NCBI GenBank assembly: GCA_963820825.1
Contig: CAWGBN010000008.1
Coordinates: forward strand, 352,001 to 416,000
Direction of reading: 5' to 3'
Length of the DNA stretch: 64,000 nucleotides
Origin: Vulcanimicrobiota bacterium
GTDB lineage: Bacteria; Vulcanimicrobiota; Vulcanimicrobiia; Vulcanimicrobiales; Vulcanimicrobiaceae
The translations under genes were made by a program, and so were the position numbers. Below the pieces are notes generated by a model. The model saw only the letters and a list, made by a program, of their open reading frames with translations, made no database searches and had not been told where the DNA came from. Of this stretch, positions 1 through 64,000 are shown piece after piece. The first letter of the stretch is position 1, and every line of letters starts with the position of its first letter.

Positions 1-336
1 GGAAACGATGTCTCCGCGGTCGCTTCGAACGTCGCCTTCTACGACACCTACGGTCTCGACGGCTGGTCGACTGCCGACGGCACCAGCGTCTCGGCGCCGA
101 TCATCGCGGGCGCGTTCGCGCTCGCCGGCGACGCGACGAGGCAACAGGGCGGACGAAGATTCTGGCGGCTGCGCCGTTCGCGCGAACACGATCTGCATTA
201 CATTTCGAGCGGTCAAATCGCCGGATGTCCGCCGAGCCTGCTGGGAACCTACCTGTGCAGCGCCGGCACGAATCAATTTGAAACGTACTCCGCTCCCGCG
301 GGTTGGGGTACGCCCAACGGTATCGGCGCCTTCTAA
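1..336 (+). CDS. Subtilase/S53-type serine peptidase, C-terminal part (5' end outside window)
   Basis: Frame 1 reads ...DGWSTADGTSVSAPIIAG...WGTPNGIGAF*, containing the subtilase catalytic GTS-x-S-x-P motif; TAA at 334-336. Confidence 0.75.
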   Translation, partial: GNDVSAVASNVAFYDTYGLDGWSTADGTSVSAPIIAGAFALAGDATRQQGGRRFWRLRRSREHDLHYISSGQIAGCPPSLLGTYLCSAGTNQFETYSAPAGWGTPNGIGAF

Positions 337-340
337 CTCC

Positions 341-1693
341 ATGCTCGGTAAGAGCGCTCCTTGGTTCATCGCATCGGCGCTCGTCGTTGCCGGATGTTCG
401 AACGCCGCAACCAACGCGGGACTCCCAACCCCCGTCACACACAGTGGTGTCACGACCGCATCGCCAATTCAACACGTGGTCTTCATCGTCCAAGAGAACC
501 GCTCGTTCAACAACCTCTTCATGGGCTATCCGGGCGCGACGACGCAGAGCTACGGCTACGACACCAACGGCAAGAAGATCACGCTGCAAAAAGTCGATCT
601 TTCCACGAGCTGGGACATCGACCACTTCTCCGCGTCGTTCTTCGCAGCGTGCGATAGTGCGAAAGGGCTTCCGGGAACGCACTGCAAGATGGACGGCTGG
701 AACGAGGAGCACGCCACGCTCGGCGCGCCGATGAACCCCGCGTACTCGTTCGTCCGCAAGCACGACATCCAGCCCTACTGGGATCTGGCCAAGCAGTACG
801 TGCTCGCCGACAGAGCGTTCGCATCGAACATGGACGGCAGCTTCGTCGCGCACCAGTACACGATTGCCGCGTATGCCGGCCGTTCGGTCGACGGTCCACT
901 CTCGGAGTGGGGTTGTGAGGGCGGGAAGGACGACACGATCGCGACGCTCACGAAAAAGCGCAAGCTCGGGCCGTCGGTCGTCGCCTGTTTCAACAATGCG
1001 ACGATCGGCACGAACGCCGACGCAACCGGCGCTACCTGGCGCTACTATACCGCGGGCATCTACGACGACGGCGGACTCTGGTCGGCCTATCAAGCCATCG
1101 CCCCGGTCTACAATAGGCCCGACTGGAGCGCCGACGTGATCAACCCGGCCGCGCAGTTTCTCACCGACGTCAAGAGCGGCACGCTCGCGAACGTCACCTG
1201 GATCACGCCGACCTACGAGAACTCCGATCATCCCGGACTCAGAGCGAGCGGCGGGCCGGGCTGGGTCGCTTCTCTGGTCGATGCAATCGGCCAGAGCAAG
1301 TTTTGGCAATCGACGGCGATCTTCATTATGTGGGATGATTGGGGCGGTATGTTCGATCCGGTGAAACCGGTCTACGAAGATTACGACGGGCTCGGCTTCC
1401 GCGTCCCGCTGATCGTTATCTCGCCCTACGCGAAGCAGAGCAGCGTGACTCACAAACAATACGAAACGGCGAGCGTCCTACGCTTCATAGAGGATAACTT
1501 CAACCTGCCGCGGATGGCCAAGAGCGATGCGCGCGCGAACGATCCCGCGGGCGACCCCGCCGTCTTCGACTACAATCAGCCGCCGCGCGCCTTCAGGAAG
1601 ATTCGCGGCGCGAAGCCCACGCAATATTGGATCGAGCAGGCCCGGCACTCGACGCTGCGCGGCAAACCCGCAACGATGATCGGCGATGACTAA
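341..1693 (+). CDS. Phosphoesterase/phospholipase C-family lipoprotein (copy 1)
   Basis: Lipobox VAGC; IQHVVFIVQENRSFNN, SDHP, WDDWGG, GFRVP motifs. Likely start is ATG 341, not 8. Confidence 0.9.
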   Translation: MLGKSAPWFIASALVVAGCSNAATNAGLPTPVTHSGVTTASPIQHVVFIVQENRSFNNLFMGYPGATTQSYGYDTNGKKITLQKVDLSTSWDIDHFSASFFAACDSAKGLPGTHCKMDGWNEEHATLGAPMNPAYSFVRKHDIQPYWDLAKQYVLADRAFASNMDGSFVAHQYTIAAYAGRSVDGPLSEWGCEGGKDDTIATLTKKRKLGPSVVACFNNATIGTNADATGATWRYYTAGIYDDGGLWSAYQAIAPVYNRPDWSADVINPAAQFLTDVKSGTLANVTWITPTYENSDHPGLRASGGPGWVASLVDAIGQSKFWQSTAIFIMWDDWGGMFDPVKPVYEDYDGLGFRVPLIVISPYAKQSSVTHKQYETASVLRFIEDNFNLPRMAKSDARANDPAGDPAVFDYNQPPRAFRKIRGAKPTQYWIEQARHSTLRGKPATMIGDD

Positions 1694-3050
1694 ACAGTTC
1701 GCCACGCTCCTAGTAGCGCTCACGCTCGCAGCCTGCGGGCAGTCCGATCGTGTCATCCTGAGCGGAGCGACCAACGGGAGCGGAGTCGAAGGAGCGTTCG
1801 GCGATACGCCCACGGCTTCGCCGATCAAACACGTGGTCTTCATCATTCAGGAGAATCGTTCGTTCAACAACCTCTTCTTGGGCTATCCGGGAGCGACGAC
1901 GCAGAGCTGGGGCTACAACACGAAGGGCAAGAAAATTCAGCTTCACGCGCAAGGCCTCTCGACCTCGTGGGACCTCGATCACTCCGCTCAGAATTTCTTC
2001 AACGATTGCGACCGTCAAGGGAGTCTGCCCGGAACCGATTGCAAGATGGACGGCTGGAATACCGAGGGCGCAGGCTTCGGCCATCCGAAGAAGTTCGATT
2101 ACGCATACGTTCCGAAGAACGAGATTGCGCCGTACTGGGATATCGCCAATCAGTACGTCCTTGCCGATATGATGTTCGCATCGAACTTGGACGGCAGCTT
2201 CATCTCGCATCAGTACGCGATTGCCGCCTTCGCCAGCCACGCGGTCGACAGTCCCGACCGACGCTGGGGATGTGAAGGCGGAAAGACCAACACCATCGCC
2301 ACGCTCACCGACCAGCGAACTTACGGGCCGCGCATCGTCGGCTGTTTTAGCAATCCGACGATCGGCAGCAAGGCCGACAAAGCCCAGATCAGTTGGCGGT
2401 ACTACACGGGAGCGATCTATAGCGACGGCGGGCTCTGGTCGGCCTATCAGGCCGATGCCAAGATCTACAAGAGCCCCGACTGGTACAAGTACGTCATCAA
2501 TCCGCAGTCGCAGTTCCTCACCGACGTCGCCGCCGGAAAGCTCGCGAGCATCACCTGGATCACGCCGGCCGGGGAAGCCTCCGATCATCCCGGCTTCAAC
2601 GCGAGCCAAGGACCGGCGTGGGTCGCCTCGCTCGTCGATGCGATCGGGACGAGCAAATTCTGGAAGTCGACGGCGATCTTCATCATGTGGGACGATTGGG
2701 GCGGCTGGTTCGACCCGGTCCCGCCGGTCTACGAGGATTACGATGGGCTCGGATTTCGCGTGCCGCTGCTCGTCGTCTCGCCCTACGCCAAGCAAGGCTC
2801 GGTAACGCACACGCAATACGAAACCGCGAGCGTGCTGCGCTTCATGGAAGATACCTTCGGCCTGCCGCAGCTCGCGCCGAGCGATACGCGCGCGAACGAC
2901 CCGGCGAACGATCTGACGGTCTTCGACTACTCGCAATCGCCGCGCGCGTTCAAAAAGATCTCCGGCTCGAAGCCCGCCGCCTATTGGGTGCGCCTCCAGC
3001 AAGATTTCGTGCGTCGCGGCATGCCCGGATCGATCCGCGGCGATGATTAA
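1686..3050 (+). CDS. Phosphoesterase/phospholipase C-family lipoprotein (copy 2)
   Basis: Lipobox LAAC; same motifs; ATGACTAA overlap with copy 1. Confidence 0.9.
   Translation: MTKQFATLLVALTLAACGQSDRVILSGATNGSGVEGAFGDTPTASPIKHVVFIIQENRSFNNLFLGYPGATTQSWGYNTKGKKIQLHAQGLSTSWDLDHSAQNFFNDCDRQGSLPGTDCKMDGWNTEGAGFGHPKKFDYAYVPKNEIAPYWDIANQYVLADMMFASNLDGSFISHQYAIAAFASHAVDSPDRRWGCEGGKTNTIATLTDQRTYGPRIVGCFSNPTIGSKADKAQISWRYYTGAIYSDGGLWSAYQADAKIYKSPDWYKYVINPQSQFLTDVAAGKLASITWITPAGEASDHPGFNASQGPAWVASLVDAIGTSKFWKSTAIFIMWDDWGGWFDPVPPVYEDYDGLGFRVPLLVVSPYAKQGSVTHTQYETASVLRFMEDTFGLPQLAPSDTRANDPANDLTVFDYSQSPRAFKKISGSKPAAYWVRLQQDFVRRGMPGSIRGDD
1750..1793 (+). repeat. REP-like element in frame in linker of copy 2
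   Basis: GTGTCATCCTGAGCGGAGCG...GGAGTCGAAGGA; related sequences in 7 other paralogues. Confidence 0.75.
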
Positions 3051-4419
3051 ATACTTCGCAGCTTTCGCGGTTCTCGTTTTGGGAGCGTGTACGTCCTTCG
3101 ACGCCGCTCCCTCCGGCCGCTTCGCTCAGGATGACACAAATGGACATGTCACCCTGAACTTGTCGAAAGGGGACGCGCGCTACACCACCACGCCGATCAA
3201 ACACGTCGTTTTCATCATTCAAGAGAACCGCTCGCTCAACAACCTCTTCATGGGTTTTCCCGGCGCGACCACGCAGAGCTACGGATACGATACGAGCGGC
3301 AACAAGATCGCGCTGCAGCCGATCGATCTCTATACGCAATGGGATATCGATCACTCGTCGATCGCCTTCTTTGCGGCTTGCGACGGAACGGGAACGCTCC
3401 CCGGCACGAACTGCAAGATGGACGGCTGGAACAACGAGAAGGCGACGCTCCACGCACCGCCCAACGCGCCGTACGCCTACGTGCCGCGCAACGATATTGC
3501 GCCATACTGGACGATGGCGCAGCAGTACGTGCTCTCCGACCAGACCTACGCCTCGAATCTCGATGCGAGCTTCGTCGCGCATCAGTACGCCGTCGCCGGC
3601 TATGCGGACCGAACGGTGAACGGGCCCGACGGCGCGTGGGGATGCGAGGGCGGTAAGCCCGATACGACGCCGCTGCTCACGAAGAAGCGAACGATCTCGA
3701 AGAACCGCGTCGTTACCTGTTTCGATTTCACCACGCTTGCCGACGAAGCCGATGCGGCCGGCGTGAGCTGGCGCTTCTACGCCGAAGGGATCTACGATCA
3801 AGGCGGCATCTGGTCGTCGTACCAAGCCGACGACAAGATCTACAACGGCCCCGATTGGAGCGCTGACGTGATCAGCCCGGCATCGCAGTTCATTATCGAC
3901 GTCGGCAACGGCGAGCTCGCGAACGTCACCTGGATCACGCCGACCTACGCCAACTCCGACCACGGCGGGCTGCAAGCGAGCGGCGGACCGGCGTGGGTCG
4001 CCTCGCTCGTCGACGCGGTCGGCAAGAGCAAGTTCTGGAAGTCGACCGCGATCTTTCTGATGTGGGACGATTGGGGCGGCTGGTTCGATCCGGAGCCGCC
4101 GCCGTACAAAGATTACGACGGGCTCGGTTTCCGCGTTCCCTTGATCGTCGTGTCGCCCTATGCCAAGCACGGCTCCGTGACGCACGTGCCATACGAAACC
4201 TCGAGCGTGCTGCGTTTCATCGAGGATAACTTCGGGCTCGCACCGATGGCCAAGAGCGACGCGCGTGCGAACGATCCCGCAAGCGACTCGGCGGCCTTCG
4301 ATTTTTCGCAGAAGCCGCGCAAGTTCAAGAGGATCGCGGGTTCGAAGCCGGTCTGGTATTGGCTGCAAATAGAACGCTCGCCGGCAACGAGGCCGCCGAG
4401 CATGGTGGGTGACGATTAA
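3043..4419 (+). CDS. Phosphoesterase/phospholipase C-family lipoprotein (copy 3)
   Basis: Lipobox LGAC; QENRSLNN, WDDWGG, GFRVP; ATGATTAA overlap. Confidence 0.9.
   Translation: MIKYFAAFAVLVLGACTSFDAAPSGRFAQDDTNGHVTLNLSKGDARYTTTPIKHVVFIIQENRSLNNLFMGFPGATTQSYGYDTSGNKIALQPIDLYTQWDIDHSSIAFFAACDGTGTLPGTNCKMDGWNNEKATLHAPPNAPYAYVPRNDIAPYWTMAQQYVLSDQTYASNLDASFVAHQYAVAGYADRTVNGPDGAWGCEGGKPDTTPLLTKKRTISKNRVVTCFDFTTLADEADAAGVSWRFYAEGIYDQGGIWSSYQADDKIYNGPDWSADVISPASQFIIDVGNGELANVTWITPTYANSDHGGLQASGGPAWVASLVDAVGKSKFWKSTAIFLMWDDWGGWFDPEPPPYKDYDGLGFRVPLIVVSPYAKHGSVTHVPYETSSVLRFIEDNFGLAPMAKSDARANDPASDSAAFDFSQKPRKFKRIAGSKPVWYWLQIERSPATRPPSMVGDD
3094..3172. repeat. Two REP-like units (reverse, then forward) in frame in linker of copy 3
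   Basis: TCCTTCGAC...TTCGCTCAGGATGACAC followed by TGTCACCCTGAACTTGTCGAAAGGG. Confidence 0.75.
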
Positions 4420-5796
4420 ATGAAAGCTCGCGCGCTCTTTGCCATTGGCGCCACGCTGCTGCTTTGCGCTTGCGGGCCGTCCTTCGACTCCGCCCTTCGC
4501 TTCGCTCCGGGCTCCGCGCCGCAGGCGCGAAGTCGAAGGACGAGCGACGAAAGAGCGACCACGTCGCCGATCAAACACGTTGTCTTCATCGTTCAGGAGA
4601 ACCGCTCGTTCAACAATCTCTTCATGAGCTTTCCGGGCGCAACGACCGCGACGTTCGGCTACGACAACAAGCGCAACAAGATCGCGCTGCAGGCAGAGAA
4701 TCTCGCAACGGCGTGGGACATGGGTCACTCGGGCGAGGCGTTCTTCGCCGCGTGCCACGGCAAGGGCAAGACTCCCGGAACGAAATGCCGGATGGACGGC
4801 TGGAACCAAGAGCGTACGATCGGCCGCGTTCCGCCGAATCCCGCCTATTCGTACGTCCCGCAGGACCAGATCGCGCCCTACTGGACGCTGGCCAAGCAGT
4901 ACGTATTATCCGACGAAACGTTCTCGTCGAATCTGGACGGAAGCTTCATCGCCCATCAGTACGCCGTTGCCGCATTCGCGAGCCACGCGTACGATTTTCC
5001 GAGCAGCGATTGGGGTTGCGAAGGCGGCCCCAGCGATACGATCCCAACGCTAGATAAAAATCGCAAGATCGGAGCGCCCATCGGCGTCTGCTTCAATAAT
5101 CCGACGATCGGCTCGGAGGCCGATGGCGCCGGCGTGAGCTGGCGATTCTACGCCGGTGCAACTAATGGCGACGGCGGGCTTTGGTCGTCGTATCAGGCCA
5201 TCTCGCCGATCTACCACGGCCCCGATTGGAGCGCCGACGTGATCAGTCCGCCGGCGCAGTTCCTCACCGACGTCGGCGGCGGCACGCTCGCAAACGTTAC
5301 CTGGATTACGCCGACCTTTGAGACCTCCGACCATCCGGGAGCGGAGGCATCGAAAGGCCCGGCTTGGGTGGCGAGTATCGTCGACGCAATCGGCGCGAGC
5401 AAATTCTGGAAATCGACAGCGATCTTCATCATCTGGGACGACTGGGGCGGCATGTTCGATCCGGTCAAGCCGATCTACAAAGATTACGACGGCCTCGGTT
5501 TTCGCGTCCCGCTGCTCGTCGTCTCGCCGTACGCAAAGCAAGGCAAGGTGACGCACGTGCAGTACGAGACGACGAGCGTGCTGCGTTATATGGAAGACAA
5601 CTTCGGACTCGCGCAGCTCAATAAGGCCGACAAACGCGCGCAAGATCCGGCGAACGATCCGGCGGTCTTCAACTACGCGCAGAAACCGCGCAAGTTCAAG
5701 AAGATCTCCGGTTCGAAGCCCGCCCGGTATTGGGTTCAGCTCGAGCGCAACTCGACGATCCGCGGCATTCCGCCGACGATTCTTGGCGATGACTAA
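4420..5796 (+). CDS. Phosphoesterase/phospholipase C-family lipoprotein (copy 4)
   Basis: Lipobox LCAC; same motifs; ATG directly follows the previous TAA. Confidence 0.9.
   Translation: MKARALFAIGATLLLCACGPSFDSALRFAPGSAPQARSRRTSDERATTSPIKHVVFIVQENRSFNNLFMSFPGATTATFGYDNKRNKIALQAENLATAWDMGHSGEAFFAACHGKGKTPGTKCRMDGWNQERTIGRVPPNPAYSYVPQDQIAPYWTLAKQYVLSDETFSSNLDGSFIAHQYAVAAFASHAYDFPSSDWGCEGGPSDTIPTLDKNRKIGAPIGVCFNNPTIGSEADGAGVSWRFYAGATNGDGGLWSSYQAISPIYHGPDWSADVISPPAQFLTDVGGGTLANVTWITPTFETSDHPGAEASKGPAWVASIVDAIGASKFWKSTAIFIIWDDWGGMFDPVKPIYKDYDGLGFRVPLLVVSPYAKQGKVTHVQYETTSVLRYMEDNFGLAQLNKADKRAQDPANDPAVFNYAQKPRKFKKISGSKPARYWVQLERNSTIRGIPPTILGDD
4480..4540. repeat. REP-like element in frame in linker of copy 4
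   Basis: CCTTCGACTCCGCCCTTCGCTTCGCTCCGGGCTCCGC is the near-exact reverse complement of the unit in copy 7; followed by AGTCGAAGGA. Confidence 0.75.
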
Positions 5797-7141
5797 ACGC
5801 TTCGCGCTGGTCGCAACGATAGCGCTCGCGGCGTGCGGAGCGCCCTTCGACTCCGCTCCCCCTCATGGTGTCATCATGAGCGGAGCGCCGGCGGCGCGAA
5901 GTCGAAGGTCGCCCATCAAGCACGTTGTGTTCGTCATTCAAGAGAACCGCTCGTTCAACAATCTCTTCATGGGCTTTCCCGGTGCGACGACGGCGAAGTA
6001 CGGCTACGATCAATCGGGCAACAAGATCGAGATCAAGCCCCGCGATCTCGGCGCGCAGTTCGATCTCGGCCATGCCTCCGCAGCGTTCTTCGCGGCCTGC
6101 GACGGTACGGGGAAGCTGCCCGGAACCGACTGCAAGATGGACGGCTGGAATAATGAGGGCGCGACCGGAAAGTATCCGCCGAACCCAGCCTATTCGTACG
6201 TACCGGAGAGAGAGATCGCATCGTATTGGGCGCTGGCGCAGCAGTACGTGCTCGCCGACAACGCGTTCGCGTCGAATCTCGACGGGAGCTTCATCGCGCA
6301 TCAATATGCCATCGCCGCATACGCAAGCCACGCCGTCGACTTTCCCGCCGGTCCCTGGGGCTGTCCGGGCGGCAGCGGCGACACGGTTGCGACGCTGAAA
6401 AAGGATCGCACGATCGGCCCTCCGATTCCGCCCTGTTTCGAGAACCCGACGATCGCCTCCGAGGCCGATGCGGCCGGCGTGAGCTGGCGTTTCTACGCCG
6501 GCGCCATTGGCGGCGACGGCGGCATCTGGTCGGCCTATCAAGCGGACCACAACATCTACTACGGATCGCACTGGAAGACCGACGTCGTCAATCCGCCGTC
6601 GAAGTTTCTCAAAGACGTGGCGAAGGGGCAGCTCGCGTCGGTCACCTGGATCACGCCGACCTTCGAGACCTCCGATCATCCGGGGATCAAAGCGGCGCAG
6701 GGACCGAAATGGATCGCAAGCGTCGTCAATGCGATCGGTGCGAGCAAGTTTTGGAGCTCGACGGCAATCTTCATCTTCTGGGACGATTGGGGCGGCATGT
6801 TCGATCCCGTCAAGCCGGTCTACGAAGATTACGACGGCTTGGGCTTCCGAGTTCCGTTCATCATCGTCTCGCCCTACGCCAAGAGCGGCTCGGTGACGCA
6901 CGTCCAATACGAGACGGCGAGCGTGCTGCGCTTTATTGAAGATAACTTCGGCCTGCTGCCGCTGGCGAAGAGCGATGCGCGCGCGAACGATCCAGCGAGC
7001 GACCCCGCTACCTTCGACTACAAGCAGAAGCCGCGCAAGTTCAAGAAGATCGCCGGCGCGAAACCGGCCGCCTACTGGATTCGGCTCGAAACCAACTCGC
7101 TGCTACGAGGTAAACCGAAGGTGATCGACGGTGATGATTAA
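5789..7141 (+). CDS. Phosphoesterase/phospholipase C-family lipoprotein (copy 5)
   Basis: Lipobox LAAC; same motifs; ATGACTAA overlap. Confidence 0.9.
   Translation: MTKRFALVATIALAACGAPFDSAPPHGVIMSGAPAARSRRSPIKHVVFVIQENRSFNNLFMGFPGATTAKYGYDQSGNKIEIKPRDLGAQFDLGHASAAFFAACDGTGKLPGTDCKMDGWNNEGATGKYPPNPAYSYVPEREIASYWALAQQYVLADNAFASNLDGSFIAHQYAIAAYASHAVDFPAGPWGCPGGSGDTVATLKKDRTIGPPIPPCFENPTIASEADAAGVSWRFYAGAIGGDGGIWSAYQADHNIYYGSHWKTDVVNPPSKFLKDVAKGQLASVTWITPTFETSDHPGIKAAQGPKWIASVVNAIGASKFWSSTAIFIFWDDWGGMFDPVKPVYEDYDGLGFRVPFIIVSPYAKSGSVTHVQYETASVLRFIEDNFGLLPLAKSDARANDPASDPATFDYKQKPRKFKKIAGAKPAAYWIRLETNSLLRGKPKVIDGDD
5842..5908. repeat. REP-like element in frame in linker of copy 5
   Basis: CCCTTCGACTCCGC...GTGTCATCATGAGCGGAGCG...AAGTCGAAGG. 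Confidence 0.7.
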
Positions 7142-8483
7142 GCGATTTGCACTGCTCGCCACATTCGCGCTCGCCGCATGCGGGTCCAACAGTGTCATCC
7201 TGAGCGAGGCGCGCAGCGCCGAGTCGAAGGGCGAAGGGCGCACGACCGCGTCGCCGATCAAGCACGTCGTCTTCATCGTCCAAGAGAACCGATCGTTCAA
7301 CAACCTCTTCATGGGCTATCCTGGCGCAACGACGCAGAACTACGGCTACGATACGAACGGCGTGAAGATTGCGCTGCAAGGCTTCGATCTCGGAATCCTC
7401 TGGGATCTCGGCCACTCCGCCTCCGATTACTTCGCCGCCTGCGACGGAACGGGAAGCCTACCGGGAACCGATTGCAAGATGGACGGTTGGAACAACGAGT
7501 TGGCCGGCCCGTATCCGCCGAAAAACGCGCCGTACTCGTACGTGCTACAGAAAGACATTAAGCCCTATTGGGATATCGCCAAGCAGTATTCGCTTGCAGA
7601 TAATATGTTCGCTTCGAACCTCGACGGGAGCTTCGTCGCGCATCAGTACATCGTCGCGGCGTACGCGAGCCGCGCCGTCGATTATCCGCTCACAACGTGG
7701 GGCTGCGAGGGCGGGAAGACCGACACCGTAACGACGCTCACCAAAAAGCGCACGATCGGTAAGCCGATCGTCGCCTGCTTCAACAATCCGACCATCGCTT
7801 CGGAGGCCGACGCGGCCGGCATCAGCTGGCGATTCTATGCCGACGTGATCCACGGCTTCGGGGGGTTTTGGTCGTCCTATCAAGCCGACCGGCAGATCTA
7901 CAAGGGGCCGGATTGGAATACGGACGTGATTACGCCGCCCTCGCAGTTTCTCACCGATCTCGGCAACGGCAACCTCGCGACGATCACCTGGATTGCCCCG
8001 CTCTGGGCCAACTCCGATCACCCGGGCGATACGGCGAACGGCGGTCCGGCGTGGGTCGCGAGTCTGGTGAACGCGATCGGGACGAGCTCGTTCTGGAACT
8101 CGACCGCGATCTTCATCATCTGGGACGATTGGGGCGGCTTCTTCGATCCGGTCCAACCACCCCATGCCGATTACGACGGGCTCGGCTTCCGCGTTCCGCT
8201 CATGATCGTCTCGCCGTATACCAAGCGCGATAGGGTGACGCACGTGCAGTACGAAACGGCGAGCGTGCTTCGCTACATGGAAGATAACTTCGGCCTCGCG
8301 CAGCTCGCCCCGGCCGATACGCGCGCCGCGGATCCGGCGAGCGATCCCAACGCGTTCGACTACTCGATGAAACCGCGGGCGTTCAAGACCATCGGCGGCG
8401 GCAAGCCGTTATCGTACTGGCGGCGGATCGAAGGTTCGCAGCAGATGCGCGATGGGAAACACGGTCTGGACGATGGCGACTAA
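7134..8483 (+). CDS. Phosphoesterase/phospholipase C-family lipoprotein (copy 6)
   Basis: Lipobox LAAC; same motifs; ATGATTAA overlap. Confidence 0.9.
   Translation: MIKRFALLATFALAACGSNSVILSEARSAESKGEGRTTASPIKHVVFIVQENRSFNNLFMGYPGATTQNYGYDTNGVKIALQGFDLGILWDLGHSASDYFAACDGTGSLPGTDCKMDGWNNELAGPYPPKNAPYSYVLQKDIKPYWDIAKQYSLADNMFASNLDGSFVAHQYIVAAYASRAVDYPLTTWGCEGGKTDTVTTLTKKRTIGKPIVACFNNPTIASEADAAGISWRFYADVIHGFGGFWSSYQADRQIYKGPDWNTDVITPPSQFLTDLGNGNLATITWIAPLWANSDHPGDTANGGPAWVASLVNAIGTSSFWNSTAIFIIWDDWGGFFDPVQPPHADYDGLGFRVPLMIVSPYTKRDRVTHVQYETASVLRYMEDNFGLAQLAPADTRAADPASDPNAFDYSMKPRAFKTIGGGKPLSYWRRIEGSQQMRDGKHGLDDGD
7192..7231 (+). repeat. REP-like element in frame in linker of copy 6
   Basis: GTGTCATCCTGAGCGAGGCGCGCAGCGCCGAGTCGAAGGG. 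Confidence 0.75.
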
Positions 8484-9824
8484 ACGGTTGGCCGCGCTCG
8501 CGCTCGGCTGCGCGCTCGCCGCATGCTCTTCCACAAATAGTGTCATCCTGAGCGGAGCCCGAAGCGAAGCGAGGGGCGGAGTCGAAGGGCGCGCCACGAG
8601 CACACCCATACAGCACGTTGTTTTCGTGGTTCAGGAGAACCGTTCGTTCAACAATCTCTTTCTGAACTATCCGGGTGCGACGACGCAGGGCTACGGATAC
8701 GATTCGAAGGGGAACAAGATCACGTTGCAGGGCAGTTCGCTCGGCACGTCGTGGGATTTAGGCCACGGTTCGGGCGCATTCTTTACCGACTGCGACGGCC
8801 GAGGGAAGATTCGCGGCACCAGTGCAAGATGGACGGTTGGGATAAGGAACGCGTCCTCGGATCGGCGCCGCCCGATCCCGCATACACGTACGTGAATCAG
8901 GGCGACATCGCGCAATACTGGACGATCGCGAAGCGCTACGCGCTCTCGGATAACACCTTTGCTTCGAATCTCGACGGCAGCTTCGTCGCGCACCAGTATA
9001 CCGTGGCGGCGTACTCGAGCGCCGCCGTCGATTTTCCGGTTTCGCTATGGGGCTGCGAGGGAACCGGCGGCGACACCATCGCGACGCTCACGCCGCAGCG
9101 CAAGCACGGCCCCACAATCGCCCCCTGCTTTACGAATCCGACGATCGCTTCGGAGGCCGATGCCAAGGGCGTGAGCTGGCGATTCTACGCCGGGTCGATC
9201 ATCGGCGACGGCGGAATCTGGTCGTCGTATCAAGCCGACCAGGCGATCTACAATGGTCCCGATTGGAAGGCCGACGTCATCAATCCGCCATCGAAGTTTC
9301 TCAACGACGTTGCCGGCGGCACGCTCGCCGCGATCACATGGATCTCACCCACCTTCGAAACCTCGGATCATCCCGGCATGAACGAGACGCAGGGGCCGGC
9401 CTGGATCGCGAGCGTCGTCAATGCGATCGGTGAGAGCAAGTTCTGGAATTCGACCGCGATCTTTATCTTGTGGGACGATTGGGGCGGCTTCTTCGATCCG
9501 GTCAAGCCCGTCTTCGAAGATTACGACGGCTTGGGATTTCGCGTTCCGCTTATCGTCGTCTCGCCCTACACCAAGCGCGGCGGCGTCACGCACGTGCAGT
9601 ACGAGACGGTAAGCGTGCTGCGCTTCATCGAAGATAACTTCGGACTCGGGCGGCTCGCCGCGGCCGACGTGCGCGCGAACGATCCCGCGAGCGATCCTCT
9701 GGCCTTCGATTACGCGATGAAACCGCGCGCGTTTAAGAAAATCGGCGGGTCAAAACCCGCCGCGTACTGGATGGAGCTCGATCGCAGACCGCGCGCGCCG
9801 GCGAACGTCCTCGGCGACGACTAA
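8473..9824 (+). CDS. Phosphoesterase/phospholipase C-family lipoprotein (copy 7), one frameshift near 8820
   Basis: ORF 8452..8895 gives the N-terminus (LAAC, QENRSFNN); ORF 8751..9824 continues at CKMDGW through to VLGDD. Confidence 0.85.
8540..8590 (+). repeat. REP-like element in frame in linker of copy 7
   Basis: GTGTCATCCTGAGCGGAGCCCGAAGCGAAGCGAGGGGCGGAGTCGAAGGGC. Confidence 0.75.
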
Positions 9825-9857
9825 AAAAAGAGGGCCCGGCGTGATGCCGGGCCCTCT
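9823..9857 (-). terminator. Rho-independent terminator between convergent genes
   Basis: GAGGGCCCGGC-GTGAT-GCCGGGCCCTC stem-loop preceded by an A7 tract (U-tract on the minus strand). Confidence 0.8.
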
Positions 9858-9898
9858 CACTATTCTAAGCAGTGTCGCTTACGCGACGTGGCCGAGAT

Positions 9899-10420
9899 TT
9901 AGTAGATTCCGTACGTTCCCGAAGCCGTAACGCTGGGGTAGTAGTACAGATAGACGTTCTCGCTGTTCTTGAAACGCGCCTTGGGGTGGGCCGAGTAATG
10001 GCGACCAGGCGTGATGTAGTCGTACGTCGGGTTGCCGGGGCTCGGATACCACTGCTGGCTCGCGATCTGTCCATGGCCGACCGGAGCGCCGGTCTTCCAG
10101 TGGGTGATGTTCGAGCTGGCTACGATGTCATACGTCGGCGGGCAGCTGTACGTGGTGCAAGCATACCAGTAGTCGTATGGGCCGGAGCCGTAGTTCAGCG
10201 CGTAGCAGCCGTTCGGGAACGGCGTGGCATCGCACGGGCCGCGGCTATCCGCATGGAGGTTCGCCGCCTTCAGGCCGATGCCATGGTGGTGCTTGGCCAT
10301 CGATGAGACGCCCGACCCGCCGCTCGGGATGGACGACGAGCTGCCGGCACCGCCGGAGCACGCCGAAAGAACGAGGCTAGCTGCGAGCGCAGTGCTCGCA
10401 CAGAGAAGGGTGAAACGCAC
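9899..10420 (-). CDS. Small hypothetical lipoprotein
   Basis: Signal peptide with LSAC lipobox; Ser/Gly linker; Tyr-rich domain. Confidence 0.75.
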   Translation of the reverse strand: MRFTLLCASTALAASLVLSACSGGAGSSSSIPSGGSGVSSMAKHHHGIGLKAANLHADSRGPCDATPFPNGCYALNYGSGPYDYWYACTTYSCPPTYDIVASSNITHWKTGAPVGHGQIASQQWYPSPGNPTYDYITPGRHYSAHPKARFKNSENVYLYYYPSVTASGTYGIY

Positions 10421-10534
10421 GTTTGAACTCCTTCAATAGCTAGGTGATAAGGCCGCGCTCCGAATAAACGGGGCGCCGCTTGGTGGGCAATGCGGCCTAG
10501 AGCCCGACCCCTCCTGCCCAAAAACGGCCTCTCG

Positions 10535-11599
10535 TCACTTTTTTTTCAGCAGTTTGTGCGCGAAGGCGGCGGCTTCGACGTCGTCGCCCTGAGTCAGCCC
10601 TTTGTTGAAGCTGTAGAGGTAGGTCACATGGGCCGGCTTGTACGAGTAGACGTCGACTTGGCCGTAGGCAATATCGCCGAGCGCCAGCTCGTTACCCTTC
10701 TCGTTCAGGCTGCCGTAGAAGGAATCGCCTTGGAGCGCAAACGGCCCGCCGACCACGTGGCAGGTGGGATTGCAGCCCTTGTAGACCCAGAGGGCCGGCG
10801 TCTCCCAATCGACCGAGATCAGGTTTCCGCCGTGATCGCGCGCGAGTCCGCCGTAGTAGACGTTCTTCCACCCCTGCGCCACTTGCCCGGTGCCCTTGCA
10901 GCCTTTAAAGAACGTTAAGGTTGCGTGGCTAAACGAGGGGTCGTCCTCCGACGCGATCCAGCAGTCGCCGGTCGTCTTCGAATAGGCGACGCCGCCGCCG
11001 TAGTAGCTGATATGCGAGTTGTGCAGCACGCGCGAACAGCCGTGGGCGAGCGTGCAGACGGCAATGTTGCCGGCCTTGTTGCTCCCGCTCTCCTCGATGT
11101 TCCCGACGACGATCGTTCCGGTCTGCGCGTCGGCGGCGACGGCGTCGCTCGCCTGGCCGTACGGATCCTTGAACTTGCCCATGATCGTCTTGCAGGCATG
11201 CGGGCCTTTGTAGACCGTCACTCCGGCGGGATAGCCGTTGGGCACGACGAGATCGCCGAGGTTGTCGACGCTGAAGCCGTTGACGAACGCGGCGGGCACT
11301 TTGCAGATCGGCTTTTCGTTGTGCTGATTCGGCGCGACGTAGCCGAGCAGATCGGGCCCGTAGAACTGGGCTGCATAGATGCCGACCTGCTTCTTCTTCT
11401 TTTTGAGGTCGTCGTAGACGAAGGGCTGCTGCGCGGGCGTGCTGCGCATCAAGAACGGGTGCATCCACTGCGGCACGACGCTCGCCGGTGCGTCGGCGGA
11501 TTGCGGTGCCGCCATCGGCGTCGCAACGATGCCGGCACTGCAGCCGGCGAGAAATGCTACTGCAAGCGCTGCATAGAGCGCTTTGGGAACGGGGCGCAT
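10535..11599 (-). CDS. Lipoprotein, probable beta-propeller
   Basis: LAGC lipobox; repeated beta-strand units with Cys pairs. Confidence 0.75.
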   Translation of the reverse strand: MRPVPKALYAALAVAFLAGCSAGIVATPMAAPQSADAPASVVPQWMHPFLMRSTPAQQPFVYDDLKKKKKQVGIYAAQFYGPDLLGYVAPNQHNEKPICKVPAAFVNGFSVDNLGDLVVPNGYPAGVTVYKGPHACKTIMGKFKDPYGQASDAVAADAQTGTIVVGNIEESGSNKAGNIAVCTLAHGCSRVLHNSHISYYGGGVAYSKTTGDCWIASEDDPSFSHATLTFFKGCKGTGQVAQGWKNVYYGGLARDHGGNLISVDWETPALWVYKGCNPTCHVVGGPFALQGDSFYGSLNEKGNELALGDIAYGQVDVYSYKPAHVTYLYSFNKGLTQGDDVEAAAFAHKLLKKK

Positions 11600-11680
11600 G
11601 ACTTTGAGTCTCCTTGCAAATTGTAGTTCCTATTATGGAGGACTTACCTTGTCAATGCGGCTTCGCAGCGCTCGACTCCT

Positions 11681-12646
11681 TCAACGGCTGCCGGCCGTGC
11701 TGAGCACCGCGCCGACCGGCTGGCGCAGCCCGGTCACCCGGGCGGTGGGGCTGCCCCCGGCGGGGTAGCGCCAGAGAGCGACGCCGCTGGGCTTGCGGGA
11801 GCAGCTTTCGTAATCGCCGGCGGCGACCCGGCTCTTCCCGACCCAGGCCTCGGCCACGTCGCAGGCGCCCGCGAGCGTCGTCCTTCCGACGATTCGCGCT
11901 TTCGTTCCCGCGACGGTGAGCCGGTAGAGACACGAGCTCGCCGAGTCGCGGCATTGCTGATCGCCGAGCACGAGCTTCGAACCGCTCCAGGCGACGGTTC
12001 CCGGAAAGTAGATCGTTCCGCCGGAGACCGCCACGAGCGCGATCGAGTTCGCACCGCGCGCGAGAACGCCGAGCGCGAAGAGGTGCTGCGAGCTCGCGCC
12101 GCTGACGTAGAGATTGCCGCTGCCGTCGTAGCCGGCAAAGTAATAGGAGTAGATGCTCTTGCTCTCGTAGGCGGCCGGCGTTCCACGCGCGTGTTTGTAG
12201 AGCAGAACGATCCCCGCGCCGCTGAAATTCTCGAGGTTCGTCACCGCAAGATCGCCGGTACTCGGATTCACGGCGCAGCCGACCGGATAACCGAACGCAT
12301 CGCGCAGCGTCGCGATCGGCGCCGTCCCGCCGTGCGCGTACTCGCGCATCTCGGACGACTGCGTGTTGGCGACCCAAACGTCGCCCGCCGAATCGGCGCA
12401 GAGGCCTTGCGGGCCGTCGAAGCCGGTTAATTTTCCCGCCGCTTTGAGCGACGGATACTCGTAGACGTGCACGGTAAACGTGCCGAGGTCGGAGACGTAG
12501 AGCAGCGCTTTCGCGGCGCTCGCCCGCGGCGACATCCACGATCTTGCGCCAGTTCCGATGCTCGGTGCGAGTTGCGAGGCCCCGCTGCACGCCGCTAGCG
12601 TTGCGGCGAACAAAAGACATGCGGGCCCGCCGAAGCGAGCCCGCAT
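11681..12646 (-). CDS. NHL/SMP-30-like beta-propeller lipoprotein
   Basis: LAAC lipobox; SWM...LLYVSD, PQGLCADSAGDVWVAN, GCAVNPSTGDLAV motifs. Confidence 0.8.
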   Translation of the reverse strand: MRARFGGPACLLFAATLAACSGASQLAPSIGTGARSWMSPRASAAKALLYVSDLGTFTVHVYEYPSLKAAGKLTGFDGPQGLCADSAGDVWVANTQSSEMREYAHGGTAPIATLRDAFGYPVGCAVNPSTGDLAVTNLENFSGAGIVLLYKHARGTPAAYESKSIYSYYFAGYDGSGNLYVSGASSQHLFALGVLARGANSIALVAVSGGTIYFPGTVAWSGSKLVLGDQQCRDSASSCLYRLTVAGTKARIVGRTTLAGACDVAEAWVGKSRVAAGDYESCSRKPSGVALWRYPAGGSPTARVTGLRQPVGAVLSTAGSR

Positions 12647-12680
12647 GTTGCTTTTCCCTGCGTAGGACGCGATGACCAGC

Positions 12681-13778
12681 TTACTTCGTGCTGATCGCCG
12701 CGCCGGTCGGCAACGTGTAGGAGTTGTCGGGAATCACGTGGTTCGTGGGCGTTCCGCCGCCCGTATAGCCCCAGCGGTTGAACGAGCTGCTGGCAGTGCC
12801 GCAGTACTCGTAGTCGCCGCCGGCAACGTACTTCTTACCCTTGGCCGCGATCACGCCCTGAATCAGGTCGCAGACCGAGCCCTCGTTGTAGTTCGAGTAG
12901 GTCGTCGGCGTACCGAGCGCCGTTCCGTTCACCGGATAGCTGCACGCTTCGGTCGTGTCGTTGCAGAGCTGGTCGAAGACGACCCACTGGCCGCGCGCGT
13001 TATCCCATTGCACCGCGCCCGGGAAGTAGATCGTTCCGCCGGTGAGATTGAGCGTGCTGCAGCTCGAGACGCCGCAGACCGAGAGCTGGTAGAAACCGCT
13101 AGGGTTGCGTCCGCTCACCCAGAGGTCGCTGCCCGGGCCGTAGCCCAGGAAGTAGTAGAAATAGCCGCTCGGATTGGTCAGCACCGTCGGGCTCGAGGAC
13201 GGGCTCGAGAAGACGAGCACTTGTCCGGCGCCGCTGTTGCCGAAGAGGTTCGCGACCGCGAGGTTACCCGTTGCCGGGTCGACTGCGCAGCCGACCGGAT
13301 AGCCGTAGCTATCCGTGTAGGTGTTGAGCAGCGTGCCGGTGCGCGAGTATTCCAGGACCTGGAAGCCTCCGGTATTCGCAATGTAGATGTTGCCGTGCGT
13401 ATCGGAACACTCACCTTGCGGCTCGGAGAAGCCGGTCAGCGTGCCCTTGAGCGCCATGTCCGGCATCGTATAGATGTAGACGTCGTAGGTACCGGAATCG
13501 GAGGCGAAGTAGAGACGCGGCGCGAGCGCGGCGTCGGGCGAGACCCACGACTTGCGCGTGTCGCGGTGTACCTTCATGCCGTTCCACTTTACGCCGATGA
13601 ATGTATCGGCGATGCCGTGCCCGTGATGCATCGGATTGACGCCGTGCGAGCTGTCCGGCACAGCGGCCGGTGCGAGTCCTAACGCGCCGGTCGAAGAGCC
13701 GCTGCTGCTACAGGCGGCGAGCAATGCGGCGGCCGCGAGTACGCCAACAGCGTATGCGGCCGACCTTGTAATCTTCAT
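12681..13778 (-). CDS. NHL/SMP-30-like beta-propeller lipoprotein
   Basis: Start MKITRS at 13778 with GGAG Shine-Dalgarno; LAAC; paralogue of the neighbouring gene (GCAVDPATGNLAV). Confidence 0.8.
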   Translation of the reverse strand: MKITRSAAYAVGVLAAAALLAACSSSGSSTGALGLAPAAVPDSSHGVNPMHHGHGIADTFIGVKWNGMKVHRDTRKSWVSPDAALAPRLYFASDSGTYDVYIYTMPDMALKGTLTGFSEPQGECSDTHGNIYIANTGGFQVLEYSRTGTLLNTYTDSYGYPVGCAVDPATGNLAVANLFGNSGAGQVLVFSSPSSSPTVLTNPSGYFYYFLGYGPGSDLWVSGRNPSGFYQLSVCGVSSCSTLNLTGGTIYFPGAVQWDNARGQWVVFDQLCNDTTEACSYPVNGTALGTPTTYSNYNEGSVCDLIQGVIAAKGKKYVAGGDYEYCGTASSSFNRWGYTGGGTPTNHVIPDNSYTLPTGAAISTK

Positions 13779-13859
13779 TGAAAAATGCTCCTTTTTGCTT
13801 TCATGAAAGTGCCTGTGAAGGCAAGACCACGGAGCCCGGCAAGACCGCCGGGGAGGCAA

Positions 13860-15254
13860 TTAGTCCGACAACCGGTAGGATTCACCTGCCGAATACGACG
13901 GCTTCCGGTGCAGGAAGAACGCCTTGGATTGCTTCGCGTGGATCGGTTTGAACGCGATCGGCGCTTTCGTGTAGTCGAAGCAATCGGCGATGCTCGTCGC
14001 GCGCCGGTCGGTTCGCCCGAGCGGCTTGAGACTCCAGTTCTCATCGATGTATTTGAGGATGCTGCCGAACTCGTACTGCGTCTTGGAGATGTGCCCGGGC
14101 TTCGCGTAGGGTGAGACGACGATCGCCGGCACGCGCAAACCGAGTCCGCCGTAACCAAGCTGCGGCGGATTGAGGTTGTCGTAGAGTCCACCCCAATCGT
14201 CCCAGACGATCACGATCGCCGTCGAGTTCCAATACGCGCTCTCGCCGATCGCGTTGACGAGGCTTGCGACCCACGAGGGTCCGGTGTCGGAGCTGGTGCC
14301 GGGATGATCGGAATCGTTCTGGTCGGGAATCACCCAAGAGACGGCTTGCAGCGTGCCGTTGGTGAGATCGCCGAAGATCTTCTGCTGCGGCATCGCGATG
14401 TGACCGTCGCTCCACTGCGGTCCCTCGCGCACGGCCTTGATCGCGTCGAATGCGTTGAGCAGCTTGCCGTTGGCCGTGCAGCAGATCGGCGGCACGTAGT
14501 AACGCCACGTCACCCTCTTTGCGTCGAGACGATCGCGCAGCGTCGGATAGGAGAGGCACGGAAACGGACCCTGCCCGGGCTTGAAGACGTTCTCTTTGGT
14601 GATCAGCGAGGTTCGCGTTCCGTGCGGTGCGTTGCAGCCCCAGGGCGACTGGCTGGGCAGATCGACGAGCGCCTCGCCGTCGCCGATCACCGAATCGCCG
14701 GCGATGAGCGCTTGATGCGCGGTAAAGCTGCTGCTGCCTTGCGTGGTAAACATATGCTCGGCCAGCGTGTACTGCTCGGCGATATCCCAGTACGGCTTGA
14801 TCTCGTTCGGATCGGTGTACTGATACGGATACGTGCATTCGGGCGATCCGCTCTCGAAGTTTACCGCATCGAAGCCGTCCATCTTCCCGCCGTTACGCGC
14901 CGTATCGTACCCCTTGTAGCCGTGGTTGAGATCGTGCGGATTTCCGTGCAGCCTCGTAACGAGAGACATCTTCGTCAACGCGATCGTCTTCTCGCTCTTG
15001 ATGCCGCAGGCCGCACTCGGCTCGGCCTTGCCGGTCGTCGTGCCGTCGGCGCCGGGAAAGGTCGCGAAGAAATCGTTGAACGTTCGGTTCTCTTGAACGA
15101 TGAGCACCACGTGTTTGATCGGCGAAGCCGTCGTTCGACTGCGCGCCTGCGGCGCTTCGCTCAGGATGACACCGTTGGGTGGCGTGACGCTGTTATTGCA
15201 CGCGGCGAGAAGCGTGCAGAGCGCGAGGATGGCTGCTCGTTCAGCCTTCCGCAA
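13860..15254 (-). CDS. Phosphoesterase/phospholipase C-family lipoprotein (copy 8)
   Basis: LAAC; QENRTFND, SFTAHQ, SDHP, WDDWGG; REP-like insert at 15134-15172. Confidence 0.88.
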   Translation of the reverse strand: MRKAERAAILALCTLLAACNNSVTPPNGVILSEAPQARSRTTASPIKHVVLIVQENRTFNDFFATFPGADGTTTGKAEPSAACGIKSEKTIALTKMSLVTRLHGNPHDLNHGYKGYDTARNGGKMDGFDAVNFESGSPECTYPYQYTDPNEIKPYWDIAEQYTLAEHMFTTQGSSSFTAHQALIAGDSVIGDGEALVDLPSQSPWGCNAPHGTRTSLITKENVFKPGQGPFPCLSYPTLRDRLDAKRVTWRYYVPPICCTANGKLLNAFDAIKAVREGPQWSDGHIAMPQQKIFGDLTNGTLQAVSWVIPDQNDSDHPGTSSDTGPSWVASLVNAIGESAYWNSTAIVIVWDDWGGLYDNLNPPQLGYGGLGLRVPAIVVSPYAKPGHISKTQYEFGSILKYIDENWSLKPLGRTDRRATSIADCFDYTKAPIAFKPIHAKQSKAFFLHRKPSYSAGESYRLSD

Positions 15255-16651
15255 TGCTGGTCACCGCCGTCACCAGCGAATCTTTCCCTTTCGTGGCCGT
15301 CAGTATCGCCATGCGCGCGTAATCGATCACCTCGGGCAGGCGGCGCGCGTAGCCGCTGATGAACCGCCACGAGAAGAGGCGCTTCGGCGAGAGATACTCG
15401 GCCTCGTAGAGCAGGAGCAGGTTCGCTAGGACGAAGTGGCGCATCGCGCTGCCGCGGTTGATGTGGACGCGCCAGCGCTTGGAGATGTCCACGTTGGTGA
15501 AGACGTCGTTACGCAACGAGCCGGAGAGCACCGAGGGGCTCACCGAGATGACGCTGTCGTATCGCTGCGGCATGCGCTCGCTGCGCTCGATCTTTCCCTT
15601 CCCAAAGTCGACGCACCAGTACTCTTGCTGGCGTGTGTCGATGGTGAAGACCCAGCGCGTATTGCGGATGAGCGGGCGCAACAGGCGAGTCGCGCGGAAG
15701 AACTTATCGAAGTACTTGGCAAAGTCGTCGAAGGCGATTTCCTTCGCCGCTTCGGAGCGATAGGTTTTCTCGAGACGCTCGCTCTCGGCTTGCGCGCGCT
15801 GCTCCGAATACGCCACGATGTCTTCGACGACGTTGTCGGTCAGCTCGAAATCCCGACGCCGCCGACCAGCGGCTTCCGACCGGCATGATCACCAGCGACG
15901 TCTCCGGCGCGCGCGAGGCGTTTGCGTTGAAGTAGTCGCGCATCTCCGGCGCCGAGACGAGGAAACGGTTCTCGTCGATTACCTCGCGATGCAGGTGGCA
16001 GATGCCGCTCGCGAACGGAATCGCGTAACGCGGGCGAAGCTGTTGCGCCGCGGCCGCGAAGGCTTCCATATACGTGCGGGCGTCGACGGGAAGCCGGTCG
16101 CCCGGATCTTCGAAGGTGTAGCGCGTCGGATACGACCACGCCGGCGAGTGGCTGCGCAGCATGAAATCCGGCTTGGGATACTTCGCACGGAAGGCGCGCC
16201 AGGTCGAAGGCAGCGGCTTTGCATCGTTGAGATCCATTAGCACCGTTCCGCCCGATTCGACGACCGCGACGCTGTCGTCTTGAAAGCTGATCTGATAGCT
16301 GGTGAGATAGAAATCGTCGCCGAGCTTGATGCGCTCGCCGTGGCGCAGTTCGACGATGCGCTCGAATCCGATCTGCTCGAGTTGCTGCCGCAATCCCGAG
16401 ATCGGAAACTTGGGAACGATCGCGGTCGTCGTCTTCGCGAACTTCTTGAGCGTCTTGGGATCGAAGTGGTCGAAGTGCCAATGCGTGATGTAGACGTAGT
16501 CCGCGCCGAAAATATCCTCGCCGAAGATCGGCGGCGGGCAATGCCACCACGACGACCAATAGGTCGGTTCGTTCAGCCAGGGATCGATGACCAGCCGCTT
16601 GCCGCTTGCTTTCACATCGATGCAGGCGTGGCTGACGATACGGAACTCCAT
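15241..16651 (-). CDS. MBL-fold metallo-hydrolase, frameshift near 15850
   Basis: HACI...IDPW, THWHFDH (HxHxDH) motif; C-terminal part in ORF 15241..15816. Confidence 0.75.
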
Positions 16652-16726
16652 GAAACCCCGTTCTTCGCTCTTCGTCCGTTCGCCCTTCACCCTTCGTCCT
16701 TCGTCCTTGATGACGCAGGTTAAATA

Positions 16727-18127
16727 CTATTCAGTATCGACCGGGAGATATGAAGGCGGTCTATGCAAAAAGTAGCTGCGCGAGTACTTTGCCGCAATCG
16801 GAACGAAGGCGTGCGGCGGTACGTTGAAGTCGAAGCAGTCGACGAGGCTGTTCGCACGGATGTCGGTCGTTCCCAATCTTCCCAATCCCCAGACGTCCTC
16901 GACGAACTTGAGAATGCTGCCGAACTCGTAGGGCGTGTGCGAGATGTAGCCGGGCTGGCTCGGCTTGGTACGGCGCACGTACGGCGAGACAACCATCATC
17001 GGCACGCGAAATCCCAGGCCGCCCCATTTGTCGAAAAAGAGCGGTGGGACGTGATCGTAGAGGCCGCCCCAATCGTCCCACACGATGACGATCGCGGTGC
17101 TCTGCCAATACGAGCTCTCTCCCACCGCGTTGACGATGCTCGCGACCCACGACGGTCCCGTATCGGATTTATTTCCCGGATGATCGGAGTCCGGGTTGTC
17201 GGGCACGATCCACGAAACGGCCGGAAGCGTCCCGTTCGCGACGTCGTTGAAGAAAACGGGCGTCCGGGCGATGTTCGTCGTCCACTCCGGACCGTCACGC
17301 ACGGCCTTGATCGCATCGAATGCATTCCAGAGCGAGCCGGTGCCGTGCGGTTCGGCCGGCGAGTAGTACTTCCAGGAGACGTACTTCGCATCGAGCAGAT
17401 CGCGCATCGTCGGATACGTAAGGCAGGGAAACGGGCCTTTTTGGTACTCATCGTGGATCGTATGGTCTTTCACCACCAGCATTGAGGTGGTCGTTCCCGG
17501 CGGCGCGTCGCAGCCCCACGGCCGCTGCGAAGGAAAATCGACCAGACTCTTGGTGTCTTTCGGCTGATTGATCAGCGTGGCACCCGCGATCAAATCCTGA
17601 TGCGCGGTAAAACTTCCGCTGCCTTGCGTCTGGAAGAGGTGATCGGCGAGCACGTACTGCTGCGCGATCGACCAGTCGGGTGCGAGCTCGGTCGGATCCA
17701 CGTACTGATAGACCTTCGTCCCGACTTTGCCGGGGCATTTCTTGCTGCCGCCTTCCAAACCGAAGCCGTCCATCTTGCCGTGGTCGTAATCGACCGCGAC
17801 GATATGATAGGAGTGACCGAAGTCGCACGCACCGACGAGATCGACTCTCTGCAGCGGCACGTATTGATCGCCCGATCCCGATGGATTCTTCATGTAGCCA
17901 CCCGACGTGCCGTCGGCGCCCGGAAAGGTCGCGAAGAAATTGTCGAAGCTGCGATTCTCTTGAATCACGATGATCACGTGCTGGATGTCTCCGTTTCCGG
18001 ACGGCGCCCTTCGCACGCCGGCGCTGTCAGCCTGTCGAAGGGTGACCGGCGTCGATTGGGACGAGCAGGCGGCGCATGCGGCGGCGAGCGCAATTGCAAG
18101 GAAGAGCAGCCGGGTCTTTCTTGTCAT
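16727..18127 (-). CDS. Phosphoesterase/phospholipase C-family lipoprotein (copy 9)
   Basis: Start MTRKTRLL; CAAC; QENRSFDN, WDDWGG, GFRVP; partial REP at 18026-18047. Confidence 0.88.
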   Translation of the reverse strand: MTRKTRLLFLAIALAAACAACSSQSTPVTLRQADSAGVRRAPSGNGDIQHVIIVIQENRSFDNFFATFPGADGTSGGYMKNPSGSGDQYVPLQRVDLVGACDFGHSYHIVAVDYDHGKMDGFGLEGGSKKCPGKVGTKVYQYVDPTELAPDWSIAQQYVLADHLFQTQGSGSFTAHQDLIAGATLINQPKDTKSLVDFPSQRPWGCDAPPGTTTSMLVVKDHTIHDEYQKGPFPCLTYPTMRDLLDAKYVSWKYYSPAEPHGTGSLWNAFDAIKAVRDGPEWTTNIARTPVFFNDVANGTLPAVSWIVPDNPDSDHPGNKSDTGPSWVASIVNAVGESSYWQSTAIVIVWDDWGGLYDHVPPLFFDKWGGLGFRVPMMVVSPYVRRTKPSQPGYISHTPYEFGSILKFVEDVWGLGRLGTTDIRANSLVDCFDFNVPPHAFVPIAAKYSRSYFLHRPPSYLPVDTE

Positions 18128-18132
18128 GAGCC

Positions 18133-19530
18133 TCACTCGCTGTCGACGGGTAGATACGAGGGCCGCTGCGCCTCGAAGTAGGCGGGGGAATACTTCGCCT
18201 TGATCGGGGTGAAAGCGCGCGGCGCTTGGGTGAAGTCGAAACAATCGCCGATGCTCGTCGCGCGCTGATCGGTCGTGCCGAGACTGCCTAGCCCCCAGAC
18301 CGCTTCGACGAACTTCAGAATGCTGCCGAACTCGTACTGCGTGTGCGAGATGTAGCCGGGCGTGCTCGGATAGGCTTCGCGCGCGTAGGGCGAGACGACG
18401 AGCATCGGCACGCGAAAGCCGAGGCCGCCCCATTGATCGAAGAACGGCGGCGGTTCGTGATCGAAGAAGCCGCCCCAATCATCCCACACGACGATCACCG
18501 CGCTCGTGCTCCAGTAGTCGCTCTTGCCGACCGCGTTGACGATGCTCGCCACCCACGACGGGCCCGTGTCGGAACCGTTGCCGGGATGGTCGGAGTTCGG
18601 ATTGTCCGGCACGACCCACGAGAGCGCGGGAAGCCGCCCTTTCTTGACGTCGAGAAAGAAGCTTTTCGCCGAAGCGATGTTGGTGCGCCACTCGCGGCGC
18701 TCGCGCACCGCCTTGATCGCATCGAACGCGTTCCAAAATCCGCCCGTTCCGTCCGGCTCGGGCGGCGAGTAGGTCTTCCACGTAACGCCCTTGGCGTCGA
18801 GCAGATCGCGCAGCGTCCGATAGGTGAGGCAGGGAAACGGACCCTGATGGCGCTTGTAGGCGAGTCGCGATCCGCGTACTTCCAAGAGCGAGGTCTTCGT
18901 GTCGCGGCGCGCGTCGCATCCCCACGGCACGTGCGACGGAAAGTCGACGAGAGTCTTTGTTCGGCCCGGATTGATGAAGGTGGCGCCGGCGATGAGATCC
19001 TGATGCGCGGTGAAGCTCCCGCTCCCTTGCGTCTGGAACATGTGATCGGCGAGCACGTACGTTTTCGCGATCTCCCAGTAGGGCGCGATCTGCGACGGAT
19101 CGACGTACTGATAGGTCTCGAGTCCGGCCGGTCCCGGACACGGCTTTCCGCCGCCCTCGAGATTGAAGCCGTCCATCTTGCCGTTATCGTACTCTTTGAG
19201 AAAACCCGCGCGCGAATGGCCGAAATCGCACTTCTCGTTGAGCGGCGCCGAATGCAGGTAGACGTAGGTGTAGCCGCTCGGCGTCTTTATTCGTCCCCGC
19301 GTCGTGCCGTCGGCTTTTGGAAACGTCGCGAAGAGATTATCGAAGGTGCGGTTCTCTTGAACGACGATGATGACGTGCTGCAAGACGTCGGACCCGCCGC
19401 TCGATGCGGGCGGGATGGCGTTGCTTCCCGCACTCGTCGCGTTACGCACCGGACCGGCGCACGAAACGCCGGCCACCAGAGCGATCGAACCGATAAGGGC
19501 GCGCGCGAGCGCGCGCCGGCGACTCGTCAC
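18133..19530 (-). CDS. Phosphoesterase/phospholipase C-family lipoprotein (copy 10)
   Basis: QENRTFDN, SFTAHQ, WDDWGG, GFRVP. Confidence 0.88.
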   Translation of the reverse strand: MTSRRRALARALIGSIALVAGVSCAGPVRNATSAGSNAIPPASSGGSDVLQHVIIVVQENRTFDNLFATFPKADGTTRGRIKTPSGYTYVYLHSAPLNEKCDFGHSRAGFLKEYDNGKMDGFNLEGGGKPCPGPAGLETYQYVDPSQIAPYWEIAKTYVLADHMFQTQGSGSFTAHQDLIAGATFINPGRTKTLVDFPSHVPWGCDARRDTKTSLLEVRGSRLAYKRHQGPFPCLTYRTLRDLLDAKGVTWKTYSPPEPDGTGGFWNAFDAIKAVRERREWRTNIASAKSFFLDVKKGRLPALSWVVPDNPNSDHPGNGSDTGPSWVASIVNAVGKSDYWSTSAVIVVWDDWGGFFDHEPPPFFDQWGGLGFRVPMLVVSPYAREAYPSTPGYISHTQYEFGSILKFVEAVWGLGSLGTTDQRATSIGDCFDFTQAPRAFTPIKAKYSPAYFEAQRPSYLPVDSE

Positions 19531-20234
19531 CGCTGCCGCAAGTCGATGGCGCCCGTCGTGGTCTCGAGCCGAATCCGCCCGCCGCCGTTTCCGATCGTAC
19601 CGCCGCCACGCGCGCCGACGAGGTGTTCGCGCTCCTGCGTCACGCCGGGAACGTTGCTGGCAAAATCGCCGACCGTGCTAAATGCCTGCACCGCCGCGTT
19701 GCTCCCGGGCGCGATCGTCAGCGTGACCGCGCCGGTCGTCGCGCGCAGGGCGATCGATCGATTTGCGTTGACGCTGCCCGCGTCGGCGGTAATCTCGCCG
19801 GCCTGGGTCTCCACGTCGAGATTTCCGCGCACGCCGGCAAGGTCGATGGCGCCGGCATCGTTGGTGATGCGCAGCGAGGCGCCCTCGGGCACGGAGATCT
19901 TATAGCGGACCCCGCCGCCGTGCACGCCGCCTGAGTACCGTGTTTTGACCGAGACCCCGTCGATCTCGCGGCGGACGTCGATCGTTACGCCGCGCAGTTC
20001 CTCGGGGTCGTGGCCGTATTTCGTTGCCTGGACGTCCACGATCGGCTTCGGCCAGCCCTCGACCCGGACGGCGCCGGCGACGTTCTCGATTTCGACCGCG
20101 GGCGAGGCACCGGCGGCGATGCTCTGGTGCACCTGCTCCCGAACCCGCTCTCCGAGGTTTCCACTGCACCCGCCGAGCGCCGGGAGGATGCAAAAGGCGG
20201 TCGCGATTCCTCGAGCGAAGGCCTTGAGGGCCAT
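19527..20234 (-). CDS. DUF4097-like beta-strand-repeat lipoprotein
   Basis: LGGC lipobox; repeated xxTxxGxIxL units (NVAGAV, NDAGAI, TTTGAI). Confidence 0.7.
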   Translation of the reverse strand: MALKAFARGIATAFCILPALGGCSGNLGERVREQVHQSIAAGASPAVEIENVAGAVRVEGWPKPIVDVQATKYGHDPEELRGVTIDVRREIDGVSVKTRYSGGVHGGGVRYKISVPEGASLRITNDAGAIDLAGVRGNLDVETQAGEITADAGSVNANRSIALRATTGAVTLTIAPGSNAAVQAFSTVGDFASNVPGVTQEREHLVGARGGGTIGNGGGRIRLETTTGAIDLRQR

Positions 20235-20322
20235 AGTCGCGGTCACTCCGCGTCTACGGACGGTATCCCCTGCCTTGCCAACCGTCAAAATGCTGCTGCA
20301 CGGAAGGACCGAGACCAGAACG

Positions 20323-20964
20323 ATGGCCATACAGCCGGCACGGGTCCTTTTTATCGCCTCCTTCCCCCCACGGGAATGGGGCGTCGCGACCTTCACGCAG
20401 GACCTGGTGACGAACTATGCGGCCCTGAGCGGCGCTCGCGTCGACGTCATCCCGGTTTCGAACCCCGATTTCCGCGAGACGATCGCTTACCGGATCGTCG
20501 GTAATATCGCGGCAGCGCATCCGCAATCGTATTACGAAGCGGCCGCACGCGCGAATCGCGATCCGTACGAGGTCGTAAACATCCAGCACGAATACCGCTC
20601 CTTCGGGGGCGACACTGGCGAATGGTGCATCGGCTTCATGCGCGCACTCCGCAAGCCCGTCGTGCTCTCGCTCCACTCCGTCGTGCCGAATCCCAGCCCG
20701 AAGCATGCGACGATCGTGCGCGCCCTCTGCAACGCGGCCGCGAAAATCGTCGTGCTCGGCCGCGGCCCGCGCAAGCATTTGATCGCCAACTACGGCATCG
20801 ATCCGCTGAAGATCAAGGTAATTCTCGACGATCTTCCCGATATGCAAGCAGGCCTTCGCATCGCGCGGACGCACGCCGTCCTTTTTAAAGCCGTCCGCAG
20901 TTGGAACGTGGTACGCTCGCTCCCGCTCATGACGCCGGTCAGCCTCCCGACCTGCGCCGTCTAG
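20323..20964 (+). CDS. GT4-type glycosyltransferase N-terminal domain only
   Basis: SFPPREWGVATFT and NIQHEY..FGG motifs; no C-terminal Rossmann half. Confidence 0.65.
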   Translation: MAIQPARVLFIASFPPREWGVATFTQDLVTNYAALSGARVDVIPVSNPDFRETIAYRIVGNIAAAHPQSYYEAAARANRDPYEVVNIQHEYRSFGGDTGEWCIGFMRALRKPVVLSLHSVVPNPSPKHATIVRALCNAAAKIVVLGRGPRKHLIANYGIDPLKIKVILDDLPDMQAGLRIARTHAVLFKAVRSWNVVRSLPLMTPVSLPTCAV

Positions 20965-21063
20965 GGCGTAGAACAACCTCTTCGGGGGGCGAGACGAAGC
21001 AGCGGCGCGGTCGCCGTGACGCGCGATGGAACTCGTCCCGCGTCGCGCCGCTGCTTCGTTGAC

Positions 21064-22413
21064 TTACAACTGTCGGCGCTTGAGCAGACGCCGTGCCGGG
21101 ATGCCGTTGCGTCCAAAGGCGTCAATCCCGTGCGGTACCACCGGCATCGCATTGAGCTCGCGAGCAAGCGCGCCGGTGGCCGACGTCTTGCTGGTCAGAA
21201 CCCACGCCGCGTTATAGTTAAGCTGGTACCAAGGGCCGCCCCAGGCACCGAGGCTCTCCCACGCATTGCCATTTGAGTACATCGTATCCTGAAGCACCTC
21301 CACCATGCACACAGTGGTGTTGGTTGAATCGAGATAGTAGTCCATCGCGTTCGTCTCGTATATGCCCAAGATTGGGTCGAGATCCCAGTATGCTTCCTTC
21401 ACATCCGTGGCCTCTTCCCCGGAAAGCGTACCGCACGCCGACGGCATCGTCACCGTTCCGGCAACCGTATAATTGTCGACGTACGCGGGGTCGGGCAGCG
21501 CACCGCCTCCTGGATACCAGTCGGGCACCTGGGTCCTCCCGGTCGGGAAGGGCAATGGCGCCGTCCCCGAGGCCGTTACCGGGATATGCTCGTTTTTCAC
21601 CGCAGCGAACTTCCACGTTTCGGGGTTGACCCCGAGCCCCGGTAGGGAAAGCACGTACGTCGCCGGCTTGCCGAACGCGAAGTCGTACTGCTCGGCGTAG
21701 CCGCCATAGCTGCCGTAGTTCGCGAGCTGGTCCTGGCCAATGTACGAGCCGTCCGCGCCGTTGGTGCTACTGCCGTTGGCGCTGTATCCACCCGATCCGG
21801 TCTGCTTCTCAGAGTAGCTGGCGATACTTGCGGCCGCGCCACTCCAGGAGGAACCACTCGTCGCCGGATAGACGAATGCCGTCGCCCCTTGCGGATAAGT
21901 GGTCAAAGCGCTGTACTTAAACGTGCCGCTGGTTTCGGCAATCTTGGAAGAATAGTCAACCTGCGTGATAGACGACCCCGATGCGACGAAACCAAAGAGG
22001 GTCGATTGTTTCGACTTTCCTCCGGTCGATGTCGTATCTTTGGTTATCTCGGTATATATGCCGGTCTTCTTGTCGACGGAGAACTTGTAGATGAAAGTGC
22101 CGGTGGCGGTATTCGTTGGCCCCGGGCTCGGCGCGGCTGTCGGCCCGGACCATCTCGTAACGTTGTCGCTGCGATTCCATGCGTAAGTCAGGGTCTCGCC
22201 AGGGTTAAACGGGGGTGTCGCTTCGGTGTACGGCCCGGGCGGCCGAAGCAGCAGCCCTGAAGCCGTCTCGCGCACGGCCGCGGTCGAGTGCCCGGCATTG
22301 GGGAGTGCACTGGAACCCGAAGGCTGCATTCCAAGGCTCGAGCACGCCGCCACCCCGACGGCGCACATTCCTAGAAACAACGAACCAAGTCTTGGCCAAA
22401 GGCAACGATTCAT
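21064..22413 (-). CDS. Hypothetical Thr/Ser/Tyr-rich lipoprotein
   Basis: VAAC lipobox; 449 aa; no recognised domain. Confidence 0.7.
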   Translation of the reverse strand: MNRCLWPRLGSLFLGMCAVGVAACSSLGMQPSGSSALPNAGHSTAAVRETASGLLLRPPGPYTEATPPFNPGETLTYAWNRSDNVTRWSGPTAAPSPGPTNTATGTFIYKFSVDKKTGIYTEITKDTTSTGGKSKQSTLFGFVASGSSITQVDYSSKIAETSGTFKYSALTTYPQGATAFVYPATSGSSWSGAAASIASYSEKQTGSGGYSANGSSTNGADGSYIGQDQLANYGSYGGYAEQYDFAFGKPATYVLSLPGLGVNPETWKFAAVKNEHIPVTASGTAPLPFPTGRTQVPDWYPGGGALPDPAYVDNYTVAGTVTMPSACGTLSGEEATDVKEAYWDLDPILGIYETNAMDYYLDSTNTTVCMVEVLQDTMYSNGNAWESLGAWGGPWYQLNYNAAWVLTSKTSATGALARELNAMPVVPHGIDAFGRNGIPARRLLKRRQL

Positions 22414-22519
22414 CCGAGAGCTCCTTTCAATCCAACAGCGGCGAGGCCTGAAGGGCGAGGGATTCTAGCATCAAGCGGGCCCATTAGACCTAAGATGCGC
22501 CTACCTGCTGCCCTTGTAA

Positions 22520-22760
22520 CATGTATCCATGATGGCGCTGCGGCGCGATTAGCGGAACGGACACTTGGACAACCGACTTGGACAAGTGCGACCGATGCCG
22601 CCGAGGGCGTCAAGGCGCGGAGTCTCGGACAAGGCTTTAGAAGAAGCCTGTGCGTCGGCCCACGGCTCCGCGGGCACCTTGCCGCTCGGCGGACCGTCGT
22701 CTTACCGCGCCCCTTGCCGCAACCGGTATTGAATCCATGCTACTACACTTCTGCCCGCTG
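22520..22760 (-). promoter_or_regulatory. Conserved upstream element, copy A
   Basis: Core GGAACGGACACTTGGACAACCGACTTGGACAAGTG (22554-22588); extended similarity to 59103-59378 and 62189-62360. Confidence 0.7.
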
Positions 22761-22840
22761 ATGCTAAGCCGTGTGCGGGCACTCCGTTGACGACGTCGTC
22801 GCGAACCAATGCCTGATGGACACGATGGGCTTCGCCGAGG

Positions 22841-22871
22841 GATAATACATAAGGGCCTTCAAACGTCCGGT
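22841..22871. repeat. 31-bp direct repeat R1
   Basis: GATAATACATAAGGGCCTTCAAACGTCCGGT. Confidence 0.95.
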
Positions 22872-22890
22872 GCTGCCGACCCCAGCGCAT

Positions 22891-23887
22891 TCACGCCTCC
22901 GAGGATTGCTCGCTCTCGCCTGACTGATCGACCCGCAGGATGGCCTCCGCGATCTCCGCGTCTAGTCCGGGCTCGCTGGCTTTGCGAAGCTCAATAAGCC
23001 GGTCAGCCGCCCAAGTGGCCACTTTATCAATCTGGCTCGCAAGGGACGCTCGCTCGACGTTTTGAATGACGCGGATCGCCTGTCGGCGCCTGCCTTCTTG
23101 GAAGTCCCATGCGATGACACCGTTGACCCCTTCCTGGATCGAGTTCGAGCGCGCTCTAAGCAGTTCAAAAAGCCGCGCGTTAACGCCCGAGTCGGCGTGA
23201 TACAAAAAGACGTCCGAGCGTAGCTGATTCCGTCCAAAATTGACTGAGTACGCTATCGCTCCTTGGTGGGTTCGCTCCAGTACGTAGTCGGTATAGCGAC
23301 TCAAGGGCTCCAGCAATCGAGCGAATGCGCCACTGGCAACGGCGATCTCATGGATGCTGTCAAAAACCGCATTGAGTTGCTCTTGATCGGGCGCAACTTC
23401 GGTGCTCCTGGCTATCTGCGAAGTGCTTTTTTGCCACTGGTTCGGCAAGACCACAGTTCGGAAGTTGACCGCCGGCTTGGAGTCGTCGCAGCACTTCGAC
23501 TTGGATTCCAAAGAAATGCCTTGTGGCGATCGTGTTTACGTTAAGCCAGTCCAACGCCGCGCGATGCTCCTCCCGAAAAGTTGGGCTAATCCAGACGATG
23601 TGCCTTGCGTCTAATCCGGATGCATACGTCAGGATTTGGCCGAGGTGACGATGGTCGGTCGGTTCGATCTGGTTCTCGATGATGACTAGATCGTCCGTGC
23701 CAACGACGCGTGCGAGGATGTCTAATGAGAACGAGCCGACTTCGGCCTCACGTTTTAACAACTCTAGTTCGAGGCCTAGCATATCGCCGAGACGGTCAAG
23801 ATTGTCGGCAACCCACTTCGAGAAATGCACAGGTTCCGTAGGGAAGGTCTCACGAGGATTCAAGAAACGAAGCGTCCCGAGATCCAT
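22891..23887 (-). CDS. DUF4268-associated PD-(D/E)xK nuclease-like protein, frameshift near 23495
   Basis: FSKWVADNLDRLG, VGSFSLDILA, IIENQ..TDHRHLGQILTYASG; continues in ORF 22891..23511. Confidence 0.75.
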
Positions 23888-23951
23888 ATTAGCCTGTTCT
23901 CCTGAGATTGATATCGCTTAGCAGCTAAGAGCCTTCGGCGCGAGCGGCGCT

Positions 23952-23982
23952 GATATTACATAAGGGCCTTCAAACGTCCGGT
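23952..23982. repeat. 31-bp direct repeat R2
   Basis: GATATTACATAAGGGCCTTCAAACGTCCGGT. Confidence 0.95.
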
Positions 23983-24021
23983 TTGCGTTCGGCAGATCGC
24001 GACGCGGGCACATTGCCAGTC

Positions 24022-25044
24022 CTATAAAGCCAAGGTAATTACAACGGCAGAAATTCTTATGAGCGCGCGCTTCGTGAAGGAGTGAATCGTGTTGATGGGA
24101 GCCACGTTACCATTGGAGCCGGCGGCATAAACGTTTATTCCGGCTGCGCGCCCGTTTGCTTCGTAGATGTTGTCGGAGCTGTCCAGAGCGATGCCAATTG
24201 GACGTCGCATCGTTGTCAGGTGTCCATGGATCTTGCGGATGGGTGCTTCGTTGCCATCGGCTCCCGCGGGGTACACCGTAGAGATAGGCTGGATTGGAGT
24301 TAAAGTCTGCCACGTATATGTTCCCGCTGGAATCGAACGCGAGCTCCGTAGGATGAACCAATTTCGTACGGCTGCCAGCGATCGTTCGCATGGGCGTAAC
24401 GTTAGCCGTGCTGCCAGCGGCGTAGACGGTGATAGACGCCCCCGGCGTTTGCAACGTAAATGTTTCCACTTGTGTCCAGCGTGATCCCAGCCGGGAAAGA
24501 CAGTCCGGTACTTGGGCCGCTGATTACTCCGAGGGGAGCGACGTTTCCACTTGCGCTCGCTGCGTAGATCGTGATGCTGTTGTTTTCCAGAGTTTGCAAC
24601 GTAGAACTCTTCATTGTATTGGTCGAAGGCAATGCCGAAAGGGCTGTTCAATCCCGTTGCTGGGCCTCTTATCTTCTGTATTGGCGCGACATTCCCCATC
24701 GCGCCAGCGGCGTAGACGGTAACGGAGTCCCCACCGCCCTGGTTTGTAACATACAGGTTGCCGCTTCCATCTTCCGCGACGTCCCTCGGCGCAGCAAGCC
24801 TGGTGTTTGAGCCGCTTATCTCTCGTATCTGCGCCCAGTTGCCGCTGGTGCCTTCGCGCCCAAAGACCGCCAACGTCCTGCTCCATAAGGTATATAGGCA
24901 GGGGCACGAACTCGTGCTCCGTTTGATAGTTCCTGATTGGTTTTGCTGAGCGGCGTTCGCGCTTGAAAAGAGGGTATTTCCCCCGCAGCTTGTAAGTAAC
25001 AAAATCGCCATCGATGGGGCAACGATGTACGTTGCGGTTGACAT
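24022..25044 (-). CDS. NHL-repeat lipoprotein with internal frameshifts
   Basis: LTSC lipobox; repeated D..GNIYVAN...ITVYAAG..GNVAP units spread over three frames. Confidence 0.75.
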   Translation of the reverse strand: MSTATYIVAPSMAILLLTSCGGNTLFSSANAAQQNQSGTIKRSTSSCPCLYTLWSRTLAVFGREGTSGNWAQIREISGSNTRLAAPRDVAEDGSGNLYVTNQGGGDSVTVYAAGAMGNVAPIQKIRGPATGLNSPFGIAFDQYNEEFYVANSGKQQHHDLRSERKWKRRSPRSNQRPKYRTVFPGWDHAGHKWKHLRCKRRGRLSPSTPLAARLTLRPCERSLAAVRNWFILRSSRSIPAGTYTWQTLTPIQPISTVYPAGADGNEAPIRKIHGHLTTMRRPIGIALDSSDNIYEANGRAAGINVYAAGSNGNVAPINTIHSFTKRALIRISAVVITLAL

Positions 25045-25167
25045 GCGCACAATCACGCTCCTTTTTCTGCAACTTGCAATGCGCGGCAAGGTCCTAAGCT
25101 ACTTATCTAATGATCCCTGCCGCCCTCCTGGTGAATCAAAGGACAAGGCGGTCGGACCGCGGTTGCC

Positions 25168-25198
25168 GATACTACATAAGGGCCTTCAAACGTCCTGT
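25168..25198. repeat. 31-bp direct repeat R3
   Basis: GATACTACATAAGGGCCTTCAAACGTCCTGT. Confidence 0.95.
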
Positions 25199-25210
25199 TA
25201 GCCTGCGTCC

Positions 25211-27208
25211 TCATCCGTTGCTTACTGCATGCGTCATCGCTGGCACCCATGCAAACGAGAAGAGGTCGCGCATCCCATCTGCATCGATTCCGTTCGGTCC
25301 CACCCCGAACGCGTCGAAGAGTCTGCCGTACTTGCGGGTAAGCGCATAAACCAGGTTTACGTTCTCCTCAATCTGCTGCTCCGGCAGTTCCGGGTATTCG
25401 TCCGTCCGATTGCGGTGCGCCACATATTGGTTGGTGATGGTTACCAGCGCACGGCAAGCCTTCTTGAGCGCCTTTATGTCAGCCGCAATCTTCTCCGAGC
25501 TCATGTGAGTACCTGAGGCATCGGCAATGGCGGCAAAAGCTGCGGCGGCTTCGCCTTCGTATCGCTCTTGCCATTCGCGCCGAACCGACAGCGCTCTGGT
25601 CTTGAGCGTCTCGACGCACTTCTCAAGGCCGTAGGCCGTCGGATTGAGTTTTAGCTCTGTTAGGAAGTTTAGGAGGGAGACGCTGCGAACATCTGAGTCG
25701 ATCTGGCGGCGTACAGCCACCATGACGGATTCGACGACGGCTCTAGCGATGAACAAGAACATGTAGATGCTCGCAGGATGCTCGACGACGCGCGCATTCG
25801 ACATGCCAGCCGCGTGAATGACCTTGAAGTGTTGCCATACCGTCCAAGCATTGTTGATTTCAATGCCGATGGTTTCGATGTCAGCCTTCCATCTCGCGAT
25901 AAGGGCTTCGTCTGTGGGGATGCGACGGCGTTCCCATGGCTTGATCGCAACGAGTGTGCGGCGGAAGAACTCAAGGAAGCGCTCCAGGTCTGCGTGTGGA
26001 TCGGGATTGTAGAATGTGCCCGAGCCATCTTCGTGTTGCACTAAGACGACGTGCTTCATCGGTGAGCCGAGCAGAGCGAGCTTCGCCTTGTAACGAGCCA
26101 TAGCGATGACGTAATCACGCATCTCGCCTGTGAAGTAGTCCGCATCAGTGAAGTAGCCGAGCTCGACGGCTTTCGCGTCGATCTCTTCGTCGCTAAAATC
26201 GTTATCGTCGGCGTAGACTACCTGCTGGGTCAACAGCTCACGGTGAACCGAAGTGTGCCGCATATCGCGCAATAGCCCATAACTATCCCAGAACGCGTCC
26301 TCTTTGAACAGCGCATAAACCTCCGGTGCGCTCTGCTTGATAGCGCGTTGAAACGATGACTTGAGAGCGCCTATTTGAGAATCTGGAGTTGGCAAGTTGT
26401 ATGCTCTTACGATCAACGTCGCGGTTTGATCGAACGCGGTGTAAAGATTCACGTAGAACTGATTTAGATAGGCAGTGTATTCGAAACGGAAATCCTGACG
26501 CTCGAACCCTGCTCGGTGCGCCCAGCGATCCTGCTGACGGTAGAATGCCATCCGGTCGCGACTAAAGCAGAGCGTCTGGAGAGTCAGTACGAGCAGGCGC
26601 ATCGCTTCCGCGGTTTCCGACGACACCTTCTTCGACTGCTCCCACTCGTGGAGAATGTCCGTGAAAATGCTGTGCTCGCTCATTGCGTAGAACTGCATCC
26701 ATGGTTGAAACTTCGCCGCCCCTTCGAACGACCACGGAGCGTTAAAACCCTTGGCATGCAATTCCGCTTGTCGCAGAACTCCGGCTATCGTGCTCGTCAC
26801 CAGCGCCGAATCGTCGGTGATGGCTGGATGCAGCTGCTTTTCGTCGCCCGACAGAACAACGTCGCAGTCGTAGCGTCTCGCGATTCGTGCAACCTCGTCG
26901 GCGTCGGACTCATCGAAAGCCGCAATCTTACTAAACTCGACGGTGAGCGATTCGAGCGTGGCAATCGCAGTAGCCGCCTGCGCGGGAACGAACAACGTGA
27001 CCTTCAGATCATCGAAGCCGAGGTCCGCGAAATACCAGTTCAGCAGTTGGATGCGCGCGAGCCGTTCGCTGTTTGCGGCGTCCAGGGTCTGGTCGGCGAC
27101 GAGCACGTCCAATCCCCTCTTCCAGAGACCCGTGCTCGTTATCGTAGCCGTGCCGTAATCGTAGAGGAACCGTAGGGCGAGATTCCGTGGAATCATTTGA
27201 ACCACCAT
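25211..27208 (-). CDS. Multidomain protein with two putative HEPN-like domains (possible defence gene)
   Basis: Intact 665-aa ORF; RHTSVH (R-x4-H) in a helical domain; C-terminal AbiU2-like region (VRRQIDSD..SVSL..FL, NQYVAH). Confidence 0.5.
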   Translation of the reverse strand: MVVQMIPRNLALRFLYDYGTATITSTGLWKRGLDVLVADQTLDAANSERLARIQLLNWYFADLGFDDLKVTLFVPAQAATAIATLESLTVEFSKIAAFDESDADEVARIARRYDCDVVLSGDEKQLHPAITDDSALVTSTIAGVLRQAELHAKGFNAPWSFEGAAKFQPWMQFYAMSEHSIFTDILHEWEQSKKVSSETAEAMRLLVLTLQTLCFSRDRMAFYRQQDRWAHRAGFERQDFRFEYTAYLNQFYVNLYTAFDQTATLIVRAYNLPTPDSQIGALKSSFQRAIKQSAPEVYALFKEDAFWDSYGLLRDMRHTSVHRELLTQQVVYADDNDFSDEEIDAKAVELGYFTDADYFTGEMRDYVIAMARYKAKLALLGSPMKHVVLVQHEDGSGTFYNPDPHADLERFLEFFRRTLVAIKPWERRRIPTDEALIARWKADIETIGIEINNAWTVWQHFKVIHAAGMSNARVVEHPASIYMFLFIARAVVESVMVAVRRQIDSDVRSVSLLNFLTELKLNPTAYGLEKCVETLKTRALSVRREWQERYEGEAAAAFAAIADASGTHMSSEKIAADIKALKKACRALVTITNQYVAHRNRTDEYPELPEQQIEENVNLVYALTRKYGRLFDAFGVGPNGIDADGMRDLFSFAWVPAMTHAVSNG

Positions 27209-27278
27209 GTTCTACAGCGCAGCGCGTCGCCGTCCGCCCTAGACCGTTTCAGCCCAGGAGAGTAGAGTATCACGTTCG

Positions 27279-28625
27279 TCAAGGCCTCTGGTTTCGTTCA
27301 GGGCTGTTGCTTGCGCGGCCGGTGACTCGGCGCCGGTTATTCTCGGCGAGCACGGCGCCTCGTTTCTTCGCCGCCTCGCCTCCGTGCCCGGGATTAAGAC
27401 CGGCCGCACGCATCTCAGCAAGCCGCGCCTGCGCCTTCTCGATCGGCTTCGCTACCTCGACGCTATAGCGCAGATAGCAATGGCGCCCGCAGAACTTCAG
27501 TCCTTTCCGCGGTAGCGGCTCCTTGCAGTAGCCGCAGGTGGACTCGATCCCACGCCGCGCGCCGCTGCTCGATCGGCTTCGGCGCTTCGCGAACCAGCCG
27601 CCGCGGCACGGCGATCCGGCGCAACTGCTTGGCGTAGTCGTTCGCGAGCTCCAGCGCCGCCTTGCGGAAACGGGGCATCAGCGCCGAGGCGAGGAGTCCC
27701 GTCAGATCGGGATCGAGCCGTACAACCCCATCGCGCAGCTCATGGAACATCGCCGGGTGCAGCTTCTCTTTGTGGAGCAGCTCCAGCGCCCACACGTCGG
27801 CCTTCGCTCGCAGCGGTTCGAGCAGATCGTAGATGAACGATTCGCGCAGCCGATCGTCGGTGTGGAGCAGCCCAAGGTCGGGGTCGAGCCCGACCGCCTC
27901 GCAGGCGATCCGCGTCTCCACTTCGAGCAGCGTATAGCAGTAGTTCAGGATCGCGTTGAACGGATCGGTCGCATCGCGTACCCGTTCGCGTCTCCCGTTT
28001 GTCCGCGGACGAGATCGCCGCCCAGTGCGCCGGTATCCGCTTGAGTGCCCACGGTCGCCACGGCAGCGGCGTCTCGACTAGGAGATTCCAGTAGACTTGT
28101 GCGGCACGTCCCTCCAGCGCGAGGAAGTCCACAAGCGTCGTCGTTTCCATCAGCGACGCTTTGCATGCGTGGATTTCCGAGGTTGCCGTGGACTTCCCGG
28201 AGACGTTCACGATTCCGAGTCTCGGAAAGTCTCGTTCGATCGCGGAAATCTGCGAGTCCAGTTTCTTTTCCAAGGAGGTACCGCGCCAAGTTCACCGCGT
28301 CGTCCGTCACCGCGGAGACCGCCTGTGCCCGCTTCACCGGTCCGTCGTGCGGCGCGTCGGGAACCATGCAGTTCAGCAAGGTACTGTCGGACGCCACGAA
28401 CGAGACGGCGATCCCCATGCGGGCACACCAGTCGATCGCCTCCATCGAGACGGTCCCGCCCGGCGCGCGAATGACGATCCGTTCGATCGAGCACCGTCCG
28501 CGCGGGAAGCGGATTTCCCGGGTCTTTCCTTCGCTTGCGAAACCGTCGCGCGTGACGAGGTGGCCTCGCTCGACAAATAGTTGCGCGTTGTAGCCTTCGA
28601 TGGTGAGAACGCGATCATTGTGCAT
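27279..28625 (-). CDS. cas1: Solo Cas1 (casposase-like) with C-terminal Zn-finger extension; about 3 frameshifts
   Basis: Joined frames give LALEGRAAQVYW, DATDPFNAILNYCYTLLE, GLDPDLGLLHTD...SFIYDLLEPLR (catalytic E/H/D-E), then CGYC..FCGRHC..GHGGEAAKKRG; TGA at 27279-27281. No cas2 or other cas genes. Confidence 0.9.
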
Positions 28626-29616
28626 GGTCTACTCCAATGACTTTTGGAACGAGTTTGTAGGTTGTTGCAAACGAGTCGATTGCGGTATCGATCCCCTGTG
28701 TGTCACCAGCGAGGTAAGCCGCCATATTCGCTATGCCCCTCTCGTCGTGACTGACGTCGAATGCACCAGCATAGGCGAGGCTGCGAAGCGCAGCATCCGT
28801 CGCCTCGAACTCCGATGCATCTTCGACGATCGGGTAGCTGGGCACCGGACGAATCGGCACGCGCACGCCGGCCGCTTCCAAACGCCCAATGAGCAGCGCC
28901 TGCATCTGCATCGTCTGAACCGCAGCGCGAACCTCCGGCTCGGGGGCATCTCCACTCGTAACGATCTGAAAATGGCTGTGCCGGCCCTGACGAAGCCAAG
29001 GCGTGATTTGGTCTAGTAGAAGCATTGCTTTGGGTGCAAACTCGATCGCTGCGCTCTCATCAACGCGCATCATTGTAAGTAATCGAATAACGTCGCGCTC
29101 GAAGAAAGCGCCCTCGTTGTAGGCTACGGGAAGCAGCATGCGGGCGGCATGCTCGGTAAGGTCTCGCGCTAGTTGGTAGGCGGGGTCAGCTTTGATCTTT
29201 CGCTTCGGCACGAACTCATTCGCCAGCTGTCGCGCAAGATGCGGGATGCGCCGCGGATGAAAGCCGATGCCGCTCCAGCTGTTCGCGCGATGGAGCTCCC
29301 GATCGACCTTCGCCAACGCCGCGGAAATTCGATCGCGGGCGCCGCGATGCACCCGGTCCCATGGAATGGTGTGGTAGTTGCGATAGGCCAGTTCGAGACA
29401 GAGGCCATCATGATCGCGGGCAAGCTGCATAGTGCCCTCGATCGACAATATGTATCGCAGATCGATCAGCGCGGCATCGGAGATCCGGTATTGGCGTCCG
29501 CAGCGCGTCGAGCGTACGCCAAAAATGCGTAGCCGGTGCAACTTGTCCGACCCGATCCTAAAGCCCTCAGCCCGCAGCTGGTCGAGGGCCTCGCTCAAAA
29601 GCGGTCCGTCAACCAC
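28615..29616 (-). CDS. Hypothetical protein with possible N-terminal HTH; overlaps cas1 start
   Basis: Intact 333-aa ORF with an 11-nt overlap with the cas1 start. Confidence 0.65.
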   Translation of the reverse strand: MVDGPLLSEALDQLRAEGFRIGSDKLHRLRIFGVRSTRCGRQYRISDAALIDLRYILSIEGTMQLARDHDGLCLELAYRNYHTIPWDRVHRGARDRISAALAKVDRELHRANSWSGIGFHPRRIPHLARQLANEFVPKRKIKADPAYQLARDLTEHAARMLLPVAYNEGAFFERDVIRLLTMMRVDESAAIEFAPKAMLLLDQITPWLRQGRHSHFQIVTSGDAPEPEVRAAVQTMQMQALLIGRLEAAGVRVPIRPVPSYPIVEDASEFEATDAALRSLAYAGAFDVSHDERGIANMAAYLAGDTQGIDTAIDSFATTYKLVPKVIGVDHAQ

Positions 29617-29716
29617 CTAGAGGGTATTCGGCGCGGCAGCTTTTGGCTCCGCGTGAAGTTGTCAGTTCCGCGCCTTTTCTGGCGGCGTAGCAGGCGTCAG
29701 AAAGGAGGCCTGAGTC

Positions 29717-30214
29717 ATGGCCAAATCACGGGTGTTCCTGGGCATCGACCAACTGTTCTACCACCAGGACGCGTATCGACGCGCCCTCGATGCGATCGGC
29801 TTCAAGCGCCGACATCCCAAAATGTCGTTCACGAAAGCTGCGAAGCTGAGCGGCACCACGATCAAGACGGTTCGCAAGTACGCCGGATCGGCAATGGAGG
29901 TCCGATCCGGACGGATCGACGTAACGCGAACAGATGCGCTCAAGCGCCGGATGCGCATGCTCACGCCCCAGGGTGAGATCGCGGTCCCGACGACGAGCTC
30001 GCAGACTGCCTCGCGGATCAGCCGGTACAACAACGCGGTGCGCGAGTTTTACGCCACCGGCAAGACGGCGGCGCTCAAGCCATTCGTTGGTAAGTCAGTG
30101 CGTTCGGGTGGAAAGCGGTACGAGTTCGTCACGAATCCCGCCACGCTCAACCGGCTTGGCCGCGCTGGCAGCGTACACTTCTCGGAGATCTATGCTCCTG
30201 AGTCCGAATCATGA
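29717..30214 (+). CDS. Basic hypothetical protein with HTH-like segment
   Basis: AAAGGAGG Shine-Dalgarno; SFTKAAKLSGTTIKTVRKY; ATGA overlap with the next gene. Confidence 0.7.
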   Translation: MAKSRVFLGIDQLFYHQDAYRRALDAIGFKRRHPKMSFTKAAKLSGTTIKTVRKYAGSAMEVRSGRIDVTRTDALKRRMRMLTPQGEIAVPTTSSQTASRISRYNNAVREFYATGKTAALKPFVGKSVRSGGKRYEFVTNPATLNRLGRAGSVHFSEIYAPESES

Positions 30215-30853
30215 GGCCCGTCTATCAGGAGCCAAACGACGGCAACGACACCAAGAAGCTGCTGCGCTTGGGCACCGATCGGCCGCGCTGTGCGAGCTGC
30301 CGGACCGACGACTTCCGGCAGCTCTGCTCCGTGCACGACGCTCGGGGCCGCAGACGGATCTTATGCCGGAACTGCCGCGCCAAGCACAAGCGCCTCTCAG
30401 CAGCAGCTGCAGCACGCAAACGGCGGCAGTTTGCAGCTGACGGCTACGAGCAGCCTGCATGCGTGGTGTGCGGGGAGCCAGCGCTGCAGCTGCTTGAGCG
30501 CGATCACCTCACGGGAGCTGCCAATAGCGGTAGCACGGAGCCTTTGTGCGCTAATCATCACGCGATCAAGTCGTACATGGCCGAGCACGGGCTGATGGCA
30601 GCTCTGCGGCTGCGTGATCCGGAGCGATCGGCCTTGCTTTTGCAGGCAGCATTCGAGTTCGGCCTTGGTGCGATGCTCGGGATGTTCGCAGTTGGGACGG
30701 CGCGCACGGAGAGACGGCACGCTGCATCTTCTTGGGTCGCCTCCGTGCTGCTCTTTGCATGGGCTGCGTGGAACGTTTCGGCGGACTGCGTACTTCGAGG
30801 GTGTACTGGGACCGGGCTACGATCGCGCGATCGGGGCGGCGGTGCCGCGATGA
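30211..30853 (+). CDS. Zn-finger/HNH endonuclease-like protein with hydrophobic C-terminus; frameshifted
   Basis: CASC..CRNC, CVVCG..ERDH..LCANHH; likely end in frame 30614..30853; ATGA overlap with polB. Confidence 0.65.
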
Positions 30854-33800
30854 TCCGGCGCGAGGCTCCGCGGGCGCGAAGGCGTCCCAACGGGCTCCGA
30901 AGGGCGCGGCCGCAAGCCTCAGCACCGTCCGAACTCGTCGCAATGGCGGCTCAGCCCCCTATCAGCAGGCGCAGGACGGGCATTCTCGCCGTCGATACGG
31001 CGATTCGGGCGTGGGTCGAACCGCACAAGGCGCACAGCGCGTCAACGGTAAGCCGAAGACCGTTGCGTGGCGTCCGCAGCCCTACGGCGATCGCGTTCTG
31101 GTCTTCGACACGGAAACCACGACCGACGCGGCGCAGCGGCTCCTCTTCGGGTTCTTTCGCCTCTACGAGCGTCGATCGGCTGATCGAGGAAGGCCTCATC
31201 GTCACCGACCTGCTCGATTACGAGCAGATGATGACGCTCGACCGAATACGCGGCGACAATGCCACTTGCCGATCTACAGCCGCGAGCGCTTCGTGGAAGA
31301 AGTGTTCTACCCGGAGGTTTACGAGCGACGGCACCCTCTGCGTGGGCTTCAACCTGCCGTTCGATCTCACGCGGATCGCCGTTCACGCGGGAATCGGCCG
31401 TGGCGAAAATCGCCGCAAGTTCCGCCTGGTCACTTTCGAGGCGCATTCGCTGGCACGATTTACGCATTGAATCCGCCTCGGGCCGTGCAGCCTTTATCGG
31501 GTTCATCCCCAAGCGCAAGCTCTTCGCGTGGGAGAAGCCGTTCTTCGCCGGGCGCTTCTGCGATCTCAGCACGCGTCGCAGTGCGTTCACCGGCAAGCGT
31601 CATACGCTCAAAAGCGCGGGCAATGCATTTACGGACCTAGCACGCGCAAGATGACGTGCGCCGGAGCTCGGCGTGATCGACCGGCGCTCCTGCTCTACGG
31701 GCGGCAGGACGTCCGTGCAACCTGGGCACTGTACAAGGCGCTACGTGCAGTGAGTACGAGCGACACCCCTTCGCTACGTTCGCGAACGAGCGCAGCAAAC
31801 CCAAGCACGGGCACGTTACATGGGGCGAGCTGTATTCCAGCGCGAGCATTGCCAAGCAATATCTGCGCCTGCTCGGGATTACGCCGCTGCTACATAAGCG
31901 CCCGGCACTTCTCGCGCAAGCTCTGGGCAACGCGATCGCCGCGTACTTCGGCGGCCGGGCCGACGTGCGCGTACGCAAGACGGACGTGCCGGTGCGCGTG
32001 CTCGACTTTACGGCGAAGTACGCGACGCATCTTTTGCCTTCAGCGGCTCGACAAGACTGCTCGTCGCCCCGTCGATCGGGATCAAGCTCGTCACCCCCTG
32101 GGTGAAGGGCCTCCTCACCCTTTCAGAAGCCCGCAATGGGCCTGCTGTACGACTCCAAGACCTGGCCGAAGTTCAACTGCCTGGTGCTGGTCGACCCGAA
32201 CTGGGCGATCCTACCGGTCCGCTTCCGCACAAGGACAGCGATCCGTACACGATCGCCGTTACGCCGCTGCAGACGCGGGAAGGGCGCTGGTACACATTGG
32301 CGCGATGTAATCGCGGCGCGTTCTGCTGGGTGGGCCGCCACCGCAAGTCCGTCAGTGCGATCCGCTTCGTTCCGAAGGGCCGCCATCAGGCACGAGACCA
32401 CATCGCTTTCGCGGAGAGGTTGAGCTGCGATCGAAGCGCAGCCGTTCTTCACAGACGATCGTGGAGCAGCGCCAGATCGCCAAGCGCGGAGCAAAGGACG
32501 ATCCGGATCTCGCGGCGCTTGAAAGGGGCCTAAAGCAGATGGCGGCCAGCGGTGCGTACGGCATCTATGCCGAGGTCAACGTCACGCCCCGCAGCCGCGA
32601 CGACCGACGTGCCGGGCGAGGCGTATTCGGACATCATGCTATCCGACGGCCGAAGGTCCACGACGAACGGCCCGGCGCTTTGCGAATCCGATTATTGCAA
32701 GCCTCGTCACCGGCGGCGCACGGCTGATGCTCGCCATGCTCGAACGCGAGGTGACGCGCCGCGAGGCGGCACGTTTGCCTTCTGCGACACCGACAGCTCT
32801 CGCGATACCTCGCGGAGACGAACTGCCCCGATGGGATCCCCTGCGTGCCGGAAGCGACCATCGGGGAGATCGTTGCTGCGTTCGATGCGCTCAACCCGTA
32901 CGATCCAGCCACGGTGCCGCACTTGCTCAAGGTCGAGTATCCGGGCATTTCCGATCTGCGGTGCTTCGCTGTTTCCGCGAAACGGTACGTCCTCTATCGG
33001 TGGCGACCCGGGCGCCGCATTGAGATCGTGAAAGCCTCGGAGAGTGCGCTGGGTGCGATTATCGGACGACCCGCAACGAATCGACCGCAAAGCTGGCGCG
33101 TCGGGTGTGGCTGTCGATCCTGATAAAACACCTTGACGTTAACCCGCAGCAGCGGCGCCGGGCCAAGCCGCTGATCGATTTCGACGTTCCCTTGCGCCGG
33201 AAGTTTCCGATTAGCCAGCCAGCGATCTTTGCAACGAATGAAAGCCTACAACAAGGGGCGGACATACGACCATCGGTCAAGCCGTTCGGCTTCGTGCAGA
33301 CCGTAATCCCGCCCGTGAAGATCGGAGCGAAGGAGTCCCCTACCGATTGCGCCGTTTGAACTCGATCTTGCAAAATCCAAGCGCTCGCGTGGGTCGACTT
33401 TAACACCGGCGAGCCGATGCGCCTAGATTGGCACGAAAGCCACATGGCGGGCACCATCCCCGTCATGCGGCTGAGCGACGTACATCGAGCGATATCACGA
33501 ACCACCCCGAAGCCAAGGCCGCCGATCGGATCGGCAATCCCGCAGGGCCGGAAACGACTGGGCCTTCTCCAGCGACTGCAAGCTGCGGTCAGAGAGGCTT
33601 GCGCGAATCGGTAAGGAAGTCGATCGGCTCGATGAGGACGAGGGTGCTTCGCTTGAGGCCGGTCAGCCCACCGAATACGAGCGCGACGACCTGGCGGAGG
33701 ACATAGCGTGGTTAGCGACGTTCCCGCGCGAACAGGTAGCCAACGACATCGGCATATCAGAACGGAGGTGGCGCGATATCATAGAGCATCGATCCAACCC

Positions 33801-33876
33801 ACGTCGCGGAACCGCTGCTCAAATCAATCGCGTTGCGGAAGAGTATGGGCATCAGTTTAATATCGGGCAGAATTAG
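30850..33876 (+). CDS. polB: Family B DNA polymerase with C-terminal HTH-like tail; many frameshifts
   Basis: In order across frames: ExoI VLVFDTETT, ExoII GFNLPFD, ExoIII YGRQDV, AYFGGR, motif A LDFTAKY, motif B LKQMAASGAYG, motif C FCDTDS, SAKRY, IGKE; TAG at 33874-33876. Confidence 0.85.
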
Positions 33877-33912
33877 GAAACCATCGACTCACGGTGTGGA
33901 CTGGCCGGTCGA

Positions 33913-36004
33913 CTAGGGCGGCGTTGACTTACCCGGCTCGATCTCCGTAAGGATTCGGTCGGCGTGATAGACTTGCCGTAATCCAGCCAGTATCGTGCGA
34001 CTGTCCACGAAAACCGCACGATTGGTAGCTCGCCTCGTACTCGTAGTCACCGCCGAGGCCAAAGATGTTCGTGTCGAAGAAGACACCGACGATATCGGCC
34101 TCCCGGTTCAGCACGGGGCTTCCGGAGTAGCCGCCGATCGTGTCGTTCGTCGTCACGAAATCCATCGGGGTGGAAAGGTCGAGCGACGACTTCGCCAGCA
34201 ACCAGCTCTGCGGAAGGGCAAACGGCGGGGCGCCGGTCGCACGATCGTACAGGCCCGCGATCGTCGTGTACGGCTCGACGAAGCGTCCTTGGGCGTCGGT
34301 AAATCCCTTAACCGCGCCGTAGGAGAGACGTAAGGTGCCCGTCGCATCGGGATCGATACTGATACCGTAGACGGCAAATCGAGCTTGCGCGATCCGCTCG
34401 GCGGCGGTCCGGCTCGGAGCACGGAACTCAGCGTCGAATTGCTTACGATCGGCTCGCACTTGCGGATCGATTGAAACGGCGAGGCGAATCATCGGGTCCG
34501 TCGACGCAGCGATCGCCGCCGCGCCTCCTGCGTAGAGCGCCTGACGCATCTTCGGATCGGCTAGCTGCGTGCCGAGGACGAGCCGGTGTGCCAGCTCTTC
34601 GGGCGACTCATTGCCTAACAGCTTGCGAACGAAAGGATCGTCGGGGCCGACCTCGCGCCGCACGAGCGTAAACGCAAAAGCGAGCCGCAGTTCCTCGAAA
34701 TCGGCGTAGATCGGCGCGGGCGCTTCGAGCTGCTGCTGGACCTCTACCAACGCCTGATCGGTGAACTCCGGCAGGCGTTCGGCGTTTGGTTTTACGCGTT
34801 CAGACGCCGCCTGGACTAGAGTGACGGCATAGTCCAGGAGACCCGAATCGGCGAAGTTGCTGATGTTAACTATCGCAGCCGCGGCGCCGAACTGGTTGAT
34901 CTGTATTCGTTTGCGTTGGATCGCGGCCATTTCGTCCCAAGTCTGCCCGAACCGGCCGGCGAGCGACGGGTTCGCGGCGACGGCCGACCGAAGGCGCCGT
35001 TCCTCGGCTTCTTTGGCTGCAAACACTGCTGGAGTGAGGAGGGCTTCTTCGTATCCGAGTATGCCCTTATAGGAATTCTCGATTGAATTGAGCGTTGATT
35101 CGGCTTCGGCGGAACGTTGCGGGCTTTCGTCAGAAAAGCGTTCGAGTAGGCCGCGGTACTCGGCTAAGACGACGAGCGTATGAGGCCAGGCGTTGTCCCG
35201 ATAGTAACTCAGCTGTGAAACGGTTAGCTCACGACTCGTGGTTGCCGGGCTGCCGGGAACGAACGTGAGCTCGCCGGTCTTGGAGCCGTTCCGGCTCCAT
35301 CGGAAATAATCGGGAGTGCTCGCGCCCTTGCCGCCATCGTACGCGCGCAAGAAGCAGACGTCGTACTGATAACGTGGAAAGTTAAAATTGTCGGGGTCGC
35401 CACCAAAATACGAAATAGCCTCTTCGGGAGAAAAGGCGAGCCGCACGTCGGTAAATCGGTGGTACCGATAAAGATCGTAGACGCCGCCTTCGTACAGCGA
35501 GACGAGATCGCAACTGGTACTCGCGTCGTCCCCGCAGCTCTGCTCGAGCTTCGCGCGCGCAGCGTTTAATGCTGCATTTTGTGCTTCGCCCGTCTTGCCG
35601 CCCATGGCGGCTCGGATCTGGTCGGTTACGTCGCGAATCTGCACGAGTTGATCTAGCTCGAAGGTAGGGCAGCGCCGCTCGTCAACGGGCGTGCGCGCAA
35701 CGAAGCCGGTCTGGGCCAGATCTTGCTGCGGCGTCGATAGATCGTGGATGCAGTCGTCGATGCAGTGTCGTGCCGTCATGACGATCCCGTTCGGGGAAAC
35801 GAACGACGCCGAGCAGCCGGCCGGCATCAGCCGCAACGAGGCTAATCGGACGCGATCGAGCCACTGCGGCGACGGTGTAAAACCGTATGCCCGACCGACG
35901 CGATTCGCCGGGAAGTTATCGAAGGTCCACATGCCCTCGTCAGCGAGCGTGCGCTGAGGAATAAGAATGCTCAGTGCAAGGGCGATGAGAAGGATCCGTA
36001 CCAT
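33913..36004 (-). CDS. S46 family peptidase; frameshift near 34030
   Basis: Signal peptide, DEGMWT, GCSASFVS, TARHC, FGGDPDNFNFPR, PDAT.TLRLSYG, GGYSGSP; corrected end TNRAVFVD...STPP*. Confidence 0.9.
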
Positions 36005-36207
36005 GCGCCGTCCTTTCGTGCGGAGCCTAGACGGCGAGGAACACTGCCGCCCGAGCGCGGGCAAAGGCGAGGTCACCTCGGACTCTTCAGCCGAAGGGCC
36101 ACGGCGCCTTCCTACGCAATGCGGCGATCCCGCGCGCTTTGGCCGAGCCGAGGCTTTTCGGTTGCCTACGCGAGGTCGCGTAGCGGCCAACGAGCAAAAG
36201 GTAGGCG

Positions 36208-39200
36208 ATGACGAAGATTCCTTTGCGCTTCGTGTTGGGTTCGGCGTTCGCGCTTTTTCCGGCATTGGCCGGCGCGCAAACCGAAACTTCCACGTCGCCA
36301 TTAACTTCAACGTCGCCATTCGCGCGCATGACGTGGCGGGCGATGGGACCCGCCAGCATTGGACGTACCACGGCGGTAGCGGGTTCGGCTGCCAACGACA
36401 AATTGTACTATCTCGGCTCCGCCGGGGGCGGCGTCTGGAAGAGCGTGGACGGCGCAAGAACGTGGTCGCCCATATTCGAGACGCAACGCGTGGCAGCGAT
36501 CGGCGCGGTCGCGATCGACCCCGCGGACGACGCCACGGTTTGGGTCGGCACGGGAGAAGGCAATCCACGCAACGACGTGAGCTACGGCGACGGCGTGTAT
36601 AAGACCACGGATGGCGGCGCGACGTGGAGCAACCTCGGTTTGAAGGACACGAAGTATATCTCACGCATCCTTATCGATCCGCGCAATCACAATCACGTCC
36701 TCGTCGGCGCGGAAGGCGATGTTTTCGCCGACGGCACGGAACGAGGCGTGTACGTCACGGACGACGGCGGGAAGAGCTGGCGAAAAACGCTCTACGTCGG
36801 CCCGATGAGCGGCGTTTCGGACATGGCGCTGGACCCGCATAACCCCAACATCGTCTATGCCGGCATATGGCAGTTTCGCAGATATCCGTGGACGTTTCAG
36901 AGCGGCGGACCCGACGACGGTCTGTACAAATCGACCGACGGCGGGAACACGTGGAATAAACTTACCGGACACGGCCTGCCGACCGACACCGTCGGCCGTA
37001 TCGGGATCTCGGTAGCACCGAGCAACGGCAGTCGAGTTTACGCCTTGATCGAATCGAACCAGGGGCTCTTATGGCGCTCGAACGACGGAGGCGAAAGCTG
37101 GACGATGGTAAACGACGATACGCTCGTCGATCAACGTCCGTTCTATTTTACGCATATCGAAACCGACCCAAAGAACCCGGATCGTCTGTACGGCGTCTCG
37201 GAGGGGCTTTCGGTTTCAAAAGACGGTGGCCGCACCTTCGCTCGCATCGATGACCAAAACGAAGATTACCATCAACTGTGGATTGCCCCCGGCGACTCCT
37301 CTCGGATGATCGCCGCGGCCGACGGGCAATCTTCGTTGACTCTGGACCGCGGCGCGACGTGGTTCGGCTCGACGAATCTGCCGATCGGCCAGACCTATCG
37401 CGTCGGCCTTAGTCGCGAAAATCCATATTGGGTGTGCGCCGGGTTTCAAGATAGTCCGTCGTGGTGCGCACCGAGCAATTCGCAAGATCCCAACGGCATT
37501 CTAAACAAGGCCTGGATTTGGGCGTCCTATGGCGACGGCCAATGGGCGGTTCCCGACCCCATCGATCCAAACTTCATTTGGGCCGACACGGAAAACGGGA
37601 ATGTTTACGTTTCGAACAAGATCACAAAAGATGTTTGGATTGCAGCGCCGTACCTCCAGAATGCAAGCGAAGCCTTCGATAACCGACTCGCGCGCTACCG
37701 ATTCGGATGGGAAGCGCCGATCGCATTCGCTCCCTGGGACGGGCATGTGGCGTGGCTGGGCGGTAACCGCGTCTTTGAAAGCACCGACCGCGGTTCGCAC
37801 TGGTCGGTCATAAGCCCCGACCTTACGCGTAACGAGAAGAAGAGGCAACAGCCATCCGGTGGGCCGGTCAAATACGACGTTTCGGGCGCCGAAGAGTTCG
37901 ATACGATCGTAGACATTGAGGGCTCGTCCCTGAAGAAGGGAGAGATCTGGGTCGGTACCGACGATGGGCTCGTGCAGCTGACGCGTGACGGCGGCAAGCA
38001 CTGGCAGGACGTTACGCCGGCGGATGGGCCGCGTGTCGGCAGGTATGCAACCGTCGCACCTTCGCCGCTTCTCGATGGGACCGCGTACGCTGTCAACGAC
38101 GCGCATTACACGGGCGACGGCGCTCCGTACGTCTTCGTTACGCACGACTTCGGGAAACGCTGGACCTCGATTACGAACGGGCTGCCGAAGGACGAGTGGG
38201 CCCGCGCGATTCGCCCCGACATTCGGAATCGCGATCTCATTTTTCTCGGAACCGAGCAGGGCATCTGGGTGTCCTTCGATGCCGGTACGTCGTGGCACAG
38301 TTTCAAAAACGACATGCCGACTGTCTCGATTCGCGACATCCGGATACAAGCCGACTTCGACGACCTCGTCGTCGGGACGCATGGACGTTCGATCTACATC
38401 ATGGACGACATCAGGCCGTTGCAGGACCTTAAACAGGCGCAAGCAGCTGGTCTGTGGCTCTTTAGGCCGCGCACTTCCTACGAGTATAATACGCGGTCCG
38501 ACGAATGGATAAGAGCCGACTACGTGGCACCGAATCCGCCGAATGGGGTTCCCATCTCGTACTTCCAAAGCGCGCCTCAGAAGAACCCTCCGAAGCTCGA
38601 GATTCTCGACGCCAGCGGCCACGTGATCAAGAATGTGCCCAACGTCCCGAACGACGCCGGCATCAACCGATACGTTTGGGACTTCAGCGTAGACGGGCCC
38701 GTCAAGTGGAATGGCGCCGCACCGTTCTTGCAGCCGTCGGATTCGGGAGCGATGGTTCCGCCCGGCACGTACGCGGTCCGCCTGACGCTTGGTAAGAAGG
38801 CGTTAACGCGAAGCGTTCGCGTCATGGCCGATCCGCGGACGGTCGAGACGCAGTCGCACATCGTAGCGTCCTTTGCTTACGCACAACATTGCAATGCGCA
38901 GCTCTCGATCGTCGATACGATGCTCAACAATTTGGACGACGCGTCGAAATCCTTAAGCGCGGCCTCGGCGCGATCCGAGAACGCCGGAAACTCGCCGCTC
39001 GGCGCTCGTATCGCAGGCGCGCTGAACACGGAGAAACGGGTGCGTGCCTATCTCACCGCCGACTATCGCGGCACGGAAGACAATATTCTTCGACCCGGTG
39101 CGTTGCGAGAAGACATTTGGATCAGCTGCGGCGAGACGTTAGTAACGCCGGCCTTCCTTCGAGCCCAACGCGACATCGATGCGTCATTCCACAAAGGCGT

Positions 39201-39312
39201 CGATCTCTACAATGCGTTCGCCGGTACGATTCCCGCGCTTAATGCGGCTCTCACTGCAGCGAAGCAAGCGCCATTGCCGATCATCGGAACGGTAAGCGAC
39301 GAACGCCACTAA
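36208..39312 (+). CDS. Secreted BNR/VPS10-like beta-propeller (glycosyl-hydrolase-like) protein
   Basis: Signal peptide; many S/T-x-D-G-G-x-T/S-W Asp-boxes; WRAMGP..GRTTAV N-terminus. Confidence 0.85.
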   Translation: MTKIPLRFVLGSAFALFPALAGAQTETSTSPLTSTSPFARMTWRAMGPASIGRTTAVAGSAANDKLYYLGSAGGGVWKSVDGARTWSPIFETQRVAAIGAVAIDPADDATVWVGTGEGNPRNDVSYGDGVYKTTDGGATWSNLGLKDTKYISRILIDPRNHNHVLVGAEGDVFADGTERGVYVTDDGGKSWRKTLYVGPMSGVSDMALDPHNPNIVYAGIWQFRRYPWTFQSGGPDDGLYKSTDGGNTWNKLTGHGLPTDTVGRIGISVAPSNGSRVYALIESNQGLLWRSNDGGESWTMVNDDTLVDQRPFYFTHIETDPKNPDRLYGVSEGLSVSKDGGRTFARIDDQNEDYHQLWIAPGDSSRMIAAADGQSSLTLDRGATWFGSTNLPIGQTYRVGLSRENPYWVCAGFQDSPSWCAPSNSQDPNGILNKAWIWASYGDGQWAVPDPIDPNFIWADTENGNVYVSNKITKDVWIAAPYLQNASEAFDNRLARYRFGWEAPIAFAPWDGHVAWLGGNRVFESTDRGSHWSVISPDLTRNEKKRQQPSGGPVKYDVSGAEEFDTIVDIEGSSLKKGEIWVGTDDGLVQLTRDGGKHWQDVTPADGPRVGRYATVAPSPLLDGTAYAVNDAHYTGDGAPYVFVTHDFGKRWTSITNGLPKDEWARAIRPDIRNRDLIFLGTEQGIWVSFDAGTSWHSFKNDMPTVSIRDIRIQADFDDLVVGTHGRSIYIMDDIRPLQDLKQAQAAGLWLFRPRTSYEYNTRSDEWIRADYVAPNPPNGVPISYFQSAPQKNPPKLEILDASGHVIKNVPNVPNDAGINRYVWDFSVDGPVKWNGAAPFLQPSDSGAMVPPGTYAVRLTLGKKALTRSVRVMADPRTVETQSHIVASFAYAQHCNAQLSIVDTMLNNLDDASKSLSAASARSENAGNSPLGARIAGALNTEKRVRAYLTADYRGTEDNILRPGALREDIWISCGETLVTPAFLRAQRDIDASFHKGVDLYNAFAGTIPALNAALTAAKQAPLPIIGTVSDERH

Positions 39313-39614
39313 CTCGCAGCTTCGGGATCATTCGATTGCCATGACGAGCGTGCCGCCGAGGTCGACGTTCTGCGCCTCGACGCCGAAGTTAATCCCCGGG
39401 CCTTGCAGACGCTCTCCAGCCAGACGCGCCTCGCAATTTGTGCAAAACATAACCGCCCAAAGCGGTCAACGACTATCTAGCTGGTAACCTGTACGAATAA
39501 GCAGCTACGCGCATCACCTCGATCGCTAGGCCTAACCGGGGGTCTTCTCCCAAGATTTTACGCCACGGATAACTAGAAAATGGCGGCGAACACCGACCGA
39601 CAGGAGGTTCGCCC

Positions 39615-39881
39615 GTGCGCAAGTCCCGCTACTCCGACGAGCAGATCGCCGCAGCCCTGCGCCAAGCCGAAGCCGGCACGCCGATCGTCGATATCACCCG
39701 CAAGTTGGGAATCTCCGAGGCAACGTTTTATGCCTGGCGCAAGCGTTTTGGCAGTTTGGGAACGCCGGAGATCCGCGAGTTGCGTCAGCTACGTGACGAA
39801 AACGCGCGCCTTAAGCGACTCGTTGCAGATCTGACGCTGGATCGTCAGGTCTTGCAGGACGTCGTTAAAAAAAAGTGGTGA
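39615..39881 (+). CDS. IS3 transposase OrfA
   Basis: HTH plus leucine-zipper pattern; AGGAGG Shine-Dalgarno. Confidence 0.85.
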   Translation: MRKSRYSDEQIAAALRQAEAGTPIVDITRKLGISEATFYAWRKRFGSLGTPEIRELRQLRDENARLKRLVADLTLDRQVLQDVVKKKW

Positions 39882-40530
39882 GGCAGGTGCGCCGCACAGT
39901 CATGCTGCCAAAGGTGCGCGAGGCCTGGCGCTTGAGCGAACGGCGGGCGTGTGTCGTACTCGACATCAATCGCAAGATGGTGCACTACTGCCCCGTCAAG
40001 CGCGACGATCCCATTCTGCGCGCTCGGATCAAGGAGATCGCTCACACGCGCATTCGCTACGGCTACGAACGGATCACGATCCTGTTGCGGCGTGAAGGCT
40101 GGCAGGTCAATCGCAAGCGCGTGCGGCGGATCTATCGCGAAGAAAACCTCGCAATCCGTACGAAAACACCCGAAACGCCGGCGCGCCGCAGTCGTGCGGA
40201 CAGAACGGGTCGTACCCAGCGCGCCAAATCAGAGCTGGGCCATGGACTTCATGCACGACGTGCTCGCTGACGGCACCAAGATTCGCCTTTTAACCATAGT
40301 CGATTCATTTACTCGCGAGAGCCTTGCCCTCGAGGTGGCCTCGGGGTTCAAATCGACCGACGTCGTCGAGGTACTTCGCCGCCTCGTTGCCGAGCGTGGA
40401 TCACCGCAACGGATCCACTGCGATAACGGCCCAGAGTTCGTATCTTTGCAGCTGGATCAGTGGGCCTACTGGAATCGGGTGAAGCTCGACTTCTCGCGGC
40501 CCGGGCGCCCGTCAGATAACGCTTTTTGCG
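39878..40530 (+). pseudogene. IS3 transposase OrfB, frameshifted and truncated
   Basis: DDE core motifs split between ORFs 39875 and 39951; ends just after the catalytic E. Confidence 0.8.
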
Positions 40531-41611
40531 AAGCCTTGCTTACCACGACGCCCTCTGGCGTACTAAAGCCCCTCAGCGTATTGGTGGGGTAACCGCCGGC
40601 CGGATAATGATAGAACGAAGCGGTGTTATTTTGTTGACCATTTTGGAGCGTCACAATCACTTTGCCGTCCTGAATCCAAAAGTCTACTGGATACGAGGCG
40701 TAAGAACCATAACCAGTGTTGAGAGGCGTCCTGGCCACGCCCGATGCGCCCGAGGGCGTGATCTTTAAGCCGTAAATTACCGCGGGTATGTTGTTGTCGT
40801 CTGCGACAGCGAAATATTGGCCCTTGCCGTACCATTGAACGCCGCTCGGGGCGAGGCAGCATCCCCCGCTAACTGACAGCTGCTTAACCACGTGGCTGCC
40901 TTTAGCAAGCTCGAATAATAGGAAGAGTCCCTCGTCACAGCCGCCGTTGTCATCGATGAGAAGATTGCCGCTATTGTCGTAGGCGAGCCAACGCGGAGCC
41001 CCCATGCACTCCTCTGTATAGTAGTGAATCGGCTTGCCCTGAGCTTTCTTATAGATCGCAATTCCCAGCGTCGCGGTGCCCTTCGCGATCCAACCGTTGG
41101 AGAGAGCCAGATTCCCTGTCGTCGGGTCTACGGCGCAATCCGCGGGGACGTAGTAGTTCGCTGAGTTTTCGCTCAGGGTCGCAATCGGCGTCGTGCCGCC
41201 GTGCGCGTACTCGATGACATATGGCGTGTTAGGGGGGGAATATGCCGCATCCTGATTCACGATCCAAACGTCGCCCTTCCCGTCGACGCACATGCCGGTG
41301 GGCGCATCCAGGGGCGAGCCCTGCAACTCTCCCTCCAAGTGCACCTTTGGAAATGAGTAAACATCAACCGTGCTGTTGCCACCATTGGAGATATACAGGA
41401 GGTCCTGCTTCTTGGCGTCGGGAGCCATCCAGGACCTCCCGTGACCGTCGACCCGCGCCGAACGAACCTTATAGTGTCGAATTGCCTGTGCGAGGCCGAT
41501 TCGCGTAACGGCTGAAGCGCCGGGCAACGTCGCGCCGCTGTTACAGCCGGAGAGAAGAATTATACTTGCTACAGTGCTTGCTGCGTACGGGGTGAGCATT
41601 CGCGCCTTCAA
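40466..41611 (-). CDS. NHL/SMP-30-like beta-propeller lipoprotein
   Basis: LSGC; SWMAPDAKKQDLLYIS; CAVDPTTGNLA; C-terminus reads into IS3 DNA. Confidence 0.8.
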   Translation of the reverse strand: MKARMLTPYAASTVASIILLSGCNSGATLPGASAVTRIGLAQAIRHYKVRSARVDGHGRSWMAPDAKKQDLLYISNGGNSTVDVYSFPKVHLEGELQGSPLDAPTGMCVDGKGDVWIVNQDAAYSPPNTPYVIEYAHGGTTPIATLSENSANYYVPADCAVDPTTGNLALSNGWIAKGTATLGIAIYKKAQGKPIHYYTEECMGAPRWLAYDNSGNLLIDDNGGCDEGLFLLFELAKGSHVVKQLSVSGGCCLAPSGVQWYGKGQYFAVADDNNIPAVIYGLKITPSGASGVARTPLNTGYGSYASYPVDFWIQDGKVIVTLQNGQQNNTASFYHYPAGGYPTNTLRGFSTPEGVVVSKASQKALSDGRPGREKSSFTRFQ

Positions 41612-41614
41612 GAT

Positions 41615-42661
41615 TTAGTTACTCCCTTTGCTTACCGTCACGCTGTAGGGGTAATAAGGAGGCGCAAAAAGATTCATGGTAGCGGTACCTCCAGCCGGAT
41701 ACGGATAGAACGCTACCCCTAATCCGCCGGTCTTGTTTGGCGCAAATACTCTGTCGCCCTGAATCGCGAACTGGAAGACTTCCGACGCACCGGTCAGCGG
41801 TGTCGAGCCAACTTCCGTTCCGGCGCCTCTTCTTATCGTGAACTCATAAATCGTGCTTGCTGCTTCGTCGCCGACCGCCAAGTACTTGCCGACCCACTGA
41901 ACGCCGCCGGGGACGCTGATGGACTGGTTCAGCGAAATGGTCCTAAACGTACTGCTACCCTTTGGAAGTTCGGTAAGCGCAAAGCTATTGCTAACGTCGC
42001 CGTCGACGAAAAGGTTGCCTCTTCTGTCGTAACTACAGAAATACGCCTGGTTGAGGTCCGAATCCGAATACACAGTAGGCGTTCCTGTGTAAGGCGGAGT
42101 GTAGACGACAACGCCTCCCGGCGGTCCGGATCCATTGTGGTAGATATTCGCAACGGCGAGATTCCCGGTCGTCGGGTCGACTGAGCAGCCTTCCTCAATG
42201 TCCGCTGGGTCGCTCAGAGTCGCGATTGGGCTGGTGCCGCCGTGAGCATACTCAACGATCGTTCCCGGCCCCTGATTGAGGATAAAAACGTCACCCGCTT
42301 GGTCGGAGCAATCGCCAAGCGGATTGGAAAACCCCGTCAGAGTGCCCACCAAGGTGTCTTTGCTCTCGTTGCTCTTGTCCTTGAAGACGTAAACATAGCT
42401 AGGGTTCGTATCGTCGGTAACATAGAGGAGGTTATCCCTGCTCACGTCGGAGTCCATCCATGAACCGTTGCTCTCGCGCTTTATCCCGGCAGTCTTTGGC
42501 GCGCCAGCCTGAGCTGGAGCGTTCAAGACCGCCTGACCTGCACGCTGCGGGATCGCCATTGATCCGCTCGACTGTGACTGCAACCCGCCGCTGCCACAGC
42601 CTACCATGGCGACTGCCGCGCAGGCGCCTAAACCATAGTGCAAAGAGTTCCAAACTCGCAT
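41615..42661 (-). CDS. NHL/SMP-30-like beta-propeller lipoprotein
   Basis: MVGC; SWM...LLYVTD; GCSVDPTTGNLAV; AGGAG Shine-Dalgarno. Confidence 0.8.
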   Translation of the reverse strand: MRVWNSLHYGLGACAAVAMVGCGSGGLQSQSSGSMAIPQRAGQAVLNAPAQAGAPKTAGIKRESNGSWMDSDVSRDNLLYVTDDTNPSYVYVFKDKSNESKDTLVGTLTGFSNPLGDCSDQAGDVFILNQGPGTIVEYAHGGTSPIATLSDPADIEEGCSVDPTTGNLAVANIYHNGSGPPGGVVVYTPPYTGTPTVYSDSDLNQAYFCSYDRRGNLFVDGDVSNSFALTELPKGSSTFRTISLNQSISVPGGVQWVGKYLAVGDEAASTIYEFTIRRGAGTEVGSTPLTGASEVFQFAIQGDRVFAPNKTGGLGVAFYPYPAGGTATMNLFAPPYYPYSVTVSKGSN

Positions 42662-42716
42662 TTTCGTAATCTCCTTATGAGGGAAGCGCGGCCCTCGTCA
42701 AAGAAGCGCTAGGCCG

Positions 42717-42768
42717 ATCATAGCTCGGAAAGATTGAAGGGAGCGTTTTTGGCAAAAACATGGCAAAG
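42717..42768 (-). promoter_or_regulatory. Putative activator-dependent promoter
   Basis: On the minus strand, TTTGCCA twice with 11-nt period, upstream of a TATGAT -10 hexamer. Confidence 0.45.
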
Positions 42769-42839
42769 ATAGTCGTGCCTACCGCGAACGATTTCTGTTG
42801 GTGCTTTGCTCCCTACGGAAGCTGATTGAGCTACCTAGC

Positions 42840-44475
42840 ATGGGGTCAAGCGCCTCCTTAAACCGGGCTGCGGATGATCTGTTCCGGCACCTCCACGAAC
42901 CGGAGCATCTTCGGCGCAATCCTCTCGTTGGGAAGTTCTTCGAATCCCCTGGGTCTGACCCAGGCAGGAAGCTCCACACCGCGGCGGCGCTAGGGCAAAT
43001 TCACGACATGGTTCGACACCTCGCCGAACAATGTCGCGAAGCCGATCTTATGGCCGGCAGAGAGGAGCGAGCTCTCCGCCAACACACCATCGTCGTTCGA
43101 CAATGTCTTGGTCGCTGCTCCATCGGCGAGATCGCGGCTGCTCTTGCGATCTCAACGCGACAATGCTATCGCGAGCGGGCCGCTATCACCCGGCGCGTAG
43201 CCCGACTTATCTCGGAGTACGAAGGCCGCCCAACCCAGCATTATCTCGCCGGACTCGATGCCTTTCAGTTTCTCGCCGACCGCGTGATGCATAGAAGTGC
43301 ACTCGGCGATATGCGCTCAACTCTTCGCCAATGTGACGATCTGATCCACGCTGCTCCCTCTATGGAACAAAGGATCAGCGCGCTGCACACGACTGCTTTC
43401 ATATCCATGCAATTTGGGAACGTCAAGCACGCCAAGGAAGCATGTCAGACAGCGCGCACAATCTGCACAAACCAGCAGGTGGCACATTCATCTTCTTCGT
43501 GGAGAATAGGTAACGCTTACGTAGCAATCATGCAATCAAGGCTAGCGCTCTACGATGCAGACGTAGATACAGCGCTTCGCATGGCTAAGTTCGCCGCTTT
43601 TCAGTTAGACGACATCGAACCAGCTGCTCACCCTCGTGCCAACGAGCTTCACGCAGAAACTCTATTTGAGATCGGCAGAGCCCTTTGCAACGCCGGAAAC
43701 GTTGATGAAGGATACGATTACTTTATTAGTGCTGAGGCGAAATTGCACAACGTTCGCGCAACAGCATCGCACCTGCGGACTCGAGTGGCGGTACAGCTTT
43801 GGCGGCTTCGCAACTCTAGGTTGATGAACCTGAAAAGCTGGTTCCCATCCGCGCAGCGCCTCGCGGGTCTCAAGACCCACTTTCGAACACGCCTATGGAG
43901 CAGGATTTCTCTTCGACGCCATGACTGCGCTTGTCGGTCTCACGGAATATCACGCACTTGCGGGGGACAGCGCTGAAGCTCTGCGGGCAGCCAGATTCGC
44001 AGTCTTGCTTGCTAAGGGTCAACCCAGTGAAAGAGTACATGCGCAGGCCTCTATCATGGTCGCGAAGGCGCTGCTCTCAACGCGCCATTGGAAACTTGCA
44101 TCCTCTTTTCTTCCGAATTCACGTCAACTTGCTATGTGCGATGCATCGTGTCGACAGCTAGCCTCCTGCTTTGCCGCCGAGTACGCCTTACGACTGCGCG
44201 CATTTGATGTTGCCTGGGCTCGAGCCAATGCCAAATATGACCAGCGCCTACATCCGAGTGTGAGCTTAAGCACCCGGCTTGTGGCGGCCGTGGCTGCGCA
44301 TGAGTTGCAAAAAAAATGCAACGCAACGGAGCTAATCGAAGCAACAATTGCTGATGCCGAGCAATTGGGATCTGCACCTAGATTACGCGATGCGTACTTT
44401 GCCGCGGCCAGGGTTACAGGCGAGGCTCGGTTTGCTCGCAAAGCTAGGGAAATAACGAGGCTACTCCGTAGCTAG
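42840..44475 (+). CDS. Putative transcriptional regulator (HTH plus TPR-like helices); frameshift near 43880
   Basis: IGEIAAALAISTRQCYRER HTH; alanine-rich helical repeats; divergent from lipoprotein genes. Confidence 0.65.
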
Positions 44476-44713
44476 AGGACTGCTTACTTTCCCTTGAAAT
44501 CGAAATCTTGGTTCGCCTTCCTTACCGCGATTTTACTAATTTCGGAGAATGTTTCTGGAGGAGCGCCGGACAGCGTAAGTTGACCGAGACGAATTCCTCA
44601 CTTGTCGGACCGATCGCCGTAAATGGATTCGGTACATCGGTTGGCGCTCATTTCGGCGAGAAGCGTAAAAGCTTTGCCGGGGGGTCTATGGCAAAAGACC
44701 GCCGTCGGCTCGG

Positions 44714-44845
44714 TTAGCGCCAAAGGATCCGATCGATGCCGGTAGCGGTATTCTGCATCGTTGGGATGAGGTGGCTGTAGGTGTTAAGCACAATCCGAAT
44801 GCCAGACCAACCACTCATCTCTTGGGCCGCCTGTGGGGTGAACAT
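44714..44845 (-). pseudogene. Tyrosine integrase C-terminal remnant
   Basis: Reads AAQEMSGWSGIRIVLNTYSHLIPTMQ..IDRILWR*, resembling degenerate box II (LGH...T..Y). Confidence 0.6.
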
Positions 44846-45278
44846 TCGTATTGCGTAGCGACGCCGGGATGGAAATACTAGGTCGCTCTCGTGCGCTTCG
44901 CGGGCCGCGAAGTTTCTAAGGCGCTAATGGCCGCCTTTGAGAGTGATCCGCCATCGGGATGAGATGCGAGGCGGTCTTCCGACGTGATGTTCTGCAAAAA
45001 GGCGAATGGCGCGACTCCTATTTGTACGCAAAGCTAGAACAATAACGAGCGCCCGACCCCCCCGAACGCCTCGAAACCGGAACTGCTGGGGCAGTTCCGG
45101 TTTGGCTACGCTCTAAGCGTTCTAGGTCCGCTAAGGTGGCGTAGCCGGCCTCTATCGTTAGGCACGCCGAACAATGATGTTCGGCGTGCTGAACATTTGC
45201 GGTATTTATAATCTGTTCCCGAGATATTCTCATCGATTTGATAGATTCGCGCTGTGTAGAATCTCGGAGGGACTTGAA

Positions 45279-46664
45279 ATGAATCGCTTCGTTGTTGCAG
45301 TCGTGACATCGTGCGCGACCGTGACCTTGGTCGGCTGCCATGGAACCGCCGCGCCCGTTATGCCGAGCTATACAGTCCAACAGCCGGCGGCGATCGGCGT
45401 TTCGGACATGCGCAACACCAGCGCACCTTGGTCGGCTCAAATCAAACATGTCGTAATCATCATTCAGGAGAACCGCACACCGGACAACCTGTTCAATGGC
45501 TACCCCGGAGCAAATACGCAATCCTGGGGCTTAAATCACAACGGAAAGCATGTTCCGTTGATCCAGGTCAGCATGACCGCCCCGTACGATCTCGACCACT
45601 CGCACGGGAGCTTTAGGGGCGAGTACAACGGCGGGAAAATGAACGGCTTCGACCGCGTCTTTTCGCGGTGCAGCCAGCCTGGGGCATGTCCGCCGCCCGC
45701 CGAGCGTGCGTATGCGATGGTTCCTAAGAAAGAGTCCAAGCCGTACTGGGATATGGCCCGTCAGTGGGCATTGGCCGACAACATGTTCGAGACGAACCAA
45801 GGCCCCAGCTTCCCGGCGCATCAATACCTCATCAGCGGAACCTCGACAATCAAGACCGGTTCGTCTTGGAGAGCGGCAGATAACCCGAAAAAGCCGGGCT
45901 CCAAGAGCATCTTGGGCGGCTGCGACTCGCCCACCGGCACGAAAGTACAGCTTATCAACCAACTAGGCCAGAGTCGCACCACGTATCCCTGTTTCGATCG
46001 GCCGACACTCACCGATCTGCTGGACGCAAAGAGCATCGTCTGGCATTATTACGAATACGCGTACGGTCCGGGACTTTGGTATGCGCTCGACGCGATTCGG
46101 CACATTTACAACCGATCGGATTATCGGACAATCGTCGAAGCTCCAGCCGACCGCGTTCTCAGCGACGTGCTTAACGGTGATCTCGAGCCGGTGATCTGGG
46201 TAACCCCGGAAGCCGACGATTCGGACCACGCTCGAATAACGGATGGCAGCGGGCCGTCGTGGGTCGCCTCCATCGTCAACGCCGTTGGTGAGAGTAGGTT
46301 CTGGAAGGACACGGCCATCTTCGTTACCTGGGACGACTGGGGCGGTTGGTACGATCACGTAAGGCCGCCGATGTATAACTCGTACGAGCTCGGCTTTCGC
46401 GTCCCGTTGCTCGTCATCTCACCCTATGCCAAGGCTGGCTACATCTCCCACAAGCAACACGAGTTTGGAAGTATCCTAAAGTTTACCGAGGAAACGTTCG
46501 GCCTTGGATCGCTTCATACCACAGATGTACGCGCGGATGATCTCGCAGACTGCTTCGACTTCAAGCAAGCTCCGCGCAAGTTCCACCGGATTCACGCACC
46601 GATCGGACCGGGTTATTTTCTCAATCGCACTCCTTCAAGCGTATCCCCCGACGACGACCTCTAG
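45279..46664 (+). CDS. Phosphoesterase/phospholipase C-family lipoprotein (copy 11)
   Basis: GGAGG Shine-Dalgarno; LVGC; QENRTPDN, GPSFPAHQ, WDDWGG, GFRVP. Confidence 0.9.
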   Translation: MNRFVVAVVTSCATVTLVGCHGTAAPVMPSYTVQQPAAIGVSDMRNTSAPWSAQIKHVVIIIQENRTPDNLFNGYPGANTQSWGLNHNGKHVPLIQVSMTAPYDLDHSHGSFRGEYNGGKMNGFDRVFSRCSQPGACPPPAERAYAMVPKKESKPYWDMARQWALADNMFETNQGPSFPAHQYLISGTSTIKTGSSWRAADNPKKPGSKSILGGCDSPTGTKVQLINQLGQSRTTYPCFDRPTLTDLLDAKSIVWHYYEYAYGPGLWYALDAIRHIYNRSDYRTIVEAPADRVLSDVLNGDLEPVIWVTPEADDSDHARITDGSGPSWVASIVNAVGESRFWKDTAIFVTWDDWGGWYDHVRPPMYNSYELGFRVPLLVISPYAKAGYISHKQHEFGSILKFTEETFGLGSLHTTDVRADDLADCFDFKQAPRKFHRIHAPIGPGYFLNRTPSSVSPDDDL

Positions 46665-46732
46665 CTTGAACGCAACGCCGCGCGCGGTGCCGCGTGGCGC
46701 CCGAAGTATTCTATGGAGCGGGTCGATGGGGC

Positions 46733-47161
46733 TTACTCGTGCCGCACGGACAGGACCGGAAACTCCGATCGGCGGATGATTCCTTCGCAAGTGCTTCCTA
46801 ATATCGCCCGATTGATACCCTTTCGGCCGTGCGTCCCGACGACGATCATGCTTGCATTCGCCGCTCGCGCGTAGCGAAGCACCTCGTCGACTGTGTGTCC
46901 GCGAAGGAGCGCTGACTTTACGTGAGCCCCCAGCCGATTCGTAAGCTCCGCCGCTACCACCAATGCCGTCTCGGCCTCGGAGGCCAGGAGATCCGGTGCC
47001 TCCTTCGGCGCCTTGCCGAGCCCATCGGGAACGTCCGCGTAGTCCGCCACGGTAACGACGTGCACCTCAGGGATCTTCGCGAATTCCTCCGCGAGATCGA
47101 GAAACGTGCGAAGCGCTTTCAGCGACGCGTGCGACCCGTCGATGGCGATGACTGCTATCAT
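46733..47161 (-). CDS. Universal stress protein
   Basis: IAIDGS..S, IVVGTHGRKG...LGSTCE. Confidence 0.9.
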   Translation of the reverse strand: MIAVIAIDGSHASLKALRTFLDLAEEFAKIPEVHVVTVADYADVPDGLGKAPKEAPDLLASEAETALVVAAELTNRLGAHVKSALLRGHTVDEVLRYARAANASMIVVGTHGRKGINRAILGSTCEGIIRRSEFPVLSVRHE

Positions 47162-47263
47162 ACTTTTGAGTACGCCCTTTCAACGACACCGTATCGCGCA
47201 AATGTGAATGCCCTAGGAAAGTACCTTCGCGAGATATTCTTCTTCGTGGTGTCAGGTTAGCGC

Positions 47264-49735
47264 ATGGACCCCGGTGCGGCTTCGCCGGAAGAATGCCGGT
47301 ACAAGGGGCTTTCGTCAGCCGAAGCTTCTCTATTACTGCAGCGCTACGGCCGCAACGATCTCACTCCCGCGCGAAAGTCCGGAGAGCTCCTCACCTGGAT
47401 CTTGCGTCTGATCGCCGATCCGATGGTCATTCTGCTCGCGATCGCGGGTGCCACGTACATCGCGTTCGGCGACCGCTTCGACGCGACCGTCGTCGGCATC
47501 GCGCTTCTTCCCATTTTTGCCGTAACCGGCATCCTCGAGTTTCGTTCAGACCGGACGCTCGAACGCTTGAAGACCTCGGCCCCACCGCGAGCACGAGTCG
47601 TTCGCGATCGGATCGAGAGTCAAGTACCGGCGTGGCAAGTCGTGCCCGGCGATATCCTCCTGCTGCGCGAGGGCGACGTTATCGCTGCCGATGGGCATCT
47701 GCTCGAGGCGCGGAGATTGCTCGTCGACGAGTCGGCGCTGACCGGCGAATCGCTCCCCGTCGAGAAGCGCCCCGGCGGCGCCGTAGCCTCGATTTTCGCC
47801 GGCACCGTCGTACGCTCGGGACGCGCCATCGCGATCGTCGAGCGTACCGGTCCGAACACCGAGTACGGCCGCATCGCTCGGGCGCTCGGCGCGCTGCACG
47901 CACAGACGACGCCGATCGAGCGATCCATCCACAGAATCGTGTTTCAGGTCGGTATCGGCGTCGTTTTCGCGTGTGCTCTCGTCGTCGCGGTGCAGCGATG
48001 GCATGGCGATTCCTGGGCCATCGCCGTTATCGCGGGGGTAAGCTTAGCAATGGCGGCAATTCCCGAAGAACTGCCGATGGTCTACACGCTCTATCTCGCG
48101 CTGGGAGCGTGGCGTTTGGCGAAAGATCAGGCGCTCGTGCGTCGTCTCTCCAGCGTGGAGACCCTTGGCTCGACGACGGTCATCTGCGTCGACAAAACCG
48201 GCACGGTTACATATGGGAAGCTCGCCGTTCAATCCGTGATCGCGACGAGGTCGAGCTCCGAAGGCGCCGTACTCATGTCGGCCGCGATGGCGAGCGACGT
48301 CGCCTCGGGCGATCCTGTCGATCTCGCTATTCTGACGGCCTACACGTCGCCGCTCGATGCGGGCGATCGGGAACTCGAGCTTCCGTTCGATCCCGAAACG
48401 CGTTATTCGGCTGCGATCTGGAAGCGCGACTCCGGGAACGTTCTGGTTGCGAAGGGCGCCTTCGAGGCGCTGTTACAAAATTGTCGATGCGACGAAACCG
48501 AGCGGCTCAGTGCCTTTCACGACGCCGAAGCGGCACGGGGCGCACGGATCCTTGCGGTTGCCGAGGGGGTCGTCCAAACGACCAATCTGCCAGAGGCGTG
48601 GAAGAGCGCGCGATTGATCGGCCTGATCGCGCTAGGCGACTCCGTACGACCCGCAGCGGTAGATGCGATCGCCGAGTGCCGCCGCGCGGGCATCCGTTTC
48701 GTCATGATTACCGGCGACCATCCCGCGACGGCACAAGCCGTCGCGGCGGCGGCCGGCCTCGACACCGGCACCATCGTTTCCGGCGAAAGCGAGCTCGCTT
48801 CGTGGAGCGATGCGATGCTAAACGCTAGGATAGCCGAGATCGACGTCTTCGCTCGAGTACGACCGGAGCAGAAGTTACGCATCGTCCGCGCCTTGCACGC
48901 CCACGGCGACGTCGTCGCTATGACGGGCGACGGCACGAATGATGCGCTGGCTCTGCGCGAGGCGGATATCGGCGTCGCGATGGGCGAGAGCGGGACGGAG
49001 GTCGCGCGCGCAGCGTCGGACCTAGTATTGCTCGACGACGACGTAACTACGATCGTCCGAGCCGTCGCCGATGGCCGGCGGATATTTCATAATCTGCAGC
49101 ACGCCTTTACGTATCTCGTCGCGTTCCACGCGCCGCTGCTTCTTAGTGCCTTCCTCCTACCGCTCATCGGCGCGCCGATCTTCCTGCTGCCGATCCATCT
49201 GATTTGGCTCGAGCTGATCGTGCATCCGACCTCGGCGTTAGTCTTCGAGAACGACCCGCCCGAGAAAGATTTGATGCGTGTGCCGCCTCGCCACCCGTCA
49301 TCGGGATTGCTCCAACGTCGCGACTGGCTGCGGACGCTCGCGCTCGGCAGCGTCCTCGCGGCGACGGTCATCGCGCTCTTCGCCCTAGCGCTGCACGCCG
49401 GGCTGAGTTCCGATGCCGCCCGCGCGGCGGGCATCATCGCTATGATGAGCGGGCAAATCGCGCTCGTCTTCGTCGAGCGCGCGGGAGGGCGTCCGATCTG
49501 GTGCGTACCCGTGCGCGGCAATCGAGCGATCTTACCGATCGTTCTTGGAACGGCGGTCGTCTTGATTCTCGCCGTCTACTGGGTTCCGATGGCACAGGCG
49601 CTGCATCTAGAGGCTCTATCGCCCGTGCTTGCGTTGACTGCCGCCGCGGCTGGATGCGCGTCGGTGCTTTGGCTGCAGCCGCTGAGCGTTCTCGGCCGCC
49701 GGGCTAGAGATTGCGAGGGCGAGGCGTCGCCTTGA
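47264..49735 (+). CDS. Cation-transporting P-type ATPase
   Basis: LTGES, IPEE, DKTGT, MITGDH, MTGDGTND motifs; transmembrane segments. Confidence 0.92.
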   Translation: MDPGAASPEECRYKGLSSAEASLLLQRYGRNDLTPARKSGELLTWILRLIADPMVILLAIAGATYIAFGDRFDATVVGIALLPIFAVTGILEFRSDRTLERLKTSAPPRARVVRDRIESQVPAWQVVPGDILLLREGDVIAADGHLLEARRLLVDESALTGESLPVEKRPGGAVASIFAGTVVRSGRAIAIVERTGPNTEYGRIARALGALHAQTTPIERSIHRIVFQVGIGVVFACALVVAVQRWHGDSWAIAVIAGVSLAMAAIPEELPMVYTLYLALGAWRLAKDQALVRRLSSVETLGSTTVICVDKTGTVTYGKLAVQSVIATRSSSEGAVLMSAAMASDVASGDPVDLAILTAYTSPLDAGDRELELPFDPETRYSAAIWKRDSGNVLVAKGAFEALLQNCRCDETERLSAFHDAEAARGARILAVAEGVVQTTNLPEAWKSARLIGLIALGDSVRPAAVDAIAECRRAGIRFVMITGDHPATAQAVAAAAGLDTGTIVSGESELASWSDAMLNARIAEIDVFARVRPEQKLRIVRALHAHGDVVAMTGDGTNDALALREADIGVAMGESGTEVARAASDLVLLDDDVTTIVRAVADGRRIFHNLQHAFTYLVAFHAPLLLSAFLLPLIGAPIFLLPIHLIWLELIVHPTSALVFENDPPEKDLMRVPPRHPSSGLLQRRDWLRTLALGSVLAATVIALFALALHAGLSSDAARAAGIIAMMSGQIALVFVERAGGRPIWCVPVRGNRAILPIVLGTAVVLILAVYWVPMAQALHLEALSPVLALTAAAAGCASVLWLQPLSVLGRRARDCEGEASP

Positions 49736-49783
49736 CGAGTTAGACGGTTGCATTCAATGCCTCAAGGCTTTGCATCATTTGCA

Positions 49784-49960
49784 TCACTGGAAGCCTTGAC
49801 GCGCGACTGATTCCTTCAGCGACGCGCCGAGGAGCACTCGGCTTACTGCGGACCGCCCATGCGTCCCGACCACGATGACGCCCGACTCTAGGTCGCGCGC
49901 TGCATCTACGATCGCATCTGGAAGGCTTTCTTGAACGACGTACGTGCCGACGTTGGCGGC
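49784..49960 (-). pseudogene. Universal stress protein fragment
   Basis: VIVVGTHGRSAVSRVLLGAS only. Confidence 0.6.
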
Positions 49961-50170
49961 CCCTGGCCCGAATTTTCGCTTTCGCGGCGTGAACCAGGAC
50001 CCTGGCAAGTCGCAAGAGATCGCGAACAATACTCTCACCCCCTTCCGAACGGACGGTTCAGATGCCGGCGCCCCAAGTGCGCGCAAAGCCTCCGGCCCGA
50101 TCCGTGATTGAGCGAGTGGGCACTATTGACTGCGGCCGGTAGCGCCCGGGCCCCGCCATCCCGATCCGCC

Positions 50171-50450
50171 CTATTTGCGCCGCTTCTCGCGCGCATCGGT
50201 CACCAGCTTCATTGTCGTATTGGTTAGTGTGCGTTCGTAGATACGGCGGCCGACTTCAATTGCTGAGACGACATTCGATAATCCAGGCTCGGTGAAAACG
50301 GCGCCGGCGGCCGCCTTTGCGATCGGTGGCGTTAGCGACGGCAATCCCGATGTTGGCTTGCCGGAGCGCCGGAGCATCGTTGATGCCGTCACCGGTCATC
50401 CCGACGACGTGCCGAGCGGCTCGAAGCGTTCGGATGATCGACAACTTGGT
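50171..50450 (-). pseudogene. P-type ATPase fragment
   Basis: [23 protein letters not shown], then [22 protein letters not shown] in another frame. Confidence 0.75.
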
Positions 50451-50504
50451 TTTCCGGATAAATCCGAGGTATGGACCTCTTCCGGCGGGATTCCGACGGC
50501 TTGG

Positions 50505-50600
50505 GCCCCCACGTAGAGCGAACTCTTCTCGGAAGCATGTGTGAGGGTATCCTTCACCGCGCGGAGATACCGGTTTTCGCCGTGCACCAACGAGTCGGCG
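50505..50600 (+). pseudogene. Universal stress protein C-terminal fragment
   Basis: [25 protein letters not shown]. Confidence 0.55.
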
Positions 50601-50601
50601 C

Positions 50602-51081
50602 CTACGGCGGAGGAATCGATGGCCTCGAGCCGGGGTTCAGAACGTTCGGCAGCGCTGAGACGCCCGCGCTCTGAGTGATCGCCTCCGCGTCCCGCGCGAG
50701 AGCATTGGCCAGTTCGTCCTTTGCCGGACACGTCAAATCCGGTGATTCCCAGCCCTGCCATGCGACCTTCAGCGACGCGCCGAAAGAAACCGTCTTCATA
50801 CATGGTACAGTGGTGGCGTTGCCGTGACGTGCAGCCGCCAAGTCCGTAAAGAATTTCGTCGCTATCGTTACGGGGATACGGAGCGGTTTGGGGCTCCCTG
50901 CGATGCGCCCATCGAGTGTTTGTAGCATCACCGAGCCATCGCCGTCCGACCATATCTGGATTATGTAGCCGTTTACATTGGTTGATCCGGAGTTGTCGAT
51001 GACGGCGAAATCGTCAGGTGCGGCCCCGACGCAGCCAAGAAGTACACTCGCAGCGAGAAGAGCCTTTAGGTAACGCATCAC
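50602..51081 (-). CDS. Small secreted hypothetical protein
   Basis: Signal peptide; AGGAG Shine-Dalgarno. Confidence 0.65.
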
Positions 51082-51092
51082 TTTTCTCCTAA

Positions 51093-51932
51093 CTAAACCG
51101 ACATTCGTTCGCGCCTAAGCTCTACGACGCCCCGAGACTGCGGGCCGCGTGCTGCCTTCGCAACGCAGTGATCTCCGTGGTAAAGTTCAAATTCCAGGGT
51201 TTGAGTGGCCGCAGTAATTTCCTCAAGCACCTGGCCCAAACGTGGATTCCATTGAGCCCTGATCCAATCATGGTACGAGCGAAAATGAATGAGCATCGCG
51301 ATTCGGCGATTGTCACGGCTTCCAAGTAGCTGTGCGTCAACGAAACCGCGAATCTCAGCGCCGGGTCCGCTCCAGAACTCGACGAGGTCTCGATAGAGAC
51401 GTTCGTAATCTCTGGGCGCGACCTCCAGCACGCGCAACACAAAAATGGGCGCCGCCCGTTGGAACCGAGGTAGTACCGTTTTCGAAGATCCTATTTTTGT
51501 TTTCTCGCGTACGATAACGACCGGGCACGCCGCCGAGCGTAGAATCGTCTCGGCGACACTGCCCATAAAGAGACGCTTAAATCCCGACTGTCCGTGGCTT
51601 CCCATCACGATGCTGTCCGCGCCGATGCTCGAAGCTCGAGCGACAATCCTCCCGGCGGGGCGGCCCACCGCCACGGAGCCGGTTGCGTCGACGCCGGCGC
51701 GCTTGGCCTGTTTGAGCGCTTTATCGACTAGGCGCTTAGCGCTCGTCCTTGCTGAGACAATGCGTGGCTTTTCGCCCAGCAATGCCGTCGTGTGCCCGAG
51801 AATCGCCTCGACATCGACGATCGACCAAATCTCTAATCGCGCACGCTGAGCCTTGGCTAGTCGAAGCGCGTAGCGGAACGCGTACTCCGACGAGCGCGAT
51901 CCGTCGATCGGTACGAGGATGGTCTTCCTCAT
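51093..51932 (-). CDS. Universal stress protein with C-terminal ABM-like domain
   Basis: ILVPIDGS, IVMGSHG..GSVAE..CPV; C-terminal GFVDAQL...F.S..DW. Confidence 0.8.
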   Translation of the reverse strand: MRKTILVPIDGSRSSEYAFRYALRLAKAQRARLEIWSIVDVEAILGHTTALLGEKPRIVSARTSAKRLVDKALKQAKRAGVDATGSVAVGRPAGRIVARASSIGADSIVMGSHGQSGFKRLFMGSVAETILRSAACPVVIVREKTKIGSSKTVLPRFQRAAPIFVLRVLEVAPRDYERLYRDLVEFWSGPGAEIRGFVDAQLLGSRDNRRIAMLIHFRSYHDWIRAQWNPRLGQVLEEITAATQTLEFELYHGDHCVAKAARGPQSRGVVELRRERMSV

Positions 51933-52112
51933 ACTTGCATGTTACTAGTAGGACAGGAAGAACCGGTGAAGCTCAGTTCTCAGGTTCTTCGTGCGGTTTT
52001 CCGTGTTAGCGCCGAGCTACGGCGGCCCTGGTGCCTGCGCAATTCGAGCGCGCGATCCGAAACCGCTCTCATCGACGCTCCAGGCTCGGGCTGCGGTCGA
52101 TGCCAGCGTCAT

Positions 52113-52433
52113 CTACCCTAGTGGTCCCGGCGGTGTACCCTTTATCTGGCCTCTCACATGGATAATTCCAATCCCGTGAAACTTGCAGCGCCGGAAGGTT
52201 ACATTCTTACAACCGATGACTCCAATCAGCGCCCGATCGCTCTGCACCTCTATAAACAGTTGGTCCGCTGTGCCTCCAAGGTCGCTGTACTCTAACGTCA
52301 GACTTTCCAATCCAAATATGAGTGCCGGGCCGAATATATGACAATCCTCAAATACTTTATCCTTTATCACGTAATCTGCTGAAAAAATCATATCCACTAG
52401 CCGAATAATCTTCCTGGAAAAGTAGGTTTCCAA
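52113..52433 (-). CDS. Hypothetical protein, AT-rich, probably 5'-truncated
   Basis: 106-aa ORF in a low-GC patch. Confidence 0.4.
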   Translation of the reverse strand: METYFSRKIIRLVDMIFSADYVIKDKVFEDCHIFGPALIFGLESLTLEYSDLGGTADQLFIEVQSDRALIGVIGCKNVTFRRCKFHGIGIIHVRGQIKGTPPGPLG

Positions 52434-52491
52434 AGGGTTTATCTGTTGCGGACTAGGGTATCCCCGGTTCGACGACGTTTATCAGTTCATC

Positions 52492-53172
52492 GTGATGCAT
52501 CTTATCGATCTGAGGTCCACGAAGTCCGAACTTGAAACGCTATGGGGGTTGCACGTTGCGAGAGTCGCAACTGGTGACGCTGCTTACTTCGAAAAGGCTA
52601 TTCACGTCAACGAGCCCATTGACCATCCCCTAAATAAACACATTCGAACCTTAATCTTGGACGCGGCTCGCCTCGTTAAGAGAATGCAAGAACTAACGCG
52701 AGTTCTTGGAATAGACATTGGCTTTCTGTTCCAAGACTCACGCGCTTTTGAGCGAGGCTTGAAACAGCTTAACGAAAGCGACTCGGCCCTTGCGATTTAT
52801 TTACGAGACAGTCGCCCATGGCTAGAGGCCTTACAACGTGCGCGCGTCGCTCGCGAGCGTGAGACGTTTGTTATGCCGCGACTCCGTTACGAAGTCACAG
52901 CTGGTAGAAGTGTTAGAGTCGTCGAGCCCATGTTCCAGCATCTACCTCTTATCGAGTTTTTCACCAAACTACTCAGCGACGTAACTAAGTTTGTCGAGGA
53001 TATAACCATCTGGTGCATGGCGCAAAGTCTTCCGGGCAGCGTGATGGTCGCTGAAATCCGAAGAGCAGACCGAGACCCCAGTAAGCCAGAACGGTTCAAA
53101 ATGTCCGTCGGAGGCTTCGGCGATGAGCGCTGGATAATTCGCTACTCGGAAAGAGCCTTCGAGGATGTATAG
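52492..53172 (+). CDS. Hypothetical protein, AT-rich, probably 5'-truncated
   Basis: 226-aa ORF in a low-GC patch. Confidence 0.5.
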   Translation: MMHLIDLRSTKSELETLWGLHVARVATGDAAYFEKAIHVNEPIDHPLNKHIRTLILDAARLVKRMQELTRVLGIDIGFLFQDSRAFERGLKQLNESDSALAIYLRDSRPWLEALQRARVARERETFVMPRLRYEVTAGRSVRVVEPMFQHLPLIEFFTKLLSDVTKFVEDITIWCMAQSLPGSVMVAEIRRADRDPSKPERFKMSVGGFGDERWIIRYSERAFEDV

Positions 53173-53237
53173 TGGTTCGTTCTAAGCCGCGGGGCGCTTG
53201 GAGGCGCGTTACCTAACTTGGTACCCTGCAACGTCGG

Positions 53238-53471
53238 GATGTAGCAGAACGCAATCGCAGTTGGGCGCGCGAGCACCCGGGCCCGCGCGACGAGGCGTGG
53301 TTCAAGCGCGAGATCGCGCAGAAACTCGACGCGTTCTCGCTCAAGGAGATCGCGGGAGCGACGGGGTTATCGCTCGCGGCCTGCTCGCGCATTCGGGCCG
53401 GAACGCGCGTCCCGCATCCCAGGCATTGGGAGAGCTTGCTCGCACTGGTCGAGGCTGGAAATGAGGCGTAG
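53238..53471 (+). pseudogene. Orphan HTH fragment resembling the C-terminal tail of casposon-type Cas1
   Basis: Start-less frame VAERNRSWAREH...WFKREI...SLKEIAGATGLSLAACSRIRAGTRVPHPRHW. Confidence 0.55.
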
Positions 53472-53562
53472 CGCCGGGGCAACCCTTAGCACGACGAGGT
53501 TTTCGTAAGCGTTCATCGCGTATATTCGTGGTCAAGAGCCATTCGATCTGAGAAAAGAGACC

Positions 53563-55929
53563 ATGACAAACAAGTCAGAGGCGCAAAACGGCGGAACGAC
53601 CTCCGTGGATCGCACCGTGCTGCCGATCCCACCACCTCAGTATCCGCCGATCACCGAGCTTGATGCGCACAACGCAAAAGCCCCACCGCGGTTCGAGGTG
53701 AAAGCGCCGAAAGGTGCGCCCAACGTGGTCGTCATCCTTCTCGACAACATGGGCTTCGGCGACATATCGACCTTCGGAGGACCGATCCAGATGCCGACGC
53801 TGGACCGTCTGGCCAAGACCGGGTTGCGCTACAACAATCTCAAAGTTCCCCCGTTATGTTCGCCCGCCCGCGTGGCGCTGCTTACTGGCCGCAATAGTCA
53901 TAGCGCAAACTTCGGCGTGATCTCGGAGATTGCCACCGGTTTCCCGGGGTACACCGCAGTGCGCCCCAGCAGCGTCACGAATCTGCCAGAGATCTTGCGG
54001 CTCAACGGCTATAGCACCGGTATGTTCGGCAAGTGTCACGAGCTGCCACCGTGGGAAGGCAGCGATGTGGGACCATTCGACCGCTGGCCGGTGCATAGCG
54101 GCTTTGAGCGGTTCTACGGCTTCATGTCCGGCGAAGCCGACCTCTTCCATCCGGTCATGTACGACAACATGACCAGGGTGGATATGCACCCCGATGCCGA
54201 TTATTACGCGAGTACCGACATCACCGACAAGGCCATCCTCTGGTTGCGTTCGCAGCGTTCACTGGCCCCCGACAAGCCATTTTTCGTGTACTATGCGGCG
54301 ATTGGTACTCACGGCCCATTCCACGTGCCAGAGACGTGGCGCGACCGCTACAAGGGTAAGTTCGATCAGGGCTGGGACCAGGTCCGCAAAGAAACGTTGG
54401 TTAGGCAGATCGAGCTGGGCGTCGTGCCGCCGGGGACCGATGCAGCGCCCAAGCCGCCAGGAATCCAGGAATGGGACGACTTGACGGCCGACGAGAAAAA
54501 AGTCTTTGCGCGGTATATGGAGATCTACGCGGCTTTTGCCGAGGTGACCGATTACGAAATCGGGCGATTCCTGGACGAGATCGAGGCCCTCGGCGAATTG
54601 GACAACACGCTGATCTTCTACATCACCGGCGACAACGGTTCGGTTTTCCAAGGCGGCCTCAACGGCGCTTTCAATGAGTTGTCCGTGTTTAACGGGCTGC
54701 CAGAGCCGCTCGACGTTGCGCTGCAGAATTTCGACGAGATCGGCGGCCCCAAATCTCACCCTTTGTATAACAATGGCTGGGCGTTCGCCGGCGCGACGCC
54801 CTTTGGGTGGGGCCACCAGGTGGCGTCGTACGGCGGCGTCTGCCAATCCATGGTGGTCCACTGGCCGAAGGGCATCGAAGAGAAGGGCGGCCTGCGTACG
54901 CAGTGGATGCACATGATCGACATTGCCCCGACGGTTTTGGAGGCAGTTGGTGTGCCCGAGCCCGCGGTCGTTTCTGGCGTCCAGCAGAAACCGCTCGAAG
55001 GCGTGAGCGTACTAGACACCTTGAACAACGCCGAGGCGAAGTCACGCCACACCTTGCAATACTTCGAGATGGCAGGTAACCGCGGCATCTACCAGGATGG
55101 CTGGTTCGCCACCACCGTGCACCGCCCGCCGTGGGAGCCCAAGCCGCGGGCTACGTTTGAAAACGACAAGTGGGAACTTTACAACGTCGAGGAAGATTTC
55201 AGTTGCGCGCACGACCTTGCCGCGAAGTATCCCGACAAACTTGAGAAGCTAAAGGGAGTCTTCCTGGAAGAGGCCGCCAAGTACCACGTGCTTCCGCTTG
55301 ATGACCGCGCGTGGGAACGCTTCAACGCCGCGCTGGCGGGCCGTCCGGATCTGATGGAAGGTCGCACCGAGATCACGGTCTATGAGGGAATGAAGGGCAT
55401 TCCCGAAAATGCCTTCATCAACATCAAGAACCGCTCTTTCGTAGTTACGGCCGATATCGACGTCCCGCAGTTCGGGGCAGAAGGGGTGGTCATCGCCCAA
55501 GGTGGAGAGATGGGCGGCTGGGCGCTCTACGTCACAGACGGCGCACCCCGGTTTGCCTGGAACTATCTCGGCCGCGAGATTTACAAGATCGCCGGTCCCG
55601 ATCGTTTGCCGGCGGGGCGAGTTTCACTGCGCTTCGAGTTCGCTTTCGACGGCGGTTTGGGCGCGGGTGGTAACGGTATGATCTTCGTCAACGATGAAGA
55701 AGTCGCCGCAGGGCGCGTCGAGCACACGCAGCCGTTCGCATTTGGTGCCGAAACAACGGACGTAGGTGAGAACCTCTATACGTGTGTCAGCGACGACTAC
55801 AAAGCGGACGATAACAAGTTCACCGGCAAGATTCACAAGGTGACGGTCGCGGTCGGAAAGTCCAACCTCAGCGAGGAGGCCCAGAAGGCTCTCGCAGAGT
55901 TGCGTATGCAGAAAGCGCTGTTCGTCTAA
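53563..55929 (+). CDS. Arylsulfatase (Cys-type)
   Basis: PNVVVILLD, CSPAR (CxPxR), LLTGR, GKCH, GDNG; C-terminal LamG-like domain. Confidence 0.92.
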   Translation: MTNKSEAQNGGTTSVDRTVLPIPPPQYPPITELDAHNAKAPPRFEVKAPKGAPNVVVILLDNMGFGDISTFGGPIQMPTLDRLAKTGLRYNNLKVPPLCSPARVALLTGRNSHSANFGVISEIATGFPGYTAVRPSSVTNLPEILRLNGYSTGMFGKCHELPPWEGSDVGPFDRWPVHSGFERFYGFMSGEADLFHPVMYDNMTRVDMHPDADYYASTDITDKAILWLRSQRSLAPDKPFFVYYAAIGTHGPFHVPETWRDRYKGKFDQGWDQVRKETLVRQIELGVVPPGTDAAPKPPGIQEWDDLTADEKKVFARYMEIYAAFAEVTDYEIGRFLDEIEALGELDNTLIFYITGDNGSVFQGGLNGAFNELSVFNGLPEPLDVALQNFDEIGGPKSHPLYNNGWAFAGATPFGWGHQVASYGGVCQSMVVHWPKGIEEKGGLRTQWMHMIDIAPTVLEAVGVPEPAVVSGVQQKPLEGVSVLDTLNNAEAKSRHTLQYFEMAGNRGIYQDGWFATTVHRPPWEPKPRATFENDKWELYNVEEDFSCAHDLAAKYPDKLEKLKGVFLEEAAKYHVLPLDDRAWERFNAALAGRPDLMEGRTEITVYEGMKGIPENAFINIKNRSFVVTADIDVPQFGAEGVVIAQGGEMGGWALYVTDGAPRFAWNYLGREIYKIAGPDRLPAGRVSLRFEFAFDGGLGAGGNGMIFVNDEEVAAGRVEHTQPFAFGAETTDVGENLYTCVSDDYKADDNKFTGKIHKVTVAVGKSNLSEEAQKALAELRMQKALFV

Positions 55930-56279
55930 TCGCGCAGTCGAGGAATAATTCAATGGTGAGCGTTGGATCGATGCAGCCAGTTAAGCTATCCCCTGCGCCC
56001 GCGAGGCCGCATCGCGCTAGGCGCTTAGCGTAGCCTCGCAGCTACGCAGCCCGGCGCGGATCGCGTAGCGCTTAAACGCCTCGCATCACAGATGCTTAGC
56101 CTCGCAGCTACCTCGCAGTCTCGCAGCGTAGATATCAGCAGCGATGTGGCTCAGCGCCGGGGGAGGGGCGCACAATTTTGAGGCCCTGACTCTTATCCCG
56201 TGCCGCAGCTTTGTGGGCATAGGGGAACGACCCAAAAACCAGGCCCCCTCTCCACGATCGCTTGGACCCTGGCTCGCAT

Positions 56280-57134
56280 CTAACAACGCAGTCGATCGGC
56301 AAAGCGGCGAAGCAGTGGATTGTACCGCATCGCTGAGATCGCTGGAAAATAGAGCGCGGTCCGTAGGCTGGCATTGCCGGTCTTGGCGATGCGGCTCGGC
56401 CAGCGAATCGACCAGGACTCGTGATGGCGGGGAGAAAGACCGGCATACGCGGCGACGGCCTTGACGTTGCGAAACTCTGCAATGTTGGGCATCTCACCCA
56501 AGATACGAGCTGCGGTCGTCTCGCCGATTCCCGGAATCGACGTCAGCAGCTCGCGCTGTCGGCGCAGTGGCGGATAGCGGTCGAAGAGTTGTTGGATTTC
56601 ATGCTCAACCCGGTCGATTTCACGATCCAGATGAGCTAGCGTCGCTTCAATCGACGCCTGAACGACCGAGGCGATCATGGGCGCTTGGAGCCGATTCTGC
56701 TCCTCCGTCCGCATCTGGACCAGGCTCTGATACCGACGAACTAAGCCTTGTAGGGCACGGATTTCCGGCGCGGGCGGCGTCCACGGGTCTGGCGCGTGCG
56801 TGCGACAAAACCGCGCAATGAGTGCTGCGTCGATGCGGTCAGTTTTTGTCCGCAGCATCTCGCTCTTAGCAAATGCTTTGATGCGCATAGGATTAACCAG
56901 GCTGACGACATGGCCAATCTCGTGTAGTGCGAGCGCCAGATCCTCGCTCCACCCGCCAGTGGCCTCAAGACACGCGTGCACCCTGTCAACTTTGCGATTG
57001 CACAACCAGGTCTGCAACTGCTTGAAACCGACTGCCGAATTGGCGACGCTCTTGGATGTTGAGCGATCATCCTGCAGCAAAACCGCGTGCATCTCGTGCT
57101 TTCCGACGTCGATGCCTAAGATCTCCACGCTCAC
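56280..57134 (-). CDS. IS110-family recombinase, C-terminally truncated
   Basis: GIDVGK, LEATG, VNP, KTDRIDA (DEDD), SIPGIG, AYAGL.P..ESWS, KTGN..LR..LY. Confidence 0.9.
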   Translation of the reverse strand: MSVEILGIDVGKHEMHAVLLQDDRSTSKSVANSAVGFKQLQTWLCNRKVDRVHACLEATGGWSEDLALALHEIGHVVSLVNPMRIKAFAKSEMLRTKTDRIDAALIARFCRTHAPDPWTPPAPEIRALQGLVRRYQSLVQMRTEEQNRLQAPMIASVVQASIEATLAHLDREIDRVEHEIQQLFDRYPPLRRQRELLTSIPGIGETTAARILGEMPNIAEFRNVKAVAAYAGLSPRHHESWSIRWPSRIAKTGNASLRTALYFPAISAMRYNPLLRRFADRLRC

Positions 57135-57352
57135 CTCACTCGCCGGCAGGCTACCCTACGCGATCACCCTGATGCATAAAGGCTTCGCGACGTACGCGGC
57201 CTAAGATACGCTCCGATCTCTTAGGATAGCAGTCATCGGGTCGGCCATCGATCTTATTTCCGGGCTCGAAGCCCAAGGCATTTCAGGATGTGCCGACCCG
57301 CCCTTTCGGGTTTAAGGGACCGTTCAACGTGGCCCGCTAAAGAACATATCAG
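56283..57352 (-). mobile_element. IS110 element (right end missing)
   Basis: Recombinase plus about 220 nt structured upstream non-coding end; left junction inferred at a CT core (57351-57352). Confidence 0.75.
57145..57325 (-). ncRNA. IS110 bridge RNA (predicted)
   Basis: 5' hairpin, then two stem/internal-loop/hairpin units: CGGGTCGGC..GGGCTTCGAGCCC..GCCGACCCG and GCTATCCTA..TAGGGTAGC. A G-U pair forms only on the minus strand. Confidence 0.7.
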
Positions 57353-57656
57353 GCTTTTTCTCGAATCCGCCGATCGCCGGTCCTAACGCGGCGCCTCGTG
57401 CAAACTTTGCACCACCGTTTGCAAATCGCGCGGCCGTCGAAAACGCCTTATGGGATAAGGTTTTTTAGCCTATGCTGCGACTGCGAGGCTCATCATGATT
57501 CATCTGATCATAAACCCTAGGGAATATGATGCGCACTAGGCTGCCAGTTTCACGGTACGTAAATTTCATAGTAGCTAAAATCTGGACGTATTCGGTAGCG
57601 CCCCTTGGCAAGAATGACAGGGTAATCGGTGTCGTCGATATCTAGAGAGAGGCTAT

Positions 57657-57935
57657 TTAACTTCGACTTGCGCAAAAAGGTGGTGTCGCGATATCGATAA
57701 AGGGATAGTCCGGCGCTACATGTATCAAAGTAAACTGCCGGCGAGGTCCGCTAACGAATCTAAACGGCCGCTTCGTCCGCTGCGCGCCAATGGAATCAAG
57801 AACGCCGCCGTAGCCCGCAAGCATCGCAGCGGCAGCGGGGTTGAGCACATCGTCACCACCAACGACTGTGGCAGCAATGCCGCTTATAGCCGCGGCGACA
57901 GCCGCAAGCGTTTTCAGTAGCGTTGAATTATCCAA
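57657..57935 (-). CDS. Small hypothetical protein
   Basis: 92-aa ORF with hydrophobic N-terminus. Confidence 0.3.
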   Translation of the reverse strand: MDNSTLLKTLAAVAAAISGIAATVVGGDDVLNPAAAAMLAGYGGVLDSIGAQRTKRPFRFVSGPRRQFTLIHVAPDYPFIDIATPPFCASRS

Positions 57936-57993
57936 CGGCCACTATTTCGAAGTGACCTCCACTAAAGCCCGCACAGACTGCGGTTTCGGGGCC

Positions 57994-59028
57994 TTACTCG
58001 ACGGCGACCGCGTTGGCCCACCCCTTCAATGTAGTCGCCGAACCTTTGATACGCTGTGAGGGCCGCACGTTTCCGTTGGAGCCCGCCGCATAGACCGTGA
58101 TCGAGGCCGCAGCCCTGTTGGCGACGTAGATTTTGCCGGCGGCATCGACGGCGATTCCTGTCGCATCGTCGAGCTTCGTCCTCGCTCCCTGGATGGTACG
58201 AATCGGCGCAACGTTGCCGCTCGCGCCGGCGGTGTAAACGGTTACGCTGCCGGAATTGGCGACGTAGATATTGCCGGCGCTGTCGAGCGCGACGTCCTGC
58301 GGGCAGGCCAGGAACGTCTGCGAGCCTGAAATGCTTGCGATCGGAGCGACGTTGCCGTTTGCGCCCGCTGCATAGACCGTAATGCTGCCTTCGTCCTCGT
58401 ACGGGCTGCTGCCGCAGTTCGCGACGTACACGTTTTCTGACGAGTCGAGCGCGACGCCGTAGGGTGAGGACAGTCCGGTATTCGAGCCGCCAATCGTTTG
58501 CATCGGCGTCGCGTTGCCGCTGGCTCCTGCAGCATAGACCGTAATGCTGGGCGAAGAGCCGCCGTTGTCGGAGTTTGCGACGAAGACCTTTCCACTCTGG
58601 TCGACCGTCAAGTTCGCTGGCCAATCCAATCCGGTCGATGATCCGCTGATCGTCCTCGCCGGTTTTACCTTGCCGTAGGTGCCGGCGGCCCAGACCAGAA
58701 CCATGCCCGGACTGGAGGCATTGTTTTGGCCGTCGTCGCCATAGACTTCGTGATCGCTGCCGACGGCGATGCCCCCAGCGGCCGGAATCTTGTGGCCGCC
58801 GATGTTTTCAAGGGGCGCCACGTTCCCCGTAGCGTCTTGCGCAAAAATGGCGATCGTGCCCTTGCCATAATTAAGGTCGGTCGCGTAGATGCACGTCGCC
58901 GTCAGGCACGACGACGTAAGATGCGTGACCGCATTATGCGATGCTGCGGCGTTCATTCCAATTCCTGAAGCGCTTCCGCCGCAAGCGGACAGGAGAAACG
59001 CTCCGACGATGTAGCCCAACGGTTTCAT
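57994..59028 (-). CDS. NHL-repeat lipoprotein
   Basis: MKPLGY..LSAC; repeated VALDS.GNIYVAN..ITVYAAGA.GNVAP. Confidence 0.85.
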   Translation of the reverse strand: MKPLGYIVGAFLLSACGGSASGIGMNAAASHNAVTHLTSSCLTATCIYATDLNYGKGTIAIFAQDATGNVAPLENIGGHKIPAAGGIAVGSDHEVYGDDGQNNASSPGMVLVWAAGTYGKVKPARTISGSSTGLDWPANLTVDQSGKVFVANSDNGGSSPSITVYAAGASGNATPMQTIGGSNTGLSSPYGVALDSSENVYVANCGSSPYEDEGSITVYAAGANGNVAPIASISGSQTFLACPQDVALDSAGNIYVANSGSVTVYTAGASGNVAPIRTIQGARTKLDDATGIAVDAAGKIYVANRAAASITVYAAGSNGNVRPSQRIKGSATTLKGWANAVAVE

Positions 59029-59102
59029 GAAGCTTCCTTCCGAGCGAGGTGCCGAGCTTTGGAGTGAACTCCGACTTCTCTCAATGCGCAAGTTCTTGAC
59101 TC

Positions 59103-59378
59103 TATGATGGCGCCGCGGCGCGATCAACGGAACGGACAACTGGACAACCGACTTGGACAAGTGGAAGCCGTGCCGACAAGGAAAGCGCCGAGACGCGGAG
59201 TCTCGGACTTAGGCTTAGAGCGGTCGGATCCCGGCAAGCCTTTCAGACCAGCATCGCCTGAAAGGAAGCCCGAGCCTCGGCCCACGGCTCCGCGACTCAC
59301 CGCGCCGCTCGGCGGACCCCGTGCCCCTTGCCGCAACCGCTATGAATCCATGCTACTAAAAACTACTTCTACCCGTGA
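59103..59378 (-). promoter_or_regulatory. Conserved upstream element, copy B
   Basis: Core 59129-59163; colinear with 22520-22760. Confidence 0.7.
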
Positions 59379-59540
59379 TCGCGAAGCTGTGGGCGTCGCG
59401 GCGGGAGCGGAAGGATGCGGAACTCACGCAAAAAAGAGCCGCCCGAGATTCGCGAGCGGCTCGACGCTCTGCAAAGTGTAAAAGAAGAGACTTTTCGCCT
59501 GCCCGTGCGATGCGTTAGCGAGGCGCGAAGTTTAACTAGA

Positions 59541-60815
59541 TCACGGCGTTAACGAGAAGACGGTCCCGCCATTGTAGGCGCCGCCGTATCGCGTCGTGCC
59601 GTACAGGGTGCCATTGCGGTTGAGGAGGACTGCATCGGGCTGAGCGCCGTCCCCCGGTGCCCCGCCGAAGCTACGGAGCACGGTTTCAGCGCCGGATGTC
59701 GAGATCGAGAAGATTGTTCCGTCATTGTTCGCGCCACCATTGTAGGTCGTACCGTAGAGCGTGCCGTTTACGTTGATAAGGCTCGCCCGTGGTGTAGCAC
59801 CGTCCCCCGAGCCGCCGAAGCTGTGGAGCACGCTTTCTGTCCCAGACGGCGAGACCACGAAGACTGTTCCGCCGCCGTATGCGCCTGCGCCAGTGGTCGT
59901 GCCGTAGAGCGCGCCGTTGACGTTCACGAGGCCGGCCCATGGGTTTTTACCGTCATAGCCGCCGGCGAAGCTGTAGAGCACGGTTTCTGCGCCGGACGGC
60001 GAGATCACGAATACCGTTCCCCTCTGGTTCGCACCACCCAGCTCGGTCGTGCCGTACAGCTTCTCCATAGGGTGTCCTTGCAGTCGGACTTTGATCAGGC
60101 CGTCATTCGGCGTTGCGCCGTCCCCCGCGCCGCCGAAGCTGTGGAGCACGGTTTCCGCACCGGCCGCCGAAATCGAGAAGACCGTACCGCCGCCGCCCTG
60201 ACTACCATAACTGTAGCCGCCTCCCCCATCAGTGGTGCCGTAGAACGTTCCCTTGAGGCGTGCCAGGTGCCCCTCAGGCGCTGCGCCGTCTCCCGCGCCG
60301 CCGAAGGCGTGGAGCACTGTCTCTGCGCCGGCCGGCGAAATCGAGAAGAACGTGCCGCCCCCGCCGTAGCTCCCATACCCAACGCCGCCGCCTGAAGCAG
60401 TGGTGCCGTAGAGCGTGCCGTTGACGTTGATCAGGTCGCCCGCAGGGTTAATGCCGTCCGCGCCGCCGAAGCTGTGGAGCACGGTCTCTGCGCCGAACCG
60501 CCCGATTGTGAAGACCGTCCCGCAGTTGCACGAGTAATTGGCGCCGCCATATAAAGTCGTGCCGTAGAGTGTGCCGCGTACGTCGATCAGGCCGCTCGCG
60601 AACGGCTCGGAGCCGTCTACCGAGCCGCCGCCGAAGCTGTGGATCACGCTGTATGTGACATTCGGGTGCCTTCGTTCGCCCATCAGCCCGGCAGGTGCGC
60701 GCGAACCGGGTGTTATGCCAGAAGACGAGCCGATTAATGATGATCCGCCACCGCAGGCAGCAAGAAACGCTGAGGCAGCTGTCAATGCGCAGATAGCTAA
60801 AGTTGAAGTTCGCAT
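59541..60815 (-). CDS. GloVer-type tandem-repeat lipoprotein
   Basis: LAAC; about 6 repeats of ETVLHSFGG..DG..P...L..VNGTLYGTT..GG....GTVF. Confidence 0.85.
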   Translation of the reverse strand: MRTSTLAICALTAASAFLAACGGGSSLIGSSSGITPGSRAPAGLMGERRHPNVTYSVIHSFGGGSVDGSEPFASGLIDVRGTLYGTTLYGGANYSCNCGTVFTIGRFGAETVLHSFGGADGINPAGDLINVNGTLYGTTASGGGVGYGSYGGGGTFFSISPAGAETVLHAFGGAGDGAAPEGHLARLKGTFYGTTDGGGGYSYGSQGGGGTVFSISAAGAETVLHSFGGAGDGATPNDGLIKVRLQGHPMEKLYGTTELGGANQRGTVFVISPSGAETVLYSFAGGYDGKNPWAGLVNVNGALYGTTTGAGAYGGGTVFVVSPSGTESVLHSFGGSGDGATPRASLINVNGTLYGTTYNGGANNDGTIFSISTSGAETVLRSFGGAPGDGAQPDAVLLNRNGTLYGTTRYGGAYNGGTVFSLTP

Positions 60816-60977
60816 TGGGTTCAAACTACTTTCTCCGAAGTGGCCCTGCCGCTCAGGGACGGATCTGCGCCTGCGCCGCATAATCCGAAGTAAACAGTCG
60901 CCGCCCGAAGCATAAAGCTTCGCAGGACGGGCGCGAAGGGCTGGGGCTACCCCAACGCAACACCACCCCAAGTGGGA

Positions 60978-61052
60978 ACATGCATCCATGGTGGCGCTCC
61001 GGCGCGGCCAGCGGAACGGACACTTGGACAACCGATTTGGACAAGTGGAAGC
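60978..61052 (-). promoter_or_regulatory. Conserved upstream element, copy C (core only)
   Basis: GGAACGGACACTTGGACAACCGATTTGGACAAGTG at 61013-61047. Confidence 0.7.
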
Positions 61053-61169
61053 AGAGCCATCGTATTCCCGGGACTTTCCCTTGGCGTGCACCCTACCCTC
61101 AACACGCGCGCGGTGCGCGAGCAGTGCGCCACCCCTCACGCCACATCGGTCCCTCGCGCGAGCTCCTTG

Positions 61170-62156
61170 CTATGGCCCCACGGCGAGGCCAAGCGGTTGT
61201 GAGAATCCTCCACCGATCGCTACCATGCACGACGACGACCGACAGCCCTTGGGAATCTCTCTTACCGAGCTATTGCCGCTGTCCGAGACGTAAACGTTAT
61301 CTCGAGCATCTACTTTTGCTGCGAGCGGGTCGGTGAATCCACCCATTATTACGCTTACGCACGACGCCGACTGGCAATTTGGCGGCATTTTCTTGACTTC
61401 CTTAGCTCCGCGATCGTCAACGTAGATGTTACCGTGGCGGTCCAGGGAAACGCTCGATGGAACGCCCCACCCGCCGCCTAGTCGGGCCACACATGACGCC
61501 GACTTGCAATTTCGCGGCATCTCTGAAACGTAATAGTAGGATGCAACGTACACGTTTCCATCCTTGCCAAGCGCAATGTCGCTCGGGCCGTAATCCCACG
61601 GATAGTATCCCGGACCGACGAAAGCGTCACCGCCCAACGTCACGACGCACGAATTGCGTTGACAGCCGGCGGGGACTTCTTTGACGTATCCGTGGCTATA
61701 GTCGGGGACGTAGAGGTCGCCGCGCTTATCGGAGACCGTCTGGAATGGATTGAGGTAATCGCCAGGCACGGTTGAAGCACAGCTTTTGCTGCTACATCCG
61801 GGTGCCATCCTATAGACCGCCGTATGGTAGTCGCAGGTGTTGCTCACATATACGTCGAGTGATGAGTCGGTGCTCACGAATGTCGGGCACGAGAATCCCT
61901 TGCCGACCGTCAGAACGCAACTTGCGTAGCGGCACGCTTTCGGAATTTCCTTTACGACCTTGCTGGTGTAATCAGCAATGTAAATATCGTGCAGCGGAGC
62001 CCACTTCGTGAAAGGCGCCGCGTTGGCCGACGTGATGTCTGATGGAACGGCGACGATCGGGGTAGACACATTCCCCCCGCCGCAGGCCGTCAGGAATACC
62101 GCCGCTGAGCACGCTGCGGCGATACAGCTCAACTGTTTAAAGTGCGAAAGTCGCAT
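61170..62156 (-). CDS. Cys-rich NHL-like repeat lipoprotein
   Basis: LTAC; repeats VYV.D....VKE.P..C.S.SCV..G.GF..P. Confidence 0.8.
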   Translation of the reverse strand: MRLSHFKQLSCIAAACSAAVFLTACGGGNVSTPIVAVPSDITSANAAPFTKWAPLHDIYIADYTSKVVKEIPKACRYASCVLTVGKGFSCPTFVSTDSSLDVYVSNTCDYHTAVYRMAPGCSSKSCASTVPGDYLNPFQTVSDKRGDLYVPDYSHGYVKEVPAGCQRNSCVVTLGGDAFVGPGYYPWDYGPSDIALGKDGNVYVASYYYVSEMPRNCKSASCVARLGGGWGVPSSVSLDRHGNIYVDDRGAKEVKKMPPNCQSASCVSVIMGGFTDPLAAKVDARDNVYVSDSGNSSVREIPKGCRSSSCMVAIGGGFSQPLGLAVGP

Positions 62157-62188
62157 TGGTTCCAACCTACTCTCTTCCGGGGTGCTTT

Positions 62189-62360
62189 CATGTATCCATG
62201 ATGGGGCAGCGGCGTGATCAGCGGAACGGACACTTGGACAACCGACTTGGACAAGTGGAAGCCTAGCGACGAGGAGAGCGCGGAGGCGCGGAGTCTCGGG
62301 CTAGACTTCAGCAGAAGCCTGAGCGTCGGCCCTCGGCTCCGCGGGCACCCCGCCGACGGG
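62189..62360 (-). promoter_or_regulatory. Conserved upstream element, copy D
   Basis: Core 62223-62257 identical to the copy A core. Confidence 0.7.
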
Positions 62361-62512
62361 GAGGCCCCGTCGCTGGTAAAGCTGGCGTGCAGAATCACAC
62401 AGAGAAGAGCCGCCCGCAGTCCGCGGACGGCTCGACGTTCTGTCTATGCTCCGCTCAGATAGGACACTAGCATTCGCTGTGCTCGCGCTCAGGGTGACGA
62501 GGAAGTGATCGA

Positions 62513-63449
62513 CTAGCGTGATTCGAGTCGAACCTGCGGTAGCAACTCGTCGAAGTCTTCGCGGCGGCAGAGATGCGCCGCCGGCGTCATCGCCGTCCCA
62601 GCGCCCGCCGCGGTTCCAAGGCGTAGGCCTTCCGCTAATCCGCTCTCCTCGTTGAGGGCGATCGCCGAGACCCGCGACCATCGAATCACCCGAGCCGACG
62701 CTGCTGCACGTGCGAACCGCCGGCGCGAAGGCCTTCCAGCACTCCGACGGTCCAAGCGCAATCGCACCCGCCGCTCCTTGCGAGACGACCACGTGCTCGG
62801 CCCCGAGTTCTTGCAGACGGCGTGCAGCCGCGAGCGCATCGGCATCATCGTGAATTGCGCGGCCCAGTAACGCTTCGGCCTCTTCGATGTCGGGCTTGAT
62901 GAGCGCCGGCCGCGCGCGCACGGCGTGCGCGAGCGCGGCGCCGGAGGTATCGACGATCGTCCGCACGCCACGATCGCGCAGCCATGCGACGAGCTGCGCG
63001 TAGGTCTCCTCCGGCAATCCCGGCGGCAGGCTGCCGCCGAGCACGACGACGCCGCCGCTAGGAACCTGTTGCAGACGGAGCTGCAGATCGGCGATTCGCG
63101 CGGGATCGACGCGCGCTCCGGGAAGATAGATCCGGCTGCGCCGCGCGCTCGACGTTTCGTAGAGCATCACGTTGAGGCGCGTCATCTCCTCGACGTCGTC
63201 GAAGGCATGCATGACGTGCTCGGCATCCAGGCACGAGCGGATCATCGCACCGGTGACGCCGCCCACGAAGCCGAGCGCGATCGTTTCTCGCCCGAGGCGA
63301 TGGATGACGCGGCTCGCGTTGAGGCCTTTACCGCCGGCGTCGAGCGAGCCCAAGCGGCAACGATTGATGTTACCGAGCAGAAACGCTTCGATCTCGACCG
63401 CCTGATCGACGGCCGGGTTCAGCGTAACCGTCATGATCGGACCGCTCAT
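62513..63449 (-). CDS. pfkB: 1-phosphofructokinase-family (PfkB) hexose kinase; frameshift near 62670
   Basis: TVTLNPAVD, AGGKGLN, GGSLPPG, IKP..EE, VGSGDS.VAG; tail GLRLGTAAGA in ORF 62513..62971. Confidence 0.85.
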
Positions 63450-63458
63450 CGTCAACTC

Positions 63459-63575
63459 CTAATCGATTCGCTTGCGGAAGCGCAGCACCGCTGTGGCAAA
63501 GACGGCGAGCCCGAGAGCGAGCAGCGTGAGAATCTGTGGCCAGAGATAATCGAGCCCGGCTCCAGCGTAGAGCCG
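63459..63575 (-). pseudogene. ABC-2 permease C-terminal remnant
   Basis: GAGLDYLWPQILTLLALGLAVFATAVLRFRKRID*, with no upstream frame. Confidence 0.55.
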
Positions 63576-63640
63576 GCCTGAGAATTAGTCGGGAATGCGA
63601 CGTTCACCACATCTTCTCGACGCTGCCCTACAGTCGCGCC

Positions 63641-64000
63641 ATGGGAAGCACGATTGCGACACCCGCCTTCACCGACTGCCTCGAGGAACGGCCGTTCATT
63701 CGACCCTTCCGCAGCATCACCAACGCCGACGTGGCCGCGGTGGGCGGCAAGAATGCGTCGCTCGGCGAGATGTACCGTAACCTGGCATCGCTTGGCGCCC
63801 GCGTACCAAACGGTTTCGCGGTCACCGCCGACGCCTACCGCAAGGTACTGACGCGCGCGGGAGGCTGGGAGCGACTACGCGCGGCGCTCGACGGTCTCGA
63901 CCCCGCCGATCTCACCGACTTCGGCGCGCGCGCGCAGCGGGCGCACGCGATCGTGATGGAGGCGCCGTTGCCGCAGGAGCTGAGCGATCAGATTCTCGCC
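63641..64000 (+). CDS. ppsA: Phosphoenolpyruvate synthase, N-terminal part (runs off window)
   Basis: DVAAVGGKNASLGEMY..L...G.RVPNGFAVTADAY. Confidence 0.88.
   Translation, partial: MGSTIATPAFTDCLEERPFIRPFRSITNADVAAVGGKNASLGEMYRNLASLGARVPNGFAVTADAYRKVLTRAGGWERLRAALDGLDPADLTDFGARAQRAHAIVMEAPLPQELSDQILA

Follow-up and report, generated by a model that had tools for sequence, protein, structure and literature searches.

The three direct repeats that part a row of genes beside a broken cas1 gene are copies of the terminal inverted repeat (TIR) of a casposon. They lie in a stretch of 64,000 nt of bacterial DNA, here called the window. The outermost copy, T1, is the real end of the element. The two inner copies, I2 and I3, reproduce this end in full length except for the two terminal bases, where CT or CC stands in place of GG. 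The casposon is decayed, and its cargo has probably grown outward step by step, leaving disarmed former ends inside. Casposons are transposons moved by a Cas1-type integrase and carrying their own family-B DNA polymerase; the CRISPR adaptation module is presumed to descend from them. The same layout in related bacteria hints at how casposons build up their cargo, and it bears on the ways in which cargo is gained and a repeat array could arise beside cas1. The lineage provides many natural cases of full-length ends buried among passenger genes, several of which are defence genes, and live and buried ends are sharply set apart by two terminal bases. This group is a new bacterial casposon family, defined by an end of 33 nt, a duplication of 14 bp and a single target within a conserved gene.

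Repeats and genes of the window

The sequence-only reading of the window had described three direct repeats of 31 bp. They were confirmed on the plus strand at 22841, 23952 and 25168 with no mismatch to the degenerate 31-nt pattern, which had no match in 100 shuffles, so none is expected by chance; a core of 23 nt, TACATAAGGGCCTTCAAACGTCC, is identical in all three copies. The length of the unit had to be revised, because at least 33 nt are conserved and the repeats begin 2 nt further left, at 22839, 23950 and 25166. T1 (22839–22871, plus strand, GGGATAATACATAAGGGCCTTCAAACGTCCGGT, nhmmer score 40.0) starts with GG, I2 (23950–23982, plus strand, CTGATAT..., score 38.8) with CT and I3 (25166–25198, plus strand, CCGATAC...) with CC. 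I2 and I3 also have a common inner extension which is missing from T1. A fourth, solitary copy is located on contig C6 of the genome, adjoining a second Cas1 fragment.

The gene arrangement given in that reading was found as described. On the minus strand the order is cas1, gene A, repeat, gene B, repeat, gene C, repeat, with a single gene in each of the spacers of 1080 and 1185 bp and with 12, 39 and 19 nt from the stop codon to the next repeat. Gene A (25211–27208, minus strand) is intact and encodes 665 aa with HEPN domains (AbiU2 PF18734, E 1.1e-08; a weaker match is Cthe_2314-like). Gene B (24022–25089, minus strand) resembles NHL/beta-propeller lipoproteins and is frameshifted, its matches to an NHL homologue falling in two frames. 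Gene C (22891–23887, minus strand) is by its profile matches a PDC-S11-type candidate defence gene with a C-terminal DUF4268 (E 7e-59 over positions 4–138 and E 2e-16 over 140–311 of the 318-position profile), split by one frameshift into the pieces 23360–23887 and 22891–23511. Genes C and A agree with the earlier impression that two of the genes look like defence genes.

The cas1 gene had been called a solo Cas1, but it is a broken casposase gene adjoining a broken PolB-like gene. The pseudogene (27306–28625, minus strand) consists of four frame pieces with 81–92 % amino acid identity to the Cas1 of genome G200 and contains three 1-nt insertions relative to its intact homologue in G007; intact homologues of 443–459 aa are present in G007, G200, G072 and G080 (PF01867, E 1e-34 to 1e-37; TIGR00287). 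Upstream of cas1 lies a conserved gene of 333 aa (28615–29616, minus strand), whose N-terminus weakly matches a MerR/excisionase-like winged helix and whose remainder is helical; no recombinase fold was found in it. Two conserved small core genes (29675–30786, plus strand), homologous to ORFs of 207 and 221 aa in G072, are located directly upstream of the PolB-like gene, and the second may encode a terminal protein. The PolB-like remnant itself (30501–33843, plus strand), recognised by homology to related elements, is spread across all three frames. For the PolB-like protein of the family, matches to Pfam DNA_pol_B_2 (E 0.009–0.047) stay below the cut-off, a profile comparison with the PDB places Pol alpha chains on top, though weakly (E 0.27–0.9), and in the nearest ESM Atlas clusters 12 % of the members carry DNA_pol_B_2 or DNA_pol_B. 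The alignment A2 contains FDTET, NLPFD, YGRQD, DFTSMYP, KxxANSGAYG and FCDTDS, which we take to be family-B exonuclease and polymerase motifs. The last stretch homologous to a related element ends at 33780 (33444–33780; 72 % identity to L022 9608–9275), and no right-hand TIR was found after this position in the window. With frameshifts in cas1, polB and two of its cargo genes (B and C), and with its right end gone, the window element is now dead.

The repeat is a casposon end

The full form of the TIR, GGGATAyTACATAAGGGCCTTCAAACkTCCGGT, belongs to a bacterial casposon family in metagenome-assembled genomes (MAGs) labelled Candidatus Eremiobacteraeota. In relatives it bounds elements of 1.7–17 kb which have perfect 14-bp target duplications and use one conserved host gene; the whole TIR comprises about 45–65 nt with a variable inner boundary. 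Inverted TIR pairs with a perfect 14-bp duplication were found in G012 (gctgcgaaagccac) and G014 (acgccgagcaccac) as well as in G080 and G093, and G072, where two casposons of 15 kb lie in tandem, possesses the duplication ATGGGTTTCGCAGA three times. The host gene of G200 is interrupted by a 17-kb element that contains cas1 and polB and again has a perfect 14-bp duplication; residues 1–186 lie on one side and 181–412 on the other. This target gene is present in 103 of 121 family genomes.

Only the cas1-side end is present in the window, hence a single 14-bp copy; the duplication itself is seen in relatives. T1 adjoins this copy (ATGGGCTTCGCCGA, 22825–22838, plus strand), which has exactly the sequence of the site in the intact gene of this genome, and next to it a 40-nt 'leader-like' piece of the canonical target gene (22785–22824, plus strand). 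The piece was recognised by homology to the host gene (85 % identity of 22785–22838 to nt 501–554 of the gene for 412 aa, L049:2134–3372), the rest of which is absent from the window, an intact copy being located elsewhere on the same contig. The leader-like block also flanks TIRs in L024, L028, L035 and L026, and the 14-mer of the window occurs with 1–3 differences at both casposon ends in G072, G080, G200 and G007. As T1 starts with GGG, the transferred strand ends with ...TATCCC-3'; the end in this family, ...GTATCCC, can be set beside the Methanosarcina mazei casposon end used for the crystal structure, 5'-TATATCCC (PMC6977970). A Cas1-family integrase gene was found together with TIRs at both ends and a 14-bp duplication, the latter two in relatives; casposons typically have all three, with duplications of 14–15 bp. 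The suspected link of the repeat to cas1 was correct: it is the terminal repeat of a cas1/PolB element.

Two other kinds of site were considered and rejected. The repeat is present in 75 of 348 family genomes and in 48 of 90 within the genus, with 0–13 copies per genome, which does not fit a dif/Xer site, and an att site of a separate recombinase was dismissed because no recombinase was found in the island.

Buried ends in related elements

A terminal TIR followed by one to three inner copies at distances of 0.05–3.5 kb was found in 15 arrays from 12 genomes of three genera. These arrays hold 20 inner copies, always oriented like the terminal copy beside them; 13 of the 20 begin with CT. The break occurs at the same base in all 20 tabulated inner copies, the other 31 bases being conserved or identical. 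Arrays exist at either end of the element, leader-proximal and leader-distal, and enter the target as part of it; casposons that occupy the canonical target (G022, G236) have them too. The sequence-only reading had proposed looking for the same repeat with different genes and varying copy number; relatives show both (0–3 inner copies), and Cas1 proteins 79–84 % identical to that of G007 adjoin entirely different cargo. Family-wide, 108 of the 150 copies listed start with GG and 42 do not; 15 of these 42 keep one G, and a pyrimidine bias at bases 1–2 is seen in 27.

Terminal and inner copies resemble each other more within an array (5.45 differences) than across arrays (8.05), a likeness reached in none of 5000 permutations for the 11 arrays of the genus. 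In G234 all 31 bases that follow the first two are the same in both. The window segment with I3 and the 3' end of gene A (25168–25537) is 93 % identical over 371 nt to L022 10019–9649 of G012, a different species, where the counterpart of I3 is a terminal TIR that starts with GGG and adjoins a 14-bp duplication; the homology stops between TIR bases 2 and 3. Judged by these sequences, a gain in the window and a loss in G012 would both fit. This is the one inner/terminal pair with a common inner flank among about 80 copies compared, and none of them displays a module-gain step as such. Four otherwise unrelated loci have a single block in common, in which an inner copy precedes the start of a prolyl aminopeptidase gene by about 30 nt. 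In nine other family genomes no TIR lies within 1.5 kb of the gene C homologues, which indicates that gene C is not a circulating module.

Probable outward growth and its alternatives

For the casposase of Aciduliprofundum boonei only five 3'-terminal TIR bases are reported to be needed (PMC6614799). GG would be among the few terminal bases required for strand transfer, and the inner copies would therefore be disarmed former ends. Outward growth would start from cas1, gene A and an end; gene B with a new end would be added outside, then gene C with another, each step leaving the previous end inside. The route we favour runs through co-resident or tandem casposons whose TIR copies exchange with one another, either because they recombine or because a polymerase switches templates inside the repeat; this would move modules of TIR and gene and keep GG only on the outermost copy. 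Several observations count against this explanation: no recombinase domain was detected in a scan of 13 ORFs of the island, the gene C homologues lack nearby TIRs, and the ORFs beside inner copies, counted below, often do not fit. The pyrimidine bias is not predicted by simple decay, so that shared descent and transitions must be invoked. Buried copies left over from recombination among co-resident elements would explain a turnover of cargo much faster than that of the core.

A plainer history, which we consider rather unlikely, would consist of insertions, in tandem or nested, of mini-casposons or other casposons next to the resident end, or of a stray nearby TIR used as the new outer end and picking up the intervening DNA. 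At the junctions, later decay would have removed right ends and 14-bp duplications, and inner ends would have survived only if disarmed by terminal point mutations. Tandem arrays and two-ended mini-elements of 1.7–4.5 kb are indeed common in this family, and both are known from Methanosarcina (PMC4779613, PMC4046053). The whole island is decayed, the copies with one remaining G may be half-way states, and in G229 an inner copy still adjoins a near-perfect reverse target copy, and G234 has an 8-nt remnant. However, a comparison of 12 inner copies with the 14-bp duplication of their array in both orientations (24 tests) gave one p of 0.003 and otherwise chance values, no inverted TIR remnant is found between the window copies, and the uniform position of the break also speaks against this history.

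The sequence-only reading had suggested that the casposase may repeatedly insert gene-sized DNA at one site, the repeat being a target duplication made by Cas1. In such a mechanism staggered cuts would flank the terminal repeat, which would be duplicated with every insertion as in CRISPR adaptation, and a Cas1-made gene array would be built. A top-strand joint between bases 2 and 3 would yield an outer copy that keeps GG and inner copies that begin exactly at base 3, as observed. The identity of the G234 copies and of the window cores points in the same direction, the inserted strand could have left its 3' ends as the pyrimidines that precede base 3, and casposases are reported to integrate non-TIR and single-stranded DNA in vitro (PMC6977970, PMC6614799). 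However, the only duplication demonstrated in this family is 14 bp long, a spacing which in M. mazei is described as set by the tetramer of the casposase (PMC6977970), and the repeat is the element's own end. Moreover, the similarity of terminal and inner copies runs a variable 15–30 nt past base 33, which argues against a fixed cut site, and the inner extension of I2 and I3 is not shared by T1. Arrays at leader-distal ends, carried into the target within the element, and the failure to find Cas2 in the 85 % complete genome are further objections, so that this duplication is not supported and seems quite improbable.

Repeated Cas1-driven gene capture is possible in another form: the casposase or protein-primed replication could join foreign gene-sized DNA just inside the terminal repeat and regenerate a live end outside. 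We think this unlikely. If it were true, TIR-derived direct repeats with captured DNA beside cas1 would be a half-way form between casposon and CRISPR array, and a built-in addition of genes at the ends would be a Cas1-based counterpart of the integron. Should the element's own enzymes make the buried copies, genes would be captured by a new route, and there would be a concrete model of how a repeat array forms beside cas1.

Finally, the inner copies might be working parts, either extra binding sites for the casposase, the terminal protein or an element regulator, or outward promoters or operators heading each passenger gene and copied along with it. Their conservation over at least 31 bases across three genera in unrelated surroundings is consistent with such a role, as is their position 30–120 nt upstream of the next gene start in the window and in the aminopeptidase module; a long conserved TIR, it has been argued, must serve something besides integration (PMC6614799). 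However, no sigma-70-like promoter was predicted in the repeats on the gene strand, and a crude ORF test found an outward-reading ORF with its start no more than 300 nt away for only 17 of 33 inner copies (for 9 there was one reading toward the repeat). The match of I3 to a terminal copy elsewhere would also stay unexplained. As the explanation of the arrays such a function is highly improbable, yet it is compatible with outward growth and does not exclude it.

Comparison with known systems

Like integron cassette arrays, the arrays are rows of mostly single-gene units parted by a conserved site beside an integrase gene, and at least one unit (prolyl aminopeptidase with its repeat) occurs in several unrelated contexts. 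Unlike them, they have no tyrosine recombinase, their repeat is the transposon's own end instead of a folded attC-type site, and they travel as part of a mobile element, at both of its ends. An integron site was rejected, since no IntI or other recombinase domain was found in the 13 island ORFs and four repeat-containing 56-mers folded no better than shuffles (z -0.24 to +1.85). CRISPR arrays share the nearby Cas1 homologue, direct repeats of about 31 nt and, in the window, a leader-like sequence beside the outer repeat. In contrast, the 'spacers' are genes of 0.4–3.5 kb, the repeats are neither palindromic nor folded, and insertion duplicates 14 bp and not the repeat. A CRISPR array was likewise rejected, as the window spacers each hold a gene (CRISPR spacers have about 25–50 bp) and Cas2 (PF09827) was not found in the genome.

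The closest known systems are the casposons of family 2 (M. mazei MetMaz-C1, A. boonei) and of the bacterial family 3 (PMC4046053, PMC4779613, PMC6977970, PMC6614799, PMC10359463). As far as described there, they share a Cas1-type integrase beside a family-B polymerase gene (PolB-like here), TIRs with a transferred strand ending with ...TATCCC, a 14-bp target duplication, one specific target needing an upstream 'leader', tandem pile-ups separated by a shared duplication, and dead copies with broken polymerase genes. The present family differs in its hosts, in a target inside a protein-coding gene, at an in-frame ATG, and in a polymerase so diverged that Pfam barely detects it. It differs further in full-length inner TIR copies with two changed terminal bases which split the cargo into modules; no report of inner full-length TIR copies dividing casposon cargo was found in the literature searched.

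Composite transposons have weakened inner ends. Like these, and like plant Mutator-like elements, for which multiple TIRs are reported (PMC3310237), the present casposons contain extra end copies in the same orientation with cargo between them. However, the transposase is of another class, and exactly two terminal bases separate the inner copies from the live end.

Organization of the repeat array

The array in the window is a real feature. All three matches to the repeat pattern (22841, 23952 and 25168) lie on the plus strand, and none of 100 shuffled sequences matched. A sequence-only reading had described an invariant 23-nt core, spacers of 1080 and 1185 bp and, on the minus strand, the order cas1 > gene A > repeat > gene B > repeat > gene C > repeat with each stop codon close to the following repeat; this was borne out, with the core identical in all three copies and stop codon-to-repeat distances of 12, 39 and 19 nt. 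The conserved unit comprises at least 33 nt and starts 2 nt left of the reported positions, at 22839, 23950 and 25166. It opens with GG in the outer copy T1 (22839–22871, plus strand), which is a true end, but with CT and CC in the two inner copies, I2 and I3.

All genes of the array are encoded on the minus strand. Gene A (25211–27208) codes for an intact HEPN (AbiU2) protein, gene B (24022–25089) for a frameshifted NHL propeller lipoprotein-like protein and gene C (22891–23887), also frameshifted, for a protein that matches the PADLOC candidate defence family PDC-S11, its two pieces giving E values of 7e-59 and 2e-16. The cas1 gene (27306–28625) is split into four frame pieces, with three 1-nt insertions in comparison to the cas1 of a relative's genome (G007), and the PolB-like gene is scattered across all three frames. 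These frame breaks are probably real and not assembly errors, since no such breaks affect the host genes in other parts of the window. The G+C content of the cargo is 52–59 % versus 62–66 % in the core. The genome itself (2.98 Mb, nine contigs) is 85 % complete; Cas2, which the sequence-only reading had not seen either, was not found in it, nor was an intact cas1.

Two further repeated elements occur in the window. An IS3-family insertion sequence (39539–40532) shares 99.8 % identity with one on contig C6 of the same genome and was therefore recently active. The DNA just left of the array (22520–22780) is itself a repeat of 70–290 nt, with further copies at 59101–59395 and 62189–62355, on C6 (466593–466660) and in the relative G217.

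The repeat is the terminal inverted repeat of a casposon family

The motif was detected in 75 of the 348 species genomes of the host family and in 48 of the 90 in the genus, with 1–13 copies each. The lineage falls into Candidatus Eremiobacteraeota, also called Vulcanimicrobiota, to which the nearest ESM Atlas cluster of the polymerase points as well. This copy-number pattern rules out a dif site; the GC skew of two contigs was too weak to place the terminus. An exact-pattern scan of a collection of genome contigs returned seven matches, two of them in Eremiobacteraeota records and the other five probably due to chance. In relatives the motif forms inverted pairs with outer ends GGGATAy, flanked by perfect 14-bp direct repeats. 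Examples are a 2.8-kb element in G012 (duplication gctgcgaaagccac), a 4.5-kb element in G014 (acgccgagcaccac), two 15-kb elements in tandem in G072, where ATGGGTTTCGCAGA occurs three times, and tandem elements in G080 and G093 including a mini-element of 1.66 kb. The large elements share a core of a PolB-like gene of about 1000 aa, two small genes, a conserved gene for a 333–352-aa protein and cas1, with variable cargo on both sides. The inverted pairs, the 14-bp duplications and the splitting of a conserved host gene identify the motif as the terminal inverted repeat (TIR) of casposons, transposons with a Cas1-type integrase and, here, a PolB-like gene. The family is site-specific and generates a 14-bp target duplication; the outer copy in the window is a normal end. 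The transferred strand of this family ends in ...GTATCCC-3', and the M. mazei casposon end in the casposase crystal structure is given as 5'-TATATCCC (PMC6977970).

In the window, a right-hand TIR was found neither by regular expression nor by nhmmer. A fourth, solitary copy of the motif lies on C6, where a second fragment of Cas1 is 6 kb away. This contig carries a second, more degraded casposon remnant (C6:619993–620424), with two TIR copies in locus L027 at 8007 (−) and 9292 (+); the Cas1 fragment, located amid IS3 and IS110 fragments, is 76 % identical to residues 296–439 of the G007 Cas1.

The target gene

The host gene hit by these elements is conserved, codes for 412 aa and was found in 103 of the 121 family genomes searched, a count that includes genomes flagged as unpublished. 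It belongs to no Pfam or NCBIfam family; its CLMDTMGF motif may indicate a likeness to clostripain-like peptidases. In G200 a 17-kb element splits this gene, leaving residues 1–186 on one side and 181–412 on the other, and the same split exists in G007, G050, G022 and G236.

In the window, the 14-mer ATGGGCTTCGCCGA (22825–22838, plus strand) adjoins T1 and is identical to the site in the intact gene of the same genome. Beyond it, on the side away from T1, lie 40 further host-gene bases, the whole 54-nt stretch being 85 % identical to nt 501–554 of the intact copy. The remainder of the gene is absent from the window; since only this short piece is present, the insertion is at an ectopic site. 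A query with the left flank for an empty site gave no homologue among 60 other species of the genus, and no tRNA, tmRNA or known RNA that might serve as a target was found within the window. A 62-aa open reading frame (ORF) through T1 was discarded: it has short matches at other TIR sites only and comes from reading the target-gene piece on its opposite strand.

Several TIR sites are non-canonical in this way (window 22785–22838 and loci L025, L026, L011, L007, L020 and L021) and are flanked by just 45–105 nt of the target gene. It is as if the elements there had carried a target copy and some leader along; for M. mazei, a casposon that took its duplication to a new site in vivo is reported (PMC10359463).

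Inner copies of the TIR

The inner copies are full-length TIRs which differ from an end at the two terminal bases alone, and their layout is recurrent. The tabulation covers 15 arrays, which together hold 20 inner copies and come from three genera (12 genomes). One inner copy in G229, which abuts a reverse target copy, was left out of this tabulation, as were from the array count the direct repeats of G210 (contig C2) and G217, in which a truncated TIR lies beside IS110-family transposase genes. Every tabulated inner copy has the orientation of the adjacent terminal copy, at a distance of 0.05–3.5 kb over the 15 arrays. Bases 1–2 of the 20 copies are CT in 13 cases, TT in two, and CC, CG, TG, GC and TC in one each. 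Of 150 copies listed across the family (a further 19 are unlisted), 108 start with GG; the 42 others begin with two pyrimidines in 27 cases (CT 12, CC 6, TT 5, TC 4) and contain one G in 15. Two arrays sit in casposons that occupy the canonical target, at the polymerase end of the element in G022 and at its cas1 end in G236; the arrays are therefore part of the mobile element.

Copies within an array resemble each other. Over bases 3–33, terminal and inner copies show 5.45 differences within an array and 8.05 across arrays, and none of 5000 permutations reached the observed likeness (11 arrays of the genus); in G234 both copies are identical beyond bases 1–2. The similarity of terminal and inner copies runs inward past base 33 by a variable 15–30 nt, and arrays are present at leader-distal and leader-proximal ends alike. 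The last two features bear on the idea of the sequence-only reading that Cas1 may insert gene-sized DNA at one site and thereby duplicate a 31-bp repeat in a CRISPR-like manner. The junction geometry does fit such a duplication, yet the 14-bp target duplication, the leader-distal arrays and the inner boundary of the repeat, which varies, are at odds with it, and we regard it as quite improbable.

The inner copies were also considered as back-to-back tandem junctions (right end, 14-mer, left end). Such junctions do exist in relatives; in the window, I2 and I3 are preceded by no inverted copy and no 14-mer. The 14-bp duplication was also looked for in degraded form ahead of the inner copies; of 24 tests, one gave p 0.003 and the others were at chance, and a likeness between inner copies and leader plus target, judged by eye, was unconvincing. 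The alternative of simple insertion, in tandem or nested, with later decay and point mutations that disarm the ends, would demand many independent losses, all equally placed, and is unlikely. The repeat contains no sigma-70-like site on the gene strand that might act as an outward promoter, the number of sites being similar to that in shuffles, and no hairpin above shuffles.

Possible movement and exchange of repeat-gene modules

At least one inner copy has a terminal counterpart in another genome. A 371-nt stretch made up of I3 and the 3' end of gene A matches, with 93 % identity, a terminal TIR of G012 with the same gene end. The G012 counterpart begins with GGG and adjoins a 14-bp duplication, and the homology ends between TIR bases 2 and 3; this is the sole inner/terminal pair of its kind among about 80 copies compared. 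Furthermore, an inner-type copy lies about 30 nt upstream of the start codon of a prolyl aminopeptidase gene (TIGR01249, E 1e-89), and this unit of gene and repeat is the sole block of homology (73–78 % identity) that links four loci, in G219, G208, G220 and G221, which are unrelated in all other respects. Cas1 proteins 79–84 % identical to that of G007 adjoin wholly different cargo. No TIR lies within 1.5 kb of the gene C homologues scanned at nine loci in other genomes of the family (a tenth locus, in a genome flagged as unpublished, was excluded), and by a crude test just 17 of 33 inner copies have an outward-reading ORF close by; both results count against a general cassette pool.

We infer that the inner copies are disarmed former ends and that the cargo grew stepwise outward. 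The A. boonei casposase is reported to require just five 3'-terminal TIR bases (PMC6614799) and that of M. mazei to favour ends with a 5' strand recessed by 2 nt or more (PMC6977970), so that the two bases altered in the inner copies fall precisely on the positions which determine end activity. Our preferred route would be an exchange inside the repeat between co-resident casposons, often in tandem, by recombination or by template switching during replication. It would account for three features: GG is kept by the outermost copy alone, beside the target copy, the copies of an array resemble one another, and a unit of repeat and gene can turn up in unrelated contexts. The CT bias would reflect descent from a single inner-type ancestor, since CC, TT and TC can be reached from CT by transitions.

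Proteins beside cas1, IS110 elements and defence cargo

The PolB-like polymerase is recognized only weakly by profiles; its alignment shows motifs which we take to be the classic family-B motifs. The conserved 333–352-aa protein, without known family, is encoded in the window at 28615–29616 (−) and beside cas1 in every full casposon of the family. Its first 70 or so residues have weak matches to MerR/excisionase winged helices (Z 5–6.4, VIA-align), and the remainder is helical in the AlphaFold model (pLDDT 80.8), for which a Foldseek search gave nothing at E ≤ 0.001. The protein may assist the casposase, either by binding the ends or in a regulatory role.

IS110-family transposase genes directly adjoin casposon TIRs in locus L058 (7629 and 10283; G210, contig C2) and in L057 (9146; G217), and further such neighbourhoods exist in L056 (6351–7355; G229) and on C6 of the own genome (L027, 5052–6314). 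At both L058 and L057 an IS end of about 20 nt, common to the two loci, precedes a TIR cut off at base 7/8; this arrangement looks like an IS110 lineage targeting the casposon end sequence. The cargo of intact casposons in G072 (L029, 1357–5447 and 15301–16692) and G200 (L062, 19118–19948) includes an OLD-family nuclease, a SIR2-like protein, AAA_21/AbiEii-like ATPases and a protein kinase; these elements are carriers of defence-type genes.

Comparison with known casposons

With the casposons described for the archaeal families and for bacterial family 3, the elements share Cas1, TIRs, the 14-bp duplication, a site-specific target and tandem pile-ups (PMC4046053, PMC4779613). New here are the lineage itself and a target that lies at an in-frame ATG within a protein-coding gene. 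The foremost novelty is the partitioning of cargo by full-length inner TIR copies, of which no report was found in full-text literature searches or in term searches of casposon papers. The interest lies in this recurrent architecture of a live end plus buried ends, with a possible bearing on the origin of repeat arrays beside cas1.

Follow-up and report, generated by a model that had tools for sequence, protein, structure and literature searches.

Casposons, the proposed ancestors of CRISPR adaptation, have been described from few genomes. The 64,000-nucleotide stretch of DNA analyzed here (the window) raises the question of whether a broken cas1 gene and a broken polB gene within it belong to such an element and, if so, why shortened copies of a terminal repeat lie between the genes beside them. 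Our favored answer, to which we give a probability of about 0.6, is that we are looking at the target-side portion of a family-3-like casposon that inserts site specifically behind a short leader motif, with a 14-base duplication, and that the inner repeats are clipped older ends on which newer pieces were stacked.

Core genes of the element

[quoted passage not shown] The cas1 gene (27279 to 28625, minus strand) lies in four pieces, three of which match Pfam Cas_Cas1 (best E value, 2e-23), and its product, a putative casposase with a C-terminal Zn finger and without an HTH, has 6OPM as its best PDB match (E value, 2e-15), ahead of CRISPR Cas1. The cysteine tail described from the sequence is real, as an intact relative keeps both CxxC...C and the catalytic residues E171, H254, D266, and E269, which a residue check by alignment found invariant in 14 of 14 Cas1 proteins. 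The same alignment shows Cas1 of the near clade stopping after the Zn finger, with an extra HTH-like tail in the far clade only. From this homology, and from the junctions described below, integration would be catalyzed by Cas1.

The two marker genes had been called divergent and linked, with their separation in other genomes named as one point that would count against a casposon; of the 14 related loci that extend 7 kb or more upstream of cas1, 13 have the two genes linked and divergent. By a simple exact-repeat test, neither the 73 regions nor the genome's nine contigs contain a CRISPR-like array. Of 401 genomes of the phylum, 75 have Cas1 relatives, and one soil genus has matches in 50 of 79 genomes.

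Two genes had been left as unknown. The conserved core gene at 29717 to 30214 (plus strand) can now be named as that of a 165-amino-acid HTH protein, with weak HTH Pfam matches only, while the intact 333-amino-acid protein (28615 to 29616, minus strand) shows in its model a winged-helix-like N-terminal part and an all-helical body. The latter occupies the slot of the family 2 wHTH-HEAT protein and diverges fast; Foldseek gave no match to the model, PDB included, and recognition by Atlas was below threshold. The HNH-type nuclease gene (30211 to 30854, plus strand), with Zn fingers, two hydrophobic C-terminal helices, and three indels, was correctly recognized, its HNH motif being kept in all 13 aligned relatives.

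The family B polymerase gene (about 30851 to 33876, plus strand) is of the CDTDS type and ends in HTH-like helices. Its motifs stand in the right order, as predicted: ExoI to ExoIII, YFGGR, motifs A, B, and C (CDTDS), and KRY. The claim that motifs A and B are atypical holds for one of them. The motif A reading DFTAKY is probably an error, since a single base separates it from DFTAMY, which the closest intact copy has, and DFTSMY is found in most relatives; KQMAASGAYG in motif B is a real subclade variant, the motif B Asn being missing in 5 of 16 aligned PolB proteins and retained in 11. Searches for PolB relatives among plasmids, phages, and PDB sequences gave no match. CDTDS defines a PolB group that takes in a casposon enzyme (PMC7544198).

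Terminal repeat, target gene, and state of the copy

Terminal inverted repeats had been reported as absent by eye. In fact, a 32-bp outer repeat with its terminal GG present lies at 22839 to 22870 (plus strand), well outside the segment first assigned to the element. It is preceded by a 14-bp target-site copy (22825 to 22838, plus strand) that carries codons M-G-F-A-x of a clostripain-like gene and is duplicated at both ends in complete relatives. Before this copy comes a target-gene remnant of about 50 bp (22774 to 22824, plus strand), reading V-V-A-N-Q-C-L-M-D-T and including a leader-like motif (22807 to 22817); the genome's own intact copy of the gene is at G000:C8:190133-191368.

The relatives show how complete copies are placed. 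In 12 pairs of inward-facing ends, 11 or more of the 14 bases match, and the 14-bp duplication is perfect in 10 of these. Complete elements of 16 to 18 kb lie between the halves of the host gene in G177, G216, G083, and G176; insertion is into the middle of this conserved gene, in either orientation. At least four complete elements thus split the host gene, unlike the intergenic insertion reported for family 3. Look-alike sites are also used, and most of the other sites are such motifs outside the host gene. In a survey of 108 repeat sites from 64 regions, picked around repeat or cas1 matches, the leader-like motif is conserved upstream of 43 sites; as a point against our favored reading, the full N-terminal half of the host gene lies upstream in only 7 of those 43. 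Tandem arrays share a single target copy, and deleted derivatives without the full set of core genes occur. The repeat pattern was not found in viral contigs. The clostripain-like label comes from Atlas (0.95, with C11 in 10 of 10 matches) and from His/Cys motifs typical of that family; Pfam, NCBIfam, and PDB sequence searches with the host gene gave no match.

A check of the contig for terminal repeats and target-site duplications yielded one end with its 14-bp target copy. The far-side repeat was found neither in the window at low thresholds nor elsewhere on contig C8, so the window copy is incomplete, however its frameshifts are read. The S46 peptidase that lies immediately right of polB in the window had no counterpart among the matches listed (150 of 195) for 60 relatives.

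Both cas1 and polB are indeed split across frames. Compared with an intact relative, polB is frameshifted by 46 indels yet contains no in-frame stop, with substitutions of 118, 79, and 313 at the three codon positions, and the body of cas1 has three single-base insertions. Given the lack of stops, the third-position bias, and the whole host genes flanking the element, these frameshifts are likely consensus errors of assembly, as far as the sequence can tell. What counts against this reading is the uneven spread of the indels, with 46 in polB and none in the 333-amino-acid gene. The missing far end would also suit a dead, decaying copy. However, decay with 46 indels should have brought stops and a flat codon-position bias, neither of which was found, and we regard a dead copy as unlikely.

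Clipped inner repeats and their possible origin

Between the outer repeat and cas1, cargo genes on the minus strand alternate with inner repeats on the plus strand. A DUF4268/PDC-S11 candidate defense gene in two frames (22891 to 23887) is followed by inner repeat copy 1 (23952 to 23981, preceded by GCT), a fragmented NHL/beta-propeller gene (24022 to 25089), inner repeat copy 2 (25168 to 25197, preceded by GCC), and an intact gene for a HEPN protein of 665 amino acids (25211 to 27208; AbiU2 above the cutoff, Cthe2314 weak). Both inner copies begin at base 3.

The new part of this work is that inner ends lack exactly their first two bases. Of 43 leader-side sites, 40 retain the terminal GG, as do 16 of 19 tandem ones (56 of 62 together) but none of 22 inner sites, 21 of which have G at base 3; p values for these counts are overstated, given that regions were picked around matches and the genomes are kin. 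Leader-side ends (n = 43) outnumber the GG ends classed as "other" (n = 14). A reversed control gave no matches, and metagenome contigs have GG at 14 of 14 leader sites and 0 of 3 inner sites. RCY stands before 14 of the 25 inner junctions, compared with a background of 7%. The junctions do not look like old target sites, as only 1 of 25 scored above the 95th background percentile and, with shifted profiles, one of 24 tests got to a z of 3.1. Neither Eremiobacterota casposons nor clipped inner ends turned up in the literature searched, though articles behind a subscription or supplements may describe them.

Several inner copies can be traced to former ends. Those in the window, G124, and G158:C2 run on into sequence that follows true ends elsewhere, and inner copy 2 with the following 340 bp is 93% identical to a true end, with GG and target copy, in G091:C31. 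At G287:C1, the cassette consists of a repeat, a cargo gene, and the tail of a cas1 gene cut midgene, and at the cut point the next bases in intact cas1 genes are TG, TT, or CG, not GAT; this cassette is the severed end of another casposon. A cut core gene was seen in this one cassette only, a point against the favored reading.

These observations suggest piecemeal stacking at the target, with a 2-base 3′ overhang in vivo. We imagine that the casposase binds leader and target and joins 3′-CC ends, that PolB copies the free element, and that newcomers enter on the leader side, in which case the far end would be the oldest and would decay. A freed or nicked end, its top strand starting from base 3, would carry the 2-base 3′ overhang. 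Such a clipped end might then join a break in its newer neighbor, preferably after RCY and without microhomology, so that only the terminal piece and outermost gene of the newcomer are retained. The outcome would be a growing island with largely defense-type cargo, in which the clipped scars likely record intracellular cutting of casposon ends. One study found the bottom-strand activity of the Methanosarcina mazei casposase to be full when the 3′ overhang was 2 nt long and termed the in vivo origin of casposon ends a mystery (PMC6977970).

Retained pieces measure 50 to 106 bp in nine cases and otherwise 0.47 to 3.5 kb, the search having extended to 4 kb. Of the 17 longer ones, 13 have their longest ORF on the outward strand. 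Short pieces with outward ORFs are not what random deletion of a 15-kb neighbor without selection predicts, which counts against stacking as just described. Less probably, one could envision a gene-sized counterpart of CRISPR spacer acquisition, polarized by the leader, in which terminal pieces of one gene each are added in turn at the leader end by the casposase together with a PolB that is phi29-like and initiates at ends. Clipped repeats would separate the pieces, defense arrays would build up, and the base-3 scars would reflect the true end in vivo.

Also less likely than stacking is the idea that cassettes are gained while the free element replicates. Some protein-primed polymerases initiate at template base 3; here, PolB would start at that base, a short terminal piece would reprime at base 3 of another end, and panhandle copying would spread the addition. 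The pieces are short and their frequency falls with length, as this would have it; in G177, a 1.16-kb cassette occurs at each end (98% identical), each time outside an inner repeat, although the two inner repeats differ; and in G388, two ends are fused to each other with no target copy. PolB itself is ambiguous. Its model folds as a family B enzyme in structure searches and lacks an N-terminal domain; motif A is separated from motif B by about 170 residues and motif B from motif C by about 75, with inserts at the places expected of TPR1 and TPR2. That layout would fit protein priming, and the top five VIA matches are phi29 polymerase (Z score, 14.5; root mean square deviation [RMSD], 4.8; 493 of 571 residues aligned). 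However, RNA-primed enzymes score up to 13.7 (RMSD, mostly 6 to 8), leaving phi29 a margin of about one Z unit, and Foldseek disagrees, ranking archaeal and eukaryotic enzymes first. Moreover, no terminal-protein gene was identified, the 333-amino-acid protein has no Foldseek match, and long cassettes are not repeated deeper in their own element.

The nine pairs just 50 to 106 bp apart would also suit subterminal casposase-binding sites, later spread by gene insertions, at which GG would not be needed; Tn7 ends carry such sites. Against this, the inner copy is absent from most complete elements (G216, G083, G176, G147, and G122), and inner copies match former true ends. We take this explanation, like the dead copy with which it forms one alternative, to be improbable.

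Finally, the repeats might double as sites for a host Xer-like recombinase, with circular single-gene cassettes inserted integron fashion. Two arms with a variable middle, direct orientation, and mostly single, outward-facing cassette genes have that appearance, and one arm resembles XerD sites. We nevertheless dropped this reading, which seems very unlikely, as outer copies are paired in inverted orientation and flanked by 14-bp duplications. Moreover, borders fall at base 3 rather than midsite, one cassette ends within cas1, and 26 of 80 genomes, among them the near-complete G097 and G073, have no match. The repeats fit neither the single dif-like site per chromosome of Xer systems nor the attC structure of integron cassettes, with its crossover inside the site. 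With a crude pattern, no convincing dif site was found in the genome.

Relation to known casposons and pipolins

The claim of a distinct lineage stands, whereas most of the reasons first given for it do not, being published core traits of families 2 and 3 or the supposed absence of ends. PolB-HTH, HNH, the two HTH genes, and the gene order are already published and give no ground for distinctness; the Zn finger, HTH tail, and CDTDS-type PolB are likewise previously described traits. It is set apart by its midgene target, by how abundant it is, and by inner ends that are clipped. Intact copies are available in this lineage, its leader and target are defined, and over 20 junction scars predict a 2-base 3′ overhang. 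It also supplies a compact site-specific integrase and a polymerase with a testable priming mode, natural repeat-gene-repeat arrays growing at a leader, and an example of a casposon that, unlike those described, breaks its target gene.

The closest known element is of family 3, with which the element shares a bacterial host and the HNH, HTH, and PolB genes held in common with family 2, the PolB here having the CDTDS motif. AceAut-C1 of "Ca. Acetothermum autotrophicum" (PMC4046053) has a Cas1 with a C-terminal Zn finger and adjacent PolB-HTH, HNH, and HTH genes. Its duplication is 15 bp, compared to 14 bp here, and over its first 30 or so bases its repeat, of 602 rather than 32 bp, is similar to the one here (by eye, about 23 of 33, with two gaps). 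Described family 3 elements are intergenic (PMC4779613), whereas the present lineage splits a coding gene, and the HTH of Cas1 is lost in its near clade. For family 3, we found no description of clipped inner ends or of numerous deleted derivatives.

Family 2, from M. mazei and Aciduliprofundum boonei, has the same five-gene order, a 31-bp repeat starting GGGATA, a 14-bp duplication, a required upstream motif, tandem insertion, both orientations, solo ends, and a CDTDS-type PolB; the best PDB match of the Cas1 here, 6OPM, is a further likeness. It differs in its archaeal hosts, its Cas1-HTH without a Zn finger, and its targets, which are tRNA 3′ ends or intergenic sites with the gene left intact rather than broken (PMC4779613, PMC6977970, PMC10359463, and PMC7544198). 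Family 1, from Nitrosopumilus (PMC6563490), also inserts at a protein-coding gene and in tandem, with a PolB of the protein-primed type; unlike the present element, it uses a 3′-distal target that preserves the gene and has other core genes and a compact Cas1. Pipolins (PMC5695915) are likewise bacterial self-copying islands, have a PolB with TPR1 and TPR2 inserts, and are reported to carry defense cargo (PMC11551731). They are, however, integrated by tyrosine recombinases, with no Cas1 and no terminal inverted repeats.

Core genes and their relatives

The element in the window is a real casposon. A hidden casposon-like element with broken cas1 and polB had been called from the sequence; the core genes lie at the positions then given, three of the four cas1 pieces (27279-28625, minus strand) match Pfam Cas_Cas1, and the PolB motifs (30851-33876, plus strand) come in order, spread over many frames. 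Linkage of cas1 and polB in other genomes, on which the original prediction had staked its call, holds in 13 of the 14 loci with enough sequence, with the two genes divergent. The features it had considered odd are mostly already known; the casposon call itself stands.

Searching genome contigs with a single cas1 piece as query recovered 22 loci. Eighteen of the 20 close ones are labelled Eremiobacterota/Vulcanimicrobiota, Ca. Cybelea and Ca. Baltobacteraceae among them, and the other two are from a Gemmatimonadaceae and an Acidobacteriaceae. The closest (L006, in genome G083) has 83% identity across 6.58 kb, with all five genes whole. With its Cas1 as query, 75 of the 401 phylum genomes matched at E 1e-20 or better, a tally that takes in one unpublished genome; by rank, these are 50/79 in the genus and 71/296 others in the family. 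The matches fall into near and far clades, the far one at ~30-38% identity. A simple exact-repeat test showed no CRISPR-like array in 73 regions or on the nine contigs of the genome. The far-clade casposases (L072-L080, L090-L093), ~30% identical and carrying a Zn finger and an HTH-like tail, lie inside islands with the same bounding repeat and leader. On one contig (G337:C1), up to four casposon cores are stacked.

Against G083, the window polB carries 46 indels that shift the frame, most of them insertions of one base, and zero in-frame stops; the cas1 body has three insertions. Substitutions in polB by codon position (118/79/313) resemble those of an intact neighbour gene (35/20/89). Because polB lacks stops and shares this codon-position bias, consensus error would fit the frameshifts better than decay does, although the patchy distribution of the indels counts against it.

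Two other core genes deserve mention. The 333-aa protein (28615-29616) varies far more than Cas1: where Cas1 is 72-87% identical between elements, this protein mostly reaches only 11-34%; it is possibly a specificity or immunity factor. The HNH protein (30211-30854) has one or two strongly hydrophobic C-terminal helices in 12 of 13 relatives and is possibly membrane-anchored.

Terminal repeats, the split host gene and the neighbourhood

No terminal inverted repeats had been seen by eye, but a repeat present in three window copies (22841, 23952 and 25168) has counterparts in relatives in both orientations. Outer copies start GGGATA and adjoin a duplicated 14-base piece. Twelve inward repeat pairs, two of which have one end in common, match at 11 or more of the 14 duplicated bases, 10 of them perfectly. 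Within tandem arrays a single target copy is shared, and derivatives of 1.7-10 kb lack most core genes.

In G177, G216, G083 and G176, complete 16-18 kb elements, inserted in both orientations, have one half of a particular host gene on either side; this gene is predicted, by Atlas only, to be clostripain-like. In G337, G113 and G063 both halves surround core genes without clear repeats. The cut falls directly 3' of C-L-M-D-T codons, which themselves provide the leader-like motif. The gene is present in 43/43 genus genomes searched; in eight of these its best match has about half the score, and four of the eight were seen split by the element. A full N-half lies upstream at only 7/43 leader-side ends, the others having look-alike sites or short remnants. 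The window copy belongs to these others, with ~65 bp of target-like sequence, and the genome carries a whole copy of the gene at another place; no far end of the window copy was found. This absence would agree with a dead element; the frameshift pattern does not.

Cargo in the window comprises a PDC-S11 candidate, a HEPN protein and an NHL gene. The S46 peptidase gene directly after polB (33929-35992), with no DNA match among those listed for 60 relatives, may also be cargo. Eight of 18 hand-picked, nonrandom cargo proteins of relatives match PADLOC models at E 1e-5 (DruA-like, kinase, Sir2, HerA, RM IIG, RM III, DUF262-like protein and PDC-S59), and one further match is weak. Paralogous genes for secreted proteins, with a PIKHVVFIVQENRSF motif in common, stand in tandem at 1686-9824 and 13860-19905. 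An IS3-like element (39580-40592) has a nearly identical copy on another contig of the genome (C6), beside a second cas1 remnant. This decayed cas1-side end (G000:C6:620014-626322; L003:12024-18323), interrupted by IS3 and IS110-like elements, has a repeat and target copy, with another variant repeat close by; a solo repeat and its leader lie elsewhere on the contig (G000:C6:8772).

Clipped inner ends

A repeat profile that starts at base 3, the first base after the terminal GG, detected 108 sites, 26 of which had gone into building it, in 64 regions picked around cas1 or repeat matches; the reversed control gave zero. The GG was kept at 40/43 leader-side sites (two of the three exceptions being G177 inner copies mis-binned through a fuzzy motif), 16/19 tandem, 14/24 unclassed and 0/22 inner sites. 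Metagenome contigs, some of them the same as genome loci, have GG at 14/14 leader sites and 0/3 inner ones. Of 25 inner junctions listed by hand, 14 follow RCY, versus 7% expected. We considered the inner junctions as target sites and rejected this, the sequence there not being target-like.

Three inner copies continue into sequence found after true ends elsewhere; the window's second (25168) shares 93% identity across 371 bp with such an end, that of a 2.8-kb G091 derivative. One cassette contains the tail of a cas1 cut mid-gene, without microhomology. Because inner copies match true-end sequence and one cassette holds this tail, the cassettes appear to come from the ends of other elements and to have been joined to an older end at its base 3. 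The join may have followed tandem insertion and deletion, the route we prefer. The main rival is re-priming during replication: the cassettes are short, mostly hold whole genes facing outward (13/17), and in G177 two copies of a 1.16-kb gene cassette, 98% identical, sit one at each end (L011:979-2143 and 16062-17228), outside different inner repeats, so that the twins together form long terminal repeats. These three points favour either re-priming or strong selection.

By our inference, the natural 5' end lies at base 3. The M. mazei casposase in vitro requires a 3' overhang of at least 2 bases, and the same paper describes how these ends arise as unknown (PMC6977970). At one locus (L060, G388:C3 ~1919510), two terminal repeats are fused end to end with no target copy between, resembling a circle or concatemer junction.

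Comparison with known casposons

The M. mazei casposon has a 31-bp repeat and a 14-bp duplication. The best solved match of our Cas1 is 6OPM, which we take to be the M. mazei casposase structure; the casposase paper carries this code (PMC6977970). The window has the gene order of family 2, published as Cas1-HTH, wHTH-HEAT, HTH, HNH, PolB-HTH (PMC4046053); the same source enters AceAut-C1 as Cas1-Zf, and the AceAut terminal repeat begins, by eye, in a similar way to ours. We tentatively file the element as a family-3-like lineage. Motif C (CDTDS) places the predicted polymerase in the PolB_CDTDS group, described as related to the main and the protein-primed groups alike (PMC7544198). The PolB family is large, with 809 clusters (50% identity) reaching E 1e-30. 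The PolB model (pLDDT 80) lacks an N-terminal domain, and its motifs A, B and C are separated by long inserts; in VIA-align phi29 polymerase led the ranking with a margin of roughly one Z unit, and Foldseek did not rank it first.

In the literature searched, no paper reports casposons from this phylum. Two findings merit following: the target in mid-gene and the scars at base 3. Described casposons keep the target gene intact, and those described from bacteria insert between genes (PMC4779613), whereas the relatives here split a host gene, cutting it mid-gene.
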